DNA from: Candidatus Saccharimonadota bacterium
GTDB lineage: Bacteria; Patescibacteriota; Gracilibacteria; BD1-5; UBA6164
Direction of reading: 5' to 3'
Assembly (NCBI GenBank): GCA_963677765.1
Contig: OY782392.1
Location: 300,001 to 332,000 of the forward strand
DNA length: 32,000 nt
Shown: positions 1-32,000 of the stretch, piece after piece
How positions within the stretch are numbered: the first letter of the stretch is position 1
How the letters are laid out: the number at the start of each line of letters is the position of its first letter
Made by a program: the position numbers and the translations under genes
The notes under the pieces: generated by a model
The model's input: the letters and a program-made list of their open reading frames with translations, nothing else
The model's database searches: none
What the model was told of the DNA's origin: nothing

Positions 1-117
1 AGTAAAGAAATAGAAAAATTTGTTACTAAAAAAATAACTATTCCCTCTTTTGGATGAGCTGAAAGTTTAAATGCATGAGTAGCTTGTTGAATTATTATAG
101 ATAATCTAAAAAGATAA
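1..117 (+). CDS. SpoU/TrmH-family RNA methyltransferase, C-terminal fragment (5' end outside window)
   Basis: Frame 1 with TGA=Gly gives SKEIEKFVTKKITIPSFGGAESLNAGVACGIIIDNLKR*. This resembles the C-terminal SpoU motif (ESLN..A.GI). TAA stop at 115-117 runs into a hairpin terminator. Confidence 0.65.
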
Positions 118-147
118 AAGCCTTAGCTATCTGCTAAGGCCTTTTTT
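117..147. terminator. Hairpin terminator between convergent genes
   Basis: Stem gccttagc (120-127) / gctaaggc (133-140), 5-nt loop, A-run before and T-run after. It overlaps the last codons of the minus-strand patatin gene. Confidence 0.7.
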
Positions 148-914
148 GTTTCTTTATATCATAAATCTATAAACTCTTTTATTTTATCAAAACTATAATA
201 ATCTAAATCTCAAAAATTTGGTTGAATAATTACCCCTTTTCATTTGGTATTTTCTATAGATTTTAATTCATTTTGTTTCATCATAAGCAAAGTCATTCTA
301 TGAAAAACTTCATAATTATATTCAAAAAATGATTTTTTAGTATTAAATCATAAAAATTTTTTCATTTTTGATAATCTTCAAACTTTTTGTTTTAATGCAC
401 TTATTCAAATAATATTTTCTCAGTCTAATATATCTACAGGTAAATTATTTACTATTCAACCATCCATATATGTATTATCTCATATTTCATAAGGCATAAA
501 AATTCAAGGAAGACTTAAACTAGCTCTAACTGCATCGGATATTTTTCATTTAGTAAAAACTTCTTTTTCTCAAGTTTCTATATTAGTTGCTACTATTTTT
601 AAATCTATATCTAAATCTTCTATATTTTTATTTCAAAAAAGTTCATCCAAAGTTTTTTGAAGTTTTTTTCATTTTATAAATCAAAAATTAAATCAAAAAT
701 CTATAAGTTTATAAATCTTTAGTTCATTAGCAATATTTTCTATTTCAGCTGAATTATTTCAACATGCATATAATGCTCAAACAATAGCTCACATTGAAGT
801 TCATGAAATTTCTTTTATTTCATAATCATTAGTTTCAAGATATCTTAACACTCATATATGTACTAGTCATCTTGCAGCTCATCATCAAAGAGCTAATGAT
901 ATTTCTTTTTTCAT
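123..914 (-). CDS. Patatin-like phospholipase (RssA-like)
   Basis: 263-aa minus ORF (TGA=Gly): MKKEISLALGGGAARGLVHIGVLRYLE...ISGTSMGAIVGALYA...YMDGGIVNNLP. It has the oxyanion GGGxxG, the GxSxG nucleophile and the DGG catalytic Asp. ATG at 914, TAA at 123-125, length divisible by 3. Confidence 0.85.
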
Positions 915-924
915 AATTTTAAAA

Positions 925-1374
925 TTAAATTCATTTAGAAGACAAACTTCAATTTGATAATATATTATTGATACTATTTTTTATTTTTTCAAAGTCTATT
1001 TTATTTTTCTTTTTAGCTAAAACATCATATACTAGTGTATCTTGTTTTTCTGTTCAGTAATTTTCTATAAAAACTTTAAATCAAATAAGAATTTTACCTG
1101 ATTTAACTTTTTCTATAGTATCTTTGTCATAGGCTTTTTTTTGAGAATTATTTAAATTTATAGATTCTACATTATATCATTTATCTTCTAAAAAATTATA
1201 AATACCTAAAAAACTAGTTCAATTATAATCATTTAAAAGTTCTATAAATGATAAGTTTCTTTCAATAATAGATTCTTTTATTCAAGGGAAAGCTTGTTTT
1301 AAGGCATAAGTATGTTGTTCTCTCATATCATCAAGACTAAGAGATGATTTAAAATGATTTGGATTCATAGTCAT
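925..1374 (-). CDS. Hypothetical protein (149 aa)
   Basis: Uninterrupted minus ORF MTMNPNHFKSSLSLDDMREQHTYALKQAFPG...NILSNGSLSSKGI*. It ends 10 nt before the patatin start. No family recognised; the start could also be ATG 1368. Confidence 0.55.
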
Positions 1375-1471
1375 AATATACATTACAATAATTTAAACTA
1401 AATTTATTTATAAATATTTTTTAAAACTTTGCAAGTTAATTAAAAAGAAGACTAATAAAGCCTTCTTTTTT

Positions 1472-3619
1472 TTAATTAAGTCATTTCATAGAAAGTTGAA
1501 TCTTTCAAGTTTTTTCATCTATAGAAGTTACTTTAACTTTTACATTTTGTCACACTTCTAATACTTCTTTTGGATCTGATATAAATCTATCAGTAATTTG
1601 ACTAATATGTACTAATCAATCATTTTTTGTACCTATATCTACAAATGCTCCAAATGCTAAAACATTTCTTACAACTCATTCTATAATATCTCATTCTTTT
1701 ATATCAACACTATCTCATGATAAATTAGCCTTTTTATGAGTAGAATTAACTCTTTTTTCTTTTCATATTTCATTATATGATTTTATAATAAAATCTATAG
1801 TTTCTGAATTTGCATCACTATATAATGAAGTAATGGCTTCTTTATTTTTTTCAAAATCTCAAGGTTTTATATTGTTTTCAATTATATATGAAGCAAGACC
1901 ATATTGTTCTGGATGAATATCAGTATTATCTAATTTTTCTTCACTATCAGGAACTCTTAAAAATCATACAGCTTGTTCATAAACTTTTTCTGATAATTGT
2001 TTAGCTAAATCTTTTCTAGATTTGTAAGGTCTATTATTATAGATTTTTTTAGCTGCCCTTTTATCTATTCAAGATATAAAATTTAAAACATAACTAGAAG
2101 CAGTATTTACATTTATACCTACTTCATTTACAACATCTTCAACAGTATGTCATAATTTTTCTTCTAATTTTTTTTCTGGCATATCATGTTGGTACATACC
2201 TACTCAAATACTTCAAACAGGTACTTTTACCAACTCTGATAATGGATCAATAAATCTTCTAGCAATAGATATAGTACCTCTATCTAAAGAGTCTAAATCT
2301 GGGAATTCTTCTTGAGCAGTTTTTCAAGCACTATATACAGAAGCTCAAGATTCATTAACTATAAAAGTATCTATAGTAGTTATATCTCATAAAAGTTTTA
2401 TAGTTTCATTTACTCAAGTACCATTTCAAACAACTATAACTCATGGATTGTTTTTTGATATAAGTGATTTTAATTTTACTATAGCTTCTCATTTTTTATG
2501 TAAAAATATTTTATCAAAACTTATTGGATTTCATAATTCATCCAAAATAGCAATTTTACACCCTGCCGCAAATCATGGGTCTATTGCCAATATTTTTTTT
2601 CCATATTCTGGCTTTGTCATCAAAAGATTAGCTAAGTTTTGTTTAAAAGTATCAATAGCATCATCCTCAGCAATCTCTGAAAGCATAGATCTTAATTCAT
2701 TTTCTACTGAAGAAAATAATGCTTCATATCAAATTTTGAATCAAGCTTCAAGCTCTTCTATAAAAGGTGCTCTAACTTTTAAAAGTCTAGCATAATGAAA
2801 AAGTATTCCTTCATATGTTTTAGGAGTTTTTTCAATTTTTACAGTTAAAATACCAATTTTTTCTCATCTATTTAAAGCAAGTATTTGATATGGTTTTATA
2901 TTTGATAATTTTATAGAACTATCCTTATATATATCAAATTTTGATATTTGAGCTTTATCTTTGTCATTTAATTTTTCTAAAGATTTTTCAGTTTTTATTT
3001 TTGAAACAATTGAGTTATATTTCTTCAAAGTATCCAATAAATCAGCTCTCAAGTCGCTATTCGCTGTAACTTCAGCACCAATAATGTCAATAGCTCACTC
3101 GATAATTTCTTCTCTTGAATAACTATTTAATAAATCTTCACTAATAATAAAATTCTGTCTATTTTTCTTGATTTCATCAGCTACTACTTGAAATCATTTT
3201 TCTTGAGCAATCATGGCCTTAGTCTTTTTCTTAGACTTATAAGGTTTATAAATATCTTCAACTTCTTTTAGAGTTTTTGCTTTTAATATATTTTGAAGTA
3301 ATTCATCTGTAAGTTTTCATTGTTCATTTATTCAGTTTGTAGCAGTAACTTTGGCTTTATAAATTTTTTCAAGCTTATTTCTCAAATCTACAATAGATCT
3401 TATATTATCCTCATCTAATCATCAAGTTTTTTCTTTTCTATAACGAGCAATAAAAGGGACAGTAGCTCATTCTCAAATCAATTCTAATACTACACTAACC
3501 TGATTATTATCAAATTGTAGCTCTGAAGCAATTTCTGATATATAATCAACTTCTGGAACAAAACTATTTAATTCTAAATCATTTTCTTGGTTTTCTATAT
3601 TTGTATTTTCAATAGTCAT
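1472..3619 (-). CDS. tex: Tex-like transcription accessory protein (S1 RNA-binding domain)
   Basis: 716 codons. N-terminus has ...[25 protein letters not shown]..., the interior has ...YQILALNRGEK..., and the C-terminal S1 domain has [36 protein letters not shown]. ATG at 3619, TAA at 1472-1474. Confidence 0.9.
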
Positions 3620-3700
3620 TTATTTTCATTTAAATAATATGTAAGTTTATTTTAACTTTTTGCTTTTTTTTGCAAATAAAAAAAATAGAAAATCTAGTTT

Positions 3701-4891
3701 TTATTTAGTAGATATATTAATAGTCCTTATAATTTCAAAATCTATACTTACATCTTTAGAAAATTCATCTGCTATTGTATAATAAACCTTATCTAATATC
3801 TTTTGCATATCATATCATTCTGGAACTTTTAATGTTACTCTCAATTTTGCCTCTTTTTTATTATTATATACAACTGATATATCACTTATTTCATAAAATT
3901 TTAAATCAGATTCTATTACTTTAGAAAGATAAGTATTTAACTGAGATGATATTGTTGCATTAGTTTTTACAGTATTAAAAGATAATAAAAGAGGTATTAA
4001 TAAAATAGTTATAAAAAAAGTAACTATTCATATTCTCTTAAAAACCTTCGATTGTAATCTTGTATCATGAGGAGTAAATCAATAAAGCCAAAAAAATATA
4101 GTAGCAACTATAACTATAGCTAATAAATTGGCTCAAAACAACATTAAAGCTCCAAATGAAGACATATAATTTCATAAAGCTAATTCTATACCTATTACAG
4201 CTAATGGTGGCATTAAAGATGCAGCCATAGCTACTCATGCTATTCATTCTCACAATCTAGAAAACCTAATACTCATTACAGCAATCATTGCTGAAAATAT
4301 AGCTATGAAAAAATCAATAATATTAGGATTAGTACGACTTATAATTTCAGTTGTTTCTATATTTAATCAAGATATTATAGTGATAAAATATCACATAAAT
4401 ATAGATAAAATGATAGAATATATAAGAGTTTTTAGAGCTAATAAAAAAAACTTTTGACCTCATCTAGCAACTGAAAATCAAAGTCAGTTTATAGGTCTTA
4501 ATAATGGTGCAATAAGCATGGCTCATATAACTACAGCAACAGAATTTTGTAACAATCATAAAGCAGCTATAGTACTAGATAAAAAAATCTCTATCCAATA
4601 TAATTTATCAGGTGTAGAATCTTTTTTAATCTTTATAGCAACCTCTTCTTTTTCTTTGTCATCAAGAGATAAAAATTCTATTTTATCGAAATAAGAAACA
4701 ATTTTTTCTTCTTTTGATATTTCAGTTTTTATATAACTATTTACATTAGAATTTTTACTTTTTTCTTTTAGTATTTCTTTTACTTCCTTTTTTATCTCTT
4801 TTTTTTCTGCTTTTGTAAGCTCAGATATTTCTTCATTTGTATTTATATTTTCCATTATTTTATTATTAAATAATTTTAAATATTTTATCAT
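3701..4891 (-). CDS. DUF389-family integral membrane protein with K/E-rich N-terminal extension
   Basis: Codon-by-codon translation is uninterrupted. It contains ...AVVIGAMLIAPLLRPINGLGFSVARGG... and several hydrophobic helices typical of DUF389. TAA at 3701-3703. The start is either ATG 4891 or the internal ATG 4855 (MENINTNEE...). Confidence 0.75.
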
Positions 4892-4910
4892 ATATTATAA
4901 AAAACATCAA

Positions 4911-4945
4911 AAAAGGATAAATTAATCAAATAATTTATCCTTTTT
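4911..4945 (-). terminator. Hairpin terminator of the miaA-sanA unit
   Basis: Stem aaaaggataaatta / taatttatcctttt with a 6-nt loop, followed by a T-run on the minus strand. It contains the sanA-like stop codon. Confidence 0.6.
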
Positions 4946-5557
4946 AAGTATTCAATCTCAATAATTAGGTTTAAAAATTTCTATTTCTAAGAAAGCTTTT
5001 ACTCTTGCTAGAACCTCTCTTATATTATAATCTTTTTTATAGTTTTGTATACTAGTTTCAACTCAATATGTTTTTATTCATAATCTATTTGATATATACA
5101 TAGCTCTTTTTAAATGAAAGTCTTGTGTAAACAATACTAATTGAGTTTCTCAAAAAATATTTTTAGCTCTATATATAGTATCATAAGTATCTAATCAATA
5201 ATAATCAACTATTATATCATTTTCTGAAACTCATTTTTCAACTAAATACTGCCTCATTACATCAGATTCATTATAATTAGAATTTTGACTATCTCATGAA
5301 ACAATTATCTTATCAATTATAGAATTACTATATCAATCATAAGCTGAATTTAATCTATCTTTTAATATATTTGAAGGAACCTTATTATCAATAATACTAG
5401 CTCAAAAAACAATTCATGTTAAATTATTATCTTTTATATCTGATAAAGAAGTATAATAATTATCAAAAGAAAAACTAATCACATAAAAATTTACACCAAC
5501 TATAAAAGCTAGTATAAATCAAAAAAATCATAATATATAATATAGTAGTTTTTTCAC
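4922..5557 (-). CDS. SanA/YdcF (DUF218) family protein
   Basis: 211 aa with an N-terminal TM helix, then ...GIVFGASIIDNKVPSNILKDRLNSAYDGY...IIVSGDSQNSNYNESDVMRQYLVEKGVSENDIIVDYYGLDTYDTIYRAKNIF...FTQDFHLKRAMYI. The only plausible start is GTG 5557, because TAA closes the frame 3 codons upstream. Confidence 0.75.
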
Positions 5558-5563
5558 TATTTT

Positions 5564-6466
5564 TTAATTAGTATTTAATTTTTCATAATTTCTAAACCAA
5601 GTTAATTGTCTTTTTGCATAGTTTCTATTATGTTTTTTTACCAACTCTATACACTCTTCTAAAGATATATTTCATTCAAGATAAGATATAACTTCTTTGT
5701 ATCAAATAGTTTTCATTCAAAAATGATCTTTAGAATATTTATCAAGTAATTTCTTAACCTCATCAACTAATCAATCATCAAACATCATTTGAACTCTTTT
5801 ATTTATTCTTGAGTATAGATATTCTCTATCTCAGTTATATGGAGTCAAAAATAAAATATCATAATTTAGTTTTTTAGTAGTCCTAAACTCTAATTTACTT
5901 TTTCAGCTAAGTTTTTTTACCTCTATAGCTCTAATTACATATCTATAATTATTTGGATGTAACTCTTTTGCATATTTTGGATCTATTTTATTTAATTCAT
6001 TCCAAATATATTCATTACCAAATTCTAATCTTTTTTCTTCAAGTTCATTTCTTAATTCTTCATTAGCTGGAATTTTTGGAATATCAAAATCAAAAATTAA
6101 ACTATCAATATATAATCAAGTACCTCAACATAATATAGGAATTTTTCATTTAGATAATATTTCATTTATATGATTTGTTGCTTCTTGCTTAAACTCACCT
6201 ACACTATATTCTATATCTGGCTCTATTATATCTAACATATAATGATTTATTCAAGACATTTCATCATTAGTTATTTTTCATGTTCAAATATCTAAATATT
6301 TAAATATTTGCCTAGAATCAGTTGAAATGATTTCTGAATCTATATATTTTGCTACATCTATACTCATTGAAGTTTTTCAACTTGCAGTTGGTCAATATAT
6401 AACAATTATTTTTTGTTTTGAGGATTTTTTATTTAAAAACTCATCAACTTTTTTATAAAAACTCAT
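5564..6466 (-). CDS. miaA: tRNA [24 protein letters not shown]
   Basis: 300 aa: ...[21 protein letters not shown]...[20 protein letters not shown]...ILCGGTGLYIDSL...[11 protein letters not shown]. Both P-loop glycines are TGA codons. Confidence 0.92.
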
Positions 6467-6549
6467 TTAAATTTTTATTATAAAATAGCTATAAATATAT
6501 TAATAGTAAGCTAAAAAATATCAAGAAAATATTTTTTTTAAAAAAAATT

Positions 6550-6577
6550 TTGACATATAATTATTTTTTAATAATAT
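6550..6577 (+). promoter_or_regulatory. Sigma70-like promoter for the tRNA cluster
   Basis: TTGACA at 6550-6555, 16-nt spacer, TAATAT at 6572-6577, about 30 nt upstream of tRNA-Thr. Confidence 0.5.
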
Positions 6578-6608
6578 ATCTCTCGCATCACAAAAGATGT
6601 AAATAAAT

Positions 6609-6684
6609 GCCACTATAGCTCAGCTGGTAGAGCATTCGCCTTGTAAGCGAACGGTCATCGGTTCAAGTCCGATTAGTGGCTCCA
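6609..6684 (+). tRNA. tRNA-Thr (anticodon UGU)
   Basis: Hand-folded cloverleaf: acceptor gccacta/tagtggc, D stem gctc/gagc, anticodon stem ttcgc/gcgaa with loop cTTGTaa, T stem atcgg/ccgat, encoded CCA. Confidence 0.9.
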
Positions 6685-6762
6685 TCTATTATAAAATAAA
6701 GTTACGAAATACGAGTTTAAAATATTTTATCTTTGATTCGTAATTCGTATTTTTTTTAAAAT

Positions 6763-6847
6763 GGGCAGATTCCAGAGCGGCCAAATGGGGGGGACTGTAA
6801 ATCCCTTGTCTACGACTTCGGGGGTTCGAATCCCTCTCTGCCCACCA
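6763..6847 (+). tRNA. tRNA-Tyr (anticodon GUA), long variable arm
   Basis: Acceptor gggcaga/tctgccc, anticodon stem gggga/tccct with loop ctGTAaa, long variable arm, T loop ttcgaat, encoded CCA. Confidence 0.88.
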
Positions 6848-6905
6848 TGTTAAAAAAAGATTTAAAAAAAACTAGTTTTAAAAGGACTAGCATTTTTTAT
6901 GTTTA

Positions 6906-6990
6906 GCCGGGGTGATGGAATTGGTAGACATGTTGGTCTTAGAAACCAATGCTTAATCGCGTGCGAGTTCGAGTCTCGCCCTCGGCACCA
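6906..6990 (+). tRNA. tRNA-Leu (anticodon UAG), long variable arm
   Basis: Acceptor gccgggg/cctcggc (one G-U pair), anticodon stem ttggt/accaa with loop ctTAGaa, long variable arm, T loop ttcgagt, encoded CCA. Confidence 0.88.
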
Positions 6991-7052
6991 TACCAAATAT
7001 TTTTATATTTTTGTACCGTACTTGGCGGTCAAATAAAACAAACAAAAAGATT

Positions 7053-7307
7053 ATGAAAAAAGGAATACATCCAGAATCTAAAGAAGTTTTATTAGTAGAT
7101 AGAAGTGCTGATTCAGTTGTAAAAGTAAAAACTACAGCTAAAACTACTGATACTTATGAACATGAAGGTAAAGAATACCCTTGTATTTTTATAGAAACTT
7201 CTTCAGCATCTCACCCATTCTATACTGGTGAACAAAAAATCCTTAAAACTGGTGCAGTTGATAAATTCTACGCTAGAATGAAAAAATCAGAAGCATTGAA
7301 AAAATAA
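7053..7307 (+). CDS. rpmE: 50S ribosomal protein L31
   Basis: MKKGIHPESKEVLLVDRSADS...SSASHPFYTGEQKILKTGAVDKFYARMKK. The classic MKKGIHP start and HPFYTG motif are present. The track ORF from 7011 is an upstream over-extension. Confidence 0.9.
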   Translation: MKKGIHPESKEVLLVDRSADSVVKVKTTAKTTDTYEHEGKEYPCIFIETSSASHPFYTGEQKILKTGAVDKFYARMKKSEALKK

Positions 7308-7310
7308 AAA

Positions 7311-7346
7311 TAAACTCTACATTTTAAGTAGAGTTTATTTTTTTAA
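7311..7346 (+). terminator. rpmE intrinsic terminator
   Basis: Stem taaactctac / gtagagttta, 7-nt loop, T-run at 7338-7346. Confidence 0.75.
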
Positions 7347-7354
7347 AAAAAATA

Positions 7355-7381
7355 TTGACTTATATTTTTTTTATATATAAT
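7355..7381 (+). promoter_or_regulatory. Putative rplJL promoter
   Basis: TTGACT at 7355-7360 and TATAAT at 7376-7381. The spacer is only 15 nt, so the exact -10 is uncertain. Confidence 0.45.
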
Positions 7382-7384
7382 CAT

Positions 7385-7518
7385 AGTACTTTCTATGTCA
7401 AAGACAGTGGGCACAAAATAAGACCTACCGAGATAATAGAGGAATAGATTTTAAATTAGATATAAAGTTTAAAAAACTCTAATCCTTTTTCTTTGACTTA
7501 AAGAAAAAGGATTTTTTA
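7385..7518 (+). promoter_or_regulatory. rplJ 5' leader with terminator-like hairpin (L10-leader-type attenuator candidate)
   Basis: About 180-nt untranslated leader. It contains ...caaagacagtgggcacaaaataagacctaccgag... and a strong hairpin aatcctttttcttt / aagaaaaaggatt (7481-7513) followed by a T-run, ending about 45 nt before the rplJ ATG. Confidence 0.55.
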
Positions 7519-7560
7519 ATACTAGAAAGTAATAGTTTATATTGATAATAAAAAACAACA

Positions 7561-8133
7561 ATGGCTGTTTCAAAACAAAAAAAAGTTGAGATATTTAACG
7601 AATTAGTTGAAAAATTCAAATCTGCTGAATCAATTGGTTTTTCATCTACAAGTGCACTTAGTGTTGAAGATTTTGCAAAACTAAGAACTTCTTTAAGAGA
7701 AGTAGGATCTACTTATACTTTAGCTAAAAAAACTATTATAGTAAAAGCTATAAAAGAAGCTAGAGATATTGAAATTAACTTATCAGACTTAGAAGGTCAA
7801 ATCTGAGTAGTATGTTCTAATGAAGATGCTGTAGCTGGTTTAGGTAAAGTTAACGATTTCATGAAAGCTATAAATAAAGATGCTGATAAAATGGAATGGG
7901 CATTATCTATATTTGAAGGAGAATTAAAAGACAAAGAAGAAACAAAAATAATTGCTTCTATGCCTTCAAGAGAAACTTTACTTGGAAGATTGGTTGGTTC
8001 TATGAAATCTCCTATTTCTGGAATGGCAAGATTCTTTGATGCTGCTGCTAAAGAACTTGAAACTACTGGAAAAGCAAAAGTTAGTGAATTAGAAGGAAAA
8101 AAAGAAGAAACTTCTGAAGAAGAAGCTAAATAA
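7561..8133 (+). CDS. rplJ: 50S ribosomal protein L10
   Basis: The two track ORFs (7561-7806 and 7861-8133) are in the same frame and are joined through a single TGA=Gly at 7804-7806. The 190-aa product has an L10-like sequence and an acidic C-terminal tail. Confidence 0.9.
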
Positions 8134-8140
8134 TTGATAT

Positions 8141-8280
8141 TTGGTTCATTGATTCCCTATTTTTAGGGAGTCATTAACTAGTTATCAATAAAATAACTAG
8201 AATAGTTCATTGTAGAGCTTGATTCAGTGTCTGTTAAGAACTGAATCTAACGGATATTGAACTAAAATTCTACAATGAAA
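8141..8280 (+). other. Structured rplJ-rplL intergenic RNA element (three nested or adjacent hairpins)
   Basis: Hairpins are gattcccta/tagggagtc (8151-8172) and ctagttat/ataactag (8178-8200). A long-range stem ttcattgtaga/tctacaatgaa (8206-8216 with 8269-8279) encloses gattcagt/actgaatc (8221-8247). Confidence 0.5.
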
Positions 8281-8320
8281 TTTTAAAAAATTTTATTTTA
8301 TATTTTTAATTTTTGCAAAA

Positions 8321-8695
8321 ATGGCTGAATTAACAAAAAATGCACAACAAATTATGGACTTAGTTAAAGAATTAACTATAGTTGAATTAAATGACTTAGT
8401 TACTGCTATGGAAGAAGAATTTGGTGTTAGTGCTGCTGCTCCTGTTATGGTTGCTGGTGCTGGTGCTGAAGGTGGAGCTGATGAAAAATCAAGCTTTAAC
8501 GTTGAATTAACTTCTGCTGGTGCTTCTAAAATCGGTGTAATTAAAGTTATAAGAGAAATAACTGGATTAGGATTAAAAGAAGCTAAAGATATTGCTGATA
8601 ACGGTGGTATGATTAAAGAAGGAGCTTCTAAAGACGAAGCTGAAGAAATTAAAGCTAAATTAGAAGAAGCTGGTGCTTCTATCGAATTAAAATAA
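8321..8695 (+). CDS. rplL: 50S ribosomal protein L7/L12
   Basis: 124 aa: ...[23 protein letters not shown]...[27 protein letters not shown]...[14 protein letters not shown]. No TGA codons. Confidence 0.95.
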
Positions 8696-8702
8696 TTCTA
8701 TT

Positions 8703-8738
8703 AAAAAAAGATAAACTTATATAAGTTTATCTTTTTTT
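8703..8738 (+). terminator. rplL intrinsic terminator
   Basis: Perfect palindrome aaagataaactta-ta-taagtttatcttt followed by a T-run. Confidence 0.8.
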
Positions 8739-8862
8739 CTTTTAAATGTTTTTTCTTAACAAAAACTTAACAAAAACTATATTTTTTATAGCATAAAAAT
8801 TGACATAGACTAACATTTTTATAAAATGTTTGAGCTTATAATTATATAATAATTTGATACAT

Positions 8863-9285
8863 ATGAAATATTTATATTCACTAGTATTATTAGTATTCTT
8901 AGCTTCTTGTACAAATGGAGCATGAGTGACTAATGAAGAAACTGTAGATAATGAAAATACTTCTACAGAAGTAACAAACTCTGAAATTGATGAAGCTATG
9001 GAAGAAACTTTTTCAGAAGAAGAATCTAATGAAGGTCTAACTATGTTAGATGCTACATATACTAACCCTCAAGCAGAAATTGATATGAAAATTTACTATA
9101 GCTTAAACGAAGCTAATGAAATTGAAGAAATTTATGCTGAAGCTAGTAATTATGATATGAGTGCATTTAATGAAAATATCCAATATTTAGTAGGTAAAAC
9201 TATGGAAGAAGCAGAAAATGTTTATGTTTCTGGTAGTTCTCTTACTAGTGAAGCTTTCACAAGTGCTATAAAAAATAACATGTAA
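8863..9285 (+). CDS. Acidic lipoprotein with FMN_bind-like C-terminal domain (putative ApbE substrate)
   Basis: MKYLYSLVLLVFLASCTNGAG... has a signal peptide and lipobox LASC, and is joined through one TGA to the track ORF at 8926. The C-terminus ...IQYLVGKTMEEAENVYVSGSSLTSEAFTSAIKNNM resembles the end of FMN_bind domains (..VD.VSGAT.TS.A...A..). Confidence 0.6.
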
Positions 9286-9289
9286 TTAT

Positions 9290-10126
9290 ATGAAAAAATT
9301 TTCTAGAGAATTAATGTGATCAGTATTGAATATAACAATTTATGATAATAATATAGATTTAGAAATTATAGAAAATTGCTTTTTTGAGACTGAAAAATTT
9401 GAAAAAAAATACTCTAGATTTTTAGAAGATAGTTATTTAAGCTTGTTAAATAAGAATAAAAGTTCTCAAGAAATACCTTGAGAACTTTTATCTATTTTAA
9501 AGCTATCAAATAAAGTTTCACAAATTAGCAAATGATATTTTGATATTACTATACTTCCCTTTTTGGAAAATATCTGATATTGAATCAATAAAGAAGAAAT
9601 GAAGGAAGTATATTGATATAAAAATATAGTCATAAATGACAATACTATCAAGTTGGAAAATTGAGTATCAATAGATATTTGATCTGTATGAAAATGATAC
9701 ATTGTAGATAAAATATATAATATTCTTAATGAAAAATACAATGACTTTGTTATAGATTTTTGATGAGATATAAGAATAAAATGAAAACAAAAAATTTATT
9801 TAGAAGACCCCTTACAACTAAGTAAAAACATATGATATATTGAGTTAGAAAATAGCTCAATAGCATCATCATCTTCTAACAGAAGAAAAACAAAAAAATG
9901 ATGACATTTAATTAACCCCAAAAAAAATATAACAGATGATAAATTAGCAGTATATACTATGCATAAATTATCTAGTTTTTCTGATATATTATCAACTGCA
10001 TTATATGTTAGCCCTATAGAAGTTGCTTTAGATATAGTAAAAAAATCTAAATGACTTGAAGCTATGATTATAATGAAAAATTGAAAAATATATAAAACTA
10101 ATTGATTTAATATTAAAAATATTTAA
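9290..10126 (+). CDS. apbE: ApbE-family FAD:protein FMN transferase (no recognisable signal peptide)
   Basis: 278 aa with TGA=Gly: MKKFSRELMGSVLNITIY...SRFLEDSYLSLLN...SKGYFDITILPFLENIGYG...SIDIGSVGKGYIVDKI...VIDFGGDIRIKG...SSSSNRRKTKKGGHLINPKK...FSDILSTALYV. This matches the ApbE motif series. The start is 4 nt after the lipoprotein stop. Confidence 0.85.
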
Positions 10127-10128
10127 AA

Positions 10129-11631
10129 ATGATAAAAGAAGTAAAAGTAATTCCCTGATGTATTAGTTGTAGAAACTGTGAAAATGTTTGTCCTTCAGTT
10201 TTTAAAGTAAACCCAAAGTCAAAAGTAATTACTGATCAGTATGAATGAAAAGAATCAGAAATTTTACAAGCTGAAGCTATGTGTCCTGTTAATGTTATAA
10301 AAGTAAAACAAGCTGCTGGTTCAGTAAAAATTTCATTCAAAGATGCTACTTTAGTTGAAAAAAATTACCTAACACCAGATACTTTAGAATTAAAATTTAA
10401 TACTAAAAATTTTAAGTTTAAACCTGGTCAATATATTTCTTTACAAGGAAATGATTCTCTATGAAATTTTAGTCGTTCTTATTCAGTTGCAAAGTGAGAT
10501 GATAAGCATTTTACACTAAATATAAAACTTGAAAAAAAATGAAGAGGTTCTACTTTTCTTAAAAATTTAAAAATATGAAAGAGTATAAAATTTTTATGAG
10601 CTATATGAGCTTTTTACTTACAAAATAATAACAAACCAAAAGTATTAATAGCTACTTGAACATGATTAGCTCCTATGGTAGCAATGCTTGATAAAATTGA
10701 TAAAGATGTACAAAAAACTGTTATTTTTTGAGTGAGATATGAAAAAGATGTATATTATAAAGAATTACTTGAAAGTTATCCTAATACTAAAGTAATTATA
10801 AAAGTATCTAGACCAGAAGAGAAAACTATATATAGCAAGTGAAGAGTTACTGATGAAGTAAAAAATATATCAAAAGAATCTGAAGTATATATTTGTTGAA
10901 ATCCAGAAATGGTTGAGCATGTAAGAGAATGATTAGCTGAAAATTGACATGATGAAAAACTTATATTCAATGAAAGCTTTACTATATCTAGAAAATACCC
11001 TTGAAAATGCAAGGATATATTTTTAAATTGAAATATTCCTCATTTAAATAAATTATCTTGGGCAGTTATAATATTTTCTTTAACATTAATACCTTTTAGC
11101 TGGATTTATAATAAAATAAATAATAATCTATACTGAGACTTTTTATTCATAAACAACTATATGGGATTTATGTATGACCTTAGTTGGTGGTCAGTAGTAT
11201 TTGTAATGGCGATTAGACCTCTTGCAGACTTGTTTCCTAAAATTGGTATACTAAGTAAATTAGTTACTTTGAGAAAAGCTTTTTGAATACTATCTGCTTC
11301 AATTATTGTATCAAATTTTGTATGAAGTTCTGTATTTAATATAAATAAATTTTTAACTTATTTTACTATAGCTTGATGGGCTCTATATATGCCTTTGATA
11401 ACTAAATTAAGTGAAATATCTGCATTAATATTATTATTAACATCTAATAAATTATCTCAAAGAACTCTTTGAACTTATTGGAAAAAAATACAAAGATTAA
11501 GTTATATATACTTCATAACATGATGAATAATTGCTTGACTATACTTCCCTATGAAAGTATATCCTGTAATGGCTATAGTTATAATACTATGGTTTGCTGC
11601 TTTAATAAAATCATTAATAAAAAAAGACTAA
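10129..11631 (+). CDS. Fusion protein: ferredoxin (4Fe-4S) + FNR-type FAD/NAD(P)H oxidoreductase + C-terminal MsrQ/YedZ-like (ferric-reductase-type) membrane domain
   Basis: 500 aa, uninterrupted with TGA=Gly. N-terminus has PGCISCRNCENVCP...MCP. The FNR motifs are RSYS, GRGSTFL, IATGTGLAPM and YICGNPEMV. The C-terminal ~200 aa form about 6 TM helices containing AIRPLADL...LRKAFGILSAS and LTSNKLSQRTLGTYWKKIQRLSYIYF, similar to MsrQ. Confidence 0.8.
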
Positions 11632-11650
11632 TTAAAATTAGTCTTTTTTT
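11621..11650 (+). terminator. Intrinsic terminator of the redox module
   Basis: aaaaagacta-attaaaa-ttagtcttttttt. The stem includes the final codons K-D-stop. Confidence 0.75.
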
Positions 11651-11714
11651 ATTAATTTGAATTTAATAGCTAATTTTTTATAATGATATAAATATATAAT
11701 TAAATAATAAAATT

Positions 11715-12683
11715 ATGATTAATAAGCCAAATATTGTTATATCAAAATGTATTAATATAGACAATTGTAGATATAACGGAGATAGAGTTAATGATGATTT
11801 TTTAAACAAATTATGAAAACATGTTAATTTTATTGCTGTATGTCCTGAAGTTGCAATATGATTATGAACACCTAGAATGCCTGTAAAGCTATATTGAAAT
11901 CCTGATAGAAATATAGTAAAAATGTATCAAAGTAGCAAAAAAATTGACTTAACAGATAAAATGAATGATTTTTCTAATAAGTTTTTAAATAAATTAGAGA
12001 ATATAGACTGATTTGTAATGAAAAATAGATCTCCTAGTTGTTGAATAAAAGATGTAAAAGTATATCCTGACTGAGAATCTAAAATAGCTCATGGAAAATC
12101 TAGCTGATTATTTGTAAAAAATATAGAAAATATATTTGAAAATTATCCTTTAGAAGATGAGTGAAGATTAAAAAACTTTAGAATAAGAGAGTCTTTTCTT
12201 ACAAAAATATTTTGTTTAGCAAAATTAAGATGAGTTTTTGAATCATGAAAAATAAGTGAACTACAGAATTTTCAAGCTGAAAATAAATATTTATTTATGG
12301 CTTATTCACCAAAATATCAGGTAGAATTATGAAGAATAATAGCAAGTTATGATAAAACAAATTTTGAAGAAATAAAAAAATACTATCATGAAACTATATT
12401 AAAATTATTTAATAGTAAAAATGATACTTGAAAAATAATAAATGCCTTTACTCATATTTTTTGATATTTTAAAAACTCATGTTCAAAAGAAGAAAAAGAG
12501 TTTTTCCTAGAAACACTTGATCTATATAAAGAATCTAGAATACCAAGTAGTACAATAATAAATATATTAAATATATGGTCAATTAGAGATAAACAAGAAT
12601 ATATATTAAAACAAACAATTTTAAACCCCTACCCTAAAGACTTAATGGAATTAAGTGATAGTTGAAAACTATTAAAATTATAA
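11715..12683 (+). CDS. ybgA: YbgA-like protein (DUF523/TudS-like domain fused to DUF1722)
   Basis: 322 aa: MINKPNIVISKCINIDNCRYNGDRVND...FIAVCPEVAIGLGTPRMPVKL...NRSPSCGIKDVKVY... followed by a DUF1722-like helical half. E. coli ybgA lies upstream of phr, which fits this neighbourhood. Confidence 0.8.
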
Positions 12684-12705
12684 TTTATTTTTTTATTATA
12701 AGATT

Positions 12706-13122
12706 ATGGAAATTATAAAAATATTATGAGTATATTTCATATGATTTTTAACTTTATTAATACTAGATTATTTATGGTTATGAATAGTAACTAAAGATTT
12801 TATAATTAGAGAATTTTGAAGCCTTATAACAGTAGAAGAAAATTGAAGTATAAAGATAAATCTATTAGCTTGAATAATAGCTTGGTTAATAATATCTGCT
12901 ATGATAGTTACTTTTGTAACTCTAAAATACGATAATATATGAGATATTATATTATATTGAGCACTTTTAGGTTTTATGAGTTATGCTATGTATGACTTAA
13001 CAAATCTAACTTTTTTAAATAATTATTCATTAAAATTTACAATTGTAGATATAGCATGGTGAACATTTGTATGAACAATGATAGCTGTAAATAGTTTTTA
13101 CTTTTATAACTATATAAAATAA
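12706..13122 (+). CDS. DUF2177-family small membrane protein
   Basis: 138 aa with about 4 TM helices: MEIIKILGVYFIGFLTLLILDYLWLGIVTKDFIIREFG...YAMYDLTNLTFLNNYS. The family assignment is from memory of its typical sequence and of its co-occurrence with DUF1295 and photolyase genes. Confidence 0.6.
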
Positions 13123-13868
13123 TGGAAATATTAATTTTTATATTCATATTATATATTATATTATTTTTAATAAGTATAAAAATTAAAGATAACTCTATTT
13201 TAGATATATTTTGGTCATTATGATTCGTAATACAAGCTATTTATCTATATATAATAAATCAAGACTTTTCATTGATAAAAAATATAACAATTTTAATTAT
13301 ATTAATATGGTGAATTAGGCTTAGTTATTATATACTAAAAAGAAAGCTAAAGGATAAATCAGAAGATCCTAGATATGCTGAATGGAGAAAAAAATGGAAA
13401 TATTTTTATACTAGAAGCTTTTTTCAAGTTTTTATGTTACAAATATTGTTAATGTTTATTATTTCAACTCCTATATATATAATTTTTTCTTGAAAAGATA
13501 TAAACTTTTATGTTTTTATAATATGAATAACTATATCTATAATATGATTATTATTTGAAATAATATCAGATTCTCAAGTTAAAAAATACATAAAAGAAAA
13601 CTGAAAAAACAACAAAGTTTTTACTTGATGATTATATAAGTACTCTAGAAACCCTAATTACTTTTGAGAAAGTACTTTTTGGTTATGAATAGCTATAATA
13701 TCTAGTTCTATTAGCATATATGGTTTTATTTGATATATAGTAATAACTACTTTATTGCTATTTGTATCATGAGTACCAATGAAAGAAAAAAGGCAATCAA
13801 AAAAAGAAAACTGGAATCAATACAAAGAAAAAACAAGCGTATTTATACCTTGGTTCCCTAAAAAATAA
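13122..13868 (+). CDS. DUF1295 (steroid 5-alpha-reductase-like) membrane protein
   Basis: 248 aa. The ATG overlaps the previous TAA by 1 nt. Contains ...SEDPRYAEWRKKW...ISDSQVKKY...GGLYKYSRNPNYFGESTFWLG..., the NPNYFGE signature of the family. Confidence 0.75.
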
Positions 13869-14090
13869 AAATACCTAGTATATTTTAAATTTTATAAATA
13901 AGTAATAAAAAACGTTAATTTTTAAAACATTCCACTTCGTAAATAAAATATATAAATTTTCAAAAACTTGCCCAATCAAAGATTGGACTTCAAACAGTTT
14001 GAAAATTTATATATTTTATATTTACTTGTTACATTTAAAAATTAAATTTTTTTTATTATCTTATTTAAAAATTAAATACTAGGTATTTTT
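13866..14090. repeat. About 225-bp imperfect palindrome (long inverted repeat) between convergent genes
   Basis: The outer 15 nt, aaaaatacctagtat / atactaggtattttt, are perfectly complementary. An inner perfect 20-nt pair lies at 13945-13964 and 13998-14017. A central mini-hairpin is ccaatc-aaa-gattgg (13972-13986). The arms are about 105 nt and mostly complementary by hand alignment. Confidence 0.8.
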
Positions 14091-15548
14091 ATTTAAGAAA
14101 TTTTCTTTTAATTTTTTAACAGCTTCTATATCAATCTTTTCAAGATTTTTTACAACAAATGGTTGTCTAGTTTTTTTGAAAGTATCAATATTTTCAGATA
14201 CAAAAGACCAATACAAATAATTAAAAGGACAAGAATCACTTTCATACTTATTTTTAACATTATATTCACAATTTGTGCAAAAGTCTGACATTTTGTTAAT
14301 ATAATTTCAACTAGAAATATATGGTTTTGTAGCTAATCTTCATCAATCAGAAAATTGACTCATTCATAATACATTTGGTGAAACTACCCATTCAAAAGCA
14401 TCGCTATATTTTTCAAAGAACCACTTATTAATTTCTAAAGGGGTTACTCAAGTTAATAAGCAATAATTTCATATAACCATAAGTCTTTCTATATGATGTC
14501 AATAACTATTTTCTAAAACTCTTTTAATACTAGTTTTTAAACAATTCATTTTACAACTATCTAAATTTTTTCACCAAAAATATACTGGAAGAGTATTAGA
14601 ATTGTTAAAATAATTATTTTTATAAATATCATCTTTATAAAAATGAAAAAAATGATACATATATTCTCTCCATCAAATAACTTGTCTAATAAATCATTCT
14701 TTGTTATTTATTTCTGTATTTTGATTTTCTATTACAGAAACTACTTCTCTTGGTGACAATAATCAAAAATTTATAGCTGTAGATAAATTAGAATGATAAA
14801 CATAATCATCATTTTCATACATAGCATCCTCCAGTTTTCAAAAGTTTGGAAGATTATTTTTTACAAAATAATTCAATAAAATTATAGACTGTTCCCTATT
14901 TGTAGGATAACTTATAAATCAATCAAAATTATAAAATTTTTTTGCTTCTATTAATCATCTTGTTTCATCTAATATAAGTTGATTAACTGATTTGTGATTT
15001 TTATCAAATCATCTATTATCTTTATCATAATTCCATTTTCATCATATTGGATTATTTCAGTCCATTAAAATATCAAACTTTTTTCTCATATATCTATAAA
15101 AAGTCTCCATAACAGGAGGCTTTTTATATTTTGATAAAAACTCTTTATGACTTAAATAAAAACTTTGATTATCTTCTAAAAAAATTAAATCAATATTATT
15201 TGAAGTTAATTTATCTTTTATCTTTAAAAAATTTTCATAAACATAGTTTTCTACAGGTTTTATAACATAAACTTTTGAGAATCATCATTTATTACAAAAA
15301 TCTAAAATTTCATTGTAATAACTATTTGAGACCTTAAACTCTCATGAAAATCCTTTATTATTTAATTCTTCTATAAAATTATATCACATTGCATAATCAA
15401 ATATTTTTGATTTTATATTCAAACTTAAATTTTCATCATTAAATCTTATATTTCAATTATGATGAATATATAAAAAATACTTTGATAAACTTGTATCAAA
15501 ATAGTTTATATTTATTTGATTATATAATATTAAAAAAAAGCTCTTCAT
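14079..15548 (-). CDS. FeS-BCP type cryptochrome/photolyase ((6-4) photolyase PhrB/CryB-like, iron-sulfur cluster containing)
   Basis: 489 aa: ...GWREYMYHFF...SYGHHIERLMVIGNYCLL...[55 protein letters not shown].... The C-terminal Cys pattern and the PFN.LYW motif are typical of the Fe-S bacterial cryptochrome/photolyase group. TAG at 14079-14081. Confidence 0.85.
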
Positions 15549-15871
15549 TATTTTTTTATTAATTGATTTAATTTATTTTTAGCATCATCTAAATTAGATT
15601 CATAAACAATGATATCATCCTGTAAAATAATTCATTTATCATTATTTTTTAAAAATACTATATTATCCCATCATTTAAAATCACAAACCTTATACCATAT
15701 ATTTAAAAGATTTTCTCTATCTTTAGAGTCTATTTGTAAATATTTATTTTTTAAAGCTAAGTTATACTTTTCTCTTTCATAAGGTCTTAATCTATGTGAT
15801 ATACTTCTAGATCAAATATTAATTCAAGATTTTTTTCATCTAGTTAAATTATCAATATGTTCAAGTTTCAT
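15548..15871 (-). CDS. Hypothetical 107-aa protein translationally coupled to the FeS-BCP gene
   Basis: MKLEHIDNLTRGKKSGINIGSRSISHRLRPYEREKYNLALKNKYLQIDSKDRENLLNIWYKVCDFKGWDNIVFLKNNDKG...*. Its TAA overlaps the downstream ATG by 1 nt (TAATG). No family recognised. Confidence 0.55.
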
Positions 15872-16014
15872 AAAAACTATTTATTAACTAATATTAAAAA
15901 TATATTAAAAAAAAATAATATTTTTGCAAATATACTTAAATATATATAATCTGTATATAGGATTGAAGCCCCTTAGTACATTTAACTATTTTTAAAAAAG
16001 TTATTTGTAAATAA

Positions 16015-17502
16015 ATGAAAAAAGATATACAACTTATTTGGTTTAAAAAAAATCTAAGAATAAAAGACAACGAAGTATTTAATTATTTAGATAGAGATAC
16101 TGAAACAGTCTGATTTTATTTAATAGAAGATGAAATAGTAAGACAAAGAGATTTTTCATACTTTCATTTAAAATTTATTATTGAAAGTCTAATAAACTTA
16201 GAAAAAAATTTAAAAAAACTAAATATAAAACTAATTATAAAAAAATCTAATTTTGAGGATTTTATAATAAATATAGAAAAAGAGTTCAATATAAAAATAA
16301 TAGTTTCAACTCAAGAAACTTGAAATATAGCATCATATAACAGAGATTTAAGAGTTATTAATTTTCTAAAAAATGAATCTATTGATTTTTTAGAAGTGGA
16401 AAATAATTGAGTAGTTAGATGATTAAAAAATAGAGATAACTGGACAAAAATTTGGAATAAAAGAATGTGAAGTGATATTTTTTTAGAAAAGAAATTTAAA
16501 AAATTTAATAATTTTGAGAAAGAGCTAATTCAATCTAAAATAATTCTAGAAAAATATAAAGAAAAAACAAAGCATTTAAAAACTCAAGAATGATGAGAAG
16601 ATAATGCAGTAAAAATTCTAGATAGTTTTTTAGATAATAGGTGTAAAAATTATTCCTATAACATATGAAAACCTTATGAATCAGAACACAGTTGCTCTAG
16701 ATTATCACCATATATAACATATTGAAATATATCAATAAAGTATATTTATCAAAAATCCATAAAAAAAATATTAGAATTAAAGACTGATTTAGATGAAAAT
16801 AATCTCAAAAAAATCAAACAAATAAACTTTTTTTTAGCTAGAATTCATTGGCAATCTCACTTTATCCAAAAACTTGAGTCTCAAGTAGATATTGAGTATA
16901 AAAATTTGAATAAAGAATTTGATAAAATTAGAAATAAATCTGATATAGAAATAATAAATAATTTTTTTAATGCAAAAACTGGTATACCATATTGTGATGC
17001 CGCAATTAAATGTTTAAAAACAACTTGATGGATAAATTTTAGAACAAGAGCATGTTTAGTAAGCTATATATGTAATACAATGATGCAACCATGGCAATCT
17101 ATTTGAAAAAGACTTGCATGCTTATTTACAGATTATGAACCATGAATTCATTATTCACAGTTACAAATGCAATCCTGAACTACAGGAATAAATACCATAA
17201 GAATTTATAATCCAATAAAACAGTCAAAAGAAAAAGATCCTCAATGAAAATTTATAAAAAAATGGATACCAGAATTAAAAGAAATTGATATAAAATATAT
17301 ACATGAACCATGGCTTAGTGATAAAAAAATTGAATGATATAGTAATAAAATTGATATAGAAGAGTTAAACAAAAAAGCAAAAGAAGTATTATGGTCTACA
17401 AAAAAAGAAATAACTAAAGATAAAAAAAATAAAATAATAAAAAAGCATGCTAGTAGAAAAAAAATAAATAATAAAAACAAAAAGCAACTAACAATTTTTT
17501 AA
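16015..17502 (+). CDS. Cryptochrome/photolyase-family protein, divergent subfamily, with lysine-rich C-terminal tail
   Basis: 495 aa: MKKDIQLIWFKKNLRIKDNEVF...SRLSPYITYGNIS...FLARIHWQSHFIQKLE...GIPYCDAAIKCLKTTGWINFRTRACLVSY...[38 protein letters not shown]. The tail is KKEITKDKKNKIIKKHASRKKINNKNKKQ. Confidence 0.8.
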
Positions 17503-17504
17503 AT

Positions 17505-17645
17505 ATGAAAATTTATGAAAGATGACAGTACAAAGAGGCAAAGCTATGCCCTATTTGTAAAAAATATTTTAGTATAAGAAAAAAATGGAAAAATAGTTTT
17601 GAACAAGTAATTTATTGTAGTGATAAATGTAGAAAAAATAAATAA
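17505..17645 (+). CDS. DUF2256 small zinc-ribbon-like protein
   Basis: 46 aa: MKIYERGQYKEAKLCPICKKYFSIRKKWKNSFEQVIYCSDKCRKNK. It has the CxxC...RKKW...YCSxxCR pattern of the DUF2256 proteins that commonly flank photolyase genes. The start is 2 nt after the previous stop. Confidence 0.7.
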
Positions 17646-17731
17646 TTGATATTAGAACTAAAAAAAATATACTATAATTAGTAGACGGATAAAGCTCTCG
17701 CCAATTTGTTTTATCCTATAAAAATAAAAAC

Positions 17732-19051
17732 ATGTACAAAAAATCTATTTTTTGGTTTAGACAAGATTTAAGAACATATGATAATGTTTGACTTTATAAT
17801 GCTGTAAAAAATTCAGAAAAATTATTAGTTATATTTATACTAGATAAAAATATAATAAATGATTTTTTATGATTAAACGATAAAAAATTCTGATTTATAA
17901 GAGAAGCTTTGGAAAGATTGGATTCTGAGATAAAAAGTTTATGATGAGAATGATTAAAAGTTTTTTATGATAAACCTGAAACCTTAATTCCTGAACTAAC
18001 TAAAAAATACAATATAAATGCAGTATTTACTAACAGATCATACTGAAATTATTGAAAAAAAAGAGATGAAAGCATTAAAAATACTTTATCTAAAAGTAAT
18101 ATTGAATTTTTAAGTTATAAGGATTACTTACTAGTAGAACCATGGGAAATAGAACAAAGAAAGGTATTTACACCATTTTATAAACTATGGCAAAAGATAG
18201 ATTTTGATACTAATGAGTACAAAATAACTGATAAAATAGACTCAATAAAAATAGAAGAAAATAATAAGGCAAAAGATTATATTTCTATAGAAAAACATCC
18301 TTATTTTACAATGGATTTTTGAGAAAAAAGACTGGAAAAATACATTACAACTGATTATGATTTATATAGAAATGACTTAGATAAAGACTGAACATCAAAA
18401 CTATCACCATATCTTAGATTTTGAATATTTTCTGTAAGACAAATATATAATTTAGCAAAAAATATTAACCAACATTTTGTTTCAGAAATGGCTTGGAGAG
18501 AATTTTGGCAACATATTGATTACTATTTCCCTGAAACTAAAAAAATAGAATTTCAAGAAAATAAAAGACATATAAAATGGAGACATGATGAATACTTATT
18601 TGAAAAATGGTGTAATTGAGAAACTTGATATCCTGTTGTTGATGCTGCAATGAAACAATTAGTAGAAACCAATTGGATGCACTGAAGAGCTCGTATGATA
18701 GTTTCTAGTTTTCTAACAAAAGATTTACTTATAGATTGGAGATGGTGAGAAAAGTTTTTTAAAAAACATTTACTAGATTATGATGAAAATGTAAATTATT
18801 GAAACTGGCAATGGTGAGCATCTGTATGAGCTGATCCAAAGCCATTACGTATATTTAATCCTATACTTCAATCACAAAAATTTGATAGCCAAGCTAAGTT
18901 TATAAAAAAATATATACCTGAACTAATAAACCAAAATACAAAAGCTATCCATGACCCAATAGATAATGAATTAGATTATACTAGAATAATAGTTAATCAT
19001 AAAGAGGCTCAAAGAGAAACTAGATTAGTTTATAAATGAGAAAAAGACTAA
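17732..19051 (+). CDS. phr: Deoxyribodipyrimidine photolyase (class I-like or Cry-DASH-like CPF member)
   Basis: 439 aa: MYKKSIFWFRQDLRTYDNVGLYNA...TSKLSPYLRFGIFSVRQ...MAWREFWQHI...[37 protein letters not shown]...[31 protein letters not shown]. Confidence 0.88.
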
Positions 19052-19068
19052 AAAATTAGTCTTTTTTT
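19041..19068 (+). terminator. phr intrinsic terminator
   Basis: aaaaagacta-aaaaat-tagtcttttttt. It is nearly identical to the terminator at 11621-11650 and again includes the codons K-D-stop. Confidence 0.75.
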
Positions 19069-19125
19069 GTTGTATAAAAAAGATATGATAAAATATTATT
19101 AAATATACAATTTAATAATACTATT

Positions 19126-20697
19126 GTGTTCCAAATAAAAACAATAAATATTCAAAACTTTAGAAGCATAGATTTTCAAACAATAAATTTTTGAAAAAAT
19201 AAAACAGTTCTAGTATGAAAAAACAGCAGTTGAAAAACTGTGATTTTAAAAGCAATTGAAAAGTTATTAAATTCAAAAAAAATAAAAAGAAAAGATTTTT
19301 TAAACAAAAACAAAAAATTAATAATAGAAGCTATTATAGTAAACAAAGGTAAAGAAGTTTCTATAAAAATAGAATCTATATTTAATGAAGAAAAGCAAGA
19401 AGCAAATACAAAAAAAATAAATTTCAACAACGAAATTGAAAAAATAATAGAAAAAATAAATGTTATATATATACCTAGTGACAGAAAAATAAACAAAGAC
19501 AATAAGGAGAATTGATATATGAAACTTATTGACCTAATATTAAAAAACAAAGAAATAAATCAAAAAAAATCAATATATACTAAAAAAGAAGTAAAAAAAC
19601 TAAACAAAAAATCTTGAAGAAAGAAAACAACTCTATTAATAACTCTTTTAAGACTATATTTATATAGTATAAATAATAAAAATAACAAAGATTTTACAGT
19701 TTTTATTATTGATCAACCTGAAAACTTTTTGCATCCACATGCAACAAAAATGATTGATTCTATACTACAACAAATATGAGAATTAGAAAATACACAAATA
19801 TTTTACTGTACTCATTCACCTGAACTAGTTTCAAATTTTAGAAAATGAAAATATGAAATTTCTGATATATTATTCGTAAAAAATGAATGAGGGATAACTA
19901 AAACTCAAAAAATTGATAACAGATATTGAAGATTTAATAAAATAATGATAAATTTAATTTTTAAAAATGCTTCTATATTTTTCTCTGATGCTGTTATACT
20001 AGTAGAATGAGAAACTGAAAAGATATCTATACCAAATATATATGAAAATATAAACTGGAATAATTATTCTAAAATAAATAAAAAAAATATATCAAAAGAA
20101 GAAAAAATTAATTACTTTAACTTGAATCATAAAAATATTAGTGTTATTGATGTTTGATGAAAATGAGCACTATATGAGTGGTATGTTTTTGCTTGTGAGT
20201 TATTTTGAAGAGAAAATGTTATAGCATTAATAGACAGAGATGAAAATTTCTATATAGATCGTGATATGATTATAAAATCTATTAGAAAAATATATAAAAC
20301 ATGACCTATTTTTGAAAATGATTTCAAAAAATATAATTGGATAGTCTTAAATTGAGAATTTGAAAACTATTATAAAATTGATTCTATAAAAACATATATT
20401 ACAGAAGTTATTACTTCTAGAGCTGAAAAATTTTGAGAAGATTTCGATCAAGAAAAATTTGATTTAAGTTTAGATAAATTAGATTCAAGATTAAAAAAAT
20501 TAAAACAATCAAAGAAAATATCTAGTGAATATGAAAGGTTATTTAATTCATATTTTAGAAAATATTCAAAACCTACTATAGCATTTAATTTATCAACATG
20601 GTTAGCACAAAATAATTGATATGATGAAGAATTATTAAAAATATTTGCAAATATGATTGAAAAATTTGATAAAAATGAATCTAAAAATAAAAAATAA
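19126..20697 (+). CDS. OLD-family ATP-dependent endonuclease (ABC-type ATPase + Toprim), stand-alone
   Basis: About 523 aa: (V/M)FQIKTINIQNFRSI...LVGKNSSGKT (P-loop), FIIDQPENFLHP (Walker B-like), YCTHSPELV, then Toprim AVILVEGETEKISIP (20002-20019) and ALIDRDEN. The start is uncertain between GTG 19126, which gives the canonical N-terminus, and ATG 19084. Confidence 0.75.
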
Positions 20698-20755
20698 TTA
20701 TTCACTATTTTTAATAGTAAATAATATTAAGAAATAGGATTATATTTATTAAACT

Positions 20756-20788
20756 AAAAAAGAAGTAAAAATTATTTACTTCTTTTTT
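20756..20788. terminator. Bidirectional terminator between convergent genes
   Basis: aaaaa-agaagtaaa-aatta-tttacttct-ttttt, with an A-run upstream and a T-run downstream. Confidence 0.7.
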
Positions 20789-20791
20789 GTT

Positions 20792-21322
20792 TTAAGAAAA
20801 ATTATATATTATATTGTTACTCAATAAATAAAAAGATATAAATAAACTTAATATAAGTCAAAAAATAAAAAAAGAAATAGCATAATTTCTATCAAACTCC
20901 TTTATTGATTTTTTTAAGTCTTTATGAGTTTTATGAAATTCAATAATTCTATCCTCTATTCAATTACTAGTATTTTTAGATATTTTAATGTCTTTTTTAC
21001 TTAAAGATTTAAATATATTATTAATAATAACTATAAAAAATATCACAAAGAAAATAACAGGCACAATAATAGTAAAAAATCATTCATCTATTAATCACAA
21101 AAATAAAGAATTAAATACTACATAAAAAAATATTAATCAAGAAAATATTCAAATAAAGAATAGTCATGTTGCTCATAATTTATTTATTACTACATTAATA
21201 ATATTTTCCTTCTCTTCTTTTTTTAATTTTGATAATTCATTTTCTAAATATTCATAATCAATACCGTATTTTTTATTTTCATTTTTTGATCTAAGTTTAT
21301 CAAATATAGATTTATTATTCAT
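20792..21322 (-). CDS. Hypothetical membrane protein (176 aa, about 4 TM)
   Basis: MNNKSIFDKLRSKNENKKYGIDYEYLENELSKLKKEEKENIINVVINKLGATGLFFIGIFSGLIFFYVVF.... Uninterrupted with TGA=Gly; no family recognised. Confidence 0.55.
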
Positions 21323-21331
21323 ATATAAAAA

Positions 21332-21366
21332 AATTAAAATATATAAAATTATTATATATTATTTTA
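21332..21366. repeat. 35-nt AT-rich repeat, copy A (upstream of the 20792-21322 gene)
   Basis: aattaaaatatataaaattattatatattatttta. 34/35 identical to the copy at 23057-23091. Confidence 0.7.
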
Positions 21367-21378
21367 TAAAAAGTACAC

Positions 21379-21407
21379 AAAAAAGCTAGATAAACTCTAG
21401 CTTTTAA
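21379..21407 (-). terminator. Hairpin after lemA
   Basis: aaaagctaga-taaact-ctagctttt, immediately downstream of the LemA stop on the minus strand. Confidence 0.6.
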
Positions 21408-21409
21408 AA

Positions 21410-21994
21410 TTATTCAAATAGTTGTTTTACATTAGGTGCAATATCAGATCACTCTCATGCTTCAAATACAGGTTTAGCTCATAAATCAAAAATTCCTGAT
21501 ATAATATTATTTGGAAATTGTCTTACTAAAGAATTATATTTCATAACTTCTTCATTATATCTACCCCTCTCTGTTGAAATTCTATTTTCTGTTCATTCAA
21601 GTTGAGTTTGTAAATCTGAAAATAAAGGAGCTGCCTTTAGGTCAGGATAATTTTCTTGTAATAACATTAGTTTAGAAAGAGCTTGAGTTAATTCTCATTG
21701 ACTTTGATAAAAAGCTTTAAAATCTTCCAAATTATTTATATCAACTTTTATACTAAGAGCCTCACTTCTAGCTTTTACAACTGACTCCAAAGTTTCTTTT
21801 TCATGTTCGGCATATTTTCATACAACAGCTACAAGTTGTGGTACAAGATCTGCTCTTCTTTGATATTGATTTTCAACCTGACTCCATGCAAGTTTTACTG
21901 ACTCATCAAGAACAACAAAATTATTATATCTTCATATAAGAGTAGTTATAAGTAATACTGTTAATACTCATAATGCTATCCAAAATTTTTTCAT
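21410..21994 (-). CDS. lemA: LemA family protein
   Basis: 194 aa with an N-terminal TM helix, then ...YNNFVVLDESVKLAWSQVENQYQRRADLVPQLV...ENRISTERGRYNEEVMKYNSLVRQFPNNIISGIF, the characteristic LemA sequence. Confidence 0.88.
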
Positions 21995-22054
21995 AATTTT
22001 TAATTTATAAATTAATATTAATATTATAATATTTTTAAAGTAATAATCAATATT

Positions 22055-22966
22055 TTACCATTTTCATCTACTTCATCATCATCCAAAAGATCAACCAGAA
22101 TATCTTCTAGATTTTGATTTCCTTGAATATGATGATTTTCTATAAGAAGATGAAGATCAAGAATATCAAGATTGATTTGAATAATCAATAAAATCAAATA
22201 TTTTGGAAATTATAAATTGAATAATTATATTTAAAAGTAATATAAAAAAAGATAAACTTAGGTAAAAAATAAATACAGAAGAAATAATAATAATTATAAG
22301 TAATTTTATATTTCTCTTCTTTTTATCTTCTTTTTTCTTATAAATACCCAATATATTATAAAATAAAGGAAAAAATAAAATAGACAAAAAAACAAATGAG
22401 AAAGAAAGAACTAAAGTTGATCAGAAATCATTTTTATTTTGTTGTGTATTATTATATTTAGAAATTATACTTTGATCTAATAACAAAAATCATCTTATAT
22501 CACTTAAAGCAGAAGATATTCAAGAATAGTAGTCTCATATTTTAAAATTATTTGGAAAATTTATCTCTCAGATACTTTTTGTTCTAATATCAGGTAAAAT
22601 TCCTTCTAATCAATATCAAGTAGAAATATTCCATTGTTTATCATCTATTGCTATTAATATAACAAGACCATTATCCTTATCAGCTTTACCTACTCACAAA
22701 GTTTGTCATATATCAACTCAAAGCTTAGATATATCCTGTCATTGTGTAGATTTTATTATAGCTACAAATATTTCAGCTGTAGTTTTATTCCCTATATCTT
22801 CTATTTTTTGATTAAGGTTATCTATCTGCTCACTATTTAAAATTCAAACTTGATCAACAACATATGAATTTTTTCCATTTAAGGAATTTATATCAAACTG
22901 AGAATTAGATATACCAAAAGATAAGCTATAAAAGAAAAGAAACAAAAATAATAATATTTTTTTCAT
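22055..22966 (-). CDS. TPM-domain protein (YgcG-like) with TM segments and G/S/R-rich tail
   Basis: 303 aa: signal peptide, ...YVVDQVGILNSEQIDNLNQKIEDIGNKTTAEIFVAIIKST...VGKADKDNGLVILIAIDDKQWNISTGYGLEGILPD..., two TM helices, then tail ...RRYSGGSFGGGGSRGKW. The track ORF 22166-22387 is an in-frame piece of it. Confidence 0.82.
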
Positions 22967-23056
22967 AATGTATTTATTTAATATATAAATTTATAGTACA
23001 AAAAAAAGCTAGAAAATCAATTATGATTAATCTTAGCTGTTATTAATAGTTAATAA

Positions 23057-23091
23057 AATTAAAATATATAAATTTATTATATATTATTTTA
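23057..23091. repeat. 35-nt AT-rich repeat, copy B (upstream of the TPM gene)
   Basis: aattaaaatatataaatttattatatattatttta. 34/35 identical to the copy at 21332-21366. On the minus strand it contains a TATAAT-like box. Confidence 0.7.
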
Positions 23092-23103
23092 AATAATAAT
23101 CAC

Positions 23104-23138
23104 AAAAAAAAACTGGATTACGGTGCAACGTAATCCAG
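23104..23138 (-). terminator. tRNA-Lys terminator
   Basis: Stem ctggattacg/cgtaatccag with a 6-nt loop, followed on the minus strand by a run of 9 T. Confidence 0.8.
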
Positions 23139-23156
23139 CTTGCTTTAAATTTCAAA

Positions 23157-23232
23157 TGGTGGGTCATCCGGGGCTCGAACCCAGGACCTTCTCCTTAAAA
23201 GGGAGCTGCTCTACCAACTGAGCTAATAACCC
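23157..23232 (-). tRNA. tRNA-Lys (anticodon UUU)
   Basis: The reverse complement is gggttattagctcagttggtagagcagctcccttttaaggagaaggtcctgggttcgagccccggatgacccacca. It has standard D and T arms, anticodon loop cTTTTaa and an encoded CCA. Confidence 0.88.
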
Positions 23233-23314
23233 ATAACTTCTAAAGCTCGTGTATTGTAGTTAAAAAAATGAGTAATGCAAATTTTTTTTTCACTTTTTTT
23301 AAATATTTTATATA

Positions 23315-23356
23315 ACTATCATATTATTGTCTATATATAGCCAATAATATGATAGT
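23315..23356 (-). terminator. Perfect 15-bp hairpin just after truB (terminator or processing signal)
   Basis: actatcatattattg (23315-23329) / caataatatgatagt (23342-23356), 12-nt loop, 5 nt downstream of the truB stop. There is no clean U-run on the minus strand. Confidence 0.4.
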
Positions 23357-23361
23357 ATTTT

Positions 23362-24225
23362 TTATATTTTACGAATAGCTTTTAGATACTCTCAGTTATA
23401 TTCTAACACATTAGTAATTTTTTTTCAATCAAAAACAAAAAGTTTTTTTCATATTGGATAATCAAATTTTGAATAAATTTTTAATCAATTATTTATTTTA
23501 TTTAATATTTCATCTTCTAAATCTATAAATACATGTGAAGAAAATAACTTTTTATCATCCAAAGTTATATTTCAATCAAAATCATCTAAAGATTGAGCAT
23601 CAATTACATCTAAATCTCAAACTTTAGTTCTTCTAAGCTTAGTAACATATCAACCTGTTCATAATATTTCTCATAAATCAGAAGCAATTGACCTAATATA
23701 TGTTCATGCTGAAACTTCTGCTCTTATAGAAAGCTTTGGATAATCATATGATAAAATCTCAATTGAGTATATAGTGGTTTTTCTTGATTTCATCTCAAAA
23801 TCTTTTCATTCCCTAGCTAGTTCATATGCTTTTTTCCCTCATAGTTTTAATGCACTATATTTAGGTGGAATTTGTTCAATTTCTCATAAGAAATTTTCTA
23901 TTAAAATATTTTCTATCTTTTCTTTAGATATTTCTTTTTTATATTTTTCGACTAATTTACTATCCAAAAATTCAATATCTTCTCATAAATCATATGAAGC
24001 TGTAACTCAATCTAAAGATACTTCAAACTCATATGTTTTTTTATCATACTCAAAAAAAGGAATCAATTTTGTATAATTTCATACAGCAATTAAAAGACCT
24101 CCTGTTGCCAAGGGGTCCAAAGTTCAAGTATGTCACATTTTTGATGTATTTAGCTTTTTTCTTAAAACTCTTATAACATCAAAACTACTCATTTCAAGTG
24201 GTTTATCTATAAAGTAAAAACTCAT
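23362..24225 (-). CDS. truB: tRNA pseudouridine(55) synthase
   Basis: 287 aa: MSFYFIDKPLEMSSFDVIRVLRKKL..KMGHTGTLDPLATGGLLIAVG...EQIPPKYSALKLGGKKAYELAREG...VSAGTYIRSIASDLG, with the catalytic Asp motif HTGTLDP. Confidence 0.92.
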
Positions 24226-24228
24226 ATT

Positions 24229-24900
24229 TTATAAATTATCGTATTCATAATTAGAAGGAGAAGAGAAAAATCTAGGAAATGTTTCTATTCATAAGCTAGG
24301 TTGAATAAAAGAAAATCTTTTAAAATTAAAATATCATAAATCTAAAAATACTTTTCAAACTATATCATCTTTTGAAATAAATTCATCTCTTCATATACAA
24401 TTAGAGAAACATTCTCTAGAATCAGTAGAATGATTTCTATTATCTCACATAACAAAGTATTGATCATCTCACAGAGAATATTGAACAGAAGACCTAGAAG
24501 AACCAACAAATGTATATCATTTATTTTCTATATTAAGATATTGTTCATCTAACATAACAAAGTCATCAGCTCATGAAATTTTTATGTAAACTTCACCTCA
24601 ATCTATTTTTAATGTATCTCAAGGCATTCAAATAATTCTTTTTAAGAAATATTTTTTATCATTTCATAAATTAGGTTCAAAAACTATAGAATCACCTCTT
24701 TCTGGCTCACTAAAAAAGTAACTTAATCTATCAACAATTATAAATTCTTTATCATAGTATGATGAATACATTGATTGACCACTTATTTGAAAAGGCATAG
24801 CTACAAAACTTCTAATCAAAACAACTATAATAATAATAATGATTAAGTCTTTAAAAAAATCAACAATTTCTGATGTTTTTATTTTTTTTTGTAAATCCAT
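24229..24900 (-). CDS. lepB: Signal peptidase I
   Basis: 223 aa: TM helix, ...MPFQISGQSMYSSY...RGDSIVFEPNLGNDKKYFLKRIIGMPGD...YFVMGDNRNHSTDSR.... It has the SM (Ser), KR (Lys) and GDNR..S.DSR boxes. Confidence 0.9.
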
Positions 24901-24958
24901 TTTATTTAAATTTTATAAGTATTGCAGTAATTATATTATTTTTAGAATAAAATCAATT

Positions 24959-24991
24959 AAAAAGTACTATTATTAATTAATAGTACTTTTT
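24959..24991 (-). terminator. Terminator of the giant surface-protein gene
   Basis: aaagtactatta / taatagtacttt perfect stem with a 5-nt loop and a T-run on the minus strand, starting 2 nt after the stop at 24993-24995. Confidence 0.75.
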
Positions 24992-24992
24992 A

Positions 24993-27900
24993 TTATTTAT
25001 TGTCATCTTCTGTCTTTAACCAGTCTGGTATCTTCATTCAATCATCCCATAACTCTGTTGAGTCTTGAGTTTTTTTAGTTTTAGAATCAGAAGTTTTATC
25101 TTCTTTTTTTACAGACTTTTTAGTTGTTTCTTTAGATGAAGTAGTAGATTTATTATTAGACTTAGTCTTGTCATCTTTTTCTGATTTTTCTTCTTTTTTA
25201 TCAGTAGAATTATCATCAATTGATTTATCTAAATCTTTATTATCTTTTTTATCAGATTTTTCATCTGACTTTTCAATACTTCATTTTAACCAATCTGGTA
25301 TATTATCTTCTGAAGTATCTTCTTCTTCGTCTAAATCTATTTTAGTAAGATTATCTAAATCTTCTTTTGTATCCATTTTCGGTAAAGATTCTTCTTTTTT
25401 AATAGAATCAGATTTATTATTAATAGAATCTTTTTTATCTAAATCAGAATCAGAGTTAGAATTTATTTCTTCTTTAGATTTAGAAGATCACACTTTTGTT
25501 AAATCTTTTTTATCTAAAAGGTTTTTAGATTCTTCTTTTTTATCAATTTTTATATCCTGCTTTTTAGGATTTTTTTCTTTAACAATTTCTTTTTCTGATT
25601 CTTTACTCTCAACACCTTCATCTTCATCAAAACTTCCCTTTAACCAATCTGGTATTTGGGATTTAGTTTCAGTTGAAGTAGTATTAGTAGCAGCTTTATC
25701 TAAATTAGGTTTATATGTTTCTACTTTTGTATTATCAATTTTTTTAGATTGTTCTTTATCATTATTTAAAGATATTTTTGTATCATTTTTATTATTAGAA
25801 CTATCTAGTGGTTTATTGATAACTGGATCACTTATTTTATTTTCTTTAAGATTATTTTCCTTAGGTTTAGTATCAAAACTATCATCAAATCATCATTTTA
25901 ACCAATCTGGAACATCTCAAGAATTAGTATTTTTAATATTATCCTTTGTTTCTATATTATCATCTTTTTTGTCTTGTTTATCAGTTCAAGTTAGAGGATC
26001 TTTTATATCATTATTTGATACATTTTCTTTTGGTTTATCATCATAAGAAAACGGATCAATAAATTCATCTTTTGTAGATTCATTATTAGGTGATACTTCT
26101 CATGATAAAGGATCAATATTATCTGATTTTTTTTCTTTTATAGTATCATCTCAAAGAATATCTCATAAATCAGAAATATCGTCTTTTACAGTTGAATTTC
26201 AACTAGATTTTCATCAAGTTTTTTCTGAAACAAATTCTGAAAAAGACTTATTTTTATCTTTATTAACAAGTTTATAATAAATAAAGAACAATACAATTAC
26301 AAATGTAAATAATAATATTATATAAAATATAATTTTTAATATAAACAATATTGCATCAATAACTCATGATCAACCTGTAGTTCAACCGATAACTTCATCA
26401 TTTTTAGCAACCTCTTCTTTTTCTTGTTCAGGTATATTATTAACACCTCAATATACAAATGTATTTAATATTGCCTTGAAATCATTTTTTTCTTTTACAG
26501 ACATATTTGGATCTTCAGCAACATTTCTAAGAATTTGTTTTCATAAAACTACATTTTCTTCTACATTATCATTTTCTGATATAACTTCTAATTTTGCAAC
26601 CAATAATTGATAACAAGTAACATTTTCTCACTCAACTTCTAATGATTCTTCTTCGATACAAGCTATATTAGTTGGTAACATGTTTTTTAATGCAGTTAAA
26701 GCTATTGCTTTTTCTGTTCTATCTGCTTCACCATCAACTAATAATCATTCTAATATATCTATTATTTCTGCAGAAGAAGATAATCATGACTCATCTAAAT
26801 AAGTAGAAAATTCTAAAATAACATTAGTTTTTTCTCTATTATCATTCCATGCTTCTTTTAATCTTTGAACATACATTAATCATTTTAATTTATGTTCTTT
26901 AGGAAAAGAATCTACTTTATTTTTAATTTTTTCTAATTGTAATTTTACTGAATCAGAAACTCATTCAAAAACTATAGAACTTGAATCAATCATTTCATCT
27001 TCCTCAATATATTCTTTTAATATAATTATATCTCTAGAATTTATAACTTTTCAAGATGAATCTTTAGTAAATATTCTTAATTTTTGTTCTCTAAATTCAT
27101 TTAATTCAATTTTTAAAGGATTTCATGAAAAGTAACTATTATCATTCTTGTTATCTTCATCATCATCATTTCATCAATTCAAATCACTATCAATTTCAAT
27201 ATCATAATCTACAACATAATTTTCTGCTTTATCATCAAATGCAAAATATAAGAAAACATTATCAATTTCATCTTTTAAAGTAATAATATTATCTTCTATT
27301 TCATTATTTGAAATAACTGGAAAATCTTGTTTTCTAATATTTATTATATTAGCTACATTTTTTGTAACTTTTTTTGTTATATCTCTTATTTTAGTTCATT
27401 CAGTTAATTTTAATTTAACTAAATGTACATTTTTTGCATCTTCATATGTATAAACAAAAGATCCGTTAGTAGTAATTTTATTTCAATCTCACATATCCCA
27501 TTCATACTCAGCTCAAACTCATAAACTTTTATCAAAGAATATATAAGTATTACCATAAGAGTAATAATCAAAATCTGGCTTTAGTATATTTGATACATTT
27601 ACAGTAACTGTTTTAGTGTTTGAGAATCATTTATTTGATACTTTTACTTTTGCTCTTTTTTCTCAAGAACTATTATAAGTATAAGTAGTTACATTACTTG
27701 TTGTTTCTTTATCATAAAATCAATCCCCATCAAAATCCCAAGAAAATTTTACTTTATTATTTAAATTTTGTCCTAATATATTCTCTGCATTTGCTGAAAA
27801 AGTAACTTCATCACCTATTCAAACAGATGAATTATTTACAACTAAATCTAATAAAGGTGTATTTACATTATCTCATGTAAGAGTGATAAAGTATTTTGAA

Positions 27901-30290
27901 CCTGTTATCTCTTCTGAAATAGATCTTTCTTCATTGTTGTCTTTCATTACTACAACAAAATAGTAATTTCAAGTAATTTTAGGTAAAACAAATGAAGTAG
28001 AATCAGTTTTAGTAGCTCTAAAATCTTGAGGCTCAGGGTCAACATCAGTATAGTAATACCATAAATAAGATTGTATTACACCATCTCTATCTTGAGCTCA
28101 AAGAGCACTAATATTAACAATTACTGGATCAGTTTCAGTGTCTTTTACTCTTACATCTAATCATGATAAAGTAGGTTTAATATTTTCAACTTTTATATTT
28201 ATTGTTTTTGAGTCTTCTCTTCAGTTTTTATCACTTTTTACAACTAATTTTAATTGTTCACAACCTAATTCATCAAATTTTTTATTAAAAGATTGAGAAC
28301 TATAAATAGAACGTCATAAAGTCCAAGAATATGATAATCATGAATTTTGTCATGTAATATCTAAACTTTCTTCTCAAGAAAATGTAAAATTATCTACCCT
28401 GTTAACTAAATATGCTCATTGTCATCCACATGCTCTTGGATCAAATGCAACTTCATTTCATTTAGGATCTTTCAAAGTTATATATGCATAAGGAGAGTCA
28501 GTATCTCAAATATATACATTTCTAGTTAAAGTATTTTCATTATCATTACTATCAATAACTTTTAATTTAACTCAATATACTCATGATTTTTTAAATACAT
28601 GAGAAATAGTTCAATTACTTCAACCTTCTTTTATTCAATCTCCAAAATCCCATTCATAAAATTTTGCCTCTGGAGAATCCGCAATAAATCTTATAGTCTT
28701 ATCTCTTTGCGATACTCTAGGAAAAATATTAAAATCAACGGATAAAATTGATCTAATATCTACCTTAGTATTTTTTTGGTTAACTATTCCTTCAGGATCA
28801 GTTACTTCTAATGTAACAGAATGTTCTCATATAGAATCAAAAGTATAATATCAATTAGAACCATTATAATTAGGTCTATCTAGATTTACTCTGTTTCAAT
28901 CAATTACCCAACTAAACTCTAATTTTCAATCATCAGAATAATCAGGATCATAAGATGAAGATCAATCTAAAAATACTGTATTAGGTCTATGAGAATCTGT
29001 AATACTATGGCTAAATTCAGCTACTGGAGCTCTAGAGTTTATATATATAATTTTTGTATCTATATCTACCTCTCCTGAAGGTTCAGTAACATATAGCATA
29101 ACATTATATATTCATTTTTCTGTGAAAGAATAATTAAAAGTAGAAGAAGATTTATTTAATATTTCTTCATCATTTTTTATATCAATTATTCTCCATGAAT
29201 AAGTTAAATATTCATTTCTAGAAGTAGGATTAGCAGTAAAAGTAAAAGTATCTCACATATATCCTTCATCAGAACTAGCTTTTATAGTAGCTATAGGATT
29301 ACTAACTATTAAATCAAATTCCCTTTTTACAGTTTTTCATTCATTAGTTCTAAGTTCTAGAGTTACATCAAATTCTCACTCATTAGCATATACAACTCTT
29401 TCAACTTTTGGAGCTCAATCATATGTTCTTTCAACTCAATTACCAAAATCCCAACTAGTTCTTGTAAATTTAGTTCAAGATGTAGGAGTAGAACTTGTTG
29501 CATCAAATAATAATCAATATTTTGCTTCTTCTGGTGAAAATTTTAATTCATCTCTATTTCATAGATTATCAGAATTAACTTTTACTATAACGGATGCTAC
29601 TTTTTCCTTTACAGAAACTGTAACTCTTGAAGAAAATGGTAAAACATCAGTGAATCATTGAGAATTTTTATGATTAGATGTTACATCTAAAAATACAGAA
29701 TAATTTCATTCTTCATTAAAAGTATAATTGATAGAAGACCTATTTCACAATACTTTTCTTTTTCATCAATCATTAATCCACCAAGTATAATTATAGTTTT
29801 CTAATTTTGTTCAAGTAGGATCTTCAACATTTCATCTAAGAGTAACTGTTAAAGGAGCATTTCAAGTAGAAGGAAATGATTCTATATTACCTCTGATTTT
29901 TTGTATATTAACTTTGTTTAAATAGTCCTCTATTGAACTAGATATAGTTTGAAATTGAGAAGAGTTTTCAGGATATTTTAATCCTCTTTCTATAGAACTT
30001 TTTAAAGAATTATAGTAATTTTTATTAATCAAATTATCAGGAAGATAATTAAGTCAATTTTTTGCTAACTCTAAAATCCTTGCTGAAACAACCGAGTCTA
30101 TAACTCAGTTTACTTCAAATTTATTTTTTAAATCAATATATTGATCAGTTATTCTATATCTATATTCGTTAAACGTATTTAGATCAGAAGGAGTAATTGT
30201 CGTATACTCAGTATCAGCAGCACTAACATAAGTTGGTGCTATAGCAGATATAATCAATATAAATAATGTAGTTAGTACTTTTTTAAACAT
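24993..30290 (-). CDS. Giant (1765-aa) secreted multi-PKD-domain protein with C-terminal TM anchor and K/D/E/S-rich tail bearing four PDWLK motifs
   Basis: I checked every codon of the frame from 30290 to 24993 and found no TAA or TAG. Signal peptide MFKKVLTTLFILIISAIAPTYVSA/AD. About 8-9 repeats of roughly 90 aa carry PKD signatures (APLTVTL, TSWDFGNG, YEWDFGDG, FSWDFDGDG, YEWDMGDG). These are followed by an acidic helical region, a TM helix (about 26270-26365) and a tail of about 430 aa. Confidence 0.85.
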
Positions 30291-30447
30291 ATTATTGTTC
30301 TTAACAAATAGTTTTCTAACATAATATTAGCATAAATAAAAATTAAGAGCAAAAATATAACTAGCAAATAAAAGTATTTTAACTTGACTTTTAATCAATT
30401 TATGACGACCAAATATATACTTTATATATACTTTTTTCTATTTTTTC

Positions 30448-30975
<528 letters not shown>

Positions 30976-30978
30976 TCA

Positions 30979-31008
30979 AAAATCCAAGCCTTTAGCTTGG
31001 ATTTTATT
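30979..31008 (+). terminator. ssb terminator
   Basis: aaatccaagc-cttta-gcttggattt followed by T-rich sequence. Confidence 0.7.
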
Positions 31009-31086
31009 AATCTTTACAAATTAAATATTTTTCATAAAATTATTTTACAAATAAAGTTATTATTTATATTTTTAATAATTAATTAA

Positions 31087-32000
31087 ATGGATTTATATAG
31101 TGTCTTATGAGTTGATAAAAATGCAAGTAAAGAAGAAATAAAAAAAGCTTACAGAAAAAAAGCTATGGAATACCATCCCGATAGAAATCCTGGTAATTCT
31201 GAAGCAGAAAAAAAATTCAAAGAAGTTGGTAGTGCTTATGAAGTATTATCAGATGACCAAAAAAGAAAACAATATGATATGTTTGGTTCTACATGATGAC
31301 AATCTTGATCTAATCCATTTGGATGAGCAGGAGTAGATGTAGATTTATGAGATATTTTTGAATCATTTTTTTGATGAGGTTTTTGATCTTGATCTAGAAA
31401 AAGAAGAACTGAATTCCCTTGAGAAGATTTAGAATACAATATAAATATAGACTTAAAAACTAGTATTTACTGATGAAAAGAAAAATTAAGTTTCAATAAA
31501 AAAGAAACATGTAATACATGTAATTGAGAATGATGATCAAATAAAAAAACATGTCCTAAATGTAATTGAAGATGACAAGTTACAAAAACTAGTCAAAGTA
31601 TGTTTTGAATGATACAACAAACTGTAACATGTGATGAATGTTCTTGAAGCGGAGAAATTTTTGAAAGCATATGTAATGATTGTAATTGAGAAAAAAGAAA
31701 ATTTATAAAAAAAGAAATAGATTTAGATATACCTGCATGAATTGATGATTCTATGGTTATAAAACTAACTTGAGAATGAAATCATTGAGTATGAACATCT
31801 GCAAAATGAGATTTATATGTTAGATTTAATGTAAATCTTGAAGAAAAATGATTAACAAGAGAATGAGTAGATTTATTTTATAGTATAGAAGTTGAAGTAG
31901 TTGAAGCTGTATTATGAACAAATAAAGAAATAAATATACCTATATTATGAAAAAGGAAAATAGAAATTAAATCATGAACAAATCATTGAAATATTATAAA
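31087..32000 (+). CDS. dnaJ: Chaperone DnaJ (3' end outside window)
   Basis: [37 protein letters not shown]... (J domain, HPD), a G/F linker FFGGGFGSGS, and four zinc-finger repeats CNTCNGEG, CPKCNGRG, CDECSGSG and CNDCNGEK. Most glycines are TGA. Confidence 0.93.

Follow-up and report, generated by a model that had tools for sequence, protein, structure and literature searches.

TGA glycine codons are depleted from ribosomal protein genes in a code-25 BD1-5 bacterium and its relatives

The ribosomal protein genes examined in this study almost entirely lack the codon that other genes of the same bacterium use most often for glycine. In the window, by which we mean the whole 32,000-nucleotide stretch of DNA that was analysed, TGA accounts for 1 of the 29 glycine codons in rpmE, rplJ and rplL combined, versus 453 of the 549 in 25 other genes (Fisher p = 3.3e-19), which places the TGA share of glycine codons in ordinary window genes at about 83%. 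The same depletion recurs in related BD1-5 loci. We believe that this pattern probably reflects a balance between mutation and selection acting on a reassigned codon, where AT pressure adds TGA and translational selection purges it from the genes that are translated most heavily. TGA as a glycine codon looks to be tolerated rather than preferred.

The window has a GC content of 23% and employs genetic code 25, as in Gracilibacteria/BD1-5. Where the CxxCxGxG motifs of DnaJ, the P-loop of MiaA and the GGGxxRG motif of patatin call for glycine, in-frame TGA codons are found. Among 932 cells of orthologue alignments in which a standard codon stands opposite an in-frame TGA, 511 hold a glycine codon, alanine follows in second place at 9%, and tryptophan is outside the top eight residues. 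Translation with table 11 yields 17 ORFs of at least 100 amino acids (6.9 kb), versus 51 ORFs (39.9 kb) when TGA is read as sense, with both strands summed. TGA is confirmed to encode glycine in the window, whose source is a code-25 organism (BD1-5 / Gracilibacteria, GTDB class JAEDAM01), and every one of the best matches to rplL, at both locus and protein level, carries the label Candidatus Gracilibacteria (CP042461.1 and HOT-871 are among them). The release factor gene prfB (RF2) has been reported absent from BD1-5 (Sieber 2019). No tRNA-Gly gene with any anticodon was found in the window or in 23 related loci that were scanned, and the tRNA-Thr/Tyr/Leu cluster upstream of rpmE is also present in 14 related loci. 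ORF calling was crude, taking the longest ORF from the first ATG, and the few spurious ORFs that overlap tRNA genes in the background set are too few to matter.

Table 1. Features of the window considered in this study, in order of position, with glycine codon counts where available.
Feature	Coordinates	Strand	Details
miaA (comparator)	5564-6466	-	14 TGA of 17 Gly; Pfam IPPT, E = 5e-83
tRNA-Thr(UGU), tRNA-Tyr(GUA), tRNA-Leu(UAG) cluster	6609-6990	+	upstream of rpmE; ARAGORN, Rfam
rpmE (ribosomal protein L31)	7053-7307	+	0 TGA, 4 GGN; Pfam Ribosomal_L31, 64.5 bits, E = 1e-17
rplJ 5' leader resembling L10 leader	7380-7526	+	Rfam RF00557 L10_leader, full-length, 35.6 bits, E = 7e-4; directly upstream of rplJ
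rplJ (ribosomal protein L10)	7561-8133	+	1 TGA, 11 GGN; Pfam Ribosomal_L10, 62.3 bits, E = 5e-17
rplJ codon 82	7804-7806	+	sole in-frame TGA of rpmE, rplJ and rplL; in frame with start at 7561
Structured rplJ-rplL spacer	8134-8320	+	fold z = -8.5
rplL (ribosomal protein L7/L12)	8321-8695	+	0 TGA, 13 GGN (9 GGT, 4 GGA); Pfam Ribosomal_L12 93.5 bits, Ribosomal_L12_N 64.3 bits
Lipoprotein-like gene	8863-9285	+	just 3' of rplL; 1 TGA of 5 Gly
Photolyase-family gene (comparator)	14079-15548	-	23 TGA of 24 Gly
107-amino-acid ORF	15548-15871	-	inside photolyase-family span 14079-19051
Photolyase-family gene (comparator)	16015-17502	+	15 TGA of 17 Gly
Photolyase-family gene (comparator)	17732-19051	+	19 TGA of 19 Gly
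Giant PKD-repeat surface protein (comparator)	24993-30290	-	78 TGA of 102 Gly; L100 orthologue: Pfam PKD, PKD_4
ssb (comparator)	30535-30975	+	7 TGA of 10 Gly; Pfam SSB
dnaJ fragment (comparator)	31087-31998	+	33 TGA of 40 Gly, including CxxCxGxG glycines; Pfam DnaJ, DnaJ_CXXCXGXG, DnaJ_C

Exact counts for individual genes (Table 1) bear out most of what a preliminary description of this DNA had reported from counting by hand. Its central observation, that TGA is nearly absent from the ribosomal protein genes, holds, as do its values for rpmE (GGN at 4 of 4 glycines), rplJ (1 TGA among about 12) and the dnaJ fragment (about 33 of about 40), and its statement that ssb, miaA, the photolyases and the giant PKD gene are dominated by TGA. 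For rplL it was correct that no TGA is used, but the gene has 13 glycines rather than 14. The further proposal that a standard-code ORF finder would recover only the ribosomal protein genes intact is right for rpmE and rplL, which are TGA-free, but not for rplJ, which such a finder would cut at its in-frame TGA. Pfam matches for L31, L10 and L7/L12 all lie above the curated cut-off, and the three photolyase-family genes match DPRP or DNA_photolyase with FAD_binding_7. Third-position GC content (GC3) is approximately 0.10 both in the ribosomal protein genes and in the other genes, so the TGA depletion is not due to local base composition.

Given that the three short ribosomal protein genes contain just 29 glycine codons, the pattern could have been attributed to small-sample noise, but this explanation is refuted by the window statistics (p = 3e-19) and by replication in each of about 17 further loci and in four more ribosomal protein families, such that we consider its probability negligible. 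The comparison set comprises about 17 distinct BD1-5 loci ranging from 22% to 42% GC, and among the best 120 matches of each protein search, all those with a named source were BD1-5-like. In every related locus compared, ribosomal protein genes are separated from background genes, for which TGA represents 25-85% of glycine codons. Orthologues of rplL use TGA for 1 of 216 glycine codons, those of rpmE for 2 of 52, and those of rplJ for 26 of 220. The additional families behave similarly (S20, 2/17; L35, 3/30; L20, 2/28; L1, 8/119), and thus all seven fall between 0 and 12% TGA. Because these loci share phylogenetic history within a single order (BD1-5), pooled p-values overstate their independence.

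Use of TGA by background genes is strongly dependent on base composition, with the TGA fraction dropping as GC content rises (rho = -0.89, p = 2.5e-5). Even ribosomal protein genes gain TGA codons in L090, which is among the lowest-GC genomes (rplJ, 6/12; rplA, 7/20). In ordinary genes the TGA:GGA ratio of 10:1 is lower than the T:G ratio of 23:1 observed at four-fold sites, and mutation bias alone is therefore enough to explain the dominance of TGA in these genes.

Ribosomal protein sequences are highly conserved, as illustrated by the 71-91% identity of rplL over full-length BD1-5 genome loci, and it could be proposed that such slowly evolving genes simply keep GGN codons that predate the reassignment, their codon choice being free of selection. 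This historical explanation is contradicted by the turnover of glycine codons, and we regard it as very improbable. Across 14 species, GGT and GGA both occur in all seven invariant glycine columns of rplL and in three of the four of rplJ. None of the 98 invariant glycine cells of rplL is TGA, and roughly 30% are GGA, which is only one G-to-T step short of TGA; GGA is frequent in both rplL and rplJ, and this step is favoured by AT pressure. In the same species, 73-89% of the invariant glycine codons of miaA, ApbE and other ordinary genes are now TGA. Since rplL switches between GGT and GGA without admitting TGA, the depletion is not explained by slow evolution and is instead maintained against ongoing synonymous turnover.

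Highly transcribed regions can show distinct mutation spectra. A regional or transcription-linked bias would arise if ribosomal protein operons experienced a different rate of G-to-T mutation, but the equal GC3 values noted above speak against this possibility, and contrasts inside single operons and gene clusters contradict it. In the rpsT-infC-rpmI-rplT cluster, the IF3 gene uses TGA for 27 of 51 glycine codons versus 7 of 75 for S20, L35 and L20 combined (p = 9e-8), and its TGA use is near background or above in five genomes. That a TGA-rich gene resides amid S20, L35 and L20 demonstrates that the depletion is not regional. Likewise, rplL and the co-transcribed rplJ differ 20-fold (1/187 versus 20/190, p = 1e-5). 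We therefore judge a regional or transcription-linked cause to be highly improbable. The product of rplL is present in four to six copies per ribosome, and the stricter exclusion of TGA from rplL than from rplJ fits this 4-6:1 stalk stoichiometry.

The absence of TGA can stem either from translational selection or from foreign origin. Recent import from standard-code organisms seems to explain several other TGA-free genes among the related loci, including a purC/purE fusion (0/21 in L094, absent from L096), an inserted pair of genes (0/25 in L096) and hyp206 (0/13 in L101), and TGA content can accordingly be used to flag recently imported genes. The ribosomal protein genes, however, reside in a synteny that is conserved across BD1-5 (miaA, tRNAs, rpmE, rplJ, rplL, lipoprotein, ApbE), share the extreme AT richness of their host at third positions, and have other Gracilibacteria as their nearest relatives. 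For these genes, foreign origin is extremely improbable.

Several additional features of the ribosomal protein genes are characteristic of selection on codon usage. Relative to other genes, they are enriched for AAC (0.56 versus 0.13), TTC (0.38 versus 0.10) and ATC (0.15 versus 0.02), and no other genes rank above them for C-ending two-fold codons. NNT codons are favoured as well, with more GCT, ACT and GTT, and AAG and AGG are absent. This joint bias includes TGA as its strongest and most significant avoidance (lnOR -3.3 +/- 0.24); among common codons, only AAG has a comparable value (-3.15), and this carries a wide error. As stand-ins for expression, we relied on ribosomal proteins and a few proxies (EF-P, a pilin, RecA and SufBC). 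The plausibly abundant proteins among these proxies have intermediate or low TGA use (EF-P, 7/19; pilin, 0/9; RecA, down to 3/38; SufB/C likewise), although the glutamate dehydrogenase gene of L090 uses TGA for 27 of 34 glycines despite this general trend. For non-ribosomal genes pooled from six species, the TGA fraction is weakly related to an independent codon-bias index (rho = -0.20, p = 0.058), and for 23 non-ribosomal genes of the window there is no correlation with a non-glycine codon index (rho = 0.07). Genes for EF-Tu, GroEL, DnaK and RNA polymerase and the S10, spc and str operons are not located within 10 kb of the rplL, rplA or dnaJ genes in any of the BD1-5 loci that were compared. 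The suggestion in the preliminary description that selection acts against the reassigned codon in the genes with the highest expression is thus supported by the comparative evidence, with ribosomal proteins and proxies representing expression.

The cost may be one of speed, of accuracy or of tRNA supply, the three causes put forward in the preliminary description. Two site-level analyses bear on the nature of this cost, both having modest power. An Akashi-type comparison of ordinary genes from eight families revealed TGA at 360 of 464 invariant glycine columns (77.6%) and at 212 of 267 variable columns (79.4%), meaning that GGN codons are not enriched at conserved glycine sites (Mantel-Haenszel OR 0.82, p = 0.40). 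The TGA fraction is also flat over gene quintiles, both in low-GC species (p = 0.35) and in those with higher GC content (p = 0.17). Because both results are negative, they indicate a cost at the level of genes rather than of sites, and we do not claim reduced accuracy or premature termination as that cost.

Nevertheless, the possibility that the cost is one of accuracy rather than speed deserves consideration. Three amino acids share the UGN box under code 25 (Cys UGU/UGC, Gly UGA, Trp UGG), and consequently UGA might be misread by tRNA-Trp(CCA), or UGG by tRNA-Gly(UCA). The burden of wrong proteins should scale with expression, which would cause TGA to be avoided in highly expressed genes. 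In favour of this proposal, the ambiguity of the UGN box has been flagged previously (Shulgina and Eddy 2021), code-25 genomes have been predicted to need avoidance of UGA-reading tRNA-Trp variants (a 2026 NAR paper), and TGA is avoided in ribosomal protein genes beyond any other common codon, with the caveat on AAG given above. The negative Akashi-type result argues against it, but only weakens it, given the limited power of the test and because an error burden that scales with expression need not leave a signal at individual sites. Overall, we consider the accuracy explanation unlikely.

The mutation-selection balance that we favour would operate as follows. Strong AT mutation pressure would keep turning GGA into TGA, which code 25 makes a synonymous change, and this continuing conversion would make TGA the majority glycine codon of ordinary genes. 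Each UGA decoding event would be more costly than decoding GGU or GGA, and in the genes translated at the highest rates this cost might be big enough for selection to purge TGA almost wholly. Exclusion would then be ordered by protein output, with rplL as the strictest case, followed by single-copy ribosomal proteins, then EF-P, and finally IF3 and ordinary genes at or near background. We infer that translation rate is what this gradient tracks, and that the cost may lie mainly in elongation efficiency or the supply of tRNA-Gly(UCA) rather than in errors at particular sites.

The region surrounding the ribosomal protein genes contains other elements of interest. The L10_leader match upstream of rplJ scores 35.6 bits, below the Rfam RF00557 gathering threshold of 44 bits, and could plausibly be a divergent member of this class. 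It ends in a terminator-like hairpin and T-run (7481-7513), and the segment from 7385 to 7560 that contains this hairpin folds with z = -4.1. As context only, an L10-like leader plausibly marks a canonical autoregulated ribosomal protein operon. The spacer between rplJ and rplL has no Rfam match; quite apart from the codon finding, its hairpin 1 is conserved with compensatory changes among 12 BD1-5 spacers. The lipoprotein-like gene has no Pfam family, and is preceded by the best promoter-like match of the region (11/12, at 8800-8827). Its orthologues are mixed in their TGA use (2/9, 2/6 and 5/7 glycines), and it is possibly a further highly expressed gene.

Depletion of reassigned codons is already published for eukaryotic code variants, and a search of papers on code 25, other than Rinke et al. 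(2013) and the PNAS paper by Campbell et al. (2013), uncovered no report of TGA depletion for this code. One practical consequence is that ribosomal protein marker genes survive gene calling with the wrong code, such that phylogenies derived from them stay sound, and that checks based on these same genes would under-detect recoding. Moreover, the decoding kinetics of tRNA-Gly(UCA) offer an experimental handle on a measurable cost of a natural bacterial code change. A bolder speculation, to which we assign a low probability, is that UGA decoding under code 25 is intrinsically costly, that the codon is kept purely by mutation pressure against selection, and that the translation machinery forms a TGA-free, 'code-independent' core. 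If true, ribosome synthesis would be insensitive to tRNA-Gly(UCA) supply, and the level of this tRNA could tune the expression of nearly everything but the ribosome, or be exploited by phage to attack it. TGA-free phages of code-25 hosts would in that case be codon-optimised rather than dual-host.

The closest general precedent is the classical case of translational selection, in which highly expressed bacterial genes favour certain synonymous codons, as known from the work of Ikemura and from the codon adaptation concept of Sharp and Li. As in that system, the bias is centred on ribosomal protein genes, is accompanied by preferred C-ending two-fold and NNT four-fold codons, and is opposed by genome-wide mutation bias; it may also be graded with protein output, judged by proxies of expression. 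However, the disfavoured codon here is a former stop that is presumably read by a dedicated tRNA-Gly(UCA), and it is set apart from its synonyms by its first base. Since TGA is the majority codon of ordinary genes (83%), the swing to 3% is unusually large relative to classical selection. Mycoplasma species (code 4) are likewise low-GC organisms that lost RF2 and captured UGA as a sense codon, which is read by a U34 tRNA and is frequent under AT pressure. UGA-Trp is said to have been first found, by Yamao in 1985, inside ribosomal protein genes of Mycoplasma capricolum, and hence would not be excluded there; our literature search on UGA-Trp in Mycoplasma ribosomal protein genes yielded nothing.

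[quoted passage not shown] That organism uses three reassigned stops as minority codons, and at UGA a near-cognate tRNA-Trp, whose anticodon stem is shortened, competes with eRF1 (PMC12153298), whereas the present case involves a bacterium, a majority codon and a reportedly missing RF2 (Sieber 2019). In the ciliate Oligohymenophorea sp. PL0344, UAA and UAG are used less in the top-expressed 10% of genes, and the authors suggest translational inefficiency (PLoS Genet 2023, PMC10553269). Expression was measured in that study and the effect is modest, in another lineage and for other codons, whereas we rely on proxies.

The same organisms and codon were considered by Liu et al. (mBio 2023, PMC10746230), who proposed that a genome rich in TGA codons should have plentiful alternative-code tRNA, that TGA-dense phages are efficiently translated, and that TGA-free phages are compatible with the standard code. 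The ribosomal protein data argue the opposite, namely that TGA is a non-preferred codon, and a TGA-free phage genome by itself is no evidence of standard-code compatibility. The use of TGA for glycine looks to be driven by mutation and selectively disfavoured rather than optimised, which contradicts the published suggestion that heavy TGA use represents optimisation (PMC10746230) and fits models of the codon-capture type.

The window has a GC content of 23.2%. Translated with the standard bacterial code, it contains no more than 17 open reading frames (ORFs) of at least 100 amino acids, covering 6.9 kb. When TGA is treated as a sense codon, 51 ORFs cover 39.9 kb with both strands summed. In-frame TGA occupies the glycine positions of the four CxxCxGxG motifs of DnaJ and is present at glycines of the MiaA P-loop (GPTASGKT) and the patatin GGGxxRG motif. 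In orthologue alignments with relatives, the standard codon facing an in-frame TGA specifies glycine in 511 of 932 cases; alanine comes next (9%), tryptophan falls outside the top eight, and TGG aligns with tryptophan. The closest rplL relatives are all Candidatus Gracilibacteria (BD1-5), including the closed genomes CP042461.1 and CP017714.1. From the ORF gain, the TGAs at known glycines, the glycines opposite TGA and these relatives, we conclude that the source organism uses code 25. CGA, CGC and CGG are never used in 28 window genes, and CGT only 8 times. This bears on the CGA/CGG-to-tryptophan change proposed for the sister group Absconditabacteria (Shulgina and Eddy 2021); here the codons are simply missing.

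The preliminary description held that TGA is almost excluded from ribosomal protein genes. With the 28 genes defined by TAA and TAG as stops, the three Pfam-confirmed ribosomal protein genes (see table) differ sharply from the 25 others (453 TGA, 96 GGN; Fisher p = 3.3e-19), and third-position GC is approximately 0.10 in both groups alike. Its hand counts hold for rpmE, rplJ and the dnaJ fragment (33/40 TGA), as does the TGA dominance of ssb (7/10), miaA (14/17), the photolyases and the PKD giant gene (78/102); rplL indeed lacks TGA, with 13 glycines rather than 14. The further claim that these genes stay intact under the standard code applies to rpmE and rplL but not to rplJ, whose in-frame TGA breaks the ORF.

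Features of the window and of related BD1-5 loci (L094, L096, L101, L005), with glycine codon use (x/y, TGA over all glycine codons)
Feature	Location	Strand	Glycine codons	Remark
tRNA-Thr(UGU), tRNA-Tyr(GUA), tRNA-Leu(UAG)	6609-6990			immediately upstream of rpmE-rplJ-rplL
rpmE (L31)	7053-7307	+	0 TGA, 4 GGN	
rplJ 5' leader	7380-7526			Rfam L10 leader match
Leader 3' hairpin	7481-7513			15 bp + T-run
rplJ (L10)	7561-8133	+	1 TGA (7804-7806), 11 GGN	
rplJ-rplL spacer	8134-8320			187 nt
Spacer hairpin 1	~8134-8188			directly after rplJ stop codon
Spacer hairpin 2	~8214-8275			
rplL (L7/L12)	8321-8695	+	0 TGA, 13 GGN	
Lipoprotein-like gene with promoter	8800-9285		1/5	after rplL terminator
Three photolyase/cryptochrome-family genes	14079-19051		23/24, 15/17, 19/19	one DPRP, two DNA_photolyase + FAD_binding_7
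OLD-family nuclease-like gene	19078-20697			AAA_15/AAA_21 ATPase + OLD-like TOPRIM domain
purC/purE fusion	L094 8516-9832		0/21	missing from L096
Inserted gene pair	L096 2225-3348		0/25	missing from L094
206-aa protein	L101 18752-19372		0/13	
PEP-CTERM-like protein	L005 10754-11302		1/18	

The depletion is confirmed as general within BD1-5. Nine BD1-5 loci (23-42% GC) came from scanning species-representative genomes for rplL, eight more from scanning metagenomes for rplJ, and three more from looking up rplL homologues. In each related locus, TGA makes up 0-25% of glycine codons in rpmE, rplJ and rplL versus 25-85% in neighbouring genes; over 17 distinct loci the counts are 1/216 for rplL, 2/52 for rpmE and 26/220 for rplJ. 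With rplA of one metagenomic locus as seed, five loci ordered pheT, rpsT, infC, rpmI, rplT, rplA were found, in which S20 (2/17), L35 (3/30), L20 (2/28) and L1 (8/119) are likewise poor in TGA.

Such repetition in all related loci rules out chance. Historical retention of GGN is contradicted by codon turnover in rplL, where each of the seven invariant glycine columns has GGT in some species and GGA in others, and TGA fills 0 of 98 cells (14 species). At their own invariant glycine columns, miaA, ApbE, an NQR-like gene and others have 73-89% TGA in these species. Since a single AT-favoured change turns GGA into TGA, TGA must arise repeatedly and then be removed. A regional cause is contradicted by contrasts inside single operons or gene clusters: IF3 has 27/51 TGA versus 7/75 in the flanking S20 and L35/L20 genes (p = 9e-8), and rplL has 1/187 versus 20/190 in co-transcribed rplJ (p = 1e-5). 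This twenty-fold greater strictness matches the ribosomal stalk, which holds four to six L7/L12 copies per L10. The other codons of these genes carry the textbook preferred-codon signature (C-ending in two-fold boxes, NNT in four-fold boxes, no AAG or AGG), and TGA is the codon avoided most strongly and most significantly (lnOR -3.3 +/- 0.24). Background TGA falls from 0.82 at 23% GC to 0.27 at 42% GC across BD1-5 loci (rho = -0.89). No selection favouring TGA is needed, because TGA outnumbers GGA 10:1 in ordinary genes, less than the 23:1 by which T outnumbers G at four-fold sites. The depletion is thus best read as the work of selection, and replication, turnover and intra-operon contrasts support the preliminary proposal that the reassigned codon is selected against in the most highly expressed genes, with ribosomal proteins as the expression proxy.

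As to the cost of TGA decoding, an Akashi-type test found TGA as common at invariant as at variable glycine sites (Mantel-Haenszel OR 0.82, p = 0.40), and a positional test found no change in TGA fraction along genes. Because both site-level tests of error cost are negative, we lean towards a cost incurred each time the codon is decoded (in elongation time or tRNA-Gly(UCA) supply, for example), which would be felt only at very high translation rates. A misreading burden scaled with expression may also contribute. The three-way split UGN box is reported to invite Trp/Gly confusion (Shulgina and Eddy 2021; a 2026 NAR paper). No tRNA-Gly gene occurs in the window or any related locus scanned.

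Genes were also ranked blind by TGA depletion relative to their own locus. This brought up ribosomal protein L1, a type IV pilin-like protein (0/9), the lipoprotein gene directly 3' of rplL, and EF-P (7/19 where the background is 0.77). In one clade RecA is low (3/38 to 6/36), as are SufB/C and a sigma factor, and Rrf2, RNase T and RsmH remain high. Among non-ribosomal genes, TGA fraction is only weakly related to an independent codon index (rho = -0.20, p = 0.058). Several non-ribosomal genes in related loci are free or nearly free of TGA in a TGA-rich background (last four table rows). They were probably acquired recently from organisms with the standard code, and TGA content may therefore mark horizontal transfer.

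The lipoprotein-like gene has the region's best sigma-70-like promoter match (TTGACA, 16 nt, TAAAAT; 11/12) and orthologues downstream of rplL in L001, L006, L083 and the HOT-871-type loci L091-L093; a Pfam search gave no family match. The OLD-family gene is likely an anti-phage defence gene, and three clustered photolyase-family genes are notable in a reduced genome of ~1 Mb.

The rplJ leader matches the full length of the Rfam L10 leader below the gathering score (35.6 bits against 44; E = 7e-4) and is probably a divergent autoregulatory attenuator. The rplJ-rplL spacer folds at -57.6 kcal/mol (z = -8.5 versus shuffles). Hairpin 1 is kept in all 12 aligned relatives and hairpin 2 in 10 of 12, and 18 of 39 pairs of the whole predicted fold include cases changed on both sides across 12 BD1-5 spacers. 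Neither hairpin is followed by a T-run and the spacer has no Rfam match; it may serve in processing, bind L10/L12 or act on the translation of rplL. The tRNA cluster is conserved in the window and 14 related BD1-5 loci (e.g. L001-L006). With the ribosomal protein genes it recalls the thrU-tyrU-glyT-thrT-tufB...rplKAJL layout of E. coli, but without the intervening tRNA-Gly, tuf, secE, nusG, rplK and rplA.

These results have consequences for gene calling, marker-gene phylogeny, horizontal-transfer detection and the interpretation of TGA-free phages. Locus L098 (JGI contig Ga0496661_0000007) is a live example of ribosomal protein genes surviving wrong-code annotation: its public gene calls are mostly shredded into 30-130-aa pieces, and S20, L35, L20 and L1 are called whole. 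IF3 is also whole despite five in-frame TGAs, so this gene list probably mixes calls under different codes.

Classical codon-bias theory predicts that a reassigned codon should be depleted in such genes. For code 25, the depletion is unmentioned in Hanke 2014, Sieber 2019, Shulgina and Eddy 2021, Kantor 2013, the 2022 CPR ribosome study, the 2023 phage study (PMC10746230), a 2023 study of synonymous codon usage under alternative codes, and the 2026 gTranslate, Strigamonas and 4-bp anticodon-stem papers; Campbell et al. 2013 and Rinke et al. 2013 lay outside this survey. The phage study regards heavy TGA use as a sign of an optimised codon, and the BD1-5 ribosomal protein data argue against that view. 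We regard BD1-5 as a clear new case of an established principle, with no report found for the code-25 lineage. It resembles Blastocrithidia, in which reassigned stop codons are depleted in genes for cytosolic ribosomal proteins and abundant proteins (PMC12153298), and a ciliate in which the depletion is milder (PMC10553269).

Follow-up and report, generated by a model that had tools for sequence, protein, structure and literature searches.

The spacer between rplJ and rplL in a Gracilibacteria genome is, as judged by comparative sequence analysis, a conserved, cis-acting structured mRNA segment that is specific to Gracilibacteria and their relatives, and whose universal core is bistable. The same evidence shows that this intercistronic RNA occurs throughout the lineage, covaries, has two states, and belongs to no catalogued family. 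The gene pair in question is of special interest: L7/L12 alone among ribosomal proteins occurs in four to six copies, and its gene shares an operon with the gene for the single-copy L10. To our knowledge, the way in which the excess of L12 is set is known in detail for a few model organisms only. Here we have a code-recoded, uncultivated lineage without Shine-Dalgarno (SD) sequences that appears to keep a two-state RNA between these two genes despite complete sequence turnover. The design is compact, involving three strands and one constant hairpin, and it presents a well-supported candidate RNA family in a region of the tree from which hardly any regulatory RNAs have been characterised.

The Genome and the Gene Pair

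The window, that is, the whole stretch of 32,000 nucleotides that was analysed, has a GC content of 23%. Its open reading frames are unbroken only if TGA is read as a sense codon, with TGA found at conserved glycine motifs, and the closest relatives of its L7/L12 come from Candidatus Gracilibacteria MAGs, the rplL product being 91% identical to that of one Gracilibacteria MAG. We thus assign the source to a code-25 Gracilibacteria genome. The genes and the signals flanking the spacer are the following.

7380-7526, plus strand: L10 leader-like element with an intrinsic terminator (RF00557, 35.6 bits, gathering score 44)
7561-8133, plus strand: rplJ, encoding ribosomal protein L10 (open reading frame and translation; Pfam Ribosomal_L10, PF00466, E = 5e-17)
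8321-8695, plus strand: rplL, encoding ribosomal protein L7/L12 (Pfam Ribosomal_L12, PF00542, and L12_N, PF16320)
8703-8738, plus strand: hairpin and U-run of the terminator that closes the bicistronic unit (folding energy -14 kcal/mol, z = -5.0)

The rplJ gene contains an in-frame TGA (7804-7806), read as Gly, and terminates with TAA (8131-8133). The two genes form a stand-alone bicistronic unit, with neither rplKA nor rpoBC adjacent. Upstream of rplJ, the terminator of the leader is made of a stem (7481-7513) followed by a T-run, as recognised by the terminator scan, and RF00557 is also recognised upstream of rplJ in relatives, scoring 48.8 bits in L121, 44.8 in L123, 42.7 in L096, and 36.9 in L003. 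The 7380-7526 element is best read as the canonical L10(L12)n autoregulatory site, and it is separate from the spacer element. No SD sequence is found before any gene in the window, and the initiation regions of these genes are AU-rich.

Length and Folding of the Spacer

The original prediction pointed to a gap of 187 nt between rplJ and rplL, and this gap is indeed there, at 8134-8320, between two genes confirmed by Pfam. As to its length being exceptional, this is true of the gene pair but not of the window, where spacers have a median length of 83 nt and are longer than 187 nt in five cases. In 40-odd loci of Firmicutes and other phyla, rplJ-rplL spacers measure 20-134 nt, typically 35-75, and they are unstructured and end in GGAGG. 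The MFE of the plus strand is -57.6 kcal/mol vs. -27.6 ± 3.5 in 200 dinucleotide shuffles (z = -8.5), none of the 200 being as low as the native spacer. The minus strand folds less strongly (z = -6.25), and among all the intergenic regions of the window, the z-score of this spacer is the most extreme (-8.8, recomputed).

All four helices originally named can be found in the sequence. One (8151-8172) is the apical stem of the hairpin that we designate H1, another (8178-8200) is the alternative helix H2, and a third (8206-8216/8269-8279) is the base of a long hairpin, H3, inside which lies the fourth, a local hairpin at 8221-8247 (GATTCAGT/ACTGAATC). The MFE fold includes partly other, longer pairings, with H1 extending over 8134-8188 and H3 being extended via 8223-8236/8248-8261. 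The first two helices, described as two local hairpins, together make up one of the two states of an element whose H1 adjoins the stop codon. The parts of the spacer, as we define them, are the following.

8134-8146, plus strand: strand a, the 5' strand of the H1 base (TTGATA-T-TTGGTT; MFE fold, model R1, alignment A4)
8150-8173, plus strand: H1 apical stem-loop (TGATTCCCTA/TTTT/TAGGGAGTCA; compensatory changes; predicted in both conformations)
8175-8188, plus strand: strand b, the 3' strand of the H1 base (TAACTAG-T-TATCAA), shared between H1, with strand a, and H2, with strand c
8178-8200, plus strand: H2, CTAGTTAT (8178-8185) paired with ATAACTAG (8193-8200, strand c), excluding the H1 base
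8206-8279, plus strand: H3, a clade-specific long hairpin (MFE fold and alignment A5 of 19 loci)
8280-8320, plus strand: AU-rich tail up to the rplL ATG (predicted unstructured; no SD sequence; alignment anchored at the ATG)

Distribution among Relatives

A genome scan with L12 and a metagenome scan with an L10 alignment produced approximately 60 loci of the Gracilibacteria type, and a common plan is visible on folding the spacer of every relative. About 50 related loci have the element in common; their L10 proteins range from 95% down to 37% identity to that of the window, and the architecture persists across GC contents of 13% to 57%. Where L10 identity to the window is at least 58%, the spacers measure 94-198 nt, and at 40-58% identity they mostly measure 84-135 nt, the exceptions being the 201-nt spacer of L122 and the spacers of 24-39 nt of L132, L135, and L137, which possess no hairpin even though their L10 distance is similar to that of lineages bearing the element. 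In more distant, CPR-like loci the spacers are mostly of 6-55 nt.

A covariance model built on the H1 hairpin, R1, matches the window once, on the sense strand of the spacer (8134-8199, 65 bits). It matches the orthologous spacer in about 50 related loci and nothing elsewhere in those loci. When applied to 71 rplJL loci of other phyla, it produces two marginal matches (26.9 and 29.8 bits), both outside the spacer. A comparison with Rfam, proposed as a check on the original prediction, has not given the spacer a family: at the gathering threshold, Rfam 15 recognises tRNAs alone in the window, and permissive scans of the window and 15 relatives return, in the spacer, merely spurious matches to microRNA hairpins, far below threshold. 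RF00557 has no match in 8134-8320. A literature search likewise brought up no account of a motif in the rplJ-rplL spacer or of ribosomal leaders from Gracilibacteria.

A Hairpin at the rplJ Stop Codon

Counting from the base, H1 comprises two helices, of 6 bp (a1:b1) and 5-6 bp (a2:b2), separated by a 1x1 loop, then an asymmetric internal loop, and finally an apical stem of 9-14 bp (about 11) closed by a loop of 3-7 nt. Among 43 loci its size is 21.4 ± 1.4 bp (range 19-24), contained in 49-60 nt, irrespective of GC content. In the window, the first base of strand a is the nucleotide right after the rplJ stop codon, and the hairpin starts without any gap in 33 of 46 loci, the gap being no more than 4 nt in 44 of them. 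The C-terminal tails of the L10 proteins of these relatives differ greatly in length. In one locus, L091, an inserted hairpin has displaced the element, and both H1 and H2 are retained 59 nt from the stop codon, which may mean that stop-codon adjacency is dispensable and that contact with the ribosome is not essential.

The pairing is strongly supported by covariation. When 43 distinct sequences are aligned with the model, 94.3% of the cells in H1 are paired, vs. 29-45% when the partners are slid; 17 of 22 pairs are changed on both sides, with 228 compensatory cells. For the apical stem, these figures are 98.3% of cells paired and all 10 pairs compensated (43 loci). RNAalifold independently recovers H1, including the apical stem, with 16 of 20 pairs compensated. 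Pairs of the G·U type outnumber A·C mismatches (95 vs. 13 in H1, and 60 vs. 8 in H3), which makes the sense RNA the molecule under selection.

In contrast to the pairing, the sequence is free. The apical stem varies from locus to locus, the sequence of the helix base turns over completely in distant members, and no conserved unpaired nucleotides are found in the spacer element, the loops and bulges of H1 varying in sequence. Such non-conserved loops and bulges argue against a site specific for a protein or a ligand, and bear on the possibility that a ribosomal protein, be it L10(L12)n, free L12, or a different one, binds the spacer and feeds back on rplL translation. Many ribosomal protein operons do contain mRNA mimics of this type. 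The element also shares the lineage specificity that is common among such regulators (PMC3616713). Still, a recognised L10 leader is already present upstream of rplJ, the spacer has no Rfam match, and neither the loops, bulges, and apical stem nor the helix base, fully replaced in distant members, are conserved in sequence. We consider such an operator highly unlikely, and the protein-binding autoregulatory site, one of the functions originally envisaged for the spacer, is disfavoured.

An Alternative Helix

Strand b is complementary not only to strand a but also to strand c, located a few nucleotides downstream, so that H1 and H2 are mutually exclusive. When the segment is folded in isolation, H2 is the MFE structure in 41 of 43 loci, with 5-8 bp and energies of -3.8 to -8.3 kcal/mol, and its start is fixed, four alignment columns 3' of the apical stem, in essentially all loci. 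Three of its six pairs covary, and 96.7% of the cells are paired, the latter value being partly circular, as the alignment is anchored on the best complement, which does not apply to the covariation of pair types or to the shuffle control. In this control, the observed helix has a mean length of 6.0 bp, with at least 5 bp in 95% of loci, vs. 2.6 bp and 6% with shuffled downstream sequence, and swapping the downstream sequence between loci with differing b strands gives a mean of 4.2 bp. The co-varying pair types are CTAG/CTAG, CTAA/TTAG, CTAGC/GCTAG, CTAGT/ACTAG, CTAGA/TCTAG, CGAG/CTCG, and GAGAT/ATCTC. Covariation with strand c extends even to the nucleotide left bulged in H1 (C-G in 24 cases, U-A in 5, A-U in 4, and G·U in 2). 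The same design, with a:b and b:c pairings, is found in distant, GC-rich members of the family such as L136 (57% GC) and L133.

In the intact RNA, folding prefers H1 over H2. If the first 13 nt are masked, the apical stem and H2 make up the MFE structure, and the change costs 0-8 kcal/mol (mean about 4). G·U pairs are frequent in a:b, and the b:c pairs are mostly of the Watson-Crick type. From the covariation on both sides, both of the exclusive helices, a:b and b:c, are judged to be under selection. As H2 is selected while being disfavoured beside strand a, a lasting state without strand a is implied.

The Clade-Specific Hairpin and the AU-Rich Tail

H3 is confined to the window's own clade (L10 identity of about 62% or more). 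Its base is a helix of 12 bp (8206-8217/8268-8279), followed by an internal loop and an upper helix of 13-14 bp formed by strands x (8223-8236) and z (8248-8261). In 19 sequences, pairing extends to 90.1% of its cells, with both sides changed in 10 of 25 pairs. A local alternative inside H3 (x:y, 8221-8228/8240-8247) involves the same 5' strand. We do not count the x:y pairing as established, as it is weakly supported, with one compensatory lineage in one subtype and zero in the other. With H1 (17 of 22 pairs) and H3 (10 of 25) both clearly positive for pairs changed on both sides, the view that structure kept in such a spacer points to function has held up well: the helices are conserved in relatives, and the fold is better than those of shuffled sequences.

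At the position of H3, other lineages have unrelated hairpins (L099, L100, L122, and L133) or none, which, along with the clade-specific nature of H3, would suggest repeated insertion, and thus a selfish palindromic element (MITE- or REP-like) residing in the spacer or, by a related reading, an independent small RNA gene. However, no further copies of H1 or H3 are found in the 32-kb window or in approximately 680 kb of related loci outside of the orthologous spacer, the element is strand-specific and strictly orthologous in position, and the spacer lacks convincing signals for a promoter or a terminator, making these readings barely credible. A dispersed repeat was also rejected directly, as a repeat search, model R1, and blastn revealed no second copy (in 32 kb of the genome, the extent of the window). 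Likewise, the embedded small RNA that had been suggested for this spacer is disfavoured, as it has neither a promoter and terminator pair nor additional copies.

Two candidates concern the coding of the region and its opposite strand. An N-terminal extension of rplL from an in-frame TTG at 8219 was rejected: spacer lengths are not multiples of three and the evolution is by compensatory pairs, both indicating that the region is not coding. A match to an antisense promoter (minus strand, 8237-8209, 10/12) was rejected as well, as it represents the stem sequence of H3 and is lost in H3 variants, for example in L003.

The tail measures 29-42 nt after the last hairpin (loci measured, manual count) and is predicted to be largely open. 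Its A/T motif is shared even by relatives with 40-47% GC, and in the window the tail holds a hexamer resembling TATAAT (TTTAAT, 8305-8310), 10 nt ahead of the ATG. Most close relatives have such a hexamer 9-11 nt before the rplL ATG, and an additional promoter would be a simple route to higher L12, suggesting that the two genes could be separate transcription units, with the hairpins ending the rplJ transcript and a promoter in the tail driving a near-leaderless rplL mRNA. Against this speak several observations. The terminator scan of the window has no match in the spacer, no conserved U-tract follows H1, H2, or H3 in relatives, and an intrinsic terminator in the spacer was therefore rejected, while the true terminators of the window do carry such a tract. 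In this AT-rich region, promoter-like matches number 28 vs. 15.1 ± 3.2 expected from shuffles, those on the plus strand of the spacer reach at most 9/12, and a conserved -35 is absent. The hexamer occurs at the same position before rplJ, downstream of the leader terminator, and ahead of genes that are preceded by coding sequence, so it appears to be general upstream of genes in this genome, and distant members richer in GC do not have TATAAT. On these grounds the case for a promoter in the spacer is unconvincing, and separate transcription units are, in our estimate, very improbable.

A further reading of the same region is that of a passive insulator, in which H1 and H3, as stable, self-contained hairpins, would tie up spacer sequence prone to pairing and keep the AU-rich, SD-less start of rplL single-stranded and independent of rplJ, with H2 as a by-product. 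The absence of SD sequences and the AU-rich initiation regions in the window agree with this, as do the largely open tail and the freely varying apical stems, as if stability alone counts, and Firmicutes, with their strong SD sequences, have short, unstructured spacers. What it leaves unexplained is the covariation of H2, including the nucleotide bulged in H1, the narrow length of H1 (21.4 ± 1.4 bp), and its constant placement beside the stop codon, and the three lineages with hairpin-free spacers of 24-39 nt (L132, L135, and L137) show that loci at similar L10 distance do without it. This explanation appears rather unlikely. Of the functions originally envisaged for the spacer, a translational insulator and a processing site are the two that stay as candidates.

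Processing, Termination, or Both

Given an H1 that is fixed in length and free in sequence and an H2 that is selected despite strand a, the model that we favour is one in which the spacer is a signal for selective processing and stabilisation, similar to an RNase III substrate, that would uncouple rplL from rplJ and favour L12. We put it forward tentatively, as a serious possibility if not yet a probability. Full-length H1, with its two helical turns and internal loops, has the shape of an RNase III signal of the phage T7 R1.1 type. Strand a could be lost by a cut at the 3' side of the H1 internal loop, or else through 5'-to-3' decay of rplJ halting at the apical stem. The freed strand b would pair with strand c, and the rplL message would carry H2 as a 5'-terminal hairpin, followed, in the window's clade, by H3 and then by 30-40 nt of an AU-rich landing pad for SD-independent ribosomes. 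On the rplJ part, the apical hairpin would be either retained at the 3' end or lost, and unequal stability of the two products would contribute to the excess of L12 over L10.

In published work, reactivity to RNase III goes with a span of two helical turns, and internal loops confine the cut to a single strand, which leaves a protective 3' hairpin (PMC1540722). H1, at 21.4 ± 1.4 bp, corresponds to the expected helix of about two turns (about 20-22 bp), with a conserved asymmetric loop below the apical stem and the 1x1 loop between a1:b1 and a2:b2. The sequence rules for RNase III are derived from E. coli and may not hold in Gracilibacteria. In a tblastn search, E. coli Rnc had no match in the window or in the related loci, which represent a small fraction of any genome. 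As a stabiliser, a helix of 5-8 bp such as H2 would be modest.

The adjacency of H1 to the stop codon is more directly explained by a mechanism linked to the ribosome. One such mechanism, the main rival of the processing model, is a switch sensing termination, in which a ribosome at the rplJ stop codon would unwind strand a and strand b would flip to strand c, forming H2, a sequence of events that is possible but doubtful. The transient H2 state could then time or couple rplL initiation, for example through subunit retention or through spacer geometry, an output to which we give a similarly limited chance. The position of H1, directly at the stop codon in 33 of 46 loci despite the variable C-terminal tails of L10, speaks for such a switch, as this places H1 within reach of a terminating ribosome, as would be expected of a coupling hairpin. 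In the loci inspected, a mask of 13 nt replaces full H1 by the combination of apical stem and H2, and the difference between the G·U-rich a:b and the Watson-Crick b:c pairings resembles energy tuning.

The other side of the argument is that the sequence names no output for the switch. With the spacer and 30 nt of rplL folded either free or with the first 13 nt masked, accessibility of the region from -20 to +13 is practically equal in the two states (0.49 free vs. 0.51 masked, 41 loci), and unmasking of the rplL start site was rejected on this basis. Complementarity of strands a, b, and c to the rplL initiation region is not beyond that of shuffles (mean z of -0.2 to -0.3). In addition, the architecture is intact in L091 at 59 nt from the stop codon, and one-to-one coupling alone would give no excess of L12.

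The two mechanisms may also be combined. A ribosome at the stop codon would then toggle the RNA between an H1 of 21 bp, open to cutting by a double-strand-specific RNase, and a protected form consisting of the apical stem and H2, a translation-gated arrangement that, as a model, we regard as having a slim chance of being correct. If it were true, the fate of the rplL message would hang on translation of rplJ, and occupancy of the stop codon by the ribosome would be read out as mRNA processing. More generally, should either processing or the sensing of termination prove true, the spacer would show how organisms without SD sequences set subunit ratios within an operon.

Comparison with Known Systems

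In shape, H1 resembles the signals of the R1.1 type in the early mRNA of phage T7, which are also intercistronic, of approximately 50-60 nt, with about two turns and an internal loop, and in which cutting of one strand at that loop produces a 3' hairpin with a protective role (PMC1540722). Cleavage of H1 is a prediction. Recognition by shape, not by loop sequence, would be common to both. R1.1 is a phage signal, whereas the host of H1 is a CPR bacterium. The 3' strand of H1 has, in addition, a conserved alternative partner in strand c, and this is unlike R1.1, for which we know of no alternative partner strand.

As to the rplJ-rplL pair itself, in E. coli the spacer is short. Petersen is said to have found, in 1989, that the E. 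coli rplL start lies in a long-range structure that is opened by ribosomes translating rplJ. The likeness is that mRNA structure would link rplJ translation to rplL expression in both, and the difference is that the Gracilibacteria spacer has no predicted pairing to the rplL start region. The L10 leader (RF00557) belongs to the same operon and is likewise a structured mRNA element controlling rplJL, but it is located upstream of rplJ (7380-7526 in the window), binds L10(L12)n, and ends with a terminator.

In terms of purpose, a direct precedent comes from an archaeon, Methanolobus psychrophilus. There, cleavage between rplJ and rplL releases rplL as a monocistronic mRNA whose half-life is longer and whose translation is approximately 2-fold better, and the authors of that work argue that this processing drives the 1:4 ratio of L10 to L12 (PMC5499594). 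The gene pair and the proposed purpose are the same as for the Gracilibacteria spacer. However, the processed leaders of Methanolobus are short (39 and 24 nt), they have no homology to the spacer in sequence or structure, and the mechanism is the unmasking of a ribosome binding site, which is not predicted for the Gracilibacteria spacer. Another listed example of selective processing is cggR-gapA of B. subtilis (PMC5499594). In systems of this type, a cut inside the operon puts a hairpin at the 5' end of the downstream, more abundant message, while H2 would form only by refolding, once its strand leaves H1. Overall, the element is a further form of a known kind, that of structured mRNA elements tuning ribosomal protein operons.

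Genetic Code, Composition and Coding Content

The window has a GC content of 23%, and TGA is a sense codon throughout, read as glycine (genetic code 25), as for example at 7804-7806 in rplJ. The MiaA P-loop, GPTASGKT, along with other glycine-rich motifs, is seen only when TGA is read in this way. One further coding feature stands out, with internal repeats that belong to repeat family D7:

24993-30290, minus strand: very large ORF of 1765 aa with a signal-peptide-like N-terminus

Other Structured Intergenic Regions

The spacer between rplJ and rplL has the most extreme folding energy, relative to shuffled sequence, of the intergenic regions in the window, and it is nearly matched by the region between convergent genes at 13869-14078 (z = -8.1), which contains 43-nt inverted repeats and is probably a bidirectional terminator. 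The spacers flanking the tRNA-Lys gene are also markedly structured (22967-23156, z = -6.1; 23233-23361, z = -4.3).

Signals Preceding Start Codons

None of the 28 genes in the window is preceded by a Shine-Dalgarno sequence within the upstream 50 nt. In about one third of these genes, a hexamer resembling TATAAT or TATAAA is located 9-11 nt 5' of the ATG. They include rplJ, whose hexamer (7544-7549) lies downstream of the terminator in the rplJ leader, and genes whose upstream region is coding. The hexamer may be a signal for translation or, alternatively, part of a promoter from which near-leaderless mRNAs are transcribed.

The L10 C-Terminus and the Position of H1

The C-terminal tail of L10 (encoded by the 3' end of rplJ, approximately 8060-8130, and of its orthologues) is a low-complexity sequence with many E, K, A and P residues and a highly variable length, and the protein ranges from 186 to about 230 aa across the relatives. 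Despite this variability, the rplJ stop codon is flush with the conserved hairpin H1. In one relative, locus L091, an extra GC-rich hairpin (CCTCTCCTTTTGG...AAAGGAAAGGGG) is inserted between the stop codon and H1 (L091:2080-2138), and this locus serves as a natural spacing mutant.

Gene Neighborhood and the L10 Leader

The following features are located upstream of rplJ:

6609-7307: tRNA cluster (Thr, Tyr, Leu), followed by rpmE
7380-7526: L10-leader-like element, scoring 35.6 bits with RF00557, short of its gathering score (44)
7481-7513: clean intrinsic terminator at the end of this element

Two to three tRNA genes occupy the same place in seven related loci (L001, L002, L003, L005, L006, L081, and L084). 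Upstream of rplJ in L091, a sub-threshold match to tmRNA is present (L091:698-1174; RF00023, 21.6 bits versus 47, E = 1e-4). Neither rplKA nor rpoBC adjoins rplJL, and thus the usual rplKAJL-rpoBC arrangement is split up in this lineage. As to the leader itself, RF00557 scores above threshold in two relatives (L121 and L123), which, along with the terminator-bearing element in the window, suggests that a Firmicutes-type attenuator is present in Gracilibacteria.

Follow-up and report, generated by a model that had tools for sequence, protein, structure and literature searches.

The closest described counterpart of the locus reported here is the 'MsrQ-like' flavinylation system, defined by Meheust et al. 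(2021; eLife, PMC8238504; see also Huang et al., 2024, mSystems, PMC11334425) by a PF01794 gene clustered with a signal-peptide-bearing ApbE or FMN_bind gene. Measured against that definition, our cluster has no PF01794 call and carries a signal peptide on its lipoprotein only. In composition and presumed logic it nevertheless resembles these systems: apbE lies together with a gene for an FMN_bind protein and with one for a six-helix MsrQ-type protein joined to an FNR-type NAD(P)-binding module, and the path proposed for both leads from NAD(P)H through the membrane protein to an extracytosolic flavinylated protein.

Patescibacteria (CPR) are generally seen as haem-less fermenters without membrane electron transport. 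As read from its sequence, the operon described below suggests that these supposedly purely fermentative bacteria may possess an unusual way of moving electrons at the membrane. Our literature search for ApbE in connection with Patescibacteria or Gracilibacteria found no reports.

Three Genes Read with Genetic Code 25 Form One Operon

All coordinates refer to the window, the whole stretch of 32,000 nt that was analysed, and all features described are on the forward strand. With genetic code 25 (UGA = Gly), positions 8863–11631 hold three long open reading frames, at 8863–9285, 9290–10126 and 10129–11631, exactly where the first-pass annotation had placed them and with the short gaps that it had reported, of 4 nt between genes 1 and 2 and of 2 nt between genes 2 and 3. 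They contain, respectively, one (codon 21), 19 and 25 in-frame UGA codons. Calling with table 11 returned fragments only, and that reading was dropped; code 25 is indicated because UGA occurs at conserved Gly positions in the motifs GRGSTFL, ATGTGLAPM and CGNPEM. These three motifs, as well as the others quoted in that annotation (LASC, with C16; VYVSGSSLTSEAF; CxxCxxCxxxCP; and RSYS), were all found in the translations.

The proposed boundaries of the module also stood up to analysis. Upstream, a terminator hairpin follows rplL (8703–8738; −14 kcal/mol, z = −5.76) and precedes a T-run; downstream, a second hairpin overlaps the stop codon of gene 3 (11618–11651; −13.5 kcal/mol, z = −6.77), and for neither did any of 200 shuffled sequences fold as well. 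The TTGACA noted upstream of gene 1 is part of a TTGACA-16 nt-TAAAAT site (8800–8827, 11 of 12 matches), which is the top promoter-like match between positions 6900 and 14200, although it matches by consensus alone and the DNA there is very rich in A and T. With gaps of this size and strong hairpins on both flanks, the three genes are one operon. Pfam scans of the window's genes found no MsrP, molybdoenzyme or iron transporter, and the cluster itself has no other acceptor gene either that would match the idea of a methionine-sulfoxide or other repair enzyme as acceptor. The genes around the operon are more suggestive of a defence against (photo-)oxidative stress than of respiration.

Gene 1 Encodes a Probable Diverged FMN_bind Lipoprotein

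Gene 1 (8863–9285) encodes an acidic protein of 140 aa, of which the homolog P0093 is 99% identical. It starts with a signal peptide and a lipobox, L-A-S-C (8863–8910), whose Cys16 is invariant among 52 close family members, and the same leader is present in most of the approximately 150 family representatives read. An FMN_bind-like domain spans aa 76–138 (9088–9276): its match to PF04205 covers nearly the full profile (positions 7–74 of 77) at E = 0.093, with 13.8 bits against a gathering score of 22, whereas the equivalent region of the close family member P0269 reaches 27.8 bits, above that score. Additionally, the profile of the lipoprotein family retrieved canonical multi-FMN_bind proteins with library-wide E-values of 2e-9 to 3e-7.

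Alignment with canonical domains places a putative flavinylation motif at S123-G124-S125-S126 (9229–9240), with Ser126 as the putative FMN acceptor. Gly124 and Ser126 are invariant across the 52 family members, in which the motif reads [S/A/T]-G-[S/G/A]-S-L and aligns with the D-x-x-SGAT of canonical FMN_bind domains. Compared with the D-x-x-[S/T]-G-A-[S/T] consensus, the V-Y-V-S-G-S-S of the window lacks the Asp and has Ser in place of Ala, while some family members carry a canonical SGAS; mutagenesis of ApbE target motifs indicated that loss of the Asp has a minor effect and that Ser is accepted at the FMN-bearing position (PMC12052999). These comparisons support the assignment of the lipoprotein as a probable diverged FMN_bind protein with its motif at the canonical flavinylation position, much as the first-pass annotation had supposed. 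Its structure model is poor (pLDDT 53), with three strands, helices, the motif loop and a C-terminal helix in an order that we take to be compatible with the FMN_bind fold. A fold search with this model gave no significant match, and its IscU-type hits, being insignificant and derived from a poor model, were discarded; a profile search of the PDB with the lipoprotein family returned only chance or signal-peptide matches.

Gene 2 Encodes an ApbE without a Leader

Gene 2 (9290–10126; 278 aa) encodes an ApbE-family protein, predicted to act as an FAD:protein FMN transferase. Its aa 9–260 match positions 1–266 of PF02424 with E = 2.2e-41 (142.6 bits, cutoff 25.6), it matches the structure 7esa with E = 1.4e-17, and inspection of the alignment by eye indicated that FGGDIRIKG, GGHLINP and SDILSTA preserve the GGD motif, the catalytic His and the D-x-x-S-T-A motif. 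We found no signal peptide or lipobox in this protein, in which the domain begins at residue 9 and the preceding 8 residues contain no hydrophobic stretch; likewise, a signal peptide is missing from the ApbE of about 65 of 68 related loci. The first-pass annotation had overlooked this feature. The protein is thus predicted to belong to the minority of cytosolic ApbEs.

Since it is leaderless, this ApbE should reside in the cytoplasm, across the membrane from the mature lipoprotein, and flavinylation of the latter by its neighbor would need a non-standard step. The claim that the adjacent ApbE flavinylates a surface lipoprotein is consequently unsupported in the form in which it was first made. 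A cytosolic version of Salmonella ApbE failed to complement an apbE knockout. Cytosolic ApbEs with cytosolic targets exist, and ApbE is able to label unstructured tags of seven residues (PMC12052999), which makes modification before export chemically conceivable. A translational fusion or frameshift joining the lipoprotein to ApbE was considered and rejected, because the frames differ and the spacing varies from −58 to +11 nt among loci. We know of no precedent for flavinylation prior to Sec export.

Gene 3 Joins a Ferredoxin and a Reductase to a Membrane Domain without Conserved Histidines

The 500-aa product of gene 3 (10129–11631) begins with a single-cluster 4Fe-4S ferredoxin domain of the Fer4_13 type (aa 11–59; 10159–10305; E = 2.7e-10, 41.2 bits against 24.5). 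Cys11, 14, 17 and 52 are invariant in all 42 members of the fusion family, while residue 21 is Cys in only 34 of them, pointing to C52 as the fourth Fe-S ligand. An FNR-type module follows (10345–10926), consisting of FAD_binding_6 (aa 73–163, E = 3.3e-10) and NAD_binding_1 (aa 173–266, E = 4.5e-18), in which R116, Y118, S119, T176, T178, P182 and C256 are invariant; its fold matches cytochrome b5 reductase, NqrF, BenC and the reductase domains of flavohaemoglobins with E-values of about 1e-14 to 1e-17.

The C-terminal part (aa 306–499; 11044–11625) is an MsrQ/Ferric_reduct-like membrane domain. In the model of the 92%-identical homolog P0102 (pLDDT 86), which was used for the fusion and in which recoded sites possibly read UGA as Trp, six helices span residues 306–330, 344–368, 382–403, 421–438, 457–472 and 474–499, mostly with pLDDT of 81–93. 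The membrane domain of the window gave no match in a Pfam scan (PF01794 threshold, 28 bits), and the highest-scoring member of its family aligns with positions 4–118 of the 121 of PF01794 at 22.3 bits. Comparison of the family with Escherichia coli MsrQ using hhalign yielded probabilities of 20–33% and a weak, local alignment, in which His151 of MsrQ is paired with an invariant Gln. A profile search of the PDB with the membrane family retrieved chance or signal-peptide matches only, and in a fold search with the full-length fusion model the hits came mainly from the FNR module and none concerned the membrane domain. We therefore classify this domain, at the level of sequence, as a distant MsrQ/Ferric_reduct relative below the Pfam threshold. 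Of the fusion architecture first proposed, the ferredoxin, the FNR module and the six helices are all in place, but the kinship to MsrQ/YedZ is distant and the haem-ligand His is absent.

There is no conserved His in the membrane domain, with at most 5 of 42 His in any column of the fusion family, a point that the first-pass annotation had likewise overlooked. In the wider family, His is partly conserved in two columns only, which lie near the outer ends of TM2 and TM4 and in which the window protein has W and K: 24 of 34 code-11 relatives carry a His/His pair there, whereas the clade of the window has W/K or W/R, and the canonical haem-ligand positions in TM3 and TM5 are non-His throughout the family. 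Canonical haem binding by a domain without conserved His is therefore impossible. The absence of the outer pair coincides with the presence of the lipoprotein, but both are fully confounded with phylogeny (the code-25 clade), and this association was not used as evidence.

Other features are counted in favor of a redox role for the membrane domain, namely the FNR module, fused or adjacent in most loci, the ferredoxin fusion, nearby rubredoxin genes and conserved polar clusters. The invariant polar residues (R, R, S, T-S-N, K, Q and Y) lie nearly all at the cytoplasmic face, and a second polar cluster extends from the middle of the membrane to the outer leaflet. P0004 has the membrane domain fused to ferredoxin alone, and the related P0208 and P0209 combine a true PF01794 domain with rubredoxin and NAD_binding_1. 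Relatives are annotated by JGI as YedYZ haem-binding subunits, and E. coli MsrQ is itself annotated as a flavocytochrome.

The Gene Neighborhood Is Conserved in Patescibacteria

The lipoprotein gene is present in all 13 code-25 loci that have ApbE and enough upstream sequence, always in the same order, and the trio occurs also in an unrelated gene neighborhood. The recurrence of the trio as a unit and the relationship of the lipoprotein to FMN_bind, on which the first-pass annotation had staked its reading, are thus both supported. Beyond this clade, a leaderless ApbE and a His-poor MsrQ-like protein, usually with FNR, form a core in Patescibacteria: in 67 of the 79 informative loci, spread over many classes, the membrane-protein gene is immediately preceded by apbE. 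FNR is fused in 8 of the 13 lipoprotein loci and encoded by a separate gene in 41 code-11 loci, and five code-25 loci contain the fusion gene without ApbE or lipoprotein nearby. Rubredoxin and thioredoxin genes are neighbors at some loci. Among the informative code-11 loci whose operon has no FMN_bind gene, 53 of 60 retain the ApbE and MsrQ-like (+FNR) core and, because most code-11 operons lack any such gene, the conserved partner of ApbE may be the membrane protein or FNR.

Proposed Function and Alternatives

The reading that we tentatively favor, and hold to be quite possible, is that the operon represents a haem-independent form, specific to Patescibacteria, of the 'MsrQ-like' system, which is associated with flavinylation and transfers electrons from NAD(P)H at the membrane. 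Cytoplasmic NAD(P)H would reduce the FAD of the FNR module, from which electrons would pass one at a time to the N-terminal [4Fe-4S] ferredoxin domain and then to the six-helix membrane domain; the next carrier would be the FMN on the lipid-anchored FMN_bind lipoprotein outside, and the final recipient a presumed extracytoplasmic acceptor. The covalent FMN would be supplied by ApbE, most likely on Ser126 and, given that this enzyme is leaderless, on the lipoprotein precursor before Sec export. We infer that flavin(s) at the conserved polar sites would replace haem in the membrane domain. The first-pass idea of a flavinylation-linked membrane module fed by NAD(P)H is reasonable in general terms and resembles the system of Meheust et al., which that annotation did not cite; however, lipoprotein flavinylation would be non-standard, and we identified no cofactor of the membrane domain able to carry electrons over the roughly 30 Å across the bilayer.

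A more sweeping version, which we consider unlikely, extends this to a CPR-wide conduit, in which an MsrQ/NOX scaffold with flavin in place of haem, a cytoplasmic ApbE and, in Gracilibacteria/Absconditabacteria, a surface FMN lipoprotein would constitute an NAD(P)H-driven extracellular reductase. Covalent attachment of FMN would take place in the cytoplasm, with the membrane protein or the not yet Sec-exported lipoprotein precursor as its target, and a FAD exporter would then not be needed.

The alternative that survives best, although it seems to us somewhat unlikely, turns the system inward. ApbE would flavinylate a cytoplasm-exposed site on the MsrQ-like protein, or another cytosolic protein, to give a membrane NAD(P)H oxidoreductase with its flavin in the conserved cytoplasmic-face pocket of the membrane domain, serving, for example, oxidative-stress defence at the inner leaflet or in the cytoplasm; the lipoprotein would be a clade-specific add-on whose flavin is non-covalent or supplied by another route. 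Covalent FMN on the membrane subunits NqrB and RnfD offers an analogy, and the location of ApbE, the known cytosolic targets of other cytosolic ApbEs (PMC12052999), the code-11 operons without FMN_bind, the position of the invariant polar residues, the flavocytochrome annotation of MsrQ and the rubredoxin and thioredoxin neighbors all agree with it. Yet a search of the separate FNR proteins for a [S/T]-G-A-[S/T]-like motif detected none, nor do the conserved columns of the membrane family show one, and the conserved T-S-N is not specific to flavinylation, since it is common to the haem-binding MsrQ of E. coli. Moreover, in the code-25 clade a lipoprotein with an invariant acceptor-like Ser is strictly associated with ApbE (13/13), and the polar cluster toward the outer leaflet suggests a function past the inner face.

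Two further alternatives fare worse. Flavin acquisition, with the lipoprotein capturing external flavin, the membrane protein importing it and a cytoplasmic ApbE/Ftp-like enzyme processing FAD/FMN, appears quite improbable. Small-genome symbionts rely on cofactor salvage, and the lipoprotein looks like a tethered binding protein; FAD pyrophosphatase activity is described for some ApbE/Ftp enzymes (PMC4767422). This scheme nonetheless gives no reason why the membrane protein should have obligatory ferredoxin/FNR partners, the fold of the membrane domain is that of an electron-transfer superfamily and not of a transporter family, and the invariant acceptor Ser marks covalent attachment instead of transient binding. 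Highly improbable, in turn, is that scavenged haem b is held by non-His or lineage-specific ligands in an MsrQ/NOX-like protein feeding an MsrP-like or ferric-reductase function. The six helices, the motifs collinear with MsrQ, the JGI annotation and the outer His pair of the code-11 relatives are what would be expected from it, but the window clade has W/K or W/R in place of that pair and no other conserved His, the TM3/TM5 ligand positions are never His, CPR genomes are typically without haem biosynthesis, and the Pfam scans of the window revealed none of the expected partners (MsrP, molybdoenzyme or iron transporter). Finally, the incidental packing of three unrelated genes, for which one could adduce the tight spacing usual in such genomes and the five loci where the fusion stands alone, is effectively refuted by synteny, with the same order in 13 code-25 loci and in a different neighborhood and ApbE adjoining the membrane protein in 67 of 79 loci.

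Returning to the flavinylation-linked electron-transfer system that we favor, previous surveys probably missed it, since they filtered on signal peptides and took PF01794 as the mark of an MsrQ-like system; to some extent, the rarity of flavinylation reported for CPR may therefore be an artefact of detection. If functional, the system would provide CPR/Patescibacteria with a conserved, dedicated route by which NAD(P)H-derived reducing power reaches the membrane and, probably, the cell surface. It would bear on whether episymbionts carry out redox chemistry other than fermentation, such as defence against oxidants, reduction of iron or redox exchange with a host. It would also contain the first MsrQ/NOX-superfamily membrane domain working without haem, and would be an exception to the rule by which ApbE and its target share one compartment.

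Comparison with Known Systems

The window cluster departs from described MsrQ-like flavinylation systems in several respects. Its membrane domain is His-free and below the PF01794 threshold, a [4Fe-4S] ferredoxin domain precedes its reductase, which is N-terminal, its ApbE is leaderless, and its FMN_bind protein belongs to a diverged lipoprotein subfamily with SGSS; additionally, its host is a code-25 Patescibacterium, from a group reportedly strikingly under-represented for extracytosolic flavinylation. With E. coli MsrQ (YedZ)/Fre and the NOX/FRD-superfamily reductases it shares six helices and an FNR-type flavin reductase as donor and, with MsrQ in particular, the collinear motifs xPLA, RR/RK-x-x-G and TSxxxxQRxLGxxW. 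MsrQ, however, is a flavocytochrome with haem b and has the periplasmic MsrP as its partner, whereas our locus has neither haem ligands nor an MsrP gene.

As in the FmnB/PplA locus of Listeria monocytogenes, an ApbE-type transferase and an FMN_bind surface lipoprotein, flavinylated in Listeria, are encoded together. Listeria, in contrast, relies on Ndh2, a quinone, EetA/EetB, an exporter dedicated to FAD and an extracellular lipoprotein, FmnB; our locus has none of these parts, and its ApbE is predicted to be cytoplasmic. In this last respect it is closer to the ApbE that matures the NADH:fumarate reductase of Klebsiella pneumoniae, also cytoplasmic and without signal peptide, but the target of that enzyme is a soluble cytoplasmic protein with its own FMN_bind domain, while the only FMN_bind protein of our operon is an exported lipoprotein.

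The Nqr and Rnf complexes provide the remaining parallel. The ferredoxin plus FNR entry for electrons is that of NqrF, which the fold search also matched, and the lipoprotein resembles NqrC/RnfG, the extracytosolic FMN_bind subunit flavinylated by ApbE. The window ferredoxin is 4Fe-4S and not 2Fe-2S, ion pumping is without support, and the membrane domain is not homologous to NqrB/D/E or RnfD/A/E. Even so, the transmembrane paths of Nqr and Rnf, built from flavins and Fe centres without haem, constitute a functional precedent for a haem-less conduit.

Genetic code and gene layout

Under the standard bacterial code (code 11), ORF calling in the module region returned only short ORFs, and reading UGA as sense opened long ORFs all along the window, whose G+C content is around 22%. 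Of the module genes, apbE has 19 in-frame UGA codons and the fusion gene 25. UGA sits there on conserved glycines, in the motifs GRGSTFL, ATGTGLAPM and CGNPEM, and so the organism uses code 25, with UGA read as glycine, which is the code of Gracilibacteria and Absconditabacteria. These sites are often rendered as tryptophan in public protein sets; the database homologs P0093 and P0006 differ from the code-25 translation at these positions only.

Read with code 25, the plus strand contains a lipoprotein gene (8863-9285; 140 aa), apbE after a 4-nt gap (9290-10126; 278 aa) and, 2 nt further, a gene fusing ferredoxin, FNR and membrane domains (10129-11631; 500 aa), exactly as placed by the first-pass annotation, and all the motifs it had quoted were found in the deduced products. 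The terminators proposed on both sides are likewise supported by folding: of two strong, AT-rich hairpins followed by a T-run, one lies upstream, after rplL (-14 kcal/mol, z=-5.8), and one downstream, overlapping the third gene's stop codon (-13.5 kcal/mol, z=-6.8). Among promoter-like sequences in the region, TTGACA-16-TAAAAT at 8800-8827 gave the best match. A perfect inverted repeat of 15-17 bp (ATAAAAGTTCTCAAG...CTTGAGAACTTTTAT) within the apbE coding region (9455-9492) was picked up on both strands by the terminator scan.

Conservation of the module among Patescibacteria

With one genome scanned for each GTDB species, 80 loci were recovered, nearly all from Patescibacteria, and these loci were searched with custom-built HMMs. 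Gene apbE is immediately 5′ of the membrane-protein gene in 67 of the 79 informative loci, pointing to an ApbE–membrane protein core conserved across the phylum. The usual code-11 operon is ApbE–MsrQ-like–FNR (41 loci) or ApbE–MsrQ-like (12 loci), with no FMN_bind gene. The order lipoprotein–ApbE–membrane protein occurs in 13 code-25 loci, eight with the Fer4-FNR fusion and five with a stand-alone membrane protein; the other code-25 loci comprise one cut at a contig edge and five with the fusion alone. Searching instead from lipoprotein homologs retrieved the same trio in an unrelated neighborhood, as well as a locus with lipoprotein, ApbE, a 203-aa protein without Pfam match and thioredoxin (compare locus L002), the 203-aa product being, to judge from its place and length, presumably the stand-alone membrane protein. 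The trio thus recurs at code-25 loci and in an unrelated neighborhood and is therefore inherited as a unit, as the first reading required.

Several other genes accompany these loci. Two code-25 loci without FNR have a cytoplasmic-type thioredoxin gene right after that for the stand-alone membrane protein (L002, 6685-6984, with WCGPC; L086, 6003-6299). In five loci (L038, L042, L048, L071, L080), a 56-aa rubredoxin gene is divergently oriented upstream of the operon. Upstream of the ApbE–MsrQ-like–FNR operon, a divergent gene for a putative OmpR-type response regulator (222-230 aa) is present in L022, L023, L029, L050, L064, L065, L067, L068, L070, L074, L076-L078, L081 and L082, and beyond it, in most of them, a gene of around 340 aa for a presumed histidine kinase; this putative regulator suggests that the operon is environmentally regulated. 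Locus L066, from Candidatus Campbellbacteria (CAMZKW010000015.1), contains eight in-frame TGA codons within the stretches of ApbE, membrane protein and FNR that the HMMs matched, which could reflect recoding, pseudogenization or mis-binning; to our knowledge, this lineage is not known for recoding.

The lipoprotein as a probable, diverged FMN_bind protein

The lipoprotein begins with a leader whose lipobox is a textbook one (MKYLYSLVLLVFLASC); an acidic linker of low complexity joins it to a C-terminal domain of around 65 residues. By itself it matched Pfam FMN_bind only with E=0.093, yet the alignment covered profile positions 7-74 of 77. A family profile built from eight close homologs retrieved 200 cluster representatives (E<=0.001) from 1.8 billion proteins; most of the approximately 150 that we read share this lipobox, and of the sharers a majority end in a motif [S/A/T]-G-[S/G/A]-S-L in the C-terminal part. 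Cys16, Gly124 and Ser126 are the sole invariant residues in 52 close members. The profile also matched canonical multi-FMN_bind proteins (library-wide E 2e-9 to 3e-7), namely P0333, P0352 and P0346, with seven, six and three domains, whose D-x-x-SGAT sites line up with the SGSS of the lipoprotein. Additionally, P0269, a close family member with SGAS, exceeds the Pfam FMN_bind threshold over the equivalent region. These alignments identify the lipoprotein as a probable member of a diverged FMN_bind subfamily and place Ser126, a putative acceptor, at the position where canonical proteins carry FMN. The flavinylation motif is D-x-x-[S/T]-G-A-[S/T]; it tolerates the loss of its Asp with just a minor effect, and Ser can serve as the acceptor (PMC12052999, a 2025 ApbE review). 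The SGSS site, besides lacking the Asp, has Ser in place of the Ala; the published tolerance covers Asp loss and the Ser acceptor. The AlphaFold model of the lipoprotein was poor (pLDDT 53) and its fold search uninformative.

A leaderless ApbE with a presumed exported target

The assignment of the second gene product to the ApbE family is secure, from its Pfam match (2e-41) and its hallmark motifs. Its catalytic domain begins eight residues after the protein start, with no hydrophobic leader. The gene cannot start further 5′ either, since its frame is closed by a stop six codons ahead of the start. Among 68 loci where apbE adjoins the homologous membrane-protein gene, around 65 ApbEs begin 0-5 residues ahead of the domain ("MKEYEY..MGT"), with low hydrophobicity, and they form a clade of cytoplasmic ApbEs. 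Such ApbEs are known, and their targets are cytoplasmic enzymes; moreover, an apbE knockout was not complemented by cytosolic Salmonella ApbE (PMC12052999).

The first-pass annotation had the adjacent ApbE flavinylating the surface lipoprotein. The leaderless ApbE would reside in the opposite compartment from this presumed, exported target, which poses a topology problem for this central step. The only reconciliation we can offer is that ApbE would modify the unfolded lipoprotein precursor ahead of Sec export, which is chemically conceivable, because ApbE labels terminal tags of 7 residues (PMC12052999), but unprecedented. Alternatively, ApbE might modify a target inside the cell, for instance the membrane protein itself, with the whole system working at the inner face. 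This would account for the many operons devoid of any FMN_bind gene, but an ApbE-type motif was not found in the membrane-protein family or in the separate FNR proteins. We consider it the main rival of the reading favored below, less likely than that one but more likely than the other alternatives.

Many code-11 Patescibacteria have, ahead of apbE, a gene for a small protein (111-184 aa), directly upstream in L025, L026, L034, L036, L046 and L073, and divergent in L001, L035, L037, L055, L072, L075 and L060. In these proteins an N-terminal membrane/signal segment is connected by a linker of low complexity to a very basic, conserved C-terminus, which closes with ...S-R-R-T-R-A-S or ...S-K-K-S-K-A-S. 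The [S/T]-[R/K]-A-S end loosely resembles [S/T]-G-A-[S/T]; it might act as a natural "flavin tag" at the C-terminus, or have nothing to do with flavinylation.

The fusion protein and its histidine-poor membrane domain

Full-length homologs of the fusion (around 500 aa) form more than 100 clusters in Gracilibacteria, Peregrinibacteria and other Patescibacteria, annotated just as "ferredoxin" or "FAD-binding oxidoreductase". Pfam confirms the ferredoxin domain (Fer4_13), and matches to FAD_binding_6 and NAD_binding_1, together with the motifs, corroborate the complete FNR module described earlier, which in a fold search matched cytochrome b5 reductase, NqrF, BenC and related reductases. The ferredoxin motif CxxCxxCxxxCP is present as reported, although its last cysteine, C21, is conserved in only 34 of 42 homologs; since only C11, C14, C17 and C52 are invariant, the domain holds a single cluster.

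The C-terminal domain had been called a six-helix MsrQ/YedZ-like domain. Six membrane helices are indeed predicted in the confident model (pLDDT 86) of a homolog 92% identical to the fusion, but the likeness to MsrQ is distant. The domain had no match in Pfam. Its family is made up of stand-alone proteins of around 200 aa across Patescibacteria (JGI label "YedYZ heme-binding subunit"), of which four in 24 members examined matched PF01794, at best with 22.3 bits against a cutoff of 28, although over the whole profile; the alignment with E. coli MsrQ was collinear in three motifs but of low probability. The family is thus no more than a distant relative of Ferric_reduct/MsrQ.

The haem-ligand histidines are also absent. 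A 2024 study of flavinylation-associated cytochromes (PMC11334425) stresses that no residues of MsrQ-like proteins are better conserved than these. An invariant Gln occupies the position opposite MsrQ His151, and no alignment column of the 42 fusion proteins has more than five His. Among 73 family members, only two columns show partial conservation of His (27/73 and 48/73), located at the outer ends of the helices TM2 and TM4; the window protein has Trp and Lys there, and no member of the code-25 clade has His at either. In the same alignment, 24 of the 34 code-11 members with a separate FNR have a His/His pair at these TM2 and TM4 columns (around W352 and K426 of the window fusion), which are not the canonical TM3/TM5 haem positions; the pair could be ligands for haem or a metal. 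Still, the domain is more than a bland anchor, as two polar clusters are conserved, one on the cytoplasmic face (R363-P364, R382, S389, T438-S439-N440, Q444, K452, Q455, Y459, Y461) and another from mid-membrane to the outer leaflet (W353, R/K426, S428, E429, T431, W417); they are possible non-haem cofactor sites.

Proposed function and genomic context

As redox partners the membrane protein has an FNR, either fused or adjacent, a fused ferredoxin, and a rubredoxin that is adjacent in five loci and fused in the related proteins P0208 and P0209. These last two proteins combine a true PF01794 domain with rubredoxin and NAD_binding_1, in parallel to the Fer4-FNR-membrane fusion. Because of this constant association with one- and two-electron cytoplasmic redox modules, the membrane protein would take electrons from NAD(P)H; in the window clade, an extracytoplasmic FMN would be the exit point, given that a lipoprotein whose flavinylation-type Ser is invariant is strictly linked to it. 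We thus favor, with a chance that we place a little short of even, that the module is a version of the MsrQ-like flavinylation system that works without haem. Our confidence goes no further because the mechanistic steps are all inferred and two paradoxes stand, the topology and the missing cofactor ligands. Flavin salvage is less likely, as are a canonical, haem-dependent role as MsrQ and a chance adjacency of the three genes.

No acceptor gene (MsrP, molybdoenzyme or iron transporter) was found by Pfam among the window genes. Downstream of the module there is a run of photodamage-type genes (11715-19051), coding for TudS (2-thiouracil desulfurase)+DUF1722, DUF2177, DUF1295 and three proteins of the photolyase family, of which one is a DPRP photolyase-related protein (14079-15548, minus strand) and the others are photolyase/cryptochromes (16015-17502 and 17732-19051). 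In L004 and L006, too, the module has DUF2177 and DUF1295 genes behind it; these families are part of singlet-oxygen regulons of proteobacteria. Since, in addition, some relatives' operons adjoin thioredoxin, rubredoxin or two-component system genes, the neighborhood hints at a defense against oxidative or photo-oxidative stress rather than at energy conservation. Elsewhere in the window, an OLD-family nuclease-like gene (19126-20697; AAA_15/AAA_21 ATPase plus OLD-like TOPRIM) belongs to a family typical of defense systems. A 1765-aa protein (24993-30290, minus strand), secreted or membrane-anchored, has many repeated modules of around 90 aa, a transmembrane segment at its C-terminal end and a long, charged tail in which "IPDWLKG" motifs recur, and may be a surface adhesin of an episymbiont.

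Comparison with known systems

The combination of apbE, FMN_bind, MsrQ-like and NAD-binding genes is already known from comparative genomics, and the MsrQ-like flavinylation system was described bioinformatically by Meheust et al. (PMC8238504). In that census, extracytosolic flavinylation was strikingly under-represented in Patescibacteria; because it counted only ApbE/FMN_bind genes with a signal peptide and took PF01794 as the mark of an MsrQ-like system, it would probably have missed the system described here. Our literature search for ApbE with Patescibacteria or Gracilibacteria found no paper linking them. The module differs from the MsrQ-like system in its His-free membrane domain, below the PF01794 threshold, its leaderless ApbE, the N-terminal Fer4-FNR arrangement of its reductase and its diverged lipoprotein with SGSS. 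Na+-NQR and RNF offer a functional precedent both for a ferredoxin-FNR entry module and for a haem-free path via flavins.

Follow-up and report, generated by a model that had tools for sequence, protein, structure and literature searches.

A ferric reductase-type membrane domain lacking the canonical heme-ligand histidines, encoded beside a flavin transferase gene in CPR bacteria

The window analysed here, which is the whole stretch of 32,000 nucleotides, contains on its forward (+) strand, like all features described below, a gene for a protein of 500 aa (10129..11631; the target), in which 25 in-frame UGA codons are read as Gly under genetic code 25. The reading frame is open only with this assignment; an open reading frame listing based on table 11 breaks the gene into fragments, and it is restored whole with code 25 or 4. 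The region 11040-11631, described in an initial annotation, corresponds to aa ~305-500 plus the stop codon and is the C-terminal part of this single gene, and all peptides quoted in that annotation were found in the protein translated with code 25. From its N-terminus, the target carries a Fer4_13 single-cluster [4Fe-4S]/[3Fe-4S] ferredoxin domain (aa 11-59; 10159..10305; Pfam E 2.7e-10), an FNR-like module (10345..10926) consisting of FAD_binding_6 (aa 73-163, Pfam E 3.3e-10) and NAD_binding_1 (aa 173-266, Pfam E 4.5e-18), and an FRD-like six-helix membrane domain (aa 302-500; 11032..11628), which was recognised using AF2 models, Foldseek and a chain of profile comparisons. The structural work was carried out on two proxies for the target, P0095 and P0066. 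P0095 is a correctly translated orthologue 65% identical to the target (model pLDDT 94, pTM 0.76), and its numbering equals that of the target at the family-invariant positions that were checked (R363, P364, R382, L435 and S439). In its AF2 model, the helices span residues 306-330 (TM1), 344-368 (TM2), 382-403 (TM3), 421-438 (TM4), 449/458-472 (TM5) and 474-498 (TM6), and an N-in topology agrees with the positive-inside rule as applied to the sequence. The protein has four His (127, 264, 274 and 305), and the only one in the last ~200 residues is H305 of IPHLNK (11041..11043), as originally noted; it lies just ahead of TM1 and is not conserved.

Directly upstream, an ApbE-family flavin transferase of 278 aa is encoded (9290..10126; PF02424 over its full length, E 2.2e-41), and its stop codon is located 2 nt ahead of the target gene start. 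It has neither a signal peptide nor a lipobox: an in-frame stop is found 6 codons upstream of its Met, the protein begins 8 residues before the MG[TS] motif, and ApbE has no N-terminal extension here and in about 65 GTDB loci. The next gene upstream encodes a small lipoprotein of 140 aa (8863..9285) with the lipobox LASC and the C-terminal motif VSGSSLTSEAFTSAIK, in which S123-S126 correspond to nt 9229-9240. This motif matches E. coli RsxG FTGATITPRAVVNAVK residue for residue and looks like the site at which ApbE flavinylates FMN_bind domains, which makes it a candidate site; the match of the lipoprotein to Pfam FMN_bind is weak (E 0.093, aa 76-138 on profile positions 7-74 of 77). Orthologues bearing [SA]G[AGS]S-[LI]-T-[ST]xAFxxA[LI]K are encoded upstream of ApbE at three related loci (L002, L172 and L174), of which the copy at L174 has a weak precomputed FMN_bind match, and a motif-bearing (SGSS-LTS-type) FMN_bind-like lipoprotein is present in 4/5 Gracilibacteria loci. 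By Pfam, the neighbours in the window include, besides this lipoprotein and ApbE, DUF1722, DUF2177 and DUF1295 proteins, and also photolyases. No msrP or other molybdoenzyme gene was found among 11 window neighbours scanned with Pfam, nor was one annotated by Pfam in 13 homologue loci with gene tables.

The initial annotation had placed the membrane domain close to MsrQ/YedZ by eye, and this kinship was borne out, though not by direct comparison. No Pfam or NCBIfam model detected the domain when the target was searched against both; specifically, PF01794 (Ferric_reduct) gave no match at E<=1, and a sequence-profile search of the PDB with the domain gave none at E<=10. When the family was aligned directly with an MsrQ profile by hhalign, the probability was 37%; this profile was shallow and enterobacterial-only, the homologues found being all at least 77% identical and the 25 used at least 82%. 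The profile alignment to PF01794 and MsrQ suggested earlier thus failed in its direct form, but it succeeded through intermediates. The family aligned with His-containing relatives over 194 columns (probability 100%, E 8e-43), and these in turn with E. coli MsrQ over 152 columns (probability 95.2%, E 2.5e-8). PF01794 itself matched 25/30 canonical-His relatives (best E 3.8e-10) and, weakly, 14/87 family members (best E 1.5e-4). In structure searches, the full-length model of a homologue retrieved cytochrome b5 reductase, NqrF and BenC-type reductases at E ~1e-17, and because these matches were dominated by the FNR module, a TM-only model of a family member (pLDDT 94.6) was used for the membrane domain. 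Using this model, the top 5 Foldseek matches in the PDB were filled by STEAP1, STEAP2 and the NOX5 TM domain, with probabilities of 0.99-1.00, TMq of 0.52-0.61 and modest E-values (5e-3 to 0.2). The six-TM fold with the TM2-TM5 core common to STEAP and NOX is present in the AF2 models (pLDDT 94-95) and in these matches. The domain is therefore homologous to MsrQ, STEAP and NOX and has the STEAP/MsrQ ferric-reductase (FRD) fold.

To compare ligand positions, 269 sequences were sorted into three classes by ligand state: class C, to which the target belongs (n=126) and which lacks both canonical His; class B, a stand-alone sister clade without the canonical His pair; and class A, more distant relatives with the pair (n=54). 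In FRD proteins, the outer heme, which is the single one of MsrQ and STEAP, is held by one His in TM3 and one in TM5 (NOX2 H115/H222, MsrQ H91/H164, STEAP4 H304/H397), and both are absent here. The TM3 column is occupied by N396 (11314..11316), aligned with MsrQ H91 and STEAP4 H304; the spacing from the TM3 Arg to this column is 14 residues in the target, MsrQ and STEAP4 alike. It is His in 100% of the 54 class A sequences, N, I or A in class C and F in class B. The TM5 column is occupied by I468 (11530..11532), aligned with MsrQ H164 and located 13 residues past Q455, which matches the H151-H164 spacing of MsrQ; it is His in 100% of class A, Tyr in 96% of class B and I, V or L in class C. With N396 and I468 at both ligand columns, a heme cannot be ligated by two His at the canonical site, and the initial statement that a bis-His relay seems impossible holds for that site. 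Its residue assignments fared unevenly. The Asn of VSNF was correctly identified as a heme-His position. The L/Y of AGLYF was in the wrong register, since I468 and not L471 or Y472 corresponds to MsrQ H164. The Gln of KKIQRL is not a lost ligand: the MsrQ ligands are H91 and H164, and H151, the counterpart of Q455, belongs to the FMN pocket and is Gln in STEAP (PMC12525009; PMC3591440; PMC6194020). Conservation of the two substitutions also differed, Q455 being kept in 97% of class C and column 396 varying among N, I and A. His makes up 0.81% of the proteins in the window, and its complete absence from 195 residues would occur by chance with P~0.2, so the absence of His by itself is unremarkable, and 62/126 class C domains contain no His at all. 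Significance lies in two columns that carry His in 100% of the 54 canonical relatives and are replaced in the 126 sequences of the same class.

The cytoplasm-facing half of the domain is different in this respect, and as judged by residue equivalence its inner flavin pocket is fully conserved. First, R382-K383 at the cytoplasmic start of TM3 (11272..11277) align with MsrQ R77-R78 and STEAP4 R290-K291, which contact the flavin phosphate/isoalloxazine (PMC12525009; PMC6194020); R382 is conserved at 98-100% and K/R at 383 at >=90% in all three classes. Second, L435 and T438-S439-N440 at the cytoplasmic end of TM4 (11431..11448), equivalent to MsrQ L131 and S135 of the flavin pocket (PMC12525009), are invariant or nearly so across all classes. 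Third, W451-K452-K-I-Q455 (11479..11493) aligns with MsrQ W147 and H151 (PMC12525009, PMC6194020, PMC3591440), with W451 at 99-100% and Q455 at 97, 100 and 87% in classes C, B and A; the STEAP4 equivalent of Q455, Q383, contacts flavin (PMC6194020). Thus R382, K383, L435, S439, W451 and Q455 are all present, are 87-100% conserved over the 269 classified sequences and map 1:1 on MsrQ R77, R78, L131, S135, W147 and H151 (PMC12525009), and R382, K383 and Q455 also map on the STEAP4 FAD contacts R290, K291 and Q383 (PMC6194020). The YedZ/STEAP clade is marked by an Arg that takes the place of the first heme His in TM3 and by a Gln or His in TM5 (Zhang et al. 2013, PMC3591440), and the target carries this signature as R382 and Q455. 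A flavin is therefore probably bound at the inner site. The TSN motif was considered as an ApbE site and dropped, as it is equally conserved in the ApbE-free class A sequences, and the TM3 'LSAS' was dropped because S391 is not conserved in class C.

In place of the heme ligands, a polar cluster is found in TM4, K426-L-S428-E429-I-S431 (11404..11421). Residue 426 is 13 residues above S439, which by residue spacing is the depth of the heme ligands, and residues 426 and 429 may line the old heme cavity. In class C (n=126), position 426 is R in 94% and K in 6%, 428 is S in 90%, 429 is E in 99%, and 431 is T in 90% and S in 9%; the target has K426, the minority state, and S431. Class B has H at 426 in 100% and D or E at 429 in 84 and 16%, which together with Y468 and also H353 forms its own set, and class A has hydrophobic residues at the cluster positions. 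W353, W417, S428 and T431, at outer-leaflet or outer-loop positions, are ~90% conserved, and M360 reaches 89-97% conservation in classes B and C, against 48% in class A. Two of the options offered originally, a degenerate and a purely anchoring domain, are disfavoured by the 90-100% conservation of the R/K-x-S-E-x-T cluster in 126 sequences. With its invariant H426 on another helix and Y468, the sister class B in CPR bacteria may still bind heme, and the link drawn originally between the missing ligands and the lack of heme biosynthesis in CPR bacteria is no more than possible.

The family of the target is widespread among CPR bacteria, unannotated and commonly found beside a signal-less ApbE. 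We obtained 114 homologues at E<=1e-10, of which ~90 are full-length (~500 aa) with the same architecture as the target, and 443 clusters at 50% identity and E<=1e-3; the family alignment of the membrane domain has 12 invariant and ~20 near-invariant columns. In a class-B-led query, the 80 loci from GTDB species-representative genomes were all from Patescibacteria/CPR except for a few MAGs labelled otherwise. The metagenome scan for class A used a 9-sequence subset, the first class A alignment being too diverse. ApbE is encoded directly upstream of a target-type gene here and at six other loci (L002, L003, L004, L007, L172 and L174). Counting loci with >=1 kb of flank on each side, ApbE was found in 79/91 His-less class B and C loci vs 4/14 class A loci (Fisher p 1.4e-5, kinship ignored). 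A strict rule that ApbE replaces heme was rejected on account of those 4 canonical-His loci. In sister operons, the chain is split into separate genes for rubredoxin, ApbE, FRD-like and FNR proteins. The usual companions of the family are ApbE, FNR and a small carrier of the Fe-S or rubredoxin type. Across about 170 loci, none of the FRD-like, FNR and rubredoxin proteins carries the canonical [ST]G[AGS][ST] flavinylation motif, and neither does any protein of the class B operons, so another role of ApbE is possible.

Like MsrQ (YedZ), the target has the six-TM FRD fold with a cytoplasmic FMN pocket matched at all six residues, and by homology it would pass electrons outward, from flavin reductase components in the cytoplasm to a partner beyond the membrane. 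However, MsrQ holds one heme b by H91/H164 where the target has N396/I468, and has His151 where the target has Gln. MsrQ is a stand-alone protein reduced by Fre and paired with the molybdoenzyme MsrP; the target domain is fused behind ferredoxin and FNR modules and is paired with ApbE and the small lipoprotein, with no msrP nearby. STEAP1-4 (PDB 8ucd, 7tai, 6y9b) are the best structural matches to the family model (TMq up to 0.61) and share the R-K (TM3) and Gln (TM5) flavin-site signature; in STEAP the isoalloxazine reaches into the half of the TM domain that faces inward (PMC6194020). Unlike the target, STEAPs are eukaryotic trimers with strictly conserved H304/H397 holding heme, and they use an F420-type NADPH domain instead of FNR and Fe-S modules. 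NOX/FRE enzymes (NOX5 TM 5o0t, SpNOX 8qt6) likewise combine an FRD membrane domain and an FNR-type FAD/NAD(P)H dehydrogenase in one polypeptide, but with the dehydrogenase C-terminal to the TM domain, whereas the FNR module of the target is N-terminal. They have four His and two hemes, and the target has 0/4 of those His; the Fe-S domain and inner flavin pocket of the target are absent from them.

A parallel in gene content is provided by the 'MsrQ-like' flavinylation clusters described by Meheust et al. (2021, PMC8238504), which occur mainly in Actinobacteria. These group apbE with a gene for an FMN-binding domain and one for an FRD-type membrane protein to which an NAD-binding domain is fused, and they were proposed to pass electrons of NAD(P)H on to flavoproteins outside the cytosol. 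The target shares with them an apbE in the gene cluster, directly upstream; it differs in lacking the PF01794 match and the predicted heme-binding sites of their membrane protein, in its N-terminal reductase and ferredoxin domains and in its CPR hosts. Its ApbE is signal-less, unlike their extracytosolic ApbE, although the lipoprotein does have a lipobox. Na+-NQR/RNF and the two-subunit 'NQR/RNF-like' systems also use an NqrF-type FNR and Fe-S input, a likeness that would be mechanistic only. With their ApbE-installed FMNs, heme-free membrane passage and external FMN_bind subunit, these systems may be alike to the target in principle, but their membrane subunits (NqrB/RnfD, NqrD/E) are unrelated to the target domain in fold.

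From what is shown above on domain order, type of fold, equivalent residues, conservation by class and linkage in operons, we propose that the target is the membrane end of a one-polypeptide chain in which electrons would pass from NAD(P)H to FAD in the FNR module, then to the Fer4_13 Fe-S cluster and to the inner-site TM flavin. Because ApbE is directly upstream and the lipoprotein is FMN_bind-like, the flavin cofactor considered in the initial annotation becomes the most attractive of its options. The signal-less ApbE would most likely supply or attach FMN for this system, the external acceptor in Gracilibacteria would most likely be the small lipoprotein encoded just upstream of ApbE, and the outer leaflet would be crossed without a His-ligated heme. 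The TM4 residues R/K426-S428-E429-T431 could bind a redox group other than heme or serve as its docking site; the most plausible candidate is a second flavin, e.g. the covalent FMN of the lipoprotein. Taken as a whole, this relay from NAD(P)H to an external flavoprotein, by an FRD-fold domain that has kept its flavin pocket, lost its His pair and received FMN from ApbE, has in our judgement about an even chance of being correct. We infer which way the electrons flow, what the substrate of ApbE is and all that concerns the outer step, and every cofactor assignment in the system is drawn from homology. For the outer-leaflet part of the transmembrane electron path, which was originally called unexplained, Trp/Tyr hopping was considered and rejected, as redox potentials would disfavour it. 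Several observations argue against the relay. ApbE is signal-less but the sole motif-bearing candidate substrate is an exported lipoprotein, so that their topologies mismatch; ApbE occurs near four canonical-His relatives and so is not simply a heme replacement; and two class C loci (L005 and L173) have no ApbE nearby, while the FMN_bind assignment of the lipoprotein is weak (Pfam E 0.09).

A more specific and clearly more tentative form of the proposal is a flavin-only transmembrane wire on the STEAP/MsrQ fold, in which the outer heme b is replaced by an ApbE-installed FMN; we regard it as possible but rather unlikely. This FMN would be held by R/K426-S428-E429-T431, and it could be the covalent flavin of the lipoprotein inserted in the vacated pocket or a flavin attached to the membrane protein at a non-canonical site. 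If true, either flavinylation takes place in the cytoplasm before lipoprotein export or a new substrate class exists, and heme-auxotrophic ultra-small bacteria could move NAD(P)H electrons across the membrane by nothing more than flavins and one Fe-S cluster.

The topology of ApbE can also be read in another way, with no transmembrane transfer at all. The domain would then be a membrane anchor keeping only the inner flavin site, R/K426-E429 would be a structural plug of the heme cavity, and the protein would be a membrane-bound NAD(P)H:flavin/Fe-S reductase for an acceptor that is lipid-soluble or lies in the cytoplasm. A cytoplasmic ApbE suits reactions restricted to the inner side, the domain has neither heme ligands nor Cys or His for another metal centre, and class B operons show no external partner; MsrQ also binds quinone besides FMN (PMC12525009). 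Such a reading leaves the flavinylation-motif lipoprotein in the operon at 4/5 Gracilibacteria loci unaccounted for, and the ~90% conservation of W353, W417, S428 and T431 goes beyond the needs of a plug. To our knowledge, CPR bacteria also generally lack quinones. We consider this reading doubtful, though worth weighing.

It appears improbable that the TM4 cluster forms a metal-ion or proton site at which the domain would gate ions or would reduce or handle a metal (e.g. iron) with electrons taken directly from the inner flavin, although this would accord with descent from ferric reductases. STEAP and FRE enzymes are metalloreductases, and the class B set H426-D429-Y468(-H353) resembles a metal-binding set; class C, however, offers a single carboxylate alongside Arg/Lys, Ser and Thr, a set poorly suited to metal binding. 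Fur adjoins relatives at L008 (class A) and L173 (class C, with ZnuABC), but these are only 2 of about 170 loci, and although a P-type ATPase adjoins L009, no metal transporter is near the gene in the window.

Still less credible is a host-scavenged heme b held by unconventional axial ligands (K426, M360 or a Tyr), which would make the domain a single-heme cytochrome with migrated ligands. Lys and Met can serve as heme ligands, M360 is well conserved in classes B and C, and the invariant His426 and Tyr468 of class B at heme depth suggest migration of ligands instead of loss. Yet in class C position 426 is mostly Arg, which is no heme ligand, the Lys of the target being the minority state; position 468 is aliphatic; M360 is just 3 residues above the cytoplasmic R363, at the level of the flavin and not of the heme; and nearly half of the class C domains are without any His, as counted above. 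A decaying, functionless remnant kept merely as a membrane tether would explain the lost ligands and the missing Pfam and NCBIfam matches, but it is very hard to reconcile with a family of 443 clusters that has 12 invariant and ~20 near-invariant columns, in which the flavin-site signature is unbroken, the operon partners are conserved and the fold is predicted with very high confidence.

FRD-fold proteins (NOX, FRE, STEAP, MsrQ) are the textbook heme-dependent transmembrane electron carriers, in which no residues are better conserved than the His ligands. The large family described here is without those His: the flavin half has been kept, and the heme half has been remodelled into a new conserved polar site. 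If the proposed outward electron transfer is true, it would show how symbiotic bacteria poor in heme and quinones drive redox reactions outside the cytoplasm, and ApbE biology would be extended to a signal-less enzyme serving a membrane system. In the literature, we found no report on ApbE or flavinylation in Gracilibacteria or Patescibacteria. CPR bacteria are strikingly under-represented in the earlier census of extracytosolic flavinylation, which counted only signal-peptide-bearing ApbE or FMN-binding proteins (Meheust et al., PMC8238504), and the target operon would have been missed by the census's own criteria. There is also an annotation gap, to which both the want of a Pfam or NCBIfam model for the domain and the handling of its genetic code contribute: code-25 genes are often deposited as code-4 translations, with Trp in place of Gly, or as truncated ones.

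The membrane domain (residues 302-500) of the window protein, the 500-residue product of the target gene (10129-11631, + strand, 25 in-frame UGA codons), is very probably a ferric reductase (FRD)-fold domain of the YedZ/STEAP type in which the flavin site is kept and the heme ligands are lost. The initial annotation had aligned this domain with MsrQ by eye, and the peptides quoted there were all found in the window protein, the only histidines of which are H127, H264, H274 and H305. The alignment itself was not recovered directly: PF01794 was not matched by the window protein in Pfam, the PDB sequence search with it returned nothing, and hhalign against a profile of enterobacterial MsrQ gave a 33-column match at 37% probability. 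However, the relationship to MsrQ is established indirectly by three independent lines. First, when the model of P0066 (a TM-only family member; pLDDT 94.6) was compared with the PDB, the top five places went to STEAP1, STEAP2, a further STEAP1 and the NOX5 membrane domain (with a probability of 0.99-1.0 and a TMq of 0.52-0.61), and NOX2 and SpNOX came next. Second, an exhaustive profile search (443 clusters at 50% identity, E<=1e-3) contained more distant, His-bearing relatives, and their profile aligned with the family at 100% probability (E 8e-43, 194 columns) and with E. coli MsrQ at 95.2% (E 2.5e-8, 152 columns). Third, PF01794 was matched by 25/30 of these His-bearing relatives. Via these alignments, N396, Q455 and I468 correspond to MsrQ H91, H151 and H164, respectively.

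In MsrQ, heme is held by His91 and His164, the positions of which coincide with those of the STEAP ligands on superposition, and His151 is not a heme ligand; STEAPs have Gln at the His151 position and Lys at the Arg78 position (PMC12525009). STEAP4 contacts FAD through R290, K291 and Q383 and holds heme with H304 and H397 (PMC6194020), and the YedZ/STEAP clade has a TM3 Arg and a TM5 Gln as its signature (PMC3591440). The inner flavin site of the window protein looks intact because it has the full set of six pocket residues in their STEAP version (R382, K383, L435, S439, W451 and Q455), the spacing is the same (the ligand column follows the TM3 Arg by 14 residues, and the TM5 ligand column follows Q/H by 13), and the six residues are conserved at 87-100% in every family branch. 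Since the pocket is kept and H151 is no heme ligand, Q455 (in KKIQRL), previously counted as a lost ligand, is a marker of the flavin site instead, and the change is confined to the outer heme site. The third heme column had been placed at L/Y of AGLYF, three to four residues away from the true column, I468. With N396 and I468 in the H91 and H164 columns, a canonical His-ligated heme cannot form. The core observation was right, and it holds for a whole family, not for this one gene alone.

Sorting 302 aligned domains by columns 396/426/429/468 placed 269 in three classes and left 33 unassigned. Class A (n=54), with H396 and H468 in 100% and hydrophobic residues at 426 and 429, represents the canonical state with a single heme. 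The members of class B (n=89) are stand-alone proteins of ~200 aa with F396, Y468 in 96% and, on TM4, H426-x-x-D429 as an invariant motif, and 38% of them have H353 on TM2; the 80 GTDB loci, nearly all class B, carry labels such as Moranbacteria, Paceibacteria, Nomurabacteria, Kaiserbacteria and similar. Class C (n=126), which includes the window protein, is mostly composed of Fer4-FNR fusions, with N/I/A at 396, I/V/L at 468, R426 in 94% (Lys in 6%, the window protein among these), S428 in 90%, E429 in 99%, T431 in 90% and W353 in 90%. Intermediate states (e.g. H396 + R426 + E429 + Y468) were also seen. Position 426 is located 13 residues above the cytoplasmic S439, which is the depth of a heme ligand. 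No His at all is present in half of the class-C domains; the His content of this genome's proteins is 0.81%, giving an empty 195-residue stretch a P of about 0.2, and therefore such a stretch alone is not rare. What counts as evidence is the column-specific replacement together with the newly conserved polar cluster.

Upstream of the membrane domain, Pfam detected Fer4_13 (aa 11-59), FAD_binding_6 (aa 73-163) and NAD_binding_1 (aa 173-266), and nothing in aa 290-500. As a structure proxy, the very confident ColabFold model of the orthologue P0095 (65% identical, correctly translated; pLDDT 94, pTM 0.76) has six long helices C-terminal to the reductase (306-330, 344-368, 382-403, 421-438, 449/458-472 and 474-498), and the family-invariant R363, P364, R382, L435 and S439 have identical residue numbers in both proteins. 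A cytoplasmic location of the reductase, both basic loops and the C-terminus fits the sequence, because basic residues are concentrated in loops 363-383 and 440-456 and in the C-terminal tail. The window protein thus carries, in one chain, an NAD(P)H/FAD reductase and a single Fe-S cluster domain joined to a STEAP-type membrane domain, the inner flavin pocket of which is intact. Elsewhere in the family (P0004 of 260 aa, P0395/L010, P0199-P0203, L102/L104/L110/L129), we observed Fer4 joined straight to the TM domain without FNR, a TM domain with Fer4 on its C-terminal side, TM-rubredoxin-FNR fusions, and the gene order FRD-like-rubredoxin-FNR-ApbE; therefore, what accompanies the membrane domain throughout is a small carrier of the Fe-S or rubredoxin kind.

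The target gene is also linked to a flavin transferase gene and, in this lineage, to the gene of an exported protein with a flavinylation motif. An ApbE gene (9290-10126; PF02424, E 2e-41) lies directly upstream, its stop 2 nt before the start codon of the target gene, and is preceded by a gene for a 140-aa lipoprotein (lipobox LASC), the C-terminus of which, VSGSSLTSEAFTSAIK, can be aligned position for position with FTGATITPRAVVNAVK, where E. coli RsxG is flavinylated (the lipoprotein matches Pfam FMN_bind at E 0.09 only). The same order was found in the Gracilibacteria loci L002, L172 and L174 and was absent from L173. Among 170 fetched loci annotated with purpose-built HMMs, the usual class-B operon is rubredoxin ... 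ApbE-FRD-like-FNR, which is the same electron chain in separate genes, with rubredoxin for the ferredoxin domain; no canonical flavinylation motif was found in class-B operons. ApbE was present in 79/91 class B+C loci versus 4/14 class A loci (Fisher p 1.4e-5, kinship ignored; only loci with at least 1 kb flank on each side). All ApbE proteins encoded beside the family have their start about ten residues ahead of MG[TCS], and no signal peptide or lipobox was detected in them (window 9290-10126; L002-L007, L011-L089, L172, L174), while the sole neighbour with a flavinylation-type motif in Gracilibacteria is a Sec/SPII lipoprotein. The transferases thus appear cytoplasmic and their sole motif-bearing candidate substrate exported; flavinylation may precede export, or ApbE may have another substrate. 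Cytoplasmic ApbEs are on record in Klebsiella (PMC12052999).

We propose that electrons would pass from NAD(P)H to FAD, the Fe-S cluster and the inner membrane flavin, from which they would cross the outer leaflet and reach the FMN of the lipoprotein. Because a canonical heme cannot form, the outer step would use another redox group at the remodelled site, for which a second flavin would be the simplest candidate, since Arg/Lys, Ser, Thr and Glu are typical flavin/ribityl-phosphate contacts and ApbE is present to provide covalent FMN. We give this overall chain, outer step included, an even chance of being correct. A membrane reductase working at the inner side, with no transmembrane transfer and the Arg-Glu pair as a structural plug, would suit the cytoplasmic ApbE and the class-B operons without an outside partner, but is rather unlikely given the lipoprotein in the operon and the conserved outer residues. 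That the outer cluster is a metal or proton site, as Fur adjacent in two loci could suggest, is quite improbable, the class-C ligand set being poor. Heme bound by odd ligands is plausible for class B through H426/Y468, but is very unlikely overall and specifically in the window protein, given that its class has Arg at 426 and that residue 468 is aliphatic. A degenerate tether, one of the options raised initially, is extremely improbable because the Arg/Lys-Glu pair, embedded in the membrane and conserved at 99-100%, speaks against decay of the domain.

The G+C content of the window is ~22%, and reading it with table 11 yields short ORFs only and breaks up the gene, while using UGA as a sense codon raises the coding yield from 2,277 to 13,244 aa, a ~six-fold gain (ORFs of at least 100 aa counted). 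The host is a Gracilibacteria-type CPR bacterium that uses code 25, because close NCBI homologues labelled Candidatus Gracilibacteria have Gly at UGA positions (e.g. the GTG NAD-binding motif). Many other database copies have Trp there and are therefore code-4 translations. Public copies of the code-25 gene (the target gene and homologues P0001-P0021 and P0093-P0197) are often mistranslated: some, such as P0093 (92% identical, 6.4% Trp), are code-4 products with Trp at every UGA, and others, such as P0001 and P0043, are truncated code-11 fragments. Such copies distort conservation analyses, and mistranslation probably hides the family from automated annotation. The target family forms a branch of the FRD superfamily that is linked to ApbE, lacks the heme ligands and is invisible to current annotation. 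The 2021 flavinylation census, in which CPR were strikingly under-represented, scored extracytosolic flavinylation from components with signal peptides and used PF01794 to define 'MsrQ-like' systems (PMC8238504); the target operon falls outside all its criteria. In the literature full text, nothing was found joining Gracilibacteria or Patescibacteria with ApbE or flavinylation.

Several features of the neighbourhood were also observed. L31, L10 and L7/L12 ribosomal protein genes (6957-8695) lie immediately upstream of the lipoprotein-ApbE-target cluster, and the same order in the Gracilibacteria locus L002 indicates conserved synteny. Downstream of the target gene (11715-13868) are a DUF523/DUF1722 gene (YbgA-like, '2-thiouracil desulfurase') and a membrane-protein pair, DUF2177 + DUF1295 (steroid-5-alpha-reductase-like), which also flanks the class-B operon of L007 (1024-2208), an unrelated CPR contig; a partial DUF2177 match lies at the contig edge upstream of another class-B operon (L108 3-236). 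Three photolyase-family genes, one DPRP and two DNA_photolyase/FAD_binding_7, follow within 8 kb (14079-15572, - strand; 16015-17502 and 17693-19051, + strand), and a photolyase gene is directly downstream of the target orthologue in L002 (7491-8825). Because the FRD-like operon adjoins this flavoprotein/photo-damage repair cluster, a stress-related role may be hinted at. Fur adjoins a canonical-His relative (L008 688-1104), and Fur with a ZnuABC-type metal uptake operon lies beside a class-C relative without ApbE (L173 336-3373), so a link to metal homeostasis is possible in some lineages. In Moranbacteria, Peregrinibacteria and Paceibacteria loci, a membrane-anchored Ala/Gln/Glu/Lys-rich coiled-coil protein without a Pfam match is encoded just upstream of ApbE (L003 4637-5056 and L007 3377-3826, both on the - strand, opposite to ApbE; L004 3548-4171), and its tail is Ser/Lys/Arg-rich (...SRKSRAS, ...SKKSSAS, ...TNTRTS).

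What the first reader, a model, noticed from the sequence alone, without database searches (positions are those of the whole stretch)
11715..19051. Three cryptochrome/photolyase-family paralogues plus four photolyase-associated accessory genes in one 7.3 kb neighbourhood of a reduced genome
Seven of the eight genes in this stretch belong to families that repeatedly co-occur around photolyase genes in other bacteria. They are YbgA-like DUF523/DUF1722 (ybgA precedes phr in E. coli), DUF2177, DUF1295, an Fe-S cluster (6-4)-type photolyase (FeS-BCP), a divergent CPF protein (RIHWQSHFIQKLE type), DUF2256, and a class I-like photolyase. The DUF1295/DUF2177/photolyase combination resembles photo-oxidative-stress regulons described in alphaproteobacteria. 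A streamlined CPR genome is devoting this much space to light-dependent repair, with three flavoproteins that also need antenna cofactors and an Fe-S cluster. That argues for a sun-exposed habitat and for a functional link between the DUF genes and photorepair or membrane photodamage.
Basis: partly seen in the sequence, partly recalled or inferred. Interest (0 to 1): 0.6.

Follow-up and report, generated by a model that had tools for sequence, protein, structure and literature searches.

The report
Gracilibacterial light-damage gene cluster
A tiny recoded (UGA=glycine) candidate-phyla-radiation bacterium keeps a conserved 7.3-kb block of eight light-damage genes: two DNA photolyases, a cryptochrome-like protein, a tRNA 4-thiouridine desulfidase, two membrane proteins and two small partner proteins. 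The one gene nobody had annotated belongs to a new protein family tightly tied to photolyase genes, with members from bacteria to algae and ferns.

Summary
The window uses genetic code 25 (TGA=Gly). Under that code, 11715-19051 holds eight intact genes with the predicted families.

- **Genes found:** RudS-type TudS+DUF1722, DUF2177, DUF1295, a four-Cys FeS-BCP (6-4) photolyase, an unannotated 107-aa ORF, a divergent CPF, DUF2256 and a class-I-like CPD photolyase.
- **Interpretation, partly supported:** the layout is syntenic in relatives and splits into two modules.
  - Module A is RudS-DUF2177-DUF1295, linked to photolyases only within Gracilibacteria.
  - Module B is FeS-BCP<-orf107 | CPF2->DUF2256->photolyase. 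Its CPF2/DUF2256/FeS-BCP/photolyase core recurs across phyla.
- **Correction:** the "divergent CPF" fits the uncharacterised NewCRY (VcCry2-type) subfamily. It lacks the repair residues E274 and N341, so only two of the three flavoproteins look like repair enzymes.
- **Unexpected result:** the eighth gene, orf107, matches no Pfam or NCBIfam family. Its confident model (pLDDT 94) has no PDB fold match.
  - It lies next to a CPF gene in 10 lineages.
  - It is fused to a photolyase FAD domain in two proteins.
  - It has homologues in Arenicella, glaucophytes, Bigelowiella and a fern.

The habitat inference could not be tested. Overall this is a known kind of locus with one new component.

The parts
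11715..12683 (+). rudS-like gene (322 aa): an N-terminal TudS/DUF523 [4Fe-4S] desulfidase domain fused to DUF1722. Predicted tRNA 4-thiouridine desulfidase.
   Evidence: Pfam 2-thiour_desulf 1.1e-33 plus DUF1722 1.7e-34. It aligns to TudS 6Z92 with the Cys / CPE / SPSCG motifs kept. The RudS function comes from PMC11417400. The orthologue in L093 is full length; in L083 only DUF1722 remains.
12706..13122 (+). DUF2177 membrane protein (138 aa).
   Evidence: Pfam DUF2177 1.1e-23. It is always followed directly by DUF1295 in the window and in L083, L085, L093, L094 and L095.
13122..13868 (+). DUF1295 membrane enzyme-like protein (248 aa). Its start overlaps the DUF2177 stop.
   Evidence: Pfam DUF1295 2.4e-54, with weaker similarity to Steroid_dh 8.6e-12, PEMT and ICMT.
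13970..13988 (-). Terminator-like hairpin downstream of the FeS-BCP gene, in the convergent spacer.
   Evidence: Consensus scan: 8-pair stem with 4 GC pairs, followed by a T-run. 4 sites were found in the region against 0.5 expected. Not tested further.
14079..15548 (-). FeS-BCP / prokaryotic (6-4) photolyase (489 aa).
   Evidence: Pfam DPRP 6.3e-24. PDB PhrB 4DJA 2.5e-84 and CryB 3ZXS 1.6e-78. The equivalents of C350, C438, C441 and C454 all align with Cys. dN/dS is about 0.2-0.3 against orthologues.
15548..15871 (-). orf107: a member of an uncurated CPF-associated small-protein family. Its stop overlaps the FeS-BCP start by 1 nt.
   Evidence: No Pfam or NCBIfam hit for it or for 47 relatives. 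The conserved motif is GKxSGxxxGSRxxPH(H/R)LxxxE...R....N. It is adjacent to a CPF gene in 10 lineages and fused to FAD_binding_7 in P0174 and P0186. The AF2 model has pLDDT 94.3 with no PDB fold match. dN/dS is 0.23-0.48.
15923..16008 (+). Candidate control region of the CPF2 operon: promoter-like TTTGCA-16-TATAAT (15923-15950), a GC-rich box (15959-15980) and an imperfect 9-bp inverted repeat (15978-15986 / 16000-16008).
   Evidence: It is conserved in L001 and L083 although synonymous sites are near saturation. The RNA fold is not significant (z -0.5) and shows no covariation. Its function is inferred only.
16015..17502 (+). CPF2 (495 aa): a two-domain cryptochrome/photolyase-family protein of the NewCRY (VcCry2-like) type.
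   Evidence: Pfam FAD_binding_7 3.9e-48 plus DNA_photolyase 1e-13. The best PDB hit is only 6.7e-25. Clade motifs are RxHW(H/Q)(C/S)HFIQKLE and DYEPGIHYSQxQMQ. The E274 equivalent is C or S and the N341 equivalent is F in 25 of 25 sequences. This matches the NewCRY description in PMC7736829. At least 596 species carry a relative.
17505..17645 (+). DUF2256 (46 aa): a four-Cys, TRASH-clan zinc-ribbon-like small protein, 2 nt downstream of CPF2.
   Evidence: Pfam DUF2256 1.5e-13. It lies within 10 kb of CPF2 in 36 of 77 loci. In 25 loci it is within 400 bp on the same strand, and never on the opposite strand. TRASH clan membership comes from PMC4047054.
17732..19051 (+). Class-I-like CPD photolyase (439 aa).
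   Evidence: Pfam 1.4e-66 and 6.5e-36. PDB 1OWL 3.7e-80. The AWREF (E274), N378 and WQW equivalents are present. The N341 equivalent is Gly in this clade. TIGR03556 scores 335 bits, below its cut-off.
11624..11650 (+). Hairpin repeat copy 1 (AAGACTAA-TTAAAA-TTAGTCTT followed by a T-run), overlapping the stop codon of the upstream Fer4-FNR-TM gene.
   Evidence: The pattern occurs exactly twice in the window against 0.00 expected. The two copies share about 28 nt. It is absent from all 98 fetched loci.
19044..19068 (+). Hairpin repeat copy 2, overlapping the stop codon of the class-I-like photolyase gene. Together the two copies bracket the eight-gene block.

Best explanation
This is a vertically inherited chromosomal 'light-damage' locus of a code-25 Gracilibacterium, built from two operon-like modules.

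**Module A (plus strand): rudS -> DUF2177 -> DUF1295.** It deals with UVA and photo-oxidative damage outside DNA.
- RudS removes the photosensitive 4-thiouridine from tRNA through its [4Fe-4S] TudS domain. This limits UVA-induced tRNA cross-linking and growth arrest. The activity is shown for homologues and inferred here.
- The translationally coupled DUF2177/DUF1295 pair acts on membrane lipids. DUF1295 looks like a steroid-5-alpha-reductase/ICMT-type membrane enzyme. The substrate is unknown and the role is inferred.

**Module B: a divergent pair of operons that repairs UV lesions in DNA.**
- On the minus strand, orf107 -> FeS-BCP. FeS-BCP is a (6-4) photolyase with FAD and a four-Cys [4Fe-4S] cluster.
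- On the plus strand, NewCRY -> DUF2256 -> class-I-like CPD photolyase.
- NewCRY lacks the CPD-contacting Glu and Asn. It is most likely a flavin photoreceptor or regulator, or an enzyme for a different substrate, working with the small Cys4 protein DUF2256.
- orf107 belongs to a previously uncurated family. I propose it is a direct protein partner of CPF enzymes. Its strongly basic, invariant GSRxxPHxL loop suggests it contacts nucleic acid or the partner's cofactor site.

**Shown here:** gene content, code, conserved catalytic and ligand residues, synteny, cross-phylum recurrence of the Module B core (CPF2, DUF2256, FeS-BCP, a further photolyase), and the orf107-CPF adjacency and fusions.

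**Inferred:** all activities, light regulation, the roles of NewCRY/DUF2256 and the mechanism of orf107.
For: - **Code 25 and intact ORFs:**
- **Families and residues:**
- **Purifying selection:** dN/dS is 0.09-0.48 for the five Module B genes against two relatives.
- **Native composition:** the share of Gly codons that are TGA (0.88-1.0) and the GC content (0.19-0.25) in the cluster match most other genes of the window; only the ribosomal-protein stretch 7053-9285 differs. The genes were therefore not recently imported.
- **Synteny:** L001 (77% identity), L083 (68%), L085 (48%, rearranged), L086 (54%, core only) and L093 (RudS-TspO-DUF2177-DUF1295-Phr).
- **Cross-phylum core:** around CPF2 in 77-80 species I found DUF2256 in 36, FeS-BCP in 29-31 and another CPF in 30-31. 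DUF2256 was adjacent on the same strand in 25 loci and never on the opposite strand.
- **NewCRY fit:** the E274 and N341 equivalents are absent in 25 of 25 sequences. The clade's internal E-values are about 1e-100, against about 1e-25 to every solved class. It co-occurs with class I and (6-4) photolyases as published.
- **RudS function and its link to light operons:** PMC11417400.
- **DUF2177/DUF1295 light and singlet-oxygen links:**
- **orf107:**
Against: - No expression, activity or regulation data exist for any gene here.
- No recognisable light-responsive regulator (LitR/MerR, sigmaE-ChrR) lies in the window, and promoter scans are uninformative in 22% GC DNA (82 found against 81 expected).
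- Module A is not linked to photolyases outside Gracilibacteria in my sample, nor in two deeper Gracilibacteria-like lineages.
- The closest syntenic relative has lost the TudS domain (L083), so tRNA desulfuration is dispensable in at least one lineage.
- PhrI has Gly at the N341 equivalent, so its substrate contacts deviate from the canon.
- A distant orf107-family member (P0153) is not next to a CPF gene on a 3.5-kb contig.
- Whether this organism makes s4U (ThiI), FAD, antenna chromophores or Fe-S clusters cannot be seen in 32 kb.
Confidence: 0.7

Rival explanations
1. The co-localisation is incidental. In a small, gene-dense genome, unrelated genes end up side by side, and the eight genes have no functional connection beyond the three CPF paralogues.
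For: Module A families are absent around CPF2 homologues in 77-80 species of other phyla. DUF2177-DUF1295 occurs without photolyases in L094 and L095. Housekeeping genes flank the cluster on both sides.
Against: The same families stay together through rearrangement at 48% identity (L085). In L093, RudS-TspO-DUF2177-DUF1295-photolyase sit on one strand. RudS has a published association with photolyase operons. DUF2256, FeS-BCP and orf107 recur beside CPF genes across phyla, with overlapping start and stop codons.
Confidence: 0.12
2. The 7.4-kb block is a horizontally acquired, possibly mobile UV-resistance island that inserted at the 3' end of the Fer4-FNR-TM gene. The two 28-nt hairpin repeats are its insertion scars, and the adjacent OLD-family nuclease gene is part of the island's baggage.
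For: The hairpin AAGACTAA..TTAGTCTT plus T-run occurs exactly twice in 32 kb (0.00 expected), at the stop codons that bracket the block. An OLD-like TOPRIM/ATPase gene follows directly. CPF2-type genes are spread patchily over many phyla.
Against: GC content and the TGA share of Gly codons in the block match most other genes of the window. The block sits between the same housekeeping neighbours in L083, which lacks the hairpin and where the FNR-TM gene overlaps the DUF1722 gene. No integrase, transposase or tRNA attachment site adjoins the block. The repeats look like ordinary stem-plus-T-run terminators.
Confidence: 0.08
3. CPF2 (NewCRY type) is a third light-driven repair enzyme, not a photoreceptor. 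It could act on ssDNA, RNA or a non-CPD lesion, with DUF2256 as its nucleic-acid-binding subunit.
For: It keeps a full two-domain CPF architecture and a strongly conserved FAD-domain core, DYEPGIHYSQxQMQ..RIYNP. It is operonic with bona fide photolyases in about 40% of loci, and no regulator-type output domain is attached. DASH cryptochromes were also first thought to be non-repairing (my own knowledge of Selby & Sancar 2006, not checked here).
Against: The Glu and Asn that contact the two pyrimidines are replaced in 25 of 25 sequences, and the proximal Trp of the canonical triad motif (GNWQW) is absent. The authors who defined NewCRY judged only a signalling role feasible. VcCry2 is cited there only as binding FAD.
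Confidence: 0.3
4. orf107 is not a photolyase partner but a small transcription or translation regulator of the adjacent photolyase operon, in other words a cis-linked regulator gene.
For: It is always the first gene of the photolyase transcription unit or lies directly upstream. It is small and basic, and no other regulator is present in the locus.
Against: Two natural proteins fuse the domain in-frame to a catalytically complete-looking photolyase FAD domain. That is typical of subunits or partners rather than of regulators. No helix-turn-helix or other known DNA-binding fold was detected. Eukaryotic homologues carry organelle-type N-terminal extensions.
Confidence: 0.2

Closest known systems
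Light-inducible phrB-litR-rudS type operons (Pseudomonas class II LitR regulon) and the RudS tRNA s4U desulfidase (PMC11417400)
   Same: A TudS+DUF1722 fusion gene lies in the same neighbourhood as a CPD photolyase. The Fe-S ligand and catalytic motifs (Cys, CPE, SPSCG) are kept.
   Different: There is no LitR/MerR B12 photoreceptor here. RudS is separated from the photolyases by DUF2177/DUF1295. A close relative (L083) has only the DUF1722 half, like E. coli YbgA.
NewCRY subfamily of the photolyase/cryptochrome superfamily (VcCry2 of Vibrio cholerae; Emmerich et al. 2020, PMC7736829)
   Same: It is bacterial, has two domains, was formerly annotated as a CPD photolyase, and lacks the E274 and N341 equivalents. 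It co-occurs with class I and (6-4) photolyases, and the clade is large.
   Different: Direct clustering with VcCry2 could not be tested. The operonic pairing with DUF2256 (25 of 77 loci adjacent on the same strand) is not mentioned in the searchable literature.
FeS-BCP / CryPro prokaryotic (6-4) photolyases (A. tumefaciens PhrB 4DJA, R. sphaeroides CryB 3ZXS)
   Same: Similarity to PhrB reaches 2.5e-84 over the catalytic domain, and all four [4Fe-4S] cysteines are kept.
   Different: The N-terminal roughly 120 residues are divergent. The gene is translationally coupled to orf107, which has no counterpart in the characterised systems.
Class I CPD photolyases (A. nidulans 1OWL/1TEZ, E. coli 1DNP)
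   Same: The two-domain architecture and the AWREF, DWRWG and NxGNWQW motifs are present. Similarity is 3.7e-80 to 1OWL.
   Different: The N341 equivalent is Gly throughout this Gracilibacterial clade. The protein scores far below the TIGR03556 8-HDF-type cut-off.
Singlet-oxygen/light regulons containing DUF2177 and DUF1295 (Chlamydomonas SAK1 regulon, PMC4067076), and the heliorhodopsin-neighbour triad DUF2177-DegV-DUF1295 (bioRxiv 10.1101/2021.02.16.431466)
   Same: The DUF2177 plus DUF1295 pair sits in a light-stress context.
   Different: The window has no heliorhodopsin, DegV, CFA synthase or sigmaE/ChrR. Here the pair is next to RudS and photolyases.
NewPHL photolyases (N-terminal catalytic domain, no antenna domain; PMC7736829)
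   Same: The two fusion proteins that carry the orf107-like domain (P0174, P0186) have a photolyase FAD domain without the canonical N-terminal alpha/beta domain, and P0186 has a C-terminal extension.
   Different: Described NewPHLs start with the catalytic domain. These two proteins start with an orf107-like domain. Membership in NewPHL was not tested.

Membership tests
FeS-BCP / prokaryotic (6-4) photolyase | Sequence similarity to PhrB/CryB over the catalytic domain (Pfam DPRP) | tested here: met
   DPRP 6.3e-24. 4DJA 2.5e-84, 3ZXS 1.6e-78, 8IJY 1.8e-78.
FeS-BCP / prokaryotic (6-4) photolyase | Four cysteine ligands of the [4Fe-4S] cluster (PhrB C350, C438, C441, C454) | tested here: met
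   All four align with Cys in the alignment (kmnC; dfCtnC; dsCpfn).
FeS-BCP / prokaryotic (6-4) photolyase | Light-dependent repair of (6-4) photoproducts; DMRL antenna | not testable with these tools
   Needs biochemistry.
Class I CPD photolyase | DNA_photolyase plus FAD_binding_7 architecture, with closest similarity to class I enzymes | tested here: met
   (1OWL 3.7e-80, 1DNP 4.1e-58; class II only about 1e-9).
Class I CPD photolyase | Lesion-contacting residues E274 and N341 (E. coli numbering) and the flavin-proximal N378 / W382 | tested here: inconclusive
   The E274, N378 and W382 equivalents are present. The N341 equivalent is Gly in the window and in four relatives.
Class I CPD photolyase, 8-HDF type (TIGR03556) | Score above the curated cut-off | tested here: not met
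   335 bits against a cut-off of 884.6. The antenna type is therefore unknown.
NewCRY (VcCry2-type) subfamily | Two-domain CPF lacking the E274 and N341 equivalents | tested here: met
   The E274 position is S in the window and C or S in 25 of 25 clade members. The N341 position is F in 25 of 25.
NewCRY (VcCry2-type) subfamily | A separate cluster at E<1e-70 from classes I/III, II, DASH, (6-4)/animal CRY and FeS-BCP | tested here: met
   Clade members reach about 1e-100 or better. The best match to any solved CPF is 6.7e-25.
NewCRY (VcCry2-type) subfamily | Clusters with VcCry2 itself | not tested
   The VcCry2 sequence was not obtainable.
NewCRY (VcCry2-type) subfamily | Co-occurrence with class I and/or (6-4) photolyases | tested here: met
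   Both are present in the window. Within 10 kb of CPF2, FeS-BCP occurs in 29-31 and another CPF in 30-31 of 77-80 loci.
RudS (TudS+DUF1722 tRNA s4U desulfidase) | Fusion of the TudS/DUF523 and DUF1722 domains | tested here: met
   Pfam residues 7-149 and 191-307, both far above cut-off.
RudS (TudS+DUF1722 tRNA s4U desulfidase) | Three Cys ligands and catalytic Glu/Ser of TudS | tested here: met
   The alignment to 6Z92 keeps the first Cys, CPE and SPSCG. Residue roles come from my own knowledge of the TudS structures.
RudS (TudS+DUF1722 tRNA s4U desulfidase) | Removes s4U from tRNA; the host makes s4U (ThiI) | not testable with these tools
   Needs an assay and the whole genome.
DUF2256 (Pfam PF10013, TRASH clan) | Pfam score above the gathering cut-off; four-Cys motif | tested here: met
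   51.1 bits against 25. CPIC...CSDKC is in the sequence.
DUF2177 / DUF1295 | Pfam scores above the gathering cut-offs | tested here: met
   84.1 against 26.9, and 184.8 against 20.4.
Any curated family for orf107 | A hit in Pfam-A or NCBIfam, or a PDB fold match | tested here: not met
   No family for the window protein or for 47 relatives beyond single marginal hits. Foldseek best E is 0.13 with TM 0.2-0.4.

The most novel reading that the evidence does not exclude
orf107 founds an unrecognised, ancient family of dedicated photolyase partner proteins. A roughly 75-100-aa alpha/beta domain carrying an invariant basic GSRxxPHxL loop binds CPF enzymes of several classes (FeS-BCP, class I, NewCRY, NewPHL-like). 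It is needed for their full activity, for example in lesion or nucleic-acid engagement or in cofactor loading or photoreduction. The family runs from CPR bacteria and Proteobacteria to plastid-bearing eukaryotes (glaucophytes, chlorarachniophytes, ferns). There it could correspond to genetically defined but uncloned photolyase-activating factors such as Chlamydomonas PHR1; that last link is speculation from memory, not tested.
Probability: 0.35. Interest if true: 0.75.

Novelty: new variant of a known kind. Interest (0 to 1): 0.55.

Why it matters
Photolyase gene clusters and light-stress operons are well known, and most parts here have names: FeS-BCP, class I photolyase, NewCRY and RudS. Three points go beyond that.

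1. **CPR biology.** A recoded, reduced-genome Gracilibacterium keeps a complete and conserved toolkit against UV-B (DNA), UVA (tRNA) and probably photo-oxidative (membrane) damage. That bears on where these episymbiont-like bacteria live.
2. **A handle on NewCRY.** NewCRY is reported as 8% of the photolyase/cryptochrome superfamily and its function is unknown. It turns out to be operonically paired with the very common small protein DUF2256 across phyla. This gives a concrete two-component starting point for finding out what NewCRY does.
3. **A new photolyase-linked family.** The unannotated eighth gene defines a protein family that is coupled, and sometimes fused, to photolyases of several classes, and it reaches into algae and ferns. 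If it is a photolyase partner, more than 50 years of photolyase biochemistry done on single polypeptides has missed a component.

Tried and rejected
- **Table-11 ORF calling** is useless here, so all gene models were rebuilt with code 25 in Python.
- **Structure prediction and the search of protein representatives refuse code-25 translations of the window.** I used database homologues instead. Many of those carry TGA->Trp mistranslations, so correctly translated members were put first.
- **The first CPF2 homologue search timed out** and was repeated without the low-complexity tail.
- **My first automatic code assignment for loci was wrong for high-GC genomes.** I replaced it with counts of in-frame TGA inside the CPF2 match.
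- **PhrSph98 'bifunctional' photolyases were considered as the identity of CPF2 and rejected.** That clade is sister to class II and keeps the N/D and Trp residues, whereas CPF2 scores only 1.4e-13 against the class II model.
- **NewPHL was rejected for CPF2** because CPF2 has the N-terminal antenna domain.
- **orf107 is not a split-off N-terminus of FeS-BCP.** FeS-BCP aligns from residue 56 to chain residue 58 of 8IJY and is full length, and orf107 also precedes other CPF classes.
- **The fusion protein model (P0174)** was confident only in the orf107-like domain (pTM 0.48), so it gives no information on how the domain packs against the photolyase.
- **Promoter scan:** no better than chance.
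- **Rfam:** only four tRNAs.
- **The leader of the CPF2 operon** does not fold better than shuffles and shows no covariation.
- **The OLD-like gene looked truncated** under my ATG-only rule but is intact with a GTG start at 19126.

Full report
**1. The observation**

With the bacterial code the window has almost no long ORFs. Treating TGA as sense raises long-ORF coverage from 6.9 to 39.9 kb summed over six frames.
- In-frame TGA accounts for 5-10% of codons and GGN is nearly absent.
- TGG separately marks the conserved Trp positions, while TGA falls on conserved Gly positions of photolyases.
- At one conserved Gly of the class-I-like photolyase, three relatives use GGN where the window and a fourth relative use TGA.

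The code is therefore 25 (UGA=Gly). The closest database proteins are labelled Candidatus Gracilibacteria, Absconditabacteria or Altimarinota. The flanks are ordinary chromosomal genes: Tex, MiaA, L31, L10, L7/L12, ApbE, LemA, TruB, signal peptidase, SSB and DnaJ.

Every family call is confirmed well above Pfam thresholds.

**2. The three CPF proteins**
- **14079-15548 (minus strand) is an FeS-BCP / prokaryotic (6-4) photolyase.** It matches PhrB at 2.5e-84, and all four [4Fe-4S] cysteines are aligned.
- **17732-19051 is closest to class I CPD photolyases.** It matches 1OWL at 3.7e-80 and keeps the E274, N378 and Trp motifs. It has Gly at the N341 equivalent, a clade-wide feature. It lies far below the TIGR03556 cut-off, so I call it class-I-like with an unknown antenna.
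- **16015-17502 (CPF2) has both CPF domains but is not a member of any solved class.** It reaches only 6.7e-25 against any solved structure, spread evenly over the classes.
  - It belongs to a very large clade: at least 596 species representatives, with internal E-values around 1e-100.
  - The clade motifs are RxHW(H/Q)(C/S)HFIQKLE and DYEPGIHYSQxQMQ.
  - The Glu and Asn that contact the CPD are replaced by C/S and F in 25 of 25 sequences.
  - This matches the 'NewCRY' subfamily of Emmerich et al. 2020: 8% of the superfamily, VcCry2 as representative, lacking E274 and N341, co-occurring with class I and (6-4) enzymes, and only a signalling role considered feasible.
  - No later work on NewCRY is in the searchable library. 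I could not compare CPF2 directly with VcCry2.

**3. The accessory genes**
- **11715-12683 is the TudS+DUF1722 fusion now called RudS.** It keeps the Fe-S and catalytic motifs. RudS enzymes remove 4-thiouridine from tRNA, lessen the UVA growth delay, and are reported to lie often in light-responsive operons with photolyases. E. coli YbgA is only the DUF1722 half.
- **DUF2177 and DUF1295 are translationally coupled here and form a strict pair in all six lineages examined**. The literature ties both to singlet-oxygen induction in Chlamydomonas and to heliorhodopsin neighbourhoods. DUF1295 resembles steroid-reductase/ICMT-type membrane enzymes.
- **DUF2256 is a 46-aa four-Cys protein of the TRASH clan** and one of the commonest small-protein domains of unknown function.

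**4. Is the neighbourhood conserved?**

Yes, as two modules.
- **Close relatives keep it.**
  - L083 (CPF2 68% identical) has the same eight-gene order between the same housekeeping genes, except that its first gene is DUF1722 only.
  - L001 (77%) has the same Module B up to the contig end.
  - L085 (48%) keeps DUF2177, DUF1295, FeS-BCP, CPF2, the orf107 homologue, a photolyase and DUF2256 within 13 kb, but shuffled and interleaved with other genes.
  - L086 (54%) keeps FeS-BCP<-orf | CPF2->DUF2256.
  - L093 has RudS->TspO->DUF2177->DUF1295->photolyase on one strand.
- **Other phyla keep only Module B.** Around 77-80 CPF2 homologues from other phyla (plus or minus 10 kb), DUF2256 occurs in 36 loci. 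In 25 it is within 400 bp on the same strand, and never on the opposite strand. FeS-BCP occurs in 29-31 loci and another CPF in 30-31. RudS and DUF2177 never occur and DUF1295 occurs once.
- **Two deeper Gracilibacteria-like lineages** have DUF2177-DUF1295 without photolyases.
- **The genes are native and under selection.** The five Module B genes are under purifying selection (dN/dS 0.09-0.48). Composition and TGA usage in the cluster match most other genes of the window.

**5. The eighth gene**

orf107 (15548-15871, minus strand; its stop overlaps the FeS-BCP start) has no Pfam or NCBIfam hit.
- **Position.** Homologues sit directly upstream of a CPF gene in every recoded relative. The partner is FeS-BCP in L001, L083 and L086, and a class-I-like or other photolyase in L085, L009 and L003. 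In L039 it follows FeS-BCP.
- **Family size.** A full HMM search of 1.84 billion cluster representatives finds only 66 members. None of 47 tested belongs to a curated family.
- **Standard-code bacteria.** In an Arenicella-type gammaproteobacterial contig the order is DUF2256 -> family member -> (4-nt overlap) NewCRY-type CPF, with FeS-BCP and a further FAD_binding_7 protein nearby. On another contig the family member lies divergent to a photolyase N-terminus.
- **Fusions.** In two proteins (P0174, P0186) the domain is fused in-frame to a photolyase FAD-binding domain. That domain keeps the E274, N341, N378 and W382 equivalents and lacks the usual antenna domain.
- **Eukaryotes.** Members with long N-terminal extensions occur in Cyanophora, Gloeochaete, Bigelowiella and the fern Ceratopteris, all annotated as hypothetical.
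- **Structure.** A correctly translated member with 46 homologues gives a confident AlphaFold model (pLDDT 94.3, pTM 0.84). It has an alpha/beta fold in which the invariant GSRxxPHxL segment forms a long ordered loop. Foldseek finds nothing significant in the PDB (best E 0.13, TM 0.2-0.4). The weak top hits are nucleic-acid enzymes, which I do not count as evidence.
- **Exception.** One distant member (P0153) is not next to a CPF gene.

I conclude that this is a real, conserved, uncurated family functionally tied to CPF proteins. A direct protein partnership is the reading best supported by the fusions. The mechanism is open.

**6. How the locus most likely works**
- Module B repairs UV-B lesions: CPD through the class-I-like enzyme and (6-4) through FeS-BCP.
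- NewCRY plus DUF2256 may act as a photoreceptor/regulatory pair, or as an enzyme for another substrate.
- Module A limits UVA damage to translation (RudS) and probably to membranes (DUF2177/DUF1295).

These functions rest on characterised homologues and on conserved residues. Nothing about expression is known.

A promoter-like element, a GC-rich box and an inverted repeat upstream of CPF2 are conserved in two relatives. They show no significant RNA structure. They are a candidate operator and nothing more.

**7. Rivals**
- Chance co-localisation is contradicted by the recurrence through rearrangement.
- A mobile-island reading is suggested by two 28-nt hairpin repeats that exactly bracket the block. 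It is contradicted by native composition, by synteny without the hairpin in relatives and by the lack of recombinase genes.
- NewCRY as a third repair enzyme remains open.
- orf107 as a cis-linked regulator also remains open.

**8. Verdict**

1. The locus is two modules, and only the Module B core (CPF2, DUF2256, FeS-BCP, a further photolyase) is conserved across phyla.
2. One of the three CPFs is a NewCRY that lacks repair residues.
3. The overlooked eighth gene is the novel element.

The habitat claim is untested. The locus is a new variant of a known kind. Its main value is two testable leads, NewCRY-DUF2256 and the orf107 family.

Noticed in passing
window 7053-9285 compared with the rest of the window: Glycine codon choice is strongly gene-dependent. 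TGA supplies 68-100% of Gly codons in the other genes listed. It supplies 0-8% in rpmE, rplJ and rplL (7053-8695) and 20% in the small ORF at 8863-9285, and these genes also have higher GC (0.29-0.34). Highly expressed genes seem to avoid the reassigned codon.
   Followed up: partly
window 11624-11650 and 19044-19068: A roughly 28-nt hairpin, AAAAAGACTAA(0-2 nt)AAAATTAGTCTTTTTTT, overlaps the stop codons of the Fer4-FNR-TM gene and of the class-I-like photolyase gene; both genes end ...KD*. It occurs exactly twice in the window (0.00 expected) and brackets the eight-gene block. It is absent from all 98 fetched loci, including close relatives. It could be a terminator motif or an insertion/recombination scar; this is undecided.
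   Followed up: partly
window 9290-11631: Directly upstream of the cluster lie an ApbE flavin transferase gene and a 500-aa fusion of a 4Fe-4S ferredoxin domain, FNR-like FAD and NAD domains and a C-terminal multi-pass membrane domain. The arrangement is syntenic in L083, where the fusion gene overlaps the DUF1722 gene. It may be a redox partner of the cluster or unrelated.
   Followed up: no
window 19126-20697: An OLD-family (AAA_15/AAA_21 plus TOPRIM) nuclease-like gene follows the cluster, as it does in L001 and, after EF-P and EarP, in L083. It starts with GTG at 19126, and ATG-only ORF calling truncates it to 392 aa.
   Followed up: yes
window 17732-19051; L001, L083, L085, L093: The class-I-like photolyases of this Gracilibacterial clade have Gly (WMHGRARM) where E. 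coli photolyase has the lesion-contacting N341. The Gly is encoded by GGN in three genomes and by TGA in two.
   Followed up: partly
L083 6524-6952 compared with window 11715-12683: In a syntenic relative the first gene is a 142-aa stand-alone DUF1722 (YbgA-like) without the TudS desulfidase domain. The RudS fusion and the DUF1722-only state therefore interchange between close lineages.
   Followed up: no
L093 8514-12506: Another Gracilibacterium (GCA_028691535.1) inserts a TspO/MBR tryptophan-rich sensory protein gene between RudS and DUF2177, followed by DUF1295 and a photolyase, all on one strand. TspO is another light/porphyrin-stress-associated membrane protein (my own knowledge).
   Followed up: no
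L009 (record titled Candidatus Peribacteria), L003, L039: These genome records have 3-6 in-frame TGA codons inside the CPF2 homologue, at 37-43% GC. They too are recoded lineages, whatever their labels say.
   Followed up: partly
Database proteins P0121-P0131, P0001 and others: Public protein collections translate these recoded genomes with TGA=Trp. The proteins therefore carry Trp at every TGA-encoded Gly, for example KKSWSNIWSR for KKSGSNIGSR. This lowers the sensitivity of homology searches and would distort structure predictions.
   Followed up: yes
window 17687-17716: An inverted repeat, GGATAAA-N16-TTTATCC, lies in the 86-bp spacer between DUF2256 and the photolyase gene. It is identical in L001 and only half conserved in L083. 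It could be an attenuator or a processing site.
   Followed up: no
L096/L097 93-946: A distant orf107-family member (P0153, 144 aa) is followed by an overlapping 140-aa ORF without Pfam hits and then by sugar-nucleotide enzymes, not by a photolyase. The family may have a second, CPF-independent context.
   Followed up: no

Follow-up and report, generated by a model that had tools for sequence, protein, structure and literature searches.

A 232-bp AT-rich palindrome between two convergent bacterial genes, most probably a terminator hairpin enlarged within one lineage

Introduction

What kind of sequence fills the gap between two convergent genes when the whole gap is one long inverted repeat? 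The question is raised by a locus in a stretch of 32,000 nucleotides of bacterial DNA (hereafter the window; G+C 23%), in which the gene of a DUF1295 membrane protein and that of an FeS-BCP / photolyase-related (DPRP) protein meet tail to tail. Canonical intrinsic terminators consist of a short GC-rich stem (about 5–20 bp) and a loop of 3–8 nt. The element placed between these two genes, with ~94 base pairs (83 of them A-T) in 232 nt, lies outside this short, GC-containing-stem description. An earlier note, made from the sequence, described it as a near-perfect palindrome of ~225 bp and offered several readings, among them a MITE-like insertion, a 3' hairpin shared by both transcripts and a small-RNA gene.

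Results and Discussion

Genetic code and gene setting

Long open reading frames (ORFs) appear in the window only when TGA is read as a sense codon. The standard bacterial code gives short ORFs, and the calls made with table 11 returned fragments only, long frames being restored once TGA was read as sense. TGA is found at glycine positions of conserved motifs, namely the patatin GGGAARG motif and GGGGSRG within a GGSFGGGGSRG tail (examples at 123-914 and 22055-22966, both on the - strand). Because TGA occupies conserved glycine positions, the window uses genetic code 25 (UGA = Gly); code 4 was discarded, as the same two motifs favour code 25. This code points to a host within Gracilibacteria or Absconditabacteria. 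Homologues of the FeS-BCP protein number in the thousands, and those with a named source come from Candidatus Gracilibacteria and Absconditicoccus. Public protein collections translate these genes with code 4, with W at the Gly positions, and the apparent identities are ~5% lower. In its code-4 translation, the window FeS-BCP is identical to the protein P0122 of a 1,048,296-bp NCBI/ENA contig.

Both genes that flank the element are readable with code 25 only (Table 1). The DUF1295 gene is the final one of a DUF523/DUF1722-DUF2177-DUF1295 run, and two more photolyase-family genes lie beyond the FeS-BCP gene. The wider segment, 10129-19051, is a conserved light and UV-repair neighbourhood that contains, in order, a Fer4/NAD-binding membrane protein, DUF523-DUF1722, DUF2177, DUF1295, FeS-BCP, a 107-aa protein without a Pfam family and two photolyase/cryptochrome genes. 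The same gene set occurs in the relatives L002, L004, L008 and L010. In these relatives a small DUF2256 gene adjoins the photolyases; no candidate for this gene was present among the table-11 ORFs of at least 30 aa in 17490-17740, the host code being 25. Directly downstream of the photolyase genes, in the window as in L004, lies an OLD-family nuclease gene (AAA_15 ATPase plus TOPRIM; 19078-20697, + strand), whose start codon is ambiguous (a 539-codon open frame with its first ATG at 19519). Further along, the product of 24993-30290 (- strand) is a secreted protein of 1765 aa that combines numerous repeats of beta-rich modules, a transmembrane segment and a long, low-complexity tail, rich in Lys, Asp and Ser, in which the motif PDWLKG is repeated.

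The neighbourhood also holds a strain-level indel (window 11632-11714 versus L036 5991-8879, L035 2-926 and L013 4025-6044). Three genes that lie between the Fer4/NAD-binding gene and DUF523 in conspecific strains are missing from the window, where just a hairpin with 21-bp arms marks the point. One of them encodes a Cys-rich secreted protein of 223 aa, one a PspC-like membrane protein of 601 aa and one PadR.

Anatomy of the palindrome

The inverted repeat spans 13863-14094, fills the gap between the convergent genes and is very AT-rich. Its reality stands, and the description as near-perfect was too generous: compared arm against arm, 152 of 211 positions are identical, with 34 gap columns, and BLASTN aligns the arms at 73% over 200 nt. 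Several indels separate the two arms. The perfect segments, on the other hand, are longer than was first seen. The outermost perfect match extends over 19 nt rather than 15 and, as claimed, includes both stop codons, the TAA of DUF1295 at 13866-13868 and the TAG of FeS-BCP (read as CTA) at 14079-14081. The inner perfect pair measures 22 nt instead of 20 (Table 1). The right outer repeat encodes, on the - strand, the last five FeS-BCP codons (LNKNT) and the stop.

Table 1. Positions in the window of the palindrome, its parts, the flanking genes and other gene-end hairpins
Feature	Position	Strand	Description
DUF1295 membrane-protein gene	13122-13868	+	248 aa, code 25; Pfam PF06966, E=2.4e-54
Left outer inverted repeat	13863-13881		AAATAAAAATACCTAGTAT; 19 bp, perfect
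Interior	13882-14075		194 bp, ~73% self-complementary
Inner perfect arm, left	13943-13964		ATAAAATATATAAATTTTCAAA; pairs with 13998-14019
Central 8-bp hairpin	13970-13988	-	GTCCAATC-TTT-GATTGGGC, then AAGTTTTTGA
Inner perfect arm, right	13998-14019		TTTGAAAATTTATATATTTTAT; 22 nt
Right outer inverted repeat	14076-14094		ATACTAGGTATTTTTATTT; 19 bp, perfect
FeS-BCP / photolyase-related (DPRP) gene	14079-15548	-	489 aa, code 25; Pfam PF04244, E=6.3e-24
Gene-end hairpins elsewhere in the window	11613-11656; 8689-8752; 20739-20805

The central hairpin reported as ccaatc-aaa-gattgg is present and extends further, to GCCCAATC-AAA-GATTGGAC on the + strand. Together with the T-run that follows it on the - strand, it is the sole terminator-like match of a consensus scan, on that strand only, and constitutes the main asymmetric feature of the element. 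An A-run (AAATAAAAAT) and a T-run (ATTTTTATTT) flank the core ACCTAGTAT/ATACTAGGT, and the - strand runs on into TTT. Since the two runs lie on opposite sides, each strand gives a hairpin and then a U-rich tract. Six-frame translation of the element found stops in all frames and no coding potential.

Folding and the other hairpins of the window

The structure of the palindrome is far beyond chance. The RNA minimum free energy (MFE) is -64.4 kcal/mol for the + strand, against -23.2 +/- 3.7 for shuffled sequences (z = -11.1), and -69.8 kcal/mol for the - strand, against -30.1 +/- 3.7 (z = -10.7). Folded as DNA, the + strand reaches -51.9 kcal/mol, with a shuffle mean of -20.1 (z = -9.9). The shuffles preserved dinucleotides (n=200), and 0 of the 200 folded as well as the element. 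The folding calculation that had been proposed thus bears out the structure. In the MFE structure, 94 of the 116 possible pairs form, of which 83 are A-T (stem 88% A-T), and either RNA strand folds to a hairpin of ~94 bp.

A 240-nt sliding fold of the whole window gave a mean of -32.5 (sd 8.8), with comparable energies in just two other regions, one being the tRNA cluster and the other rplJ-rplL, where the G+C content is higher. The latter (7950-8370, which takes in the end of rplJ together with the spacer before rplL) equals the palindrome in folding strength (~-65 kcal/mol per 240 nt), and its opposite strand also has long ORFs. Other gene ends of the window carry perfect or near-perfect AT-rich hairpins that overlap stop codons. 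Their arms measure 21-32 bp and none approaches the element, which agrees with the earlier observation that it is far longer than the other terminators; no other inverted repeat of the window is near 232 bp in size. A survey of 118,065 genomes places Gracilibacteria second among phyla for inverted-repeat density, which fits a heavy use of hairpin terminators.

The same junction in related genomes

Four lineages at 64-68% FeS-BCP identity were inspected at the same junction. In L008/L009 and L010-L012 (FeS-BCP identity 68% for L008 and 64% for L010) the same two genes lie tail to tail with an intergenic gap of 9 bp. This gap holds a perfect hairpin with arms of 22-24 bp, to which the final codons of FeS-BCP contribute one part and the stretch leading into the stop of DUF1295 the other. 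The hairpin sequences differ between the L008 and L010 lineages and the pairing is perfect in both. L002/L003 have an extra 280-aa gene in the gap and a perfect hairpin with 23-bp arms across overlapping gene ends, while L006 has a different neighbour gene and hairpin arms of ~17 bp. No remnant of the 280-aa gene was detected in the window element (best tblastn E=0.46). Judged from these junctions, the usual state of the clade is a short, perfect, bidirectional hairpin of the terminator type. An ordinary unstructured spacer in the orthologous loci had been named as the result that would speak against the element; the loci hold neither such a spacer nor a long palindrome, but a third thing, the short perfect hairpin.

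The short hairpins of the relatives imply that the ~200 extra bp are derived and restricted to the species-level group of the window. The long form is present there in four independent assemblies: the window, L013, L035 and, in part, L037. When 13879-14082 is deleted in silico, the reconstruction joins AAATAAAAATAC-CTAG-GTATTTTTATTT, a perfect 28-bp palindrome; the two stops then lie 6 nt apart, both frames remain intact and the result is close to the state of the relatives. An old stem of this kind would account for the contrast between the perfect outermost 19 bp and the ~73% pairing elsewhere. The insertion or shared 3' hairpin suggested by the earlier note is accordingly plausible, given that the orthologous loci reveal a lineage-specific addition at the position of a terminator.

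The FeS-BCP C-terminus of the window (…KENFLNKNT; 14079-14093, - strand) is 2-3 residues longer than those of L008, L010, L002 and L006 (…KKEFTA, …KEKFKS, …KREFNN and …SEFMKK), and it is precisely these additional codons that make up the outer arm.

One reading of the extra DNA is a non-autonomous foldback transposon (MITE) that inserted at the centre (CTAG or TA) of the palindromic terminator, with any effect on termination being incidental. The opposite orientation of the interior in L013 (see below) would then stem from recombination across the terminal repeats or from excision followed by re-insertion. The size, AT-richness and non-coding nature of the element agree with it, as do the terminal inverted repeats (19 bp perfect, 232 bp in total) and the presence or absence between relatives at an otherwise conserved junction. 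The outer 19 bp can also be parsed as 12 bp of old stem plus CTAG plus 3 bp, or as flanked by TA dinucleotides. CTAG or TA does stand on both sides, but these motifs are self-complementary and would be present regardless. The apparent target duplication is no evidence, because self-complementary motifs in an inverted repeat recur on both sides.

Searches for other copies

A MITE family predicts multiple copies, and a BLASTN check of the arms had been proposed on this ground. This prediction found no support in the DNA searched: BLASTN with standard scoring detected no second copy across 120 kb of DNA from conspecifics and relatives (a low-stringency run with the arms gave AT-rich noise and was set aside). 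In JGI metagenomes the central 20-mer had one match, in a 1.96-Mb contig of 32-35% GC without flanking similarity, which is attributed to chance. The inner 22-mer had no match in viral contigs, and phages and plasmids held no match to the element. Among GTDB representatives, which do not include the source genome, the 19-mer gave 20 single matches in unrelated taxa, none two-armed, as expected by chance. The element is hence single-copy in the DNA within reach, and no donor sequence for the extra DNA was found in the DNA searched. Nor is there a recombinase or transposase in the window (14 proteins compared with Pfam, the other genes judged by eye from their translations). A MITE origin is considered unlikely; it is compatible with the account of an enlarged terminator that is preferred below.

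The RNA searches were likewise negative. Against Rfam 15 at the gathering threshold, the whole window yielded 4 tRNAs only, and at E<=10 the segment 13800-14160 gave two chance-level matches and no family. A 6S-like RNA was considered and had no Rfam match. Promoter-like sites in the element number 10, with 8.9 +/- 2.8 expected, which is chance level. The small-RNA gene proposed in the earlier note thus finds no Rfam family or other sign in its favour.

Conspecific copies and inversion of the interior

Besides the window, four conspecific assemblies cover the locus, with flanking genes at 97-99.5% nucleotide identity. L013 (ENA) and L035 (Logan SRR14954405) contain the whole element. L037 (Logan SRR13663709) breaks off shortly after the central hairpin, and L001 (ENA/JGI) includes 8 nt of the interior, too little for its orientation to be read. 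L035, with 3 differences in the 194 bp, and the partial L037 have the window orientation. In L013 the 194-bp interior is inverted as a unit, with the breakpoints inside the 19-bp outer repeats: taking the flanking genes as reference, its interior matches the window at 185 of 194 positions when flipped and at 150 of 209 unflipped. The orientation polymorphism is a new and checkable fact, established between strains only. Since the interior flipped as a unit and the asymmetries of its arms were kept, these asymmetries are older than the strains. The left outer repeat is identical in L013 and lacks one A in L035 and L037. The inner 22-bp pair is perfect in the window strain only, one arm having a 1-nt deletion in two conspecific assemblies. 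In the flanking DUF1295 gene (747 positions), L013 differs from each of the others by 12-13 and the others differ among themselves by 20-23, so that the inverted strain is not an outlier there.

The k-mers typical of assemblers are assumed to be longer than 19 bp. With repeats of just 19 bp and the element recovered from four samples, an assembly artefact is unlikely. The artefact belongs with a group of readings that also takes the element as a DNA-level site (a cruciform, a protein-binding or dimer-resolution site, or a replication terminus), for which a long AT-rich palindrome between convergent genes would be a suitable form. Four independent assemblies from different samples contain the element, which counts against the artefact; an essential chromosomal site fits poorly with its absence at the same junction in related genomes; and a replication origin or terminus was rejected since the GC skew of the window simply follows the coding strand. 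This group of readings retains almost no credence.

Two of the five conspecific assemblies, both made from short reads, stop within the element (L001 at 1637-1647, L037 at 1429-1549). The L001 stop lies 8 nt past the outer repeat, where low coverage (4.5x) makes chance a possible cause, and the L037 stop lies just past the central hairpin.

The two orientations also call to mind a programmed inverton, in which a site-specific recombinase acting on the 19-bp repeats flips an asymmetric cargo (the central hairpin and its T-run), and the flip selects which of the convergent units ends early or receives antisense read-through. The perfect 19-bp repeats are conserved across strains, a segment of ~194 bp occurs in both orientations within one species-level group, and the central terminator-like hairpin is strand-specific. 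However, the interior is ~73% self-complementary and has no sizeable asymmetric cargo, so a flip changes little, and the promoter-like sites do not exceed chance. Neither the 32-kb window nor the genes adjoining the locus in L013, L035 and L036, as given in precomputed annotations, include a recombinase; the 601-aa product encoded beside PadR in conspecific strains looks by eye like a PspC-type membrane protein and not a recombinase, and the half-site spacing or motifs of Hin/hix-like, dif-like and attC-like sites misfit, also by eye. Only one of the four assemblies is flipped, in a comparison of orientations between strains only, and private changes are more numerous in the flipped copy (8-9 in 194), a sign of an allele fixed long ago rather than of frequent switching. 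In the other terminator hairpins that the window and L036 have in common, the loops are either symmetric or of insufficient length to reveal flips. On balance, programmed inversion is decidedly improbable. Its fullest form, a phase-variable switch in a bacterium of the candidate phyla radiation, in which a recombinase encoded elsewhere would flip the 194-bp cassette, move a one-directional terminator and so decide whether the FeS-BCP gene or the DUF1295 operon suffers antisense read-through, is a long shot that merits very little belief.

Drift of the element

The interiors of the window and the flipped L013 share 95.4% identity, close to the 94.9-96.8% found at third codon positions in the flanking genes; the interior thus diverges at about the neutral rate. 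Among the nine differences between window and L013, four are unpaired, four break pairs and one turns A-U into G-U, and none is compensatory. The L013 fold is weaker than that of the window (-56 vs -63 kcal/mol), which fits drift as well as function. Drift thus seems to affect the primary sequence and also the details of the structure, and stability seems confined to the overall hairpin and the partly coding outer repeats.

This pattern bears on the proposal that the element is a structured RNA, either a small-RNA gene or a long double-stranded 3' UTR in which RNase III processing sets mRNA stability. A hairpin of ~94 bp forms from either strand and the convergent transcripts would also be mutually complementary, as the proposal would have it. 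Against this, divergence is roughly neutral without compensatory substitutions, the conservation is limited to one species, Rfam gave no family at E<=10 and promoter-like sites are not enriched. Moreover, the inversion swaps the RNA for its complement, which would be intolerable for a sequence-specific RNA. A structured RNA is consequently very improbable.

Comparison with known systems

Bidirectional intrinsic terminators are similar to the element in that it overlaps both stops, combines an A-run, a hairpin and a T-run, and has a conventional version in relatives. The element differs by being ~5x longer than the other terminator hairpins of the genome, by an 88% A-T stem with internal loops and by a 'loop' of ~194 nt that is itself folded and invertible.

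Bacterial MITEs that form long hairpins in 3' regions include the Correia elements of Neisseria, ERIC/IRU of enterobacteria and RUP of pneumococci, families with a defined target duplication whose copies number in the tens to hundreds in each genome. Like them, the element is an imperfect palindrome in the 100-200-bp class, non-coding, intergenic, probably co-transcribed and presence-polymorphic between relatives; in contrast to them, it is known in one copy and its duplication is uninformative. Invertons and invertible promoters, such as fimS, hin and the capsule promoters of Bacteroides, share with it the short perfect inverted repeats around a segment of a few hundred bp found in both orientations. 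The element, however, has no nearby invertase or above-chance promoter signal, its cargo is nearly symmetric and it lies between the 3' ends of genes rather than upstream of a gene.

In plastid non-coding DNA, hairpin-associated 'flip-flop' inversions with stems of 18-19 bp are well documented (Kim & Lee 2005, as cited in PMC6342102). The stem length, the non-coding location and the two orientations among close relatives are alike. The loops that invert in the cases of PMC6342102 measure 5-9 bp, whereas the segment here has 194 bp, is bacterial and is itself palindromic. The REP/BIME sequences of E. coli, treated as 3'-UTR regulators in a preprint (bioRxiv 10.64898/2026.03.23.713779), are extragenic palindromes at gene ends that are proposed to affect termination and mRNA decay; the element is similar in kind and differs as a single unit of 232 bp.

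Origin and likely role

The account preferred here, held with somewhat better than even confidence, is that two convergent transcription units share the element as their 3' hairpin, and that one foldback insertion (or, with lower probability, growth in steps) enlarged it at the apex of the old stem. According to this account, ~200 bp of foldback DNA would have been placed at the apex of an old bidirectional intrinsic-terminator hairpin in one species-level lineage, and the outer 19-bp stem would occupy the place of the short terminator stem of the relatives. An origin by insertion, rather than by stepwise growth, would predict an empty site of AAATAAAAATACCTAGGTATTTTTATTT or a close variant of it.

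Transcripts from either side would zip into the long hairpin and meet U-rich tracts in its 3' arm and after the outer stem. With the hairpin and the U-rich tracts in place, the element should still terminate or stabilise both messages; this putative role is suggested by its position and by the comparison with relatives. Recombination or replication template-switching between the perfect arms may then flip the interior and leave two orientation alleles in the species. Such a flip is expected because the perfect inverted repeats are closely spaced, and it would change little because the interior is ~73% self-complementary. The mechanism of inversion would be passive recombination.

Conclusions

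The palindrome is real, statistically striking and unusual, and most probably represents an ordinary terminator hairpin that has been elaborated in a single lineage. A long-standing question would be opened only if read-level data show active switching. If the account is true, additional palindromic DNA can land or grow in a terminator hairpin, and a bacterium with a tiny genome tolerates an AT-rich palindrome of 232 bp. Such a palindrome would also generate inversion polymorphism within a species, and orientation alleles of this kind could pass for programmed invertons in automated screens.

What the first reader, a model, noticed from the sequence alone, without database searches (positions are those of the whole stretch)
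19126..20697. Stand-alone compact OLD-family nuclease as a candidate single-gene defence locus
The protein has the OLD/GajA-type layout. It has an N-terminal ABC-like ATPase (IQNFRSI, GKNSSGKT, IIDQPENFLHP, CTHSPELV) and a C-terminal Toprim domain (ILVEGETEK, LIDRDEN). At about 520 aa it has a short, K/N-rich insertion region. It is flanked by its own terminators and has no UvrD-like helicase (GajB), reverse transcriptase or other known partner next to it, so it fits class 1 OLD nucleases. Defence genes are sparse in CPR genomes, so a lone OLD nuclease beside the DNA-repair cluster is worth testing. An alternative is a role in DNA repair, given its neighbours.
Basis: partly seen in the sequence, partly recalled or inferred. 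Interest (0 to 1): 0.5.

Follow-up and report, generated by a model that had tools for sequence, protein, structure and literature searches.

The report
Conserved stand-alone OLD nuclease in Gracilibacteria
The gene is a real stand-alone OLD-family ATPase-nuclease, but it behaves like a long-resident, vertically inherited chromosomal gene of recoded Gracilibacteria that has lost the glutamate normally needed to hydrolyse ATP, so it looks more like a domesticated nuclease gated by ATP binding than a mobile anti-phage module.

Summary
Window 19126-20697 (+) encodes a 523-aa protein under code 25 (18 in-frame TGA=Gly) with an ABC-type ATPase and an OLD-type Toprim domain. No helicase, reverse transcriptase or AriB-type partner lies nearby, and stable hairpins flank the gene. 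The "defence locus" reading is only partly supported. The gene belongs to an orthologue group found in at least 31 Gracilibacteria species genomes, always among housekeeping genes. Its divergence tracks that of its neighbours (r=0.95 with photolyase). Its dN/dS of 0.03-0.21 is as low as or lower than that of TruB, photolyase and signal peptidase. No orthologue was found on viral contigs, phages or plasmids. Its nearest outgroup relatives sit in defence islands, in operons with Type III R-M-like genes, and keep the canonical Walker-B catalytic Glu. The solo Gracilibacteria clade replaced that Glu with Gln (fixed in the compact clade) or His, the same change as the engineered AriA E393Q mutant. 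It also lost about 50 aa of the ATPase insertion. All Toprim metal ligands are intact. It is Class 1 by context, but its Toprim/C-terminal half resembles GajA. Adjacency to photolyase is subclade synteny, not an obligate pairing. The most likely reading is a domesticated two-metal nuclease gated by ATP binding. Whether it serves resident immunity or a cellular role like that of Cran1 or YbjD is unresolved.

The parts
19040..19075 (+). Terminator-like hairpin plus T-run ending the upstream photolyase gene. It separates that gene from the OLD gene.
   Evidence: RNA fold dG -10.2 kcal/mol, z -4.97, 0 of 200 shuffles as stable; sequence.
19126..20697 (+). OLD-family ATPase-Toprim nuclease gene: GTG start, TAA stop, 523 aa under code 25, 18 in-frame TGA=Gly.
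19126..19977 (+). N-terminal ABC-type ATPase head (residues 1-284).
   Evidence: Pfam AAA_15 and AAA_21. The N-terminal half alone scores best with PADLOC 'Old', 86.6 bits. Rad50, SMC and PtuA heads appear among the fold matches.
19216..19239 (+). Walker A / P-loop GKNSSGKT (K37). Both glycines are encoded by TGA.
   Evidence: K37 is conserved in every aligned row of A2; one outgroup row has a gap there.
19471..19485 (+). Q-loop region IPSDR. R120 is invariant and takes the place of Ts OLD H140, a position where Arg is common in Class 1.
19486..19680 (+). Shortened, K/N-rich helical insertion in the ATPase (residues about 121-185). It is the counterpart of the OLD dimerization domain.
   Evidence: Three helices with a low-confidence linker in the model. 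The span from Q-loop to Walker B is 75-81 aa in the compact clade, 125-130 in the long form and 135 in Ts OLD.
19699..19737 (+). Walker B plus D-loop, VFIIDQPENFLHP: D196 (Walker B), Q197 (codon CAA, 19714-19716) at the canonical catalytic-Glu position, H203 (D-loop).
   Evidence: Alignment to Ts OLD E276, E277 and H283. Wild-type AriA reads DEPE and the engineered E393Q reads DQPE. E393A is ATPase-defective. Family distribution.
19807..19818 (+). H-loop CTHS (H230, equivalent to Ts OLD H310).
19978..20373 (+). OLD-type Toprim nuclease domain (residues 285-416). Metal A ligands are E294, D370 and D372; metal B ligands are E298, E411 and E413.
   Evidence: Pfam PF20469 7.1e-13. Residue mapping to Ts OLD E377/D431/D433 and D381/S478/E480. 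Conservation.
20374..20694 (+). C-terminal helical domain (residues 417-523, five helices) carrying the invariant K464 (KKIS) and K482 (KPTIAF). Ts OLD has no such domain; it resembles the Class 2 C-terminal domain.
   Evidence: Model secondary structure. Only GajA profiles align through this region. Invariant columns.
20750..20792 (.). Bidirectional terminator-like hairpin, with an A-run before and a T-run after, between the convergent OLD gene and the membrane-protein gene at 20792-21322 (-).
   Evidence: dG -13.9 kcal/mol, z -5.64; sequence.

Best explanation
This is a chromosomally fixed, vertically inherited ('domesticated') stand-alone OLD-family enzyme of code-25 Gracilibacteria. Shown: it has a complete ATP-binding ABC head (P-loop Lys, Q-loop Arg, Walker B Asp, D-loop His, H-loop His) and a complete two-metal Toprim nuclease site, and it has no conserved neighbour gene. 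Shown: the canonical Walker-B catalytic Glu is replaced by Gln, fixed in the compact clade, and the ATPase insertion is about 50 aa shorter than in relatives. Inferred: the head binds ATP-Mg but turns it over very slowly, so it works as a nucleotide-binding switch or clamp, as in E-to-Q ABC ATPases. Binding-only inhibition of the GajA nuclease is a precedent. Nucleotide state or a nucleic-acid ligand would then control access of the Toprim site to its substrate, which could be DNA nicking or cleavage, or tRNA as for P2 OLD. Inferred: the family moved from a multi-gene, defence-island setting into a solo core-like locus. The gene now serves a conserved cellular function rather than acting as a mobile defence cassette. 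That function could be a nucleic-acid transaction or surveillance, in the manner of archaeal Cran1 or E. coli YbjD/OldB.
For: Family and fold. Catalytic residue conservation and the E-to-Q/H replacement: 22 of 29 loci read DQPE, 5 DHVE and 2 EEPE; basal relatives read DEPE; 8 of 8 outgroups have Glu. The NJ tree shows Q in all 25 compact-clade sequences. Meaning of the position: AriA E393A is ATPase-defective, and deposited AriA structures carry E393Q, which reads DQPE, against wild-type DEPE. Binding-only regulation has a precedent: AMP-PNP inhibits Gabija cleavage. Vertical, core-like behaviour: 31 species-genome loci, including two complete genomes. There are five or more synteny groups made of housekeeping genes: EF-P, EarP, ZnuBC-like, PilT-like, Sua5, RsmG, TruB and photolyase. 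Pairwise identity correlates with PHR2 at r=0.95 and with SPase at 0.86, and dN/dS is 0.03-0.21, no higher than the neighbours. No orthologue was found in 2.9 M viral contigs, 50,697 phage records or 72,556 plasmids. No conserved adjacent partner exists. Origin: the basal, Glu-retaining relatives lie in operons with a Type III MTase and a Type III REase-like helicase, or a DrmMI-like MTase and a Schlafen ATPase, next to HTH_17, PIN and PDC-S18 genes. Precedents for non-defence or core OLDs: Cran1 and YbjD.
Against: Every experimentally characterised bacterial OLD protein has an anti-phage phenotype, and the closest relatives are in defence islands. A sensor that guards a conserved host feature would not need to evolve fast, so strong purifying selection does not exclude immunity. 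Whether the gene is core could not be established: six photolyase-anchored related loci lack OLD within 7 kb, and whole-genome presence or absence could not be scored. The role of the residue after the Walker B acid was tested in AriA but not in a fused OLD protein; in Ts OLD only E276 was mutated. Two long-form members carry EEPE, so the site is not uniformly lost. The structure was modelled on a 75%-identical orthologue, not on the window protein. No expression or biochemical data exist.
Confidence: 0.45

Rival explanations
1. It is a resident single-gene anti-phage system, a Class 1 OLD acting by abortive infection. The hydrolysis-impaired ATPase head senses nucleotide depletion or an aberrant phage nucleic-acid structure and releases the Toprim nuclease on phage or host DNA, or on tRNA. 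It is kept in the chromosome because CPR genomes have few other defences.
For: The best PADLOC model is 'Old', followed by many GajA and AriA models. The closest outgroup relatives are embedded in defence islands. [quoted passage not shown] Class 1 OLDs are typically not found in defence islands. Nucleotide binding alone gates the GajA nuclease. All nuclease residues are retained.
Against: Inheritance is syntenic and the gene co-diverges with its neighbours. Its dN/dS is equal to or lower than that of housekeeping genes. No orthologue is mobile or viral. The protein is more conserved than TruB or photolyase in the same genome pairs. Loss of the catalytic Glu and compaction coincide with the move out of the defence-island context, which suggests a change of role.
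Confidence: 0.35
2. It is functionally coupled to the neighbouring photolyase cluster, acting as a UV or DNA-damage repair nuclease that processes lesions or ends alongside PHR2, CRY and DPRP.
For: OLD lies directly next to the 3' end of PHR2 in two diverged subclades (65-84% and about 50% identity) despite an inversion of OLD. OLD and PHR2 identities correlate at r=0.95.
Against: A stable hairpin with a T-run separates PHR2 and OLD in the window. In group B the two genes are convergent, so they cannot share a transcript. In group A', EF-P and EarP lie between them. Groups C, D and E place OLD next to PilT/cNMP, Sua5/RsmG or ZnuC/HlyD, with no photolyase. Six photolyase-anchored loci with adequate flanks lack OLD within 7 kb. 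The correlation is what two vertically inherited genes would show anyway.
Confidence: 0.07
3. It is one component of a multi-gene system whose partner, for example a UvrD-like or ResIII helicase or a methyltransferase, is encoded elsewhere in the genome. On this view it is a dispersed Gabija-like or R-M-like system.
For: The Toprim/C-terminal half aligns along its full length only with GajA profiles. Basal relatives are sandwiched between a methyltransferase and a helicase or ATPase. In long-form group C a cNMP-binding gene always lies directly upstream on the same strand.
Against: No conserved partner lies within 8 kb in any of the five synteny groups. Known OLD partner genes are tightly linked. 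Whole genomes could not be scanned.
Confidence: 0.1
4. It is a decaying relic of a former defence gene and no longer has enzymatic function.
For: The canonical catalytic Glu is lost and the insertion domain is shortened.
Against: dN/dS is 0.03-0.21. The reading frame is intact in all complete loci. [quoted passage not shown]
Confidence: 0.02

Closest known systems
Thermus scotoductus OLD (PDB 6P74), the structural archetype of Class 1
   Same: A single-gene ATPase-Toprim fusion of almost the same length (528 against 523 aa). It is the best sequence and fold match in the PDB. It shares the P-loop Lys, Walker B acid, D-loop His, H-loop His and the metal A and B ligands.
   Different: Ts OLD has EE at Walker B where the query has DQ. 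Ts OLD has a 135-aa insertion between the Q-loop and Walker B (75 aa here) and only about 48 aa after the metal-B motif (110 aa here, forming a helical domain). Only about 15% identity over the fold alignment.
GajA (Class 2 OLD of Gabija; PDB 8SM3, 8X5I and others)
   Same: The fold match is nearly as good as for Ts OLD. Only GajA profiles align through the Toprim and C-terminal helical region. In GajA, nucleotide binding alone is enough to gate the nuclease, which is the regulatory logic proposed here.
   Different: There is no GajB/UvrD-like helicase next to the gene in any of 31 loci. The ATPase half scores better with the 'Old' profile.
AriA of PARIS (Class 4), in particular the engineered E393Q mutant
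   Same: An ABC head of the same family. The Walker B of the E393Q mutant reads LIDQPE, identical in that motif to the query's IIDQPE, and E393A is ATPase-defective.
   Different: AriA has no fused Toprim, because its nuclease AriB is a separate protein. Wild-type AriA keeps the Glu.
Cran1 (Class 5 archaeal OLD, Saccharolobus islandicus)
   Same: An OLD-family protein conserved across a whole lineage, with helical elaborations in its Toprim region. It is apparently not a defence gene, and its ATPase domain matters more than its nuclease for the phenotype.
   Different: Cran1 is archaeal, retains all ATPase active-site residues and hydrolyses ATP. Its essentiality and cell-cycle role were shown experimentally, whereas nothing comparable is known here. 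Sequence relatedness to Cran1 was not tested.
E. coli YbjD/OldB and phage P2 Old (Class 1)
   Same: They are isolated genes. YbjD is chromosomal, convergent with its neighbour, and ATP binding modulates its activity. P2 Old shares 28% identity over residues 183-350.
   Different: P2 Old is prophage-borne, senses RecBCD status and cleaves tRNA. Both are reported with conserved Walker A/B motifs (P2 Old Walker B D299). The Gracilibacteria clade has no orthologue on phages or plasmids.

Membership tests
OLD family (ABC ATPase + Toprim nucleases) | N-terminal ABC-type ATPase with a P-loop, Q-loop, Walker B acid, D-loop and H-loop | tested here: met
   Pfam AAA_15 and AAA_21 exceed their cut-offs. 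K37, R120, D196, H203 and H230 align with Ts OLD K34, H140, E276, H283 and H310 and are conserved across the family.
OLD family (ABC ATPase + Toprim nucleases) | C-terminal OLD-type Toprim domain with two-metal ligands (metal A: E, DxD; metal B: E/D plus S/D/E-x-E) | tested here: met
   PF20469 scores 7.1e-13. E294, D370 and D372, together with E298, E411 and E413, are conserved in all family members.
OLD family (ABC ATPase + Toprim nucleases) | Overall fold matches solved OLD proteins | tested here: met
   The model of the 75%-identical orthologue P0003 (pLDDT 88) matches 6P74 at 6.6e-17, GajA at 5e-16 and the Eco8 OLD at 1e-14. The window protein itself could not be submitted.
OLD family (ABC ATPase + Toprim nucleases) | Canonical catalytic Glu immediately after the Walker B acid (hhhh[D/E]E-P-E) | tested here: not met
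   The query reads D196-Q197. All 8 outgroup OLDs and the basal relatives have Glu at this position.
OLD family (ABC ATPase + Toprim nucleases) | Conserved Lys/Arg that completes the nuclease site (Ts R487, Bp K562, GajA K541) | tested here: inconclusive
   K417 and K422 near the ExE motif vary. K464 and K482 in the C-terminal domain are invariant within the family.
Class 1 OLD | Isolated gene with no adjacent helicase, retron or AriB partner (the context definition) | tested here: met
   Window neighbours. Across 31 loci the adjacent genes vary and are housekeeping genes.
Class 1 OLD | Structural signature of Ts OLD: no Insert-3 helix between Toprim alpha3 and beta4, and no C-terminal helical domain | tested here: not met
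   The model has a helix at 394-400 between alpha3 and beta4, and five helices (415-512) after the metal-B motif. The signature is taken from Schiltz 2020. Only GajA profiles cover this region.
Class 2 OLD (GajA / Gabija) | [quoted passage not shown] | tested here: not met
   No helicase lies within 8 kb in any locus.
Class 3 OLD (retron effector) | Adjacent reverse transcriptase and msr/msd ncRNA | tested here: not met
   No RT is present among the neighbours. No ncRNA search was made.
Class 4 (PARIS AriA/AriB) | ATPase and Toprim nuclease encoded as two separate proteins | tested here: not met
   A single ORF carries both domains.
Class 5 (Cran1-like, non-defence OLD) | Lineage-wide conservation, essentiality, cell-cycle function | not testable with these tools
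   Conservation, synteny and purifying selection are shown. Essentiality and function need experiments. Sequence relatedness to Cran1 was not tested.
Anti-phage defence system (generic) | Located in a defence island or mobile element, with patchy, horizontally transferred distribution | tested here: not met
   The context is housekeeping, the gene co-diverges with its neighbours, and no orthologue is present in viral, phage or plasmid collections. The basal relatives do meet this feature.
Anti-phage defence system (generic) | Confers protection against phage | not testable with these tools
   This needs a recoded gene and a phage challenge.

The most novel reading that the evidence does not exclude
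A defence-island OLD nuclease was captured by the ancestor of a recoded, genome-reduced Gracilibacteria lineage. It was then converted into a core, non-hydrolysing ATP-switch nuclease with a housekeeping role in chromosome or RNA transactions. That would make it a bacterial counterpart of archaeal Cran1, marked by a natural Walker-B Glu-to-Gln change and a shortened dimerization insert.
Probability: 0.3. Interest if true: 0.7.

Novelty: new variant of a known kind. Interest (0 to 1): 0.5.

Why it matters
OLD nucleases are currently treated as anti-phage effectors, with one recent exception, Cran1, which is archaeal and essential. A bacterial OLD lineage that is vertically inherited in very small, recoded genomes, is more conserved than tRNA pseudouridine synthase, and has naturally fixed the substitution that researchers introduce at this position in ABC ATPases would matter in two ways. 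It would be a natural experiment on what the ATPase head of OLD proteins does when it only binds nucleotide. It would also be a test case for immune genes being domesticated into cellular functions in CPR bacteria. Practically, automated tools such as PADLOC and DefenseFinder would label this gene 'Old' and count it as a defence system, so counts of CPR defence systems would be inflated if it is not one.

Tried and rejected
(1) The table-11 ORF list is fragmented and unusable; I switched to code 25. I modelled the 75%-identical orthologue P0003 instead. (3) The whole-chain Foldseek search does not separate Class 1, 2 and 3. The C-terminal 115 aa alone match no PADLOC model. (4) The consensus terminator scan found nothing, an artefact of its G-C criterion; folding resolved the question. 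(5) RecF, RecN, SMC and MADS3 assignments were rejected because all are far below curated cut-offs and cover only the P-loop or Walker B segments. (6) I initially read the AriA PDB chain as having a natural DQPE. That was wrong: 8v46-49 are E393Q mutants and wild type reads DEPE. (7) An obligate photolyase-OLD pairing was rejected by the reciprocal, photolyase-anchored metagenome scan. (8) The search for clean 'empty sites' with identical synteny but no OLD found none, so core versus accessory status remains open. (9) A hidden small partner gene downstream was rejected, because the downstream genes are unrelated between synteny groups. (10) Viral-contig, phage and plasmid searches found only remote family-level matches. 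(11) A literature search found no report on OLD genes in Gracilibacteria.
Full report
OBSERVATION. Under the standard bacterial code the region 19126-20697 breaks into short ORFs. If TGA is read as a sense codon, a single frame runs from GTG 19126 to TAA 20695-20697 and encodes 523 aa with 18 in-frame TGA. Code 25 (TGA=Gly) is the right reading. TGA occupies both glycines of the Walker A motif GKNSSGKT and the glycine of the Toprim motif VEGETEK, where every aligned standard-code outgroup OLD has Gly. In addition, 18 of the gene's 20 Gly codons are TGA.

Profile searches confirm the family. Pfam gives AAA_15 (7.7e-16), AAA_21 (2.4e-14) and OLD-like_TOPRIM (7.1e-13), all above their curated cut-offs. 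RecF, RecN and SMC_N fall below theirs. The best PADLOC model is 'Old' (7.5e-34), followed by many GajA models. The closest solved structure by sequence is the Class 1 OLD of Thermus scotoductus, 6P74. A confident AlphaFold model of a 75%-identical orthologue (pLDDT 88.2, pTM 0.87) matches 6P74, GajA and the retron-Eco8 OLD at E 1e-17 to 1e-14.

Stable hairpins followed by T-runs flank the gene: 19040-19075 (z -5.0) and 20750-20792 (z -5.6). The neighbours are three photolyase-family genes upstream and a membrane protein, LemA, a TPM-domain protein and TruB downstream. None is a helicase, reverse transcriptase or separate Toprim nuclease.

WHAT THE RELATIVES SHOW. A protein search returned about 70 full-length relatives forming a smooth identity gradient from 95% to 30%; those that carry a source name are labelled Gracilibacteria or Peribacteria. 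Below that there is a sharp drop to generic OLD proteins, from E 1e-48 to 1e-16. A scan of one genome per species found the orthologue at 31 loci from Gracilibacteria-type genomes, two of them complete.

Gene-order analysis under code 25 resolves at least five synteny groups. Their neighbours are housekeeping genes, confirmed by Pfam.
- Groups A and A' have DPRP, CRY, PHR2 and then OLD, with EF-P and EarP inserted between PHR2 and OLD in A'.
- Group B has ZnuC-like, ZnuB-like, OLD, and then PHR2 and DUF1722 on the opposite strand.
- Group C has PilT-like, a cNMP-binding protein and OLD.
- Group D has OLD followed by Sua5 and RsmG on the opposite strand.
- Group E has ZnuC-like and HlyD-like genes on the opposite strand, then OLD.

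No gene immediately upstream or downstream is conserved across groups. OLD identity tracks that of its neighbours: r=0.95 with PHR2 over 66 pairs and r=0.86 with signal peptidase. Its dN/dS of 0.03-0.21 equals or is lower than that of PHR2, TruB and signal peptidase in the same genome pairs. No relative was found among 2.9 million viral contigs. Phage and plasmid collections give only remote matches of at most 31% identity over about a third of the protein, including P2 Old itself. This is the signature of a vertically inherited, core-like gene, not of a mobile or patchy defence cassette.

PHOTOLYASE LINKAGE. OLD abuts the 3' end of PHR2 in two diverged subclades. Read in reverse, arrangement A differs from arrangement B only by an inversion of OLD. 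However, a hairpin separates the two genes in the window. In group B they are convergent, in A' two genes intervene, and groups C to E have no photolyase nearby. A reciprocal scan anchored on PHR2 found OLD nearby in only 3 loci (L035, L036, L040), while six informative loci (L039, L044, L045, L047, L050, L058) lack it within 7 kb. The adjacency is best read as retained ancestral synteny.

THE ATP SITE IS NOT CANONICAL. I aligned the query to Ts OLD and used the mutational data of Schiltz et al. 2020.
- The query keeps the P-loop Lys (K37), the Q-loop residue (R120; Arg is common there in Class 1), the Walker B acid (D196 = Ts E276), the D-loop His (H203) and the H-loop His (H230).
- It also keeps all metal-A ligands (E294, D370, D372) and metal-B ligands (E298, E411, E413).
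- The residue immediately after the Walker B acid, which is the canonical ABC-ATPase catalytic glutamate (Ts E277), is Gln (Q197, codon CAA at 19714-19716).

In the related AriA ATPase, E393A at this position is ATPase-defective. The deposited AriA structures 8v46-49 carry the engineered E393Q, reading LIDQPE, whereas wild type (8v45) reads LIDEPE. The Gracilibacteria protein therefore carries the E393Q-type substitution naturally.

Across the family, 22 of 29 complete loci read DQPE, 5 read DHVE and 2 read EEPE. The basal relatives read DEPE, and 8 of 8 outgroup OLDs have Glu. On an NJ tree Q is fixed in all 25 compact-clade sequences, and the site varies (H, Q, E) only in the long-form group C. 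The codons are connected by single steps, GAA to CAA to CAT. The compact clade also lost about 50 aa of the ATPase insertion, the counterpart of the OLD dimerization domain: 75-81 aa between the Q-loop and Walker B, against 125-130 in group C and 135 in Ts OLD.

CLASS. By the context definition this is Class 1. Structurally it is not like Ts OLD. The model has a helix between Toprim alpha3 and beta4 and a five-helix C-terminal domain of about 105 aa. Schiltz et al. describe both features as absent from Ts OLD and present in Class 2. When the protein is split, the ATPase half scores best with 'Old', but the Toprim/C-terminal half aligns end to end only with GajA profiles.

ORIGIN. The basal relatives that retain the catalytic Glu are not solo. 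P0063 lies in an overlapping operon between a Type III methyltransferase (9e-83) and a Type III restriction-enzyme-like ResIII helicase, with HTH_17, RadC and a PDC-S18 defence candidate upstream. P0066 lies between a DrmMI/Type IIG-like methylase fragment and a Schlafen/AlbA_2 ATPase, next to PIN and HTH_17 genes. The transition from a defence-island, multi-gene setting to a solo gene in a housekeeping setting coincides on the tree with loss of the catalytic Glu, and compaction follows later.

MECHANISM. Shown: a complete nucleotide-binding head lacking the canonical catalytic Glu, a complete two-metal Toprim site, no linked partner, strong purifying selection and vertical inheritance. Inferred: the head binds ATP-Mg but hydrolyses it poorly, so it acts as a binding-controlled switch or clamp, and the Toprim site is gated by nucleotide state or by a nucleic-acid ligand. 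Binding-only control has a precedent in Gabija, where AMP-PNP inhibits cleavage. YbjD is another, since ATP binding modulates its toxicity. The substrate cannot be decided from sequence: it could be DNA nicking as in Vc OLD and Cran1, or tRNA as in P2 OLD.

BIOLOGICAL ROLE. I favour a domesticated cellular function of the Cran1 or YbjD type (0.45) over resident single-gene immunity (0.35). The reasons are the core-like evolution and the functional shift that accompanied the exit from the defence context. The family precedent for defence is strong, however, and a guard-type sensor of a conserved host feature could also evolve slowly. Coupling to photolyase (0.07), an unlinked partner (0.1) and a decaying relic (0.02) are less likely.

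NOVELTY AND LIMITS. This is a new variant of a known kind: an OLD-family subfamily with a natural Walker-B Glu-to-Gln change, a shortened insertion, a GajA-like C-terminus without GajB, and lineage-wide vertical inheritance in recoded CPR bacteria. I found no literature on it.

Several limits apply. Whole-genome presence or absence could not be scored. The window protein itself could not be modelled. The Lys/Arg that completes the nuclease site could not be assigned, and K464 and K482 are the candidates. The functional weight of Q197 rests on AriA and on general ABC-ATPase knowledge, not on a fused OLD protein.

Noticed in passing
window 14079-19051: There is a cluster of three photolyase/cryptochrome-family genes: DPRP 14079-15548 (-), a CRY/photolyase-like gene 16015-17502 (+) and PHR2 17732-19051 (+). 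A conserved 107-aa gene with no Pfam match (15548-15871, -) abuts the DPRP start. That small gene travels with the cluster in L005, L007 and L016 and in L039, L040 and L045.
   Followed up: partly
window 20792-23000 and the equivalent position in L001, L004, L005, L006, L013, L021: The segment between OLD and TruB is a local gene-turnover hotspot. It holds a membrane protein, LemA and TPM in the window, a BCCT-type transporter in L005 and L021, a 1236-aa protein in L004, and other unrelated genes elsewhere. OLD and TruB/SPase on either side stay fixed.
   Followed up: partly
L023-L029 (group C), about 7100-7950 in each locus: In the long-form clade a roughly 280-aa cNMP-binding-domain gene always lies directly upstream of OLD on the same strand, with gaps of 11-77 bp, preceded by a PilT-like ATPase. 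It could be a clade-specific partner or just synteny.
   Followed up: partly
L026 and L028 (OLD genes at about 8000-9740): Two long-form members read EEPE at Walker B while their sisters read DHVE or DQPE. This is either retention of the ancestral Glu or a reversion, and it makes a natural contrast pair for testing the role of the site.
   Followed up: no
window 19513-19515 (residue 130): The window has TGA (Gly under code 25) at a position where long-form and basal relatives have a genuine Trp (motif NWYxKL). This implies a TGG-to-TGA change at an otherwise conserved aromatic position.
   Followed up: no
window 24993-30290 (-): A giant, roughly 1765-aa predicted surface protein is conserved in relatives (cluster c7). 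It has an N-terminal signal-like segment, many repeated beta-rich modules, a transmembrane segment near residue 1340, and a K/D/E-rich tail with five copies of an 'IPDWLK' motif, four of them 'PDWLKG'.
   Followed up: no
L115 2595-10070; L118 981-6057: The basal OLD relatives define apparently undescribed gene arrangements. One has PDC-S18 and RadC upstream of a Type III MTase - OLD - Type III REase-like helicase operon; the other is PIN - HTH_17 - DrmMI-like MTase fragment - OLD - Schlafen/AlbA_2 ATPase. An OLD nuclease inserted inside a Type III R-M-like operon may be a defence system in its own right.
   Followed up: partly
L002-L007, L013, L035, L040 (between PHR2 and OLD): These Gracilibacteria carry an EF-P/EarP pair (EF-P arginine rhamnosyltransferase), inserted between the photolyase and OLD in one subclade.
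   Followed up: no
protein database rows P0001, P0002, P0008 and others: Many public translations of these orthologues carry Trp at TGA positions because they were translated with code 4. Others are truncated by code-11 gene calling, for example P0059 at 322 aa from the complete genome CP060226, which is labelled Peribacteria. Public annotations of this family are therefore systematically wrong or fragmented.
   Followed up: partly

Follow-up and report, generated by a model that had tools for sequence, protein, structure and literature searches.

Only a small number of docking motifs have been described in bacteria, and the linkage between the cell surface and the cytoplasm in CPR bacteria is almost uncharted. 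The C-terminal tip of SSB (DDDIPF) and the C-terminal microdomains of RNase E are docking short linear motifs (SLiMs) with known partners, conserved islands that recruit these partners from within unconserved disordered sequence. The PDWLK islands considered here follow the same layout, but their sequence, copy number and carrier protein are all different. A likeness of another kind is seen with HubP/FimV/TspA, the polar hub proteins of Gammaproteobacteria, where an extracytoplasmic domain and one transmembrane (TM) segment are combined with a long, very acidic, repeat-containing cytoplasmic region that acts as a recruitment hub. The repeats of these hubs are acidic units of about 46 aa, whereas an invariant peptide of 12–14 aa is repeated here, in another phylum and without sequence similarity; neither the LysM domain nor the FimV C-terminal domain, by which such hubs can be recognised, gave a Pfam match in the protein described below.

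[quoted passage not shown] Compared with it, D and W are invariant in the motif where FtsZ has A/x and F/Y, G-S-F then follows, and there are three to seven copies in the tail of a membrane protein instead of one on a tubulin homologue. As for the carrier, giant PKD-containing surface proteins with proposed surface interactions were reported in Vampirococcus lugosii (Absconditabacteria/Gracilibacteria; PMC8080830); they resemble the present protein in being large, membrane-anchored and equipped with PKD domains, and belong to the same CPR lineage, but that paper describes neither this family nor any cytoplasmic motif. For an adhesin, the conservation of the present family is unusually high, with an ectodomain identity of 53–83% among orthologues and preserved synteny.

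Gene, genetic code and protein architecture

The window (the whole stretch of DNA analysed, 32,000 nt, GC content about 22%) contains a gene for a large single-pass membrane protein, the features of which are listed in Table 1. The gene includes 78 in-frame UGA codons, read as Gly; this assignment is supported by their number, by the downstream LepB gene, where KRIIGMPGDTL becomes readable with two UGA codons as Gly, and by the exchange of TGA (59 copies) and GGN (6 copies) in the Gly codon after PDWLK across species. The sole ORF call made under table 11, an antisense ORF of 292 aa (25168-26046), was rejected as an artefact, since the real gene needs UGA to be read as Gly. Public gene calls break the gene into fragments or mistranslate it (W for G), so that the motif is hidden. 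Orthologues occupy syntenic loci with the order SSB, DnaJ, the gene, LepB and TruB, and no functional link was found in these Gracilibacteria neighbourhoods. The product of the SSB gene of the window ends in ...EDIPF.

Table 1. Features of the PDWLK-bearing protein and its gene, with positions in the window.
Feature	Residues (aa)	Position	Strand	Basis or remark
Whole gene, single-pass membrane protein	1765 aa in total	24993..30290	-	ATG at 30290, stop codon 24993-24995
Signal peptide MFKKVLTTLFILIISAIAPTYVSA	1-24	30219..30290	-	by eye: VSA after a hydrophobic N-terminus
Ectodomain with seven PKD-type domains	about 150-960	27411..29843	-	Pfam PKD_4, PKD
All-helical membrane-proximal ectodomain	about 1000-1300	26391..27293	-	AF2 on orthologue P0003
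Single transmembrane helix	1314-1339	26274..26351	-	hydropathy maximum 3.06; helix in AF2 model
Juxtamembrane cytoplasmic element NKDKNKSFSEFVSEKT	1343-1358	26217..26264	-	consensus NKD.N..F..FI.EKT
Disordered K/D/S/E-rich cytoplasmic tail (predicted)	1343-1765 (423 aa)	24996..26264	-	composition, AF2
Internal copy 1 GDVPDWLKGGFDD	1458-1470	25881..25919	-	reading frame, repeat finder
Internal copy 2 SQIPDWLKGSFDED	1544-1557	25620..25661	-	reading frame, repeat finder; Gly codon is GGA
Partly conserved island KEDLDNLTKID	1642-1652	25335..25367	-	directly ahead of the last internal copy
Internal copy 3 DNIPDWLKGSIEK	1662-1674	25269..25307	-	reading frame, repeat finder
Terminal variant ELWDDGMKIPDWLKTEDDNK, then stop codon	1746-1765	24996..25055	-	near-invariant in 23/23 terminal copies

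Pfam searches indicate a PKD-domain surface protein, both PKD_4 (1.8e-42, 143.7 bits against a cut-off of 27, seven stretches) and PKD (1.8e-34, 118 bits against a cut-off of 23.5) being above the gathering score. AF2 modelling of orthologue P0003 predicted only helices for the membrane-proximal ectodomain (pLDDT 82–92), and a Foldseek search with this model against the PDB found no match at E<=0.001. The TM helix is conserved in 26 sequences; the juxtamembrane element next to it, a short helix in the AF2 model, could be recognised with a regular expression in 14 of 28 sequences, that of the window among them.

The tail consists of 45% charged and 17% hydrophobic residues, with a net charge of -26. 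Its location is predicted to be cytoplasmic from the N-terminal signal peptide, from the PKD ectodomain and from the K+R bias across the TM helix (19 before and 63 after, in the flanking 15 aa over 26 sequences), the calls of topology and disorder resting on simple rules plus one model. In the AF2 model of the orthologue, the pLDDT of the tail is <50 apart from the motifs: values >=50 occur only at 295-298, 357-358, 418, 462-468 and 546-560, and the motifs are situated at 296, 356, 416, 465 and 551. Confidence at the motifs is modest, only about 50–55, and the highest value in the tail belongs to the terminal variant; no folded cytoplasmic domain was predicted for the Gracilibacteria protein. 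The partly conserved island ahead of the last internal copy, found as E[ED]LD.[FLI]TK[IV] in 8 of 28 sequences including that of the window, is a helix in the P0003 model. The islands thus lie in a predicted disordered region with at most local structure. The preliminary description, in which the sequence beyond the TM helix was called low-complexity and a cytoplasmic location of the islands was suggested, agrees with these predictions.

Conservation and recurrence of the PDWLK motif

All four PDWLK pentapeptides that had been noticed beforehand were found in the minus-strand frame, beginning at residues 1461, 1547, 1665 and 1755 (25896-25910, 25638-25652, 25284-25298 and 25014-25028, respectively), and the repeat finder likewise returned four 18-nt copies (25014-25031, 25284-25301, 25638-25655 and 25896-25913). 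The copies are 270, 354 and 258 nt (90, 118 and 86 aa) apart, so the even spacing claimed for them holds roughly within the window; it is not conserved in the orthologues, where spacer length ranges between 21 and 205 aa. Chance can be excluded as the source of the copies, since the composition of the tail gives an expectation of 0.0003 PDWLK per tail against the four observed, and shuffling of the tail produced even one PDWLK in just 49 of 200000 cases and any 5-mer present four times in 6 of 5000.

Among the Gracilibacteria orthologues, 23 tails were examined (22 that reach the C-terminus and one truncated by a contig end), and each has three to seven copies; absence from orthologues, named beforehand as an outcome that would speak against the motif, was not encountered. 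The conserved island is longer than the five residues, and the last copy differs from the others in being a longer variant. The internal class has the consensus [DES][NED][IV]PDWLKGSF[ST]E[ED], of about 12–14 residues, and the terminal class, ELWDDGMK[IV]PDWLK[TS]DDDK, is near-invariant in 23/23 terminal copies. A logo of 109 copies indicates that P, W, D, L, K and G are 95–100% invariant, and F and S 84–87%. The islands, described earlier as sharply conserved, are so in every orthologue (55–84% identity, against 17–40% for the spacers), and this combination of short conserved islands with unconserved flanks is what characterises short linear docking motifs. Copy number changes by local duplication, as the identical neighbouring units in L005, L011 and L024 show. 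The conservation holds in 24 species and concerns the peptide: Gly is encoded by TGA or GGN, Ser by AGY or TCN, and 12 PDWLK copies of GC-rich relatives are encoded by 11 different 15-mers, which shows that selection operates at the protein level. In a divergent UGA=Gly relative with a GC content of 48%, the protein ends exactly in ...DDELPDWLK before the stop codon. Among viral contigs, no match coding for IPDWLKGSF was found, and the terminal variant had a lone match, which is a fragment of a Gracilibacteria chromosome.

Searches of protein family and structure databases did not assign the motif to any named domain, in line with its first description. In the protein of the window Pfam detected PKD models only and left the motif and tail uncovered; with the motif of relatives it gave sub-threshold noise only (RHH_9, Lactocin 705), and NCBIfam gave no match. 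A motif-only profile of 51 columns used in a word-indexed protein search yielded 40 candidates, none of them scoring, and when the motif profile was run against the sequences of the PDB, only a chance NIPDWLK inside GltD (glutamate synthase) came up. A literature search found nothing relevant on the PDWLK motif, DUF6754 or PF13941. The motif looks undescribed, as neither a family model (Pfam, NCBIfam) nor a solved structure nor a paper was found for it.

A profile search covering 1.84 billion proteins revealed the core in GC-rich Chloroflexota/Anaerolineae proteins, where [IVLM]PDWLK occurs up to 15 times and, under the looser pattern P[DE]W[LIMV][KRQ], up to 17 times. The carriers combine TPR with ComEA-like HhH domains, or a zinc ribbon with a C-terminal membrane domain, and some of them are soluble TPR proteins without a TM segment; an example is MCC6905332.1, annotated as 'tetratricopeptide repeat protein'. 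Their repeats lie in disordered A/P/E-rich linkers on the predicted cytoplasmic side, and the motif-bearing parts are always without a signal peptide. They share with the Gracilibacteria protein the [IVLM]PDWLK core and the acidic residues upstream, but their folded domains are unrelated, the residue after K is variable instead of being followed by G-S-F, and the ELWDDGM terminal variant is missing. The zinc-ribbon membrane carriers adjoin a PF13941 ASKHA ATPase; the neighbourhoods of the Anaerolineae TPR gene (H+-PPase, NDK, PrsW) gave no functional link.

Probable docking sites for a putative partner

The PDWLK islands probably represent a SLiM under strong purifying selection, which would provide multivalent docking on the cytoplasmic side for a putative partner; the recurrence of the conserved core in unrelated Chloroflexota proteins adds to this appearance of a docking motif. 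Each island would probably form a single helical turn, with Pro at its start and Gly at its end, presenting I/V, W, L and F against an acidic background. The tail may then be pictured as a flexible string of three to seven equivalent sites plus one terminal site of high information, through which a soluble protein of the cytoplasm could be recruited or clustered beneath the membrane wherever the ectodomain is located. Repeated docking sites had been suggested in the preliminary description, and the pattern of conservation and disorder fits them, while the binding by a partner protein is what we infer from the sequences.

We also infer that the same kind of receptor may be used in Gracilibacteria and Chloroflexota. 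In a wider and more tentative proposal, which we hold with clearly less confidence than the docking function itself, the 'PDWLK box' could be an ancient cytoplasmic docking motif of both groups, recognised by one conserved receptor (a cytoskeletal/ASKHA-type ATPase or a divisome component, for example) and tethering envelope proteins, DNA-binding TPR scaffolds and zinc-ribbon membrane proteins to one hub. Rooted bacterial phylogenies have been published in which the Chloroflexota are relatives of the Gracilibacteria lineage within the Patescibacteria. The likeness may have arisen through convergence, since the match between the two groups consists of a core of 6–7 residues, with E-values that the internal repeats inflate.

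The motif offers an experimental handle, a 14-residue peptide SEIPDWLKGSFSEE and a 20-residue terminal variant ELWDDGMKIPDWLKTDDDK, with a proteome of about 1,200 proteins to screen, and its recurrence in Chloroflexota an independent, more tractable system for receptor discovery. One receptor serving both phyla would constitute a new conserved interaction module and, if so shared, a SLiM system of general use in bacteria, on a par with the FtsZ peptide or the SSB tip. A core, single-copy envelope protein of Gracilibacteria would thereby gain a first functional feature, and so would the many unannotated 'TPR proteins' that make up a large Chloroflexota family.

Several other explanations have to be weighed against docking. 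That the islands have no function and only reflect low complexity, a recent tandem duplication or a signal in the DNA itself might be suggested by the low-complexity tail and by the near-identity of the core DNA among the window copies, but this is hardly conceivable: shuffling rules out chance, the shared stretch is only 18–31 nt, no long tandem array spanning the copies was found in the window, and the conservation in 24 species persists under quite different codon usage. An origin by tandem duplication or at the DNA level was ruled out by the repeat scan and the codon data. Repeated W-containing wall-binding motifs are known in other bacteria, and the carrier is a surface protein, so a reversed topology, with the motif binding the cell wall or a host surface, deserves mention; it is highly improbable given the signal peptide and PKD domains located N-terminal to the only TM helix, the strong positive-inside bias and the Chloroflexota carriers, which begin with cytoplasmic-type TPR or zinc-ribbon modules and have no signal peptide. 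The preliminary description had also offered a membrane-interacting amphipathic motif, whereby the islands would dip into the inner leaflet and hold the tail to the membrane. The islands do each have one Lys beside Trp, Leu, Phe and Ile/Val, and they tend weakly towards a helix; this alternative fared poorly nonetheless and is very unlikely, as the islands have a negative net charge (-1 to -5) and a hydrophobic moment of 0.30–0.55, whereas membrane-targeting helices of the MinD/FtsA type are net positive with a high moment, and the C-terminal membrane helices of FtsA from two UGA=Gly contigs of the same clade have charges of +1 and +3 and moments of 0.67–0.85. The invariant Asp, the Pro and the acidic flanks would be repelled by anionic bacterial lipids, and the same motif occurs in the soluble Chloroflexota proteins. 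Self-associating 'stickers', aromatic islands that bind one another or the same protein and so cluster or condense the tails without a separate partner, would agree with multivalent motifs in charged disordered spacers, with the variable copy number and with the presence of the Chloroflexota motif on the same chains as TPR domains, typical peptide binders. They appear quite unlikely: generic stickers tolerate substitution, while P, D, W, L and K are 98–100% invariant across two phyla, AF2 modelling of the Chloroflexota protein P0059 docked no motif on its own TPR domains (pLDDT about 50–55 for the motifs versus >90 for the TPR domains), and the Gracilibacteria protein is without a folded cytoplasmic domain.

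Mimicry of the FtsZ tail, in which the motif docks onto FtsA, SepF or a similar protein and so links the envelope protein with the divisome or competes with FtsZ, is unlikely too, though it draws on a shared skeleton of acidic residues followed by [IV]-P-x-aromatic-L-basic. As in FtsZ, the motif follows a disordered linker and one copy is placed at the extreme C-terminus, and in low-GC UGA=Gly organisms the FtsA gene is directly upstream of FtsZ. No division genes were found near the gene, however; the carrier is a PKD membrane protein, with the FtsZ genes being separate, and the FtsZ-peptide consensus D/E-[IV]-P-x-[FY]-[LM]-[RK] does not describe the motif, since W is present in 109/109 copies and is never replaced by F/Y. 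An FtsZ of the clade ending in PDWLK was considered and rejected: five FtsZ genes of low-GC UGA=Gly organisms have canonical PAF[LMI] tails (DIPAFLRRKAK, LETPAFMRKR, LETPAFIRKR, WETPAFMTKK), in which W never takes the place of F. As FtsZ keeps this tail, mimicry can be only a minority hypothesis, and the clade retains two separately constrained motifs, D-W in the present protein and A-F in its own FtsZ tail, DNPDIPAFLRRKAK.

The gene and its product

The GC content of the window is about 22%, and table-11 ORF calling breaks down across it; once UGA is read as glycine, long genes return, including a signal peptidase with the sequence KRIIGMPGDTL, and the PDWLK protein is encoded by one ORF (see the table). 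TGA accounts for 71% of the glycine codons over nine genes of the window, and the reassigned codon seems to be avoided in the genes for highly expressed ribosomal proteins. The sole long table-11 ORF in the region was rejected as a gene. Public gene calls for this gene are broken or mistranslated: the called protein P0001 lacks the N-terminus and carries W at every UGA, and the locus in the complete genome CP060226.1 is split into products of 927, 360 and 355 aa; the family and its motif are therefore hidden in databases.

The N-terminus resembles a cleavable signal peptide. No structural relative of the all-helical domain was found in the PDB. The preliminary description placed the tail after the TM helix, on the cytoplasmic side, and regarded it as disordered; both points are supported at the level of prediction. 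Basic residues cluster after the TM helix (19 K+R in the 15 aa before it vs 63 in the 15 aa after it, summed over 26 sequences), so the tail is predicted to be cytoplasmic, and this bias makes the reverse topology very unlikely. The tail comprises 423 aa, is 45% charged and has a net charge of -26. AlphaFold 2 (AF2) modelling of one orthologue gave a tail pLDDT below 50 except at residues 295-298, 357-358, 418, 462-468 and 546-560, which coincide with its five motifs at 296, 356, 416, 465 and 551.

Coordinates of the features discussed
Feature	Sequence	Position	Strand	Remarks
PDWLK-protein gene	window	30290 to 24993	minus	one ORF, 1765 aa, 78 in-frame UGA
PKD-type stretches	PDWLK protein	~aa 150-960		seven; Pfam
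All-helical domain	PDWLK protein	~aa 1000-1300		confident AF2 model
Single TM helix	PDWLK protein	aa 1314-1339
PDWLK copies	PDWLK protein	aa 1461, 1547, 1665, 1755	minus	four
Juxtamembrane island NKDKNKSFSEFVSEKT	window	26217-26264	minus
Island KEDLDNLTKID	window	25335-25367	minus	just before last internal copy
292-aa ORF, S/F/L-rich	window	25168-26046	plus	antisense of low-complexity tail
L10 and L7/L12 genes	window	7561-8695		TGA in 1/12 and 0/13 glycines
Broken or mistranslated gene calls	L001; L153	9040-13924; 3915-9068
PDWLK-protein C-terminus, then lepB	L154	1-900		filed as viral
Zinc-ribbon/PDWLK-repeat/membrane protein operon	L029; L030	91-8691; 117-9268		Chloroflexota-like contigs
TPR-PDWLK-HhH genes	L155; L156	10001-15169; 10001-13594		Anaerolineae
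P0023, 128 aa	L152	510-896		27%-GC standard-code contig
T4SS_pilin (PF18895) matches	L157; L158	197-583; 1533-3404		two divergent relatives

Conservation of the PDWLK islands

The four PDWLK copies noted previously are confirmed, their coordinates matching exactly both the reading frame and the output of a DNA repeat finder, which placed four 18-nt copies at these sites, 270, 354 and 258 nt apart. The tail composition predicts 0.0003 copies, and at least one PDWLK appeared in 49 of 200,000 tail shuffles, which rules out a chance origin. Four of the five tail tryptophans lie inside the motif, and the fifth belongs to an ELWDDG element lying shortly before the final copy. The DNA shared among the copies spans only 18-31 nt, and no tandem array in the window covers them.

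The first search revealed an orthologue 45% identical, with four copies, at a syntenic locus (SSB and DnaJ, the gene, LepB and TruB), and 27 Gracilibacteria loci emerged when one genome per species was scanned. Every tail examined holds the motif, with 3-7 copies in all 22 loci with a complete C-terminus and in one tail cut by the contig end. Across 24 species, 86 internal and 23 terminal copies define two classes: the internal class, [DES][NED][IV]PDWLKGSF[ST]E[ED], in which P and W are conserved at 100%, D, L and K at 98-99%, G at 95%, and S and F at 84-87%, and the almost invariant terminal class, ELWDDGMK[IV]PDWLK[TS]DDDK, located 10-29 residues before the stop codon. The spacers are 21-205 aa long and 17-40% identical to those of orthologues, vs 55-84% for the islands. 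Neighbouring units are identical in some species, so copy number changes by local duplication. For Gly, 59 copies use TGA and 6 use GGN, and AGY and TCN codons both occur for Ser; this variation shows the peptide to be under selection.

Two further tail islands, absent from the preliminary description, are partly conserved: 14 of 28 sequences match the juxtamembrane consensus NKD.N..F..FI.EKT, and 8 of 28 match the element E[ED]LD.[FLI]TK[IV]. As to L154 (IMGVR_UViG_3300024221_000828), at least the end carrying the PDWLK-protein C-terminus is ordinary chromosomal sequence.

Occurrence beyond the family

Searching 1.84 billion representative proteins with a 32-column profile of the motif (E<=0.001) gave 64 matches, about 24 of them Gracilibacteria-type proteins or fragments. 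One of these 24 or so, from a 48%-GC relative reading UGA as glycine, is a 1953-aa protein that terminates exactly in ...DDELPDWLK. The remaining matches are GC-rich, A/P/E-rich proteins, assigned to Anaerolineae or Chloroflexota where a source is named, with [IVLM]PDWLK following acidic residues up to 15 times, or up to 17 times with the looser P[DE]W[LIMV][KRQ]. Their architectures include TPR domains at both termini together with a ComEA-like HhH domain; a zinc ribbon at the N-terminus and a membrane domain at the C-terminus, in a protein whose operon also encodes DUF6754 and a PF13941 ASKHA-fold ATPase; PKD and TM regions with eight APVPDWLK[G/A/P/S/T] copies, four followed by G, in one protein; and a few other arrangements. 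Many different 15-mers encode the pentapeptide in the GC-rich genes, so conservation there is at the peptide level, and codon variety in these genes and in the Gracilibacteria copies rules out a DNA-level origin. Because internal repeats inflate the E-values, what links the two phyla is a core of 6-7 residues, and convergence is a possible source of the likeness. The taxa given here are a minimum for the range of the motif, since single copies fall short of significance with so short a profile.

As the preliminary description supposed, the motif is not a named domain: no Pfam or NCBIfam model covers it, PDB chains matched only by a chance heptapeptide, and no mention of it was found in the literature searched. 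It belongs to a core, syntenic envelope protein of Gracilibacteria, is shared with Chloroflexota, and is putatively an undescribed bacterial short linear docking motif.

Docking and its alternatives

In their sequence features, the islands show the pattern of a multivalent docking motif, because they are short and invariant, are separated by unconserved spacers of free length, vary in copy number, include a special terminal copy and lie in a disordered acidic cytoplasmic context. Each would form a single turn of helix that begins with Pro and closes with Gly (DSSP assigns helix at DWLK in the AF2 model), and its I/V, W, L and F would face a groove of a soluble partner; the tail would recruit or cluster this putative partner beneath the membrane. 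The membrane-interacting amphipathic motif suggested earlier as another reading is unlikely, as the islands have a net charge of -1 to -5 and moderate hydrophobic moments, whereas the C-terminal helices of FtsA in two UGA=Gly contigs have charges of +1 and +3 and high moments, and soluble proteins use the motif too. Self-association is not supported by the model of P0059, a Chloroflexota TPR protein, where pLDDT exceeds 90 in the TPR part vs about 50-55 in the motifs and no sign of docking is seen.

Of the known motifs, the FtsZ C-terminal peptide DYLDIPAFLRKQAD is the closest by sequence, with I374 and L378 as critical residues (PMC4117426); the two have in common acidic residues and then [IV]-P-x-aromatic-L-basic, a skeleton that would fit mimicry of this peptide. 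Scanning metagenomes for the GGGTGxG signature spelled with TGA codons gave five FtsZ genes from UGA=Gly organisms of 23-31% GC, all with ftsA directly upstream and all with canonical tails (DNPDIPAFLRRKAK, EDLETPAFMRKR, EDLETPAFIRKR, EDWETPAFMTKK). The clade therefore keeps A-F in FtsZ apart from D-W in the PDWLK protein; the two motifs are under separate constraint, which makes mimicry less probable, though still conceivable. In these contigs (L073, L078, L097, L103, L114), Thr replaces the usual Ile/Val in three of the four distinct FtsZ tails (ETPAFMRKR and similar), and FtsA ends in ...FFKDLF in four of five and in ...FIKKIF in L097.

The conserved operon of L029 and L030 encodes, besides the zinc-ribbon protein, a small protein, DUF6754, two polytopic membrane proteins, a 577-584-aa PF13941 ATPase ('MutL', ASKHA/actin-like fold) and a 350-360-aa protein, in this order, and may offer a lead to the putative receptor of the motif. 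The Anaerolineae genes of L155 and L156 have their neighbours in common, with H+-pyrophosphatase upstream and with NDK, a radical SAM protein, DUF2344 and PrsW protease downstream, and hold a second repeated unit, DQDAALAWLESLAAKQGA.EEEL.TKPEER. P0023 contains two terminal-type copies, NLWTKDMELPEWLKED and NLWTDDMKIPDWLFSDDEE, and may be a mobile-element or phage protein using the motif, since an LPD23 / phrog_13543 polyvalent-protein fragment adjoins it. The T4SS_pilin match in L157 and L158, weak or clear, adjoins the PKD/PDWLK protein or sits at its N-terminus.
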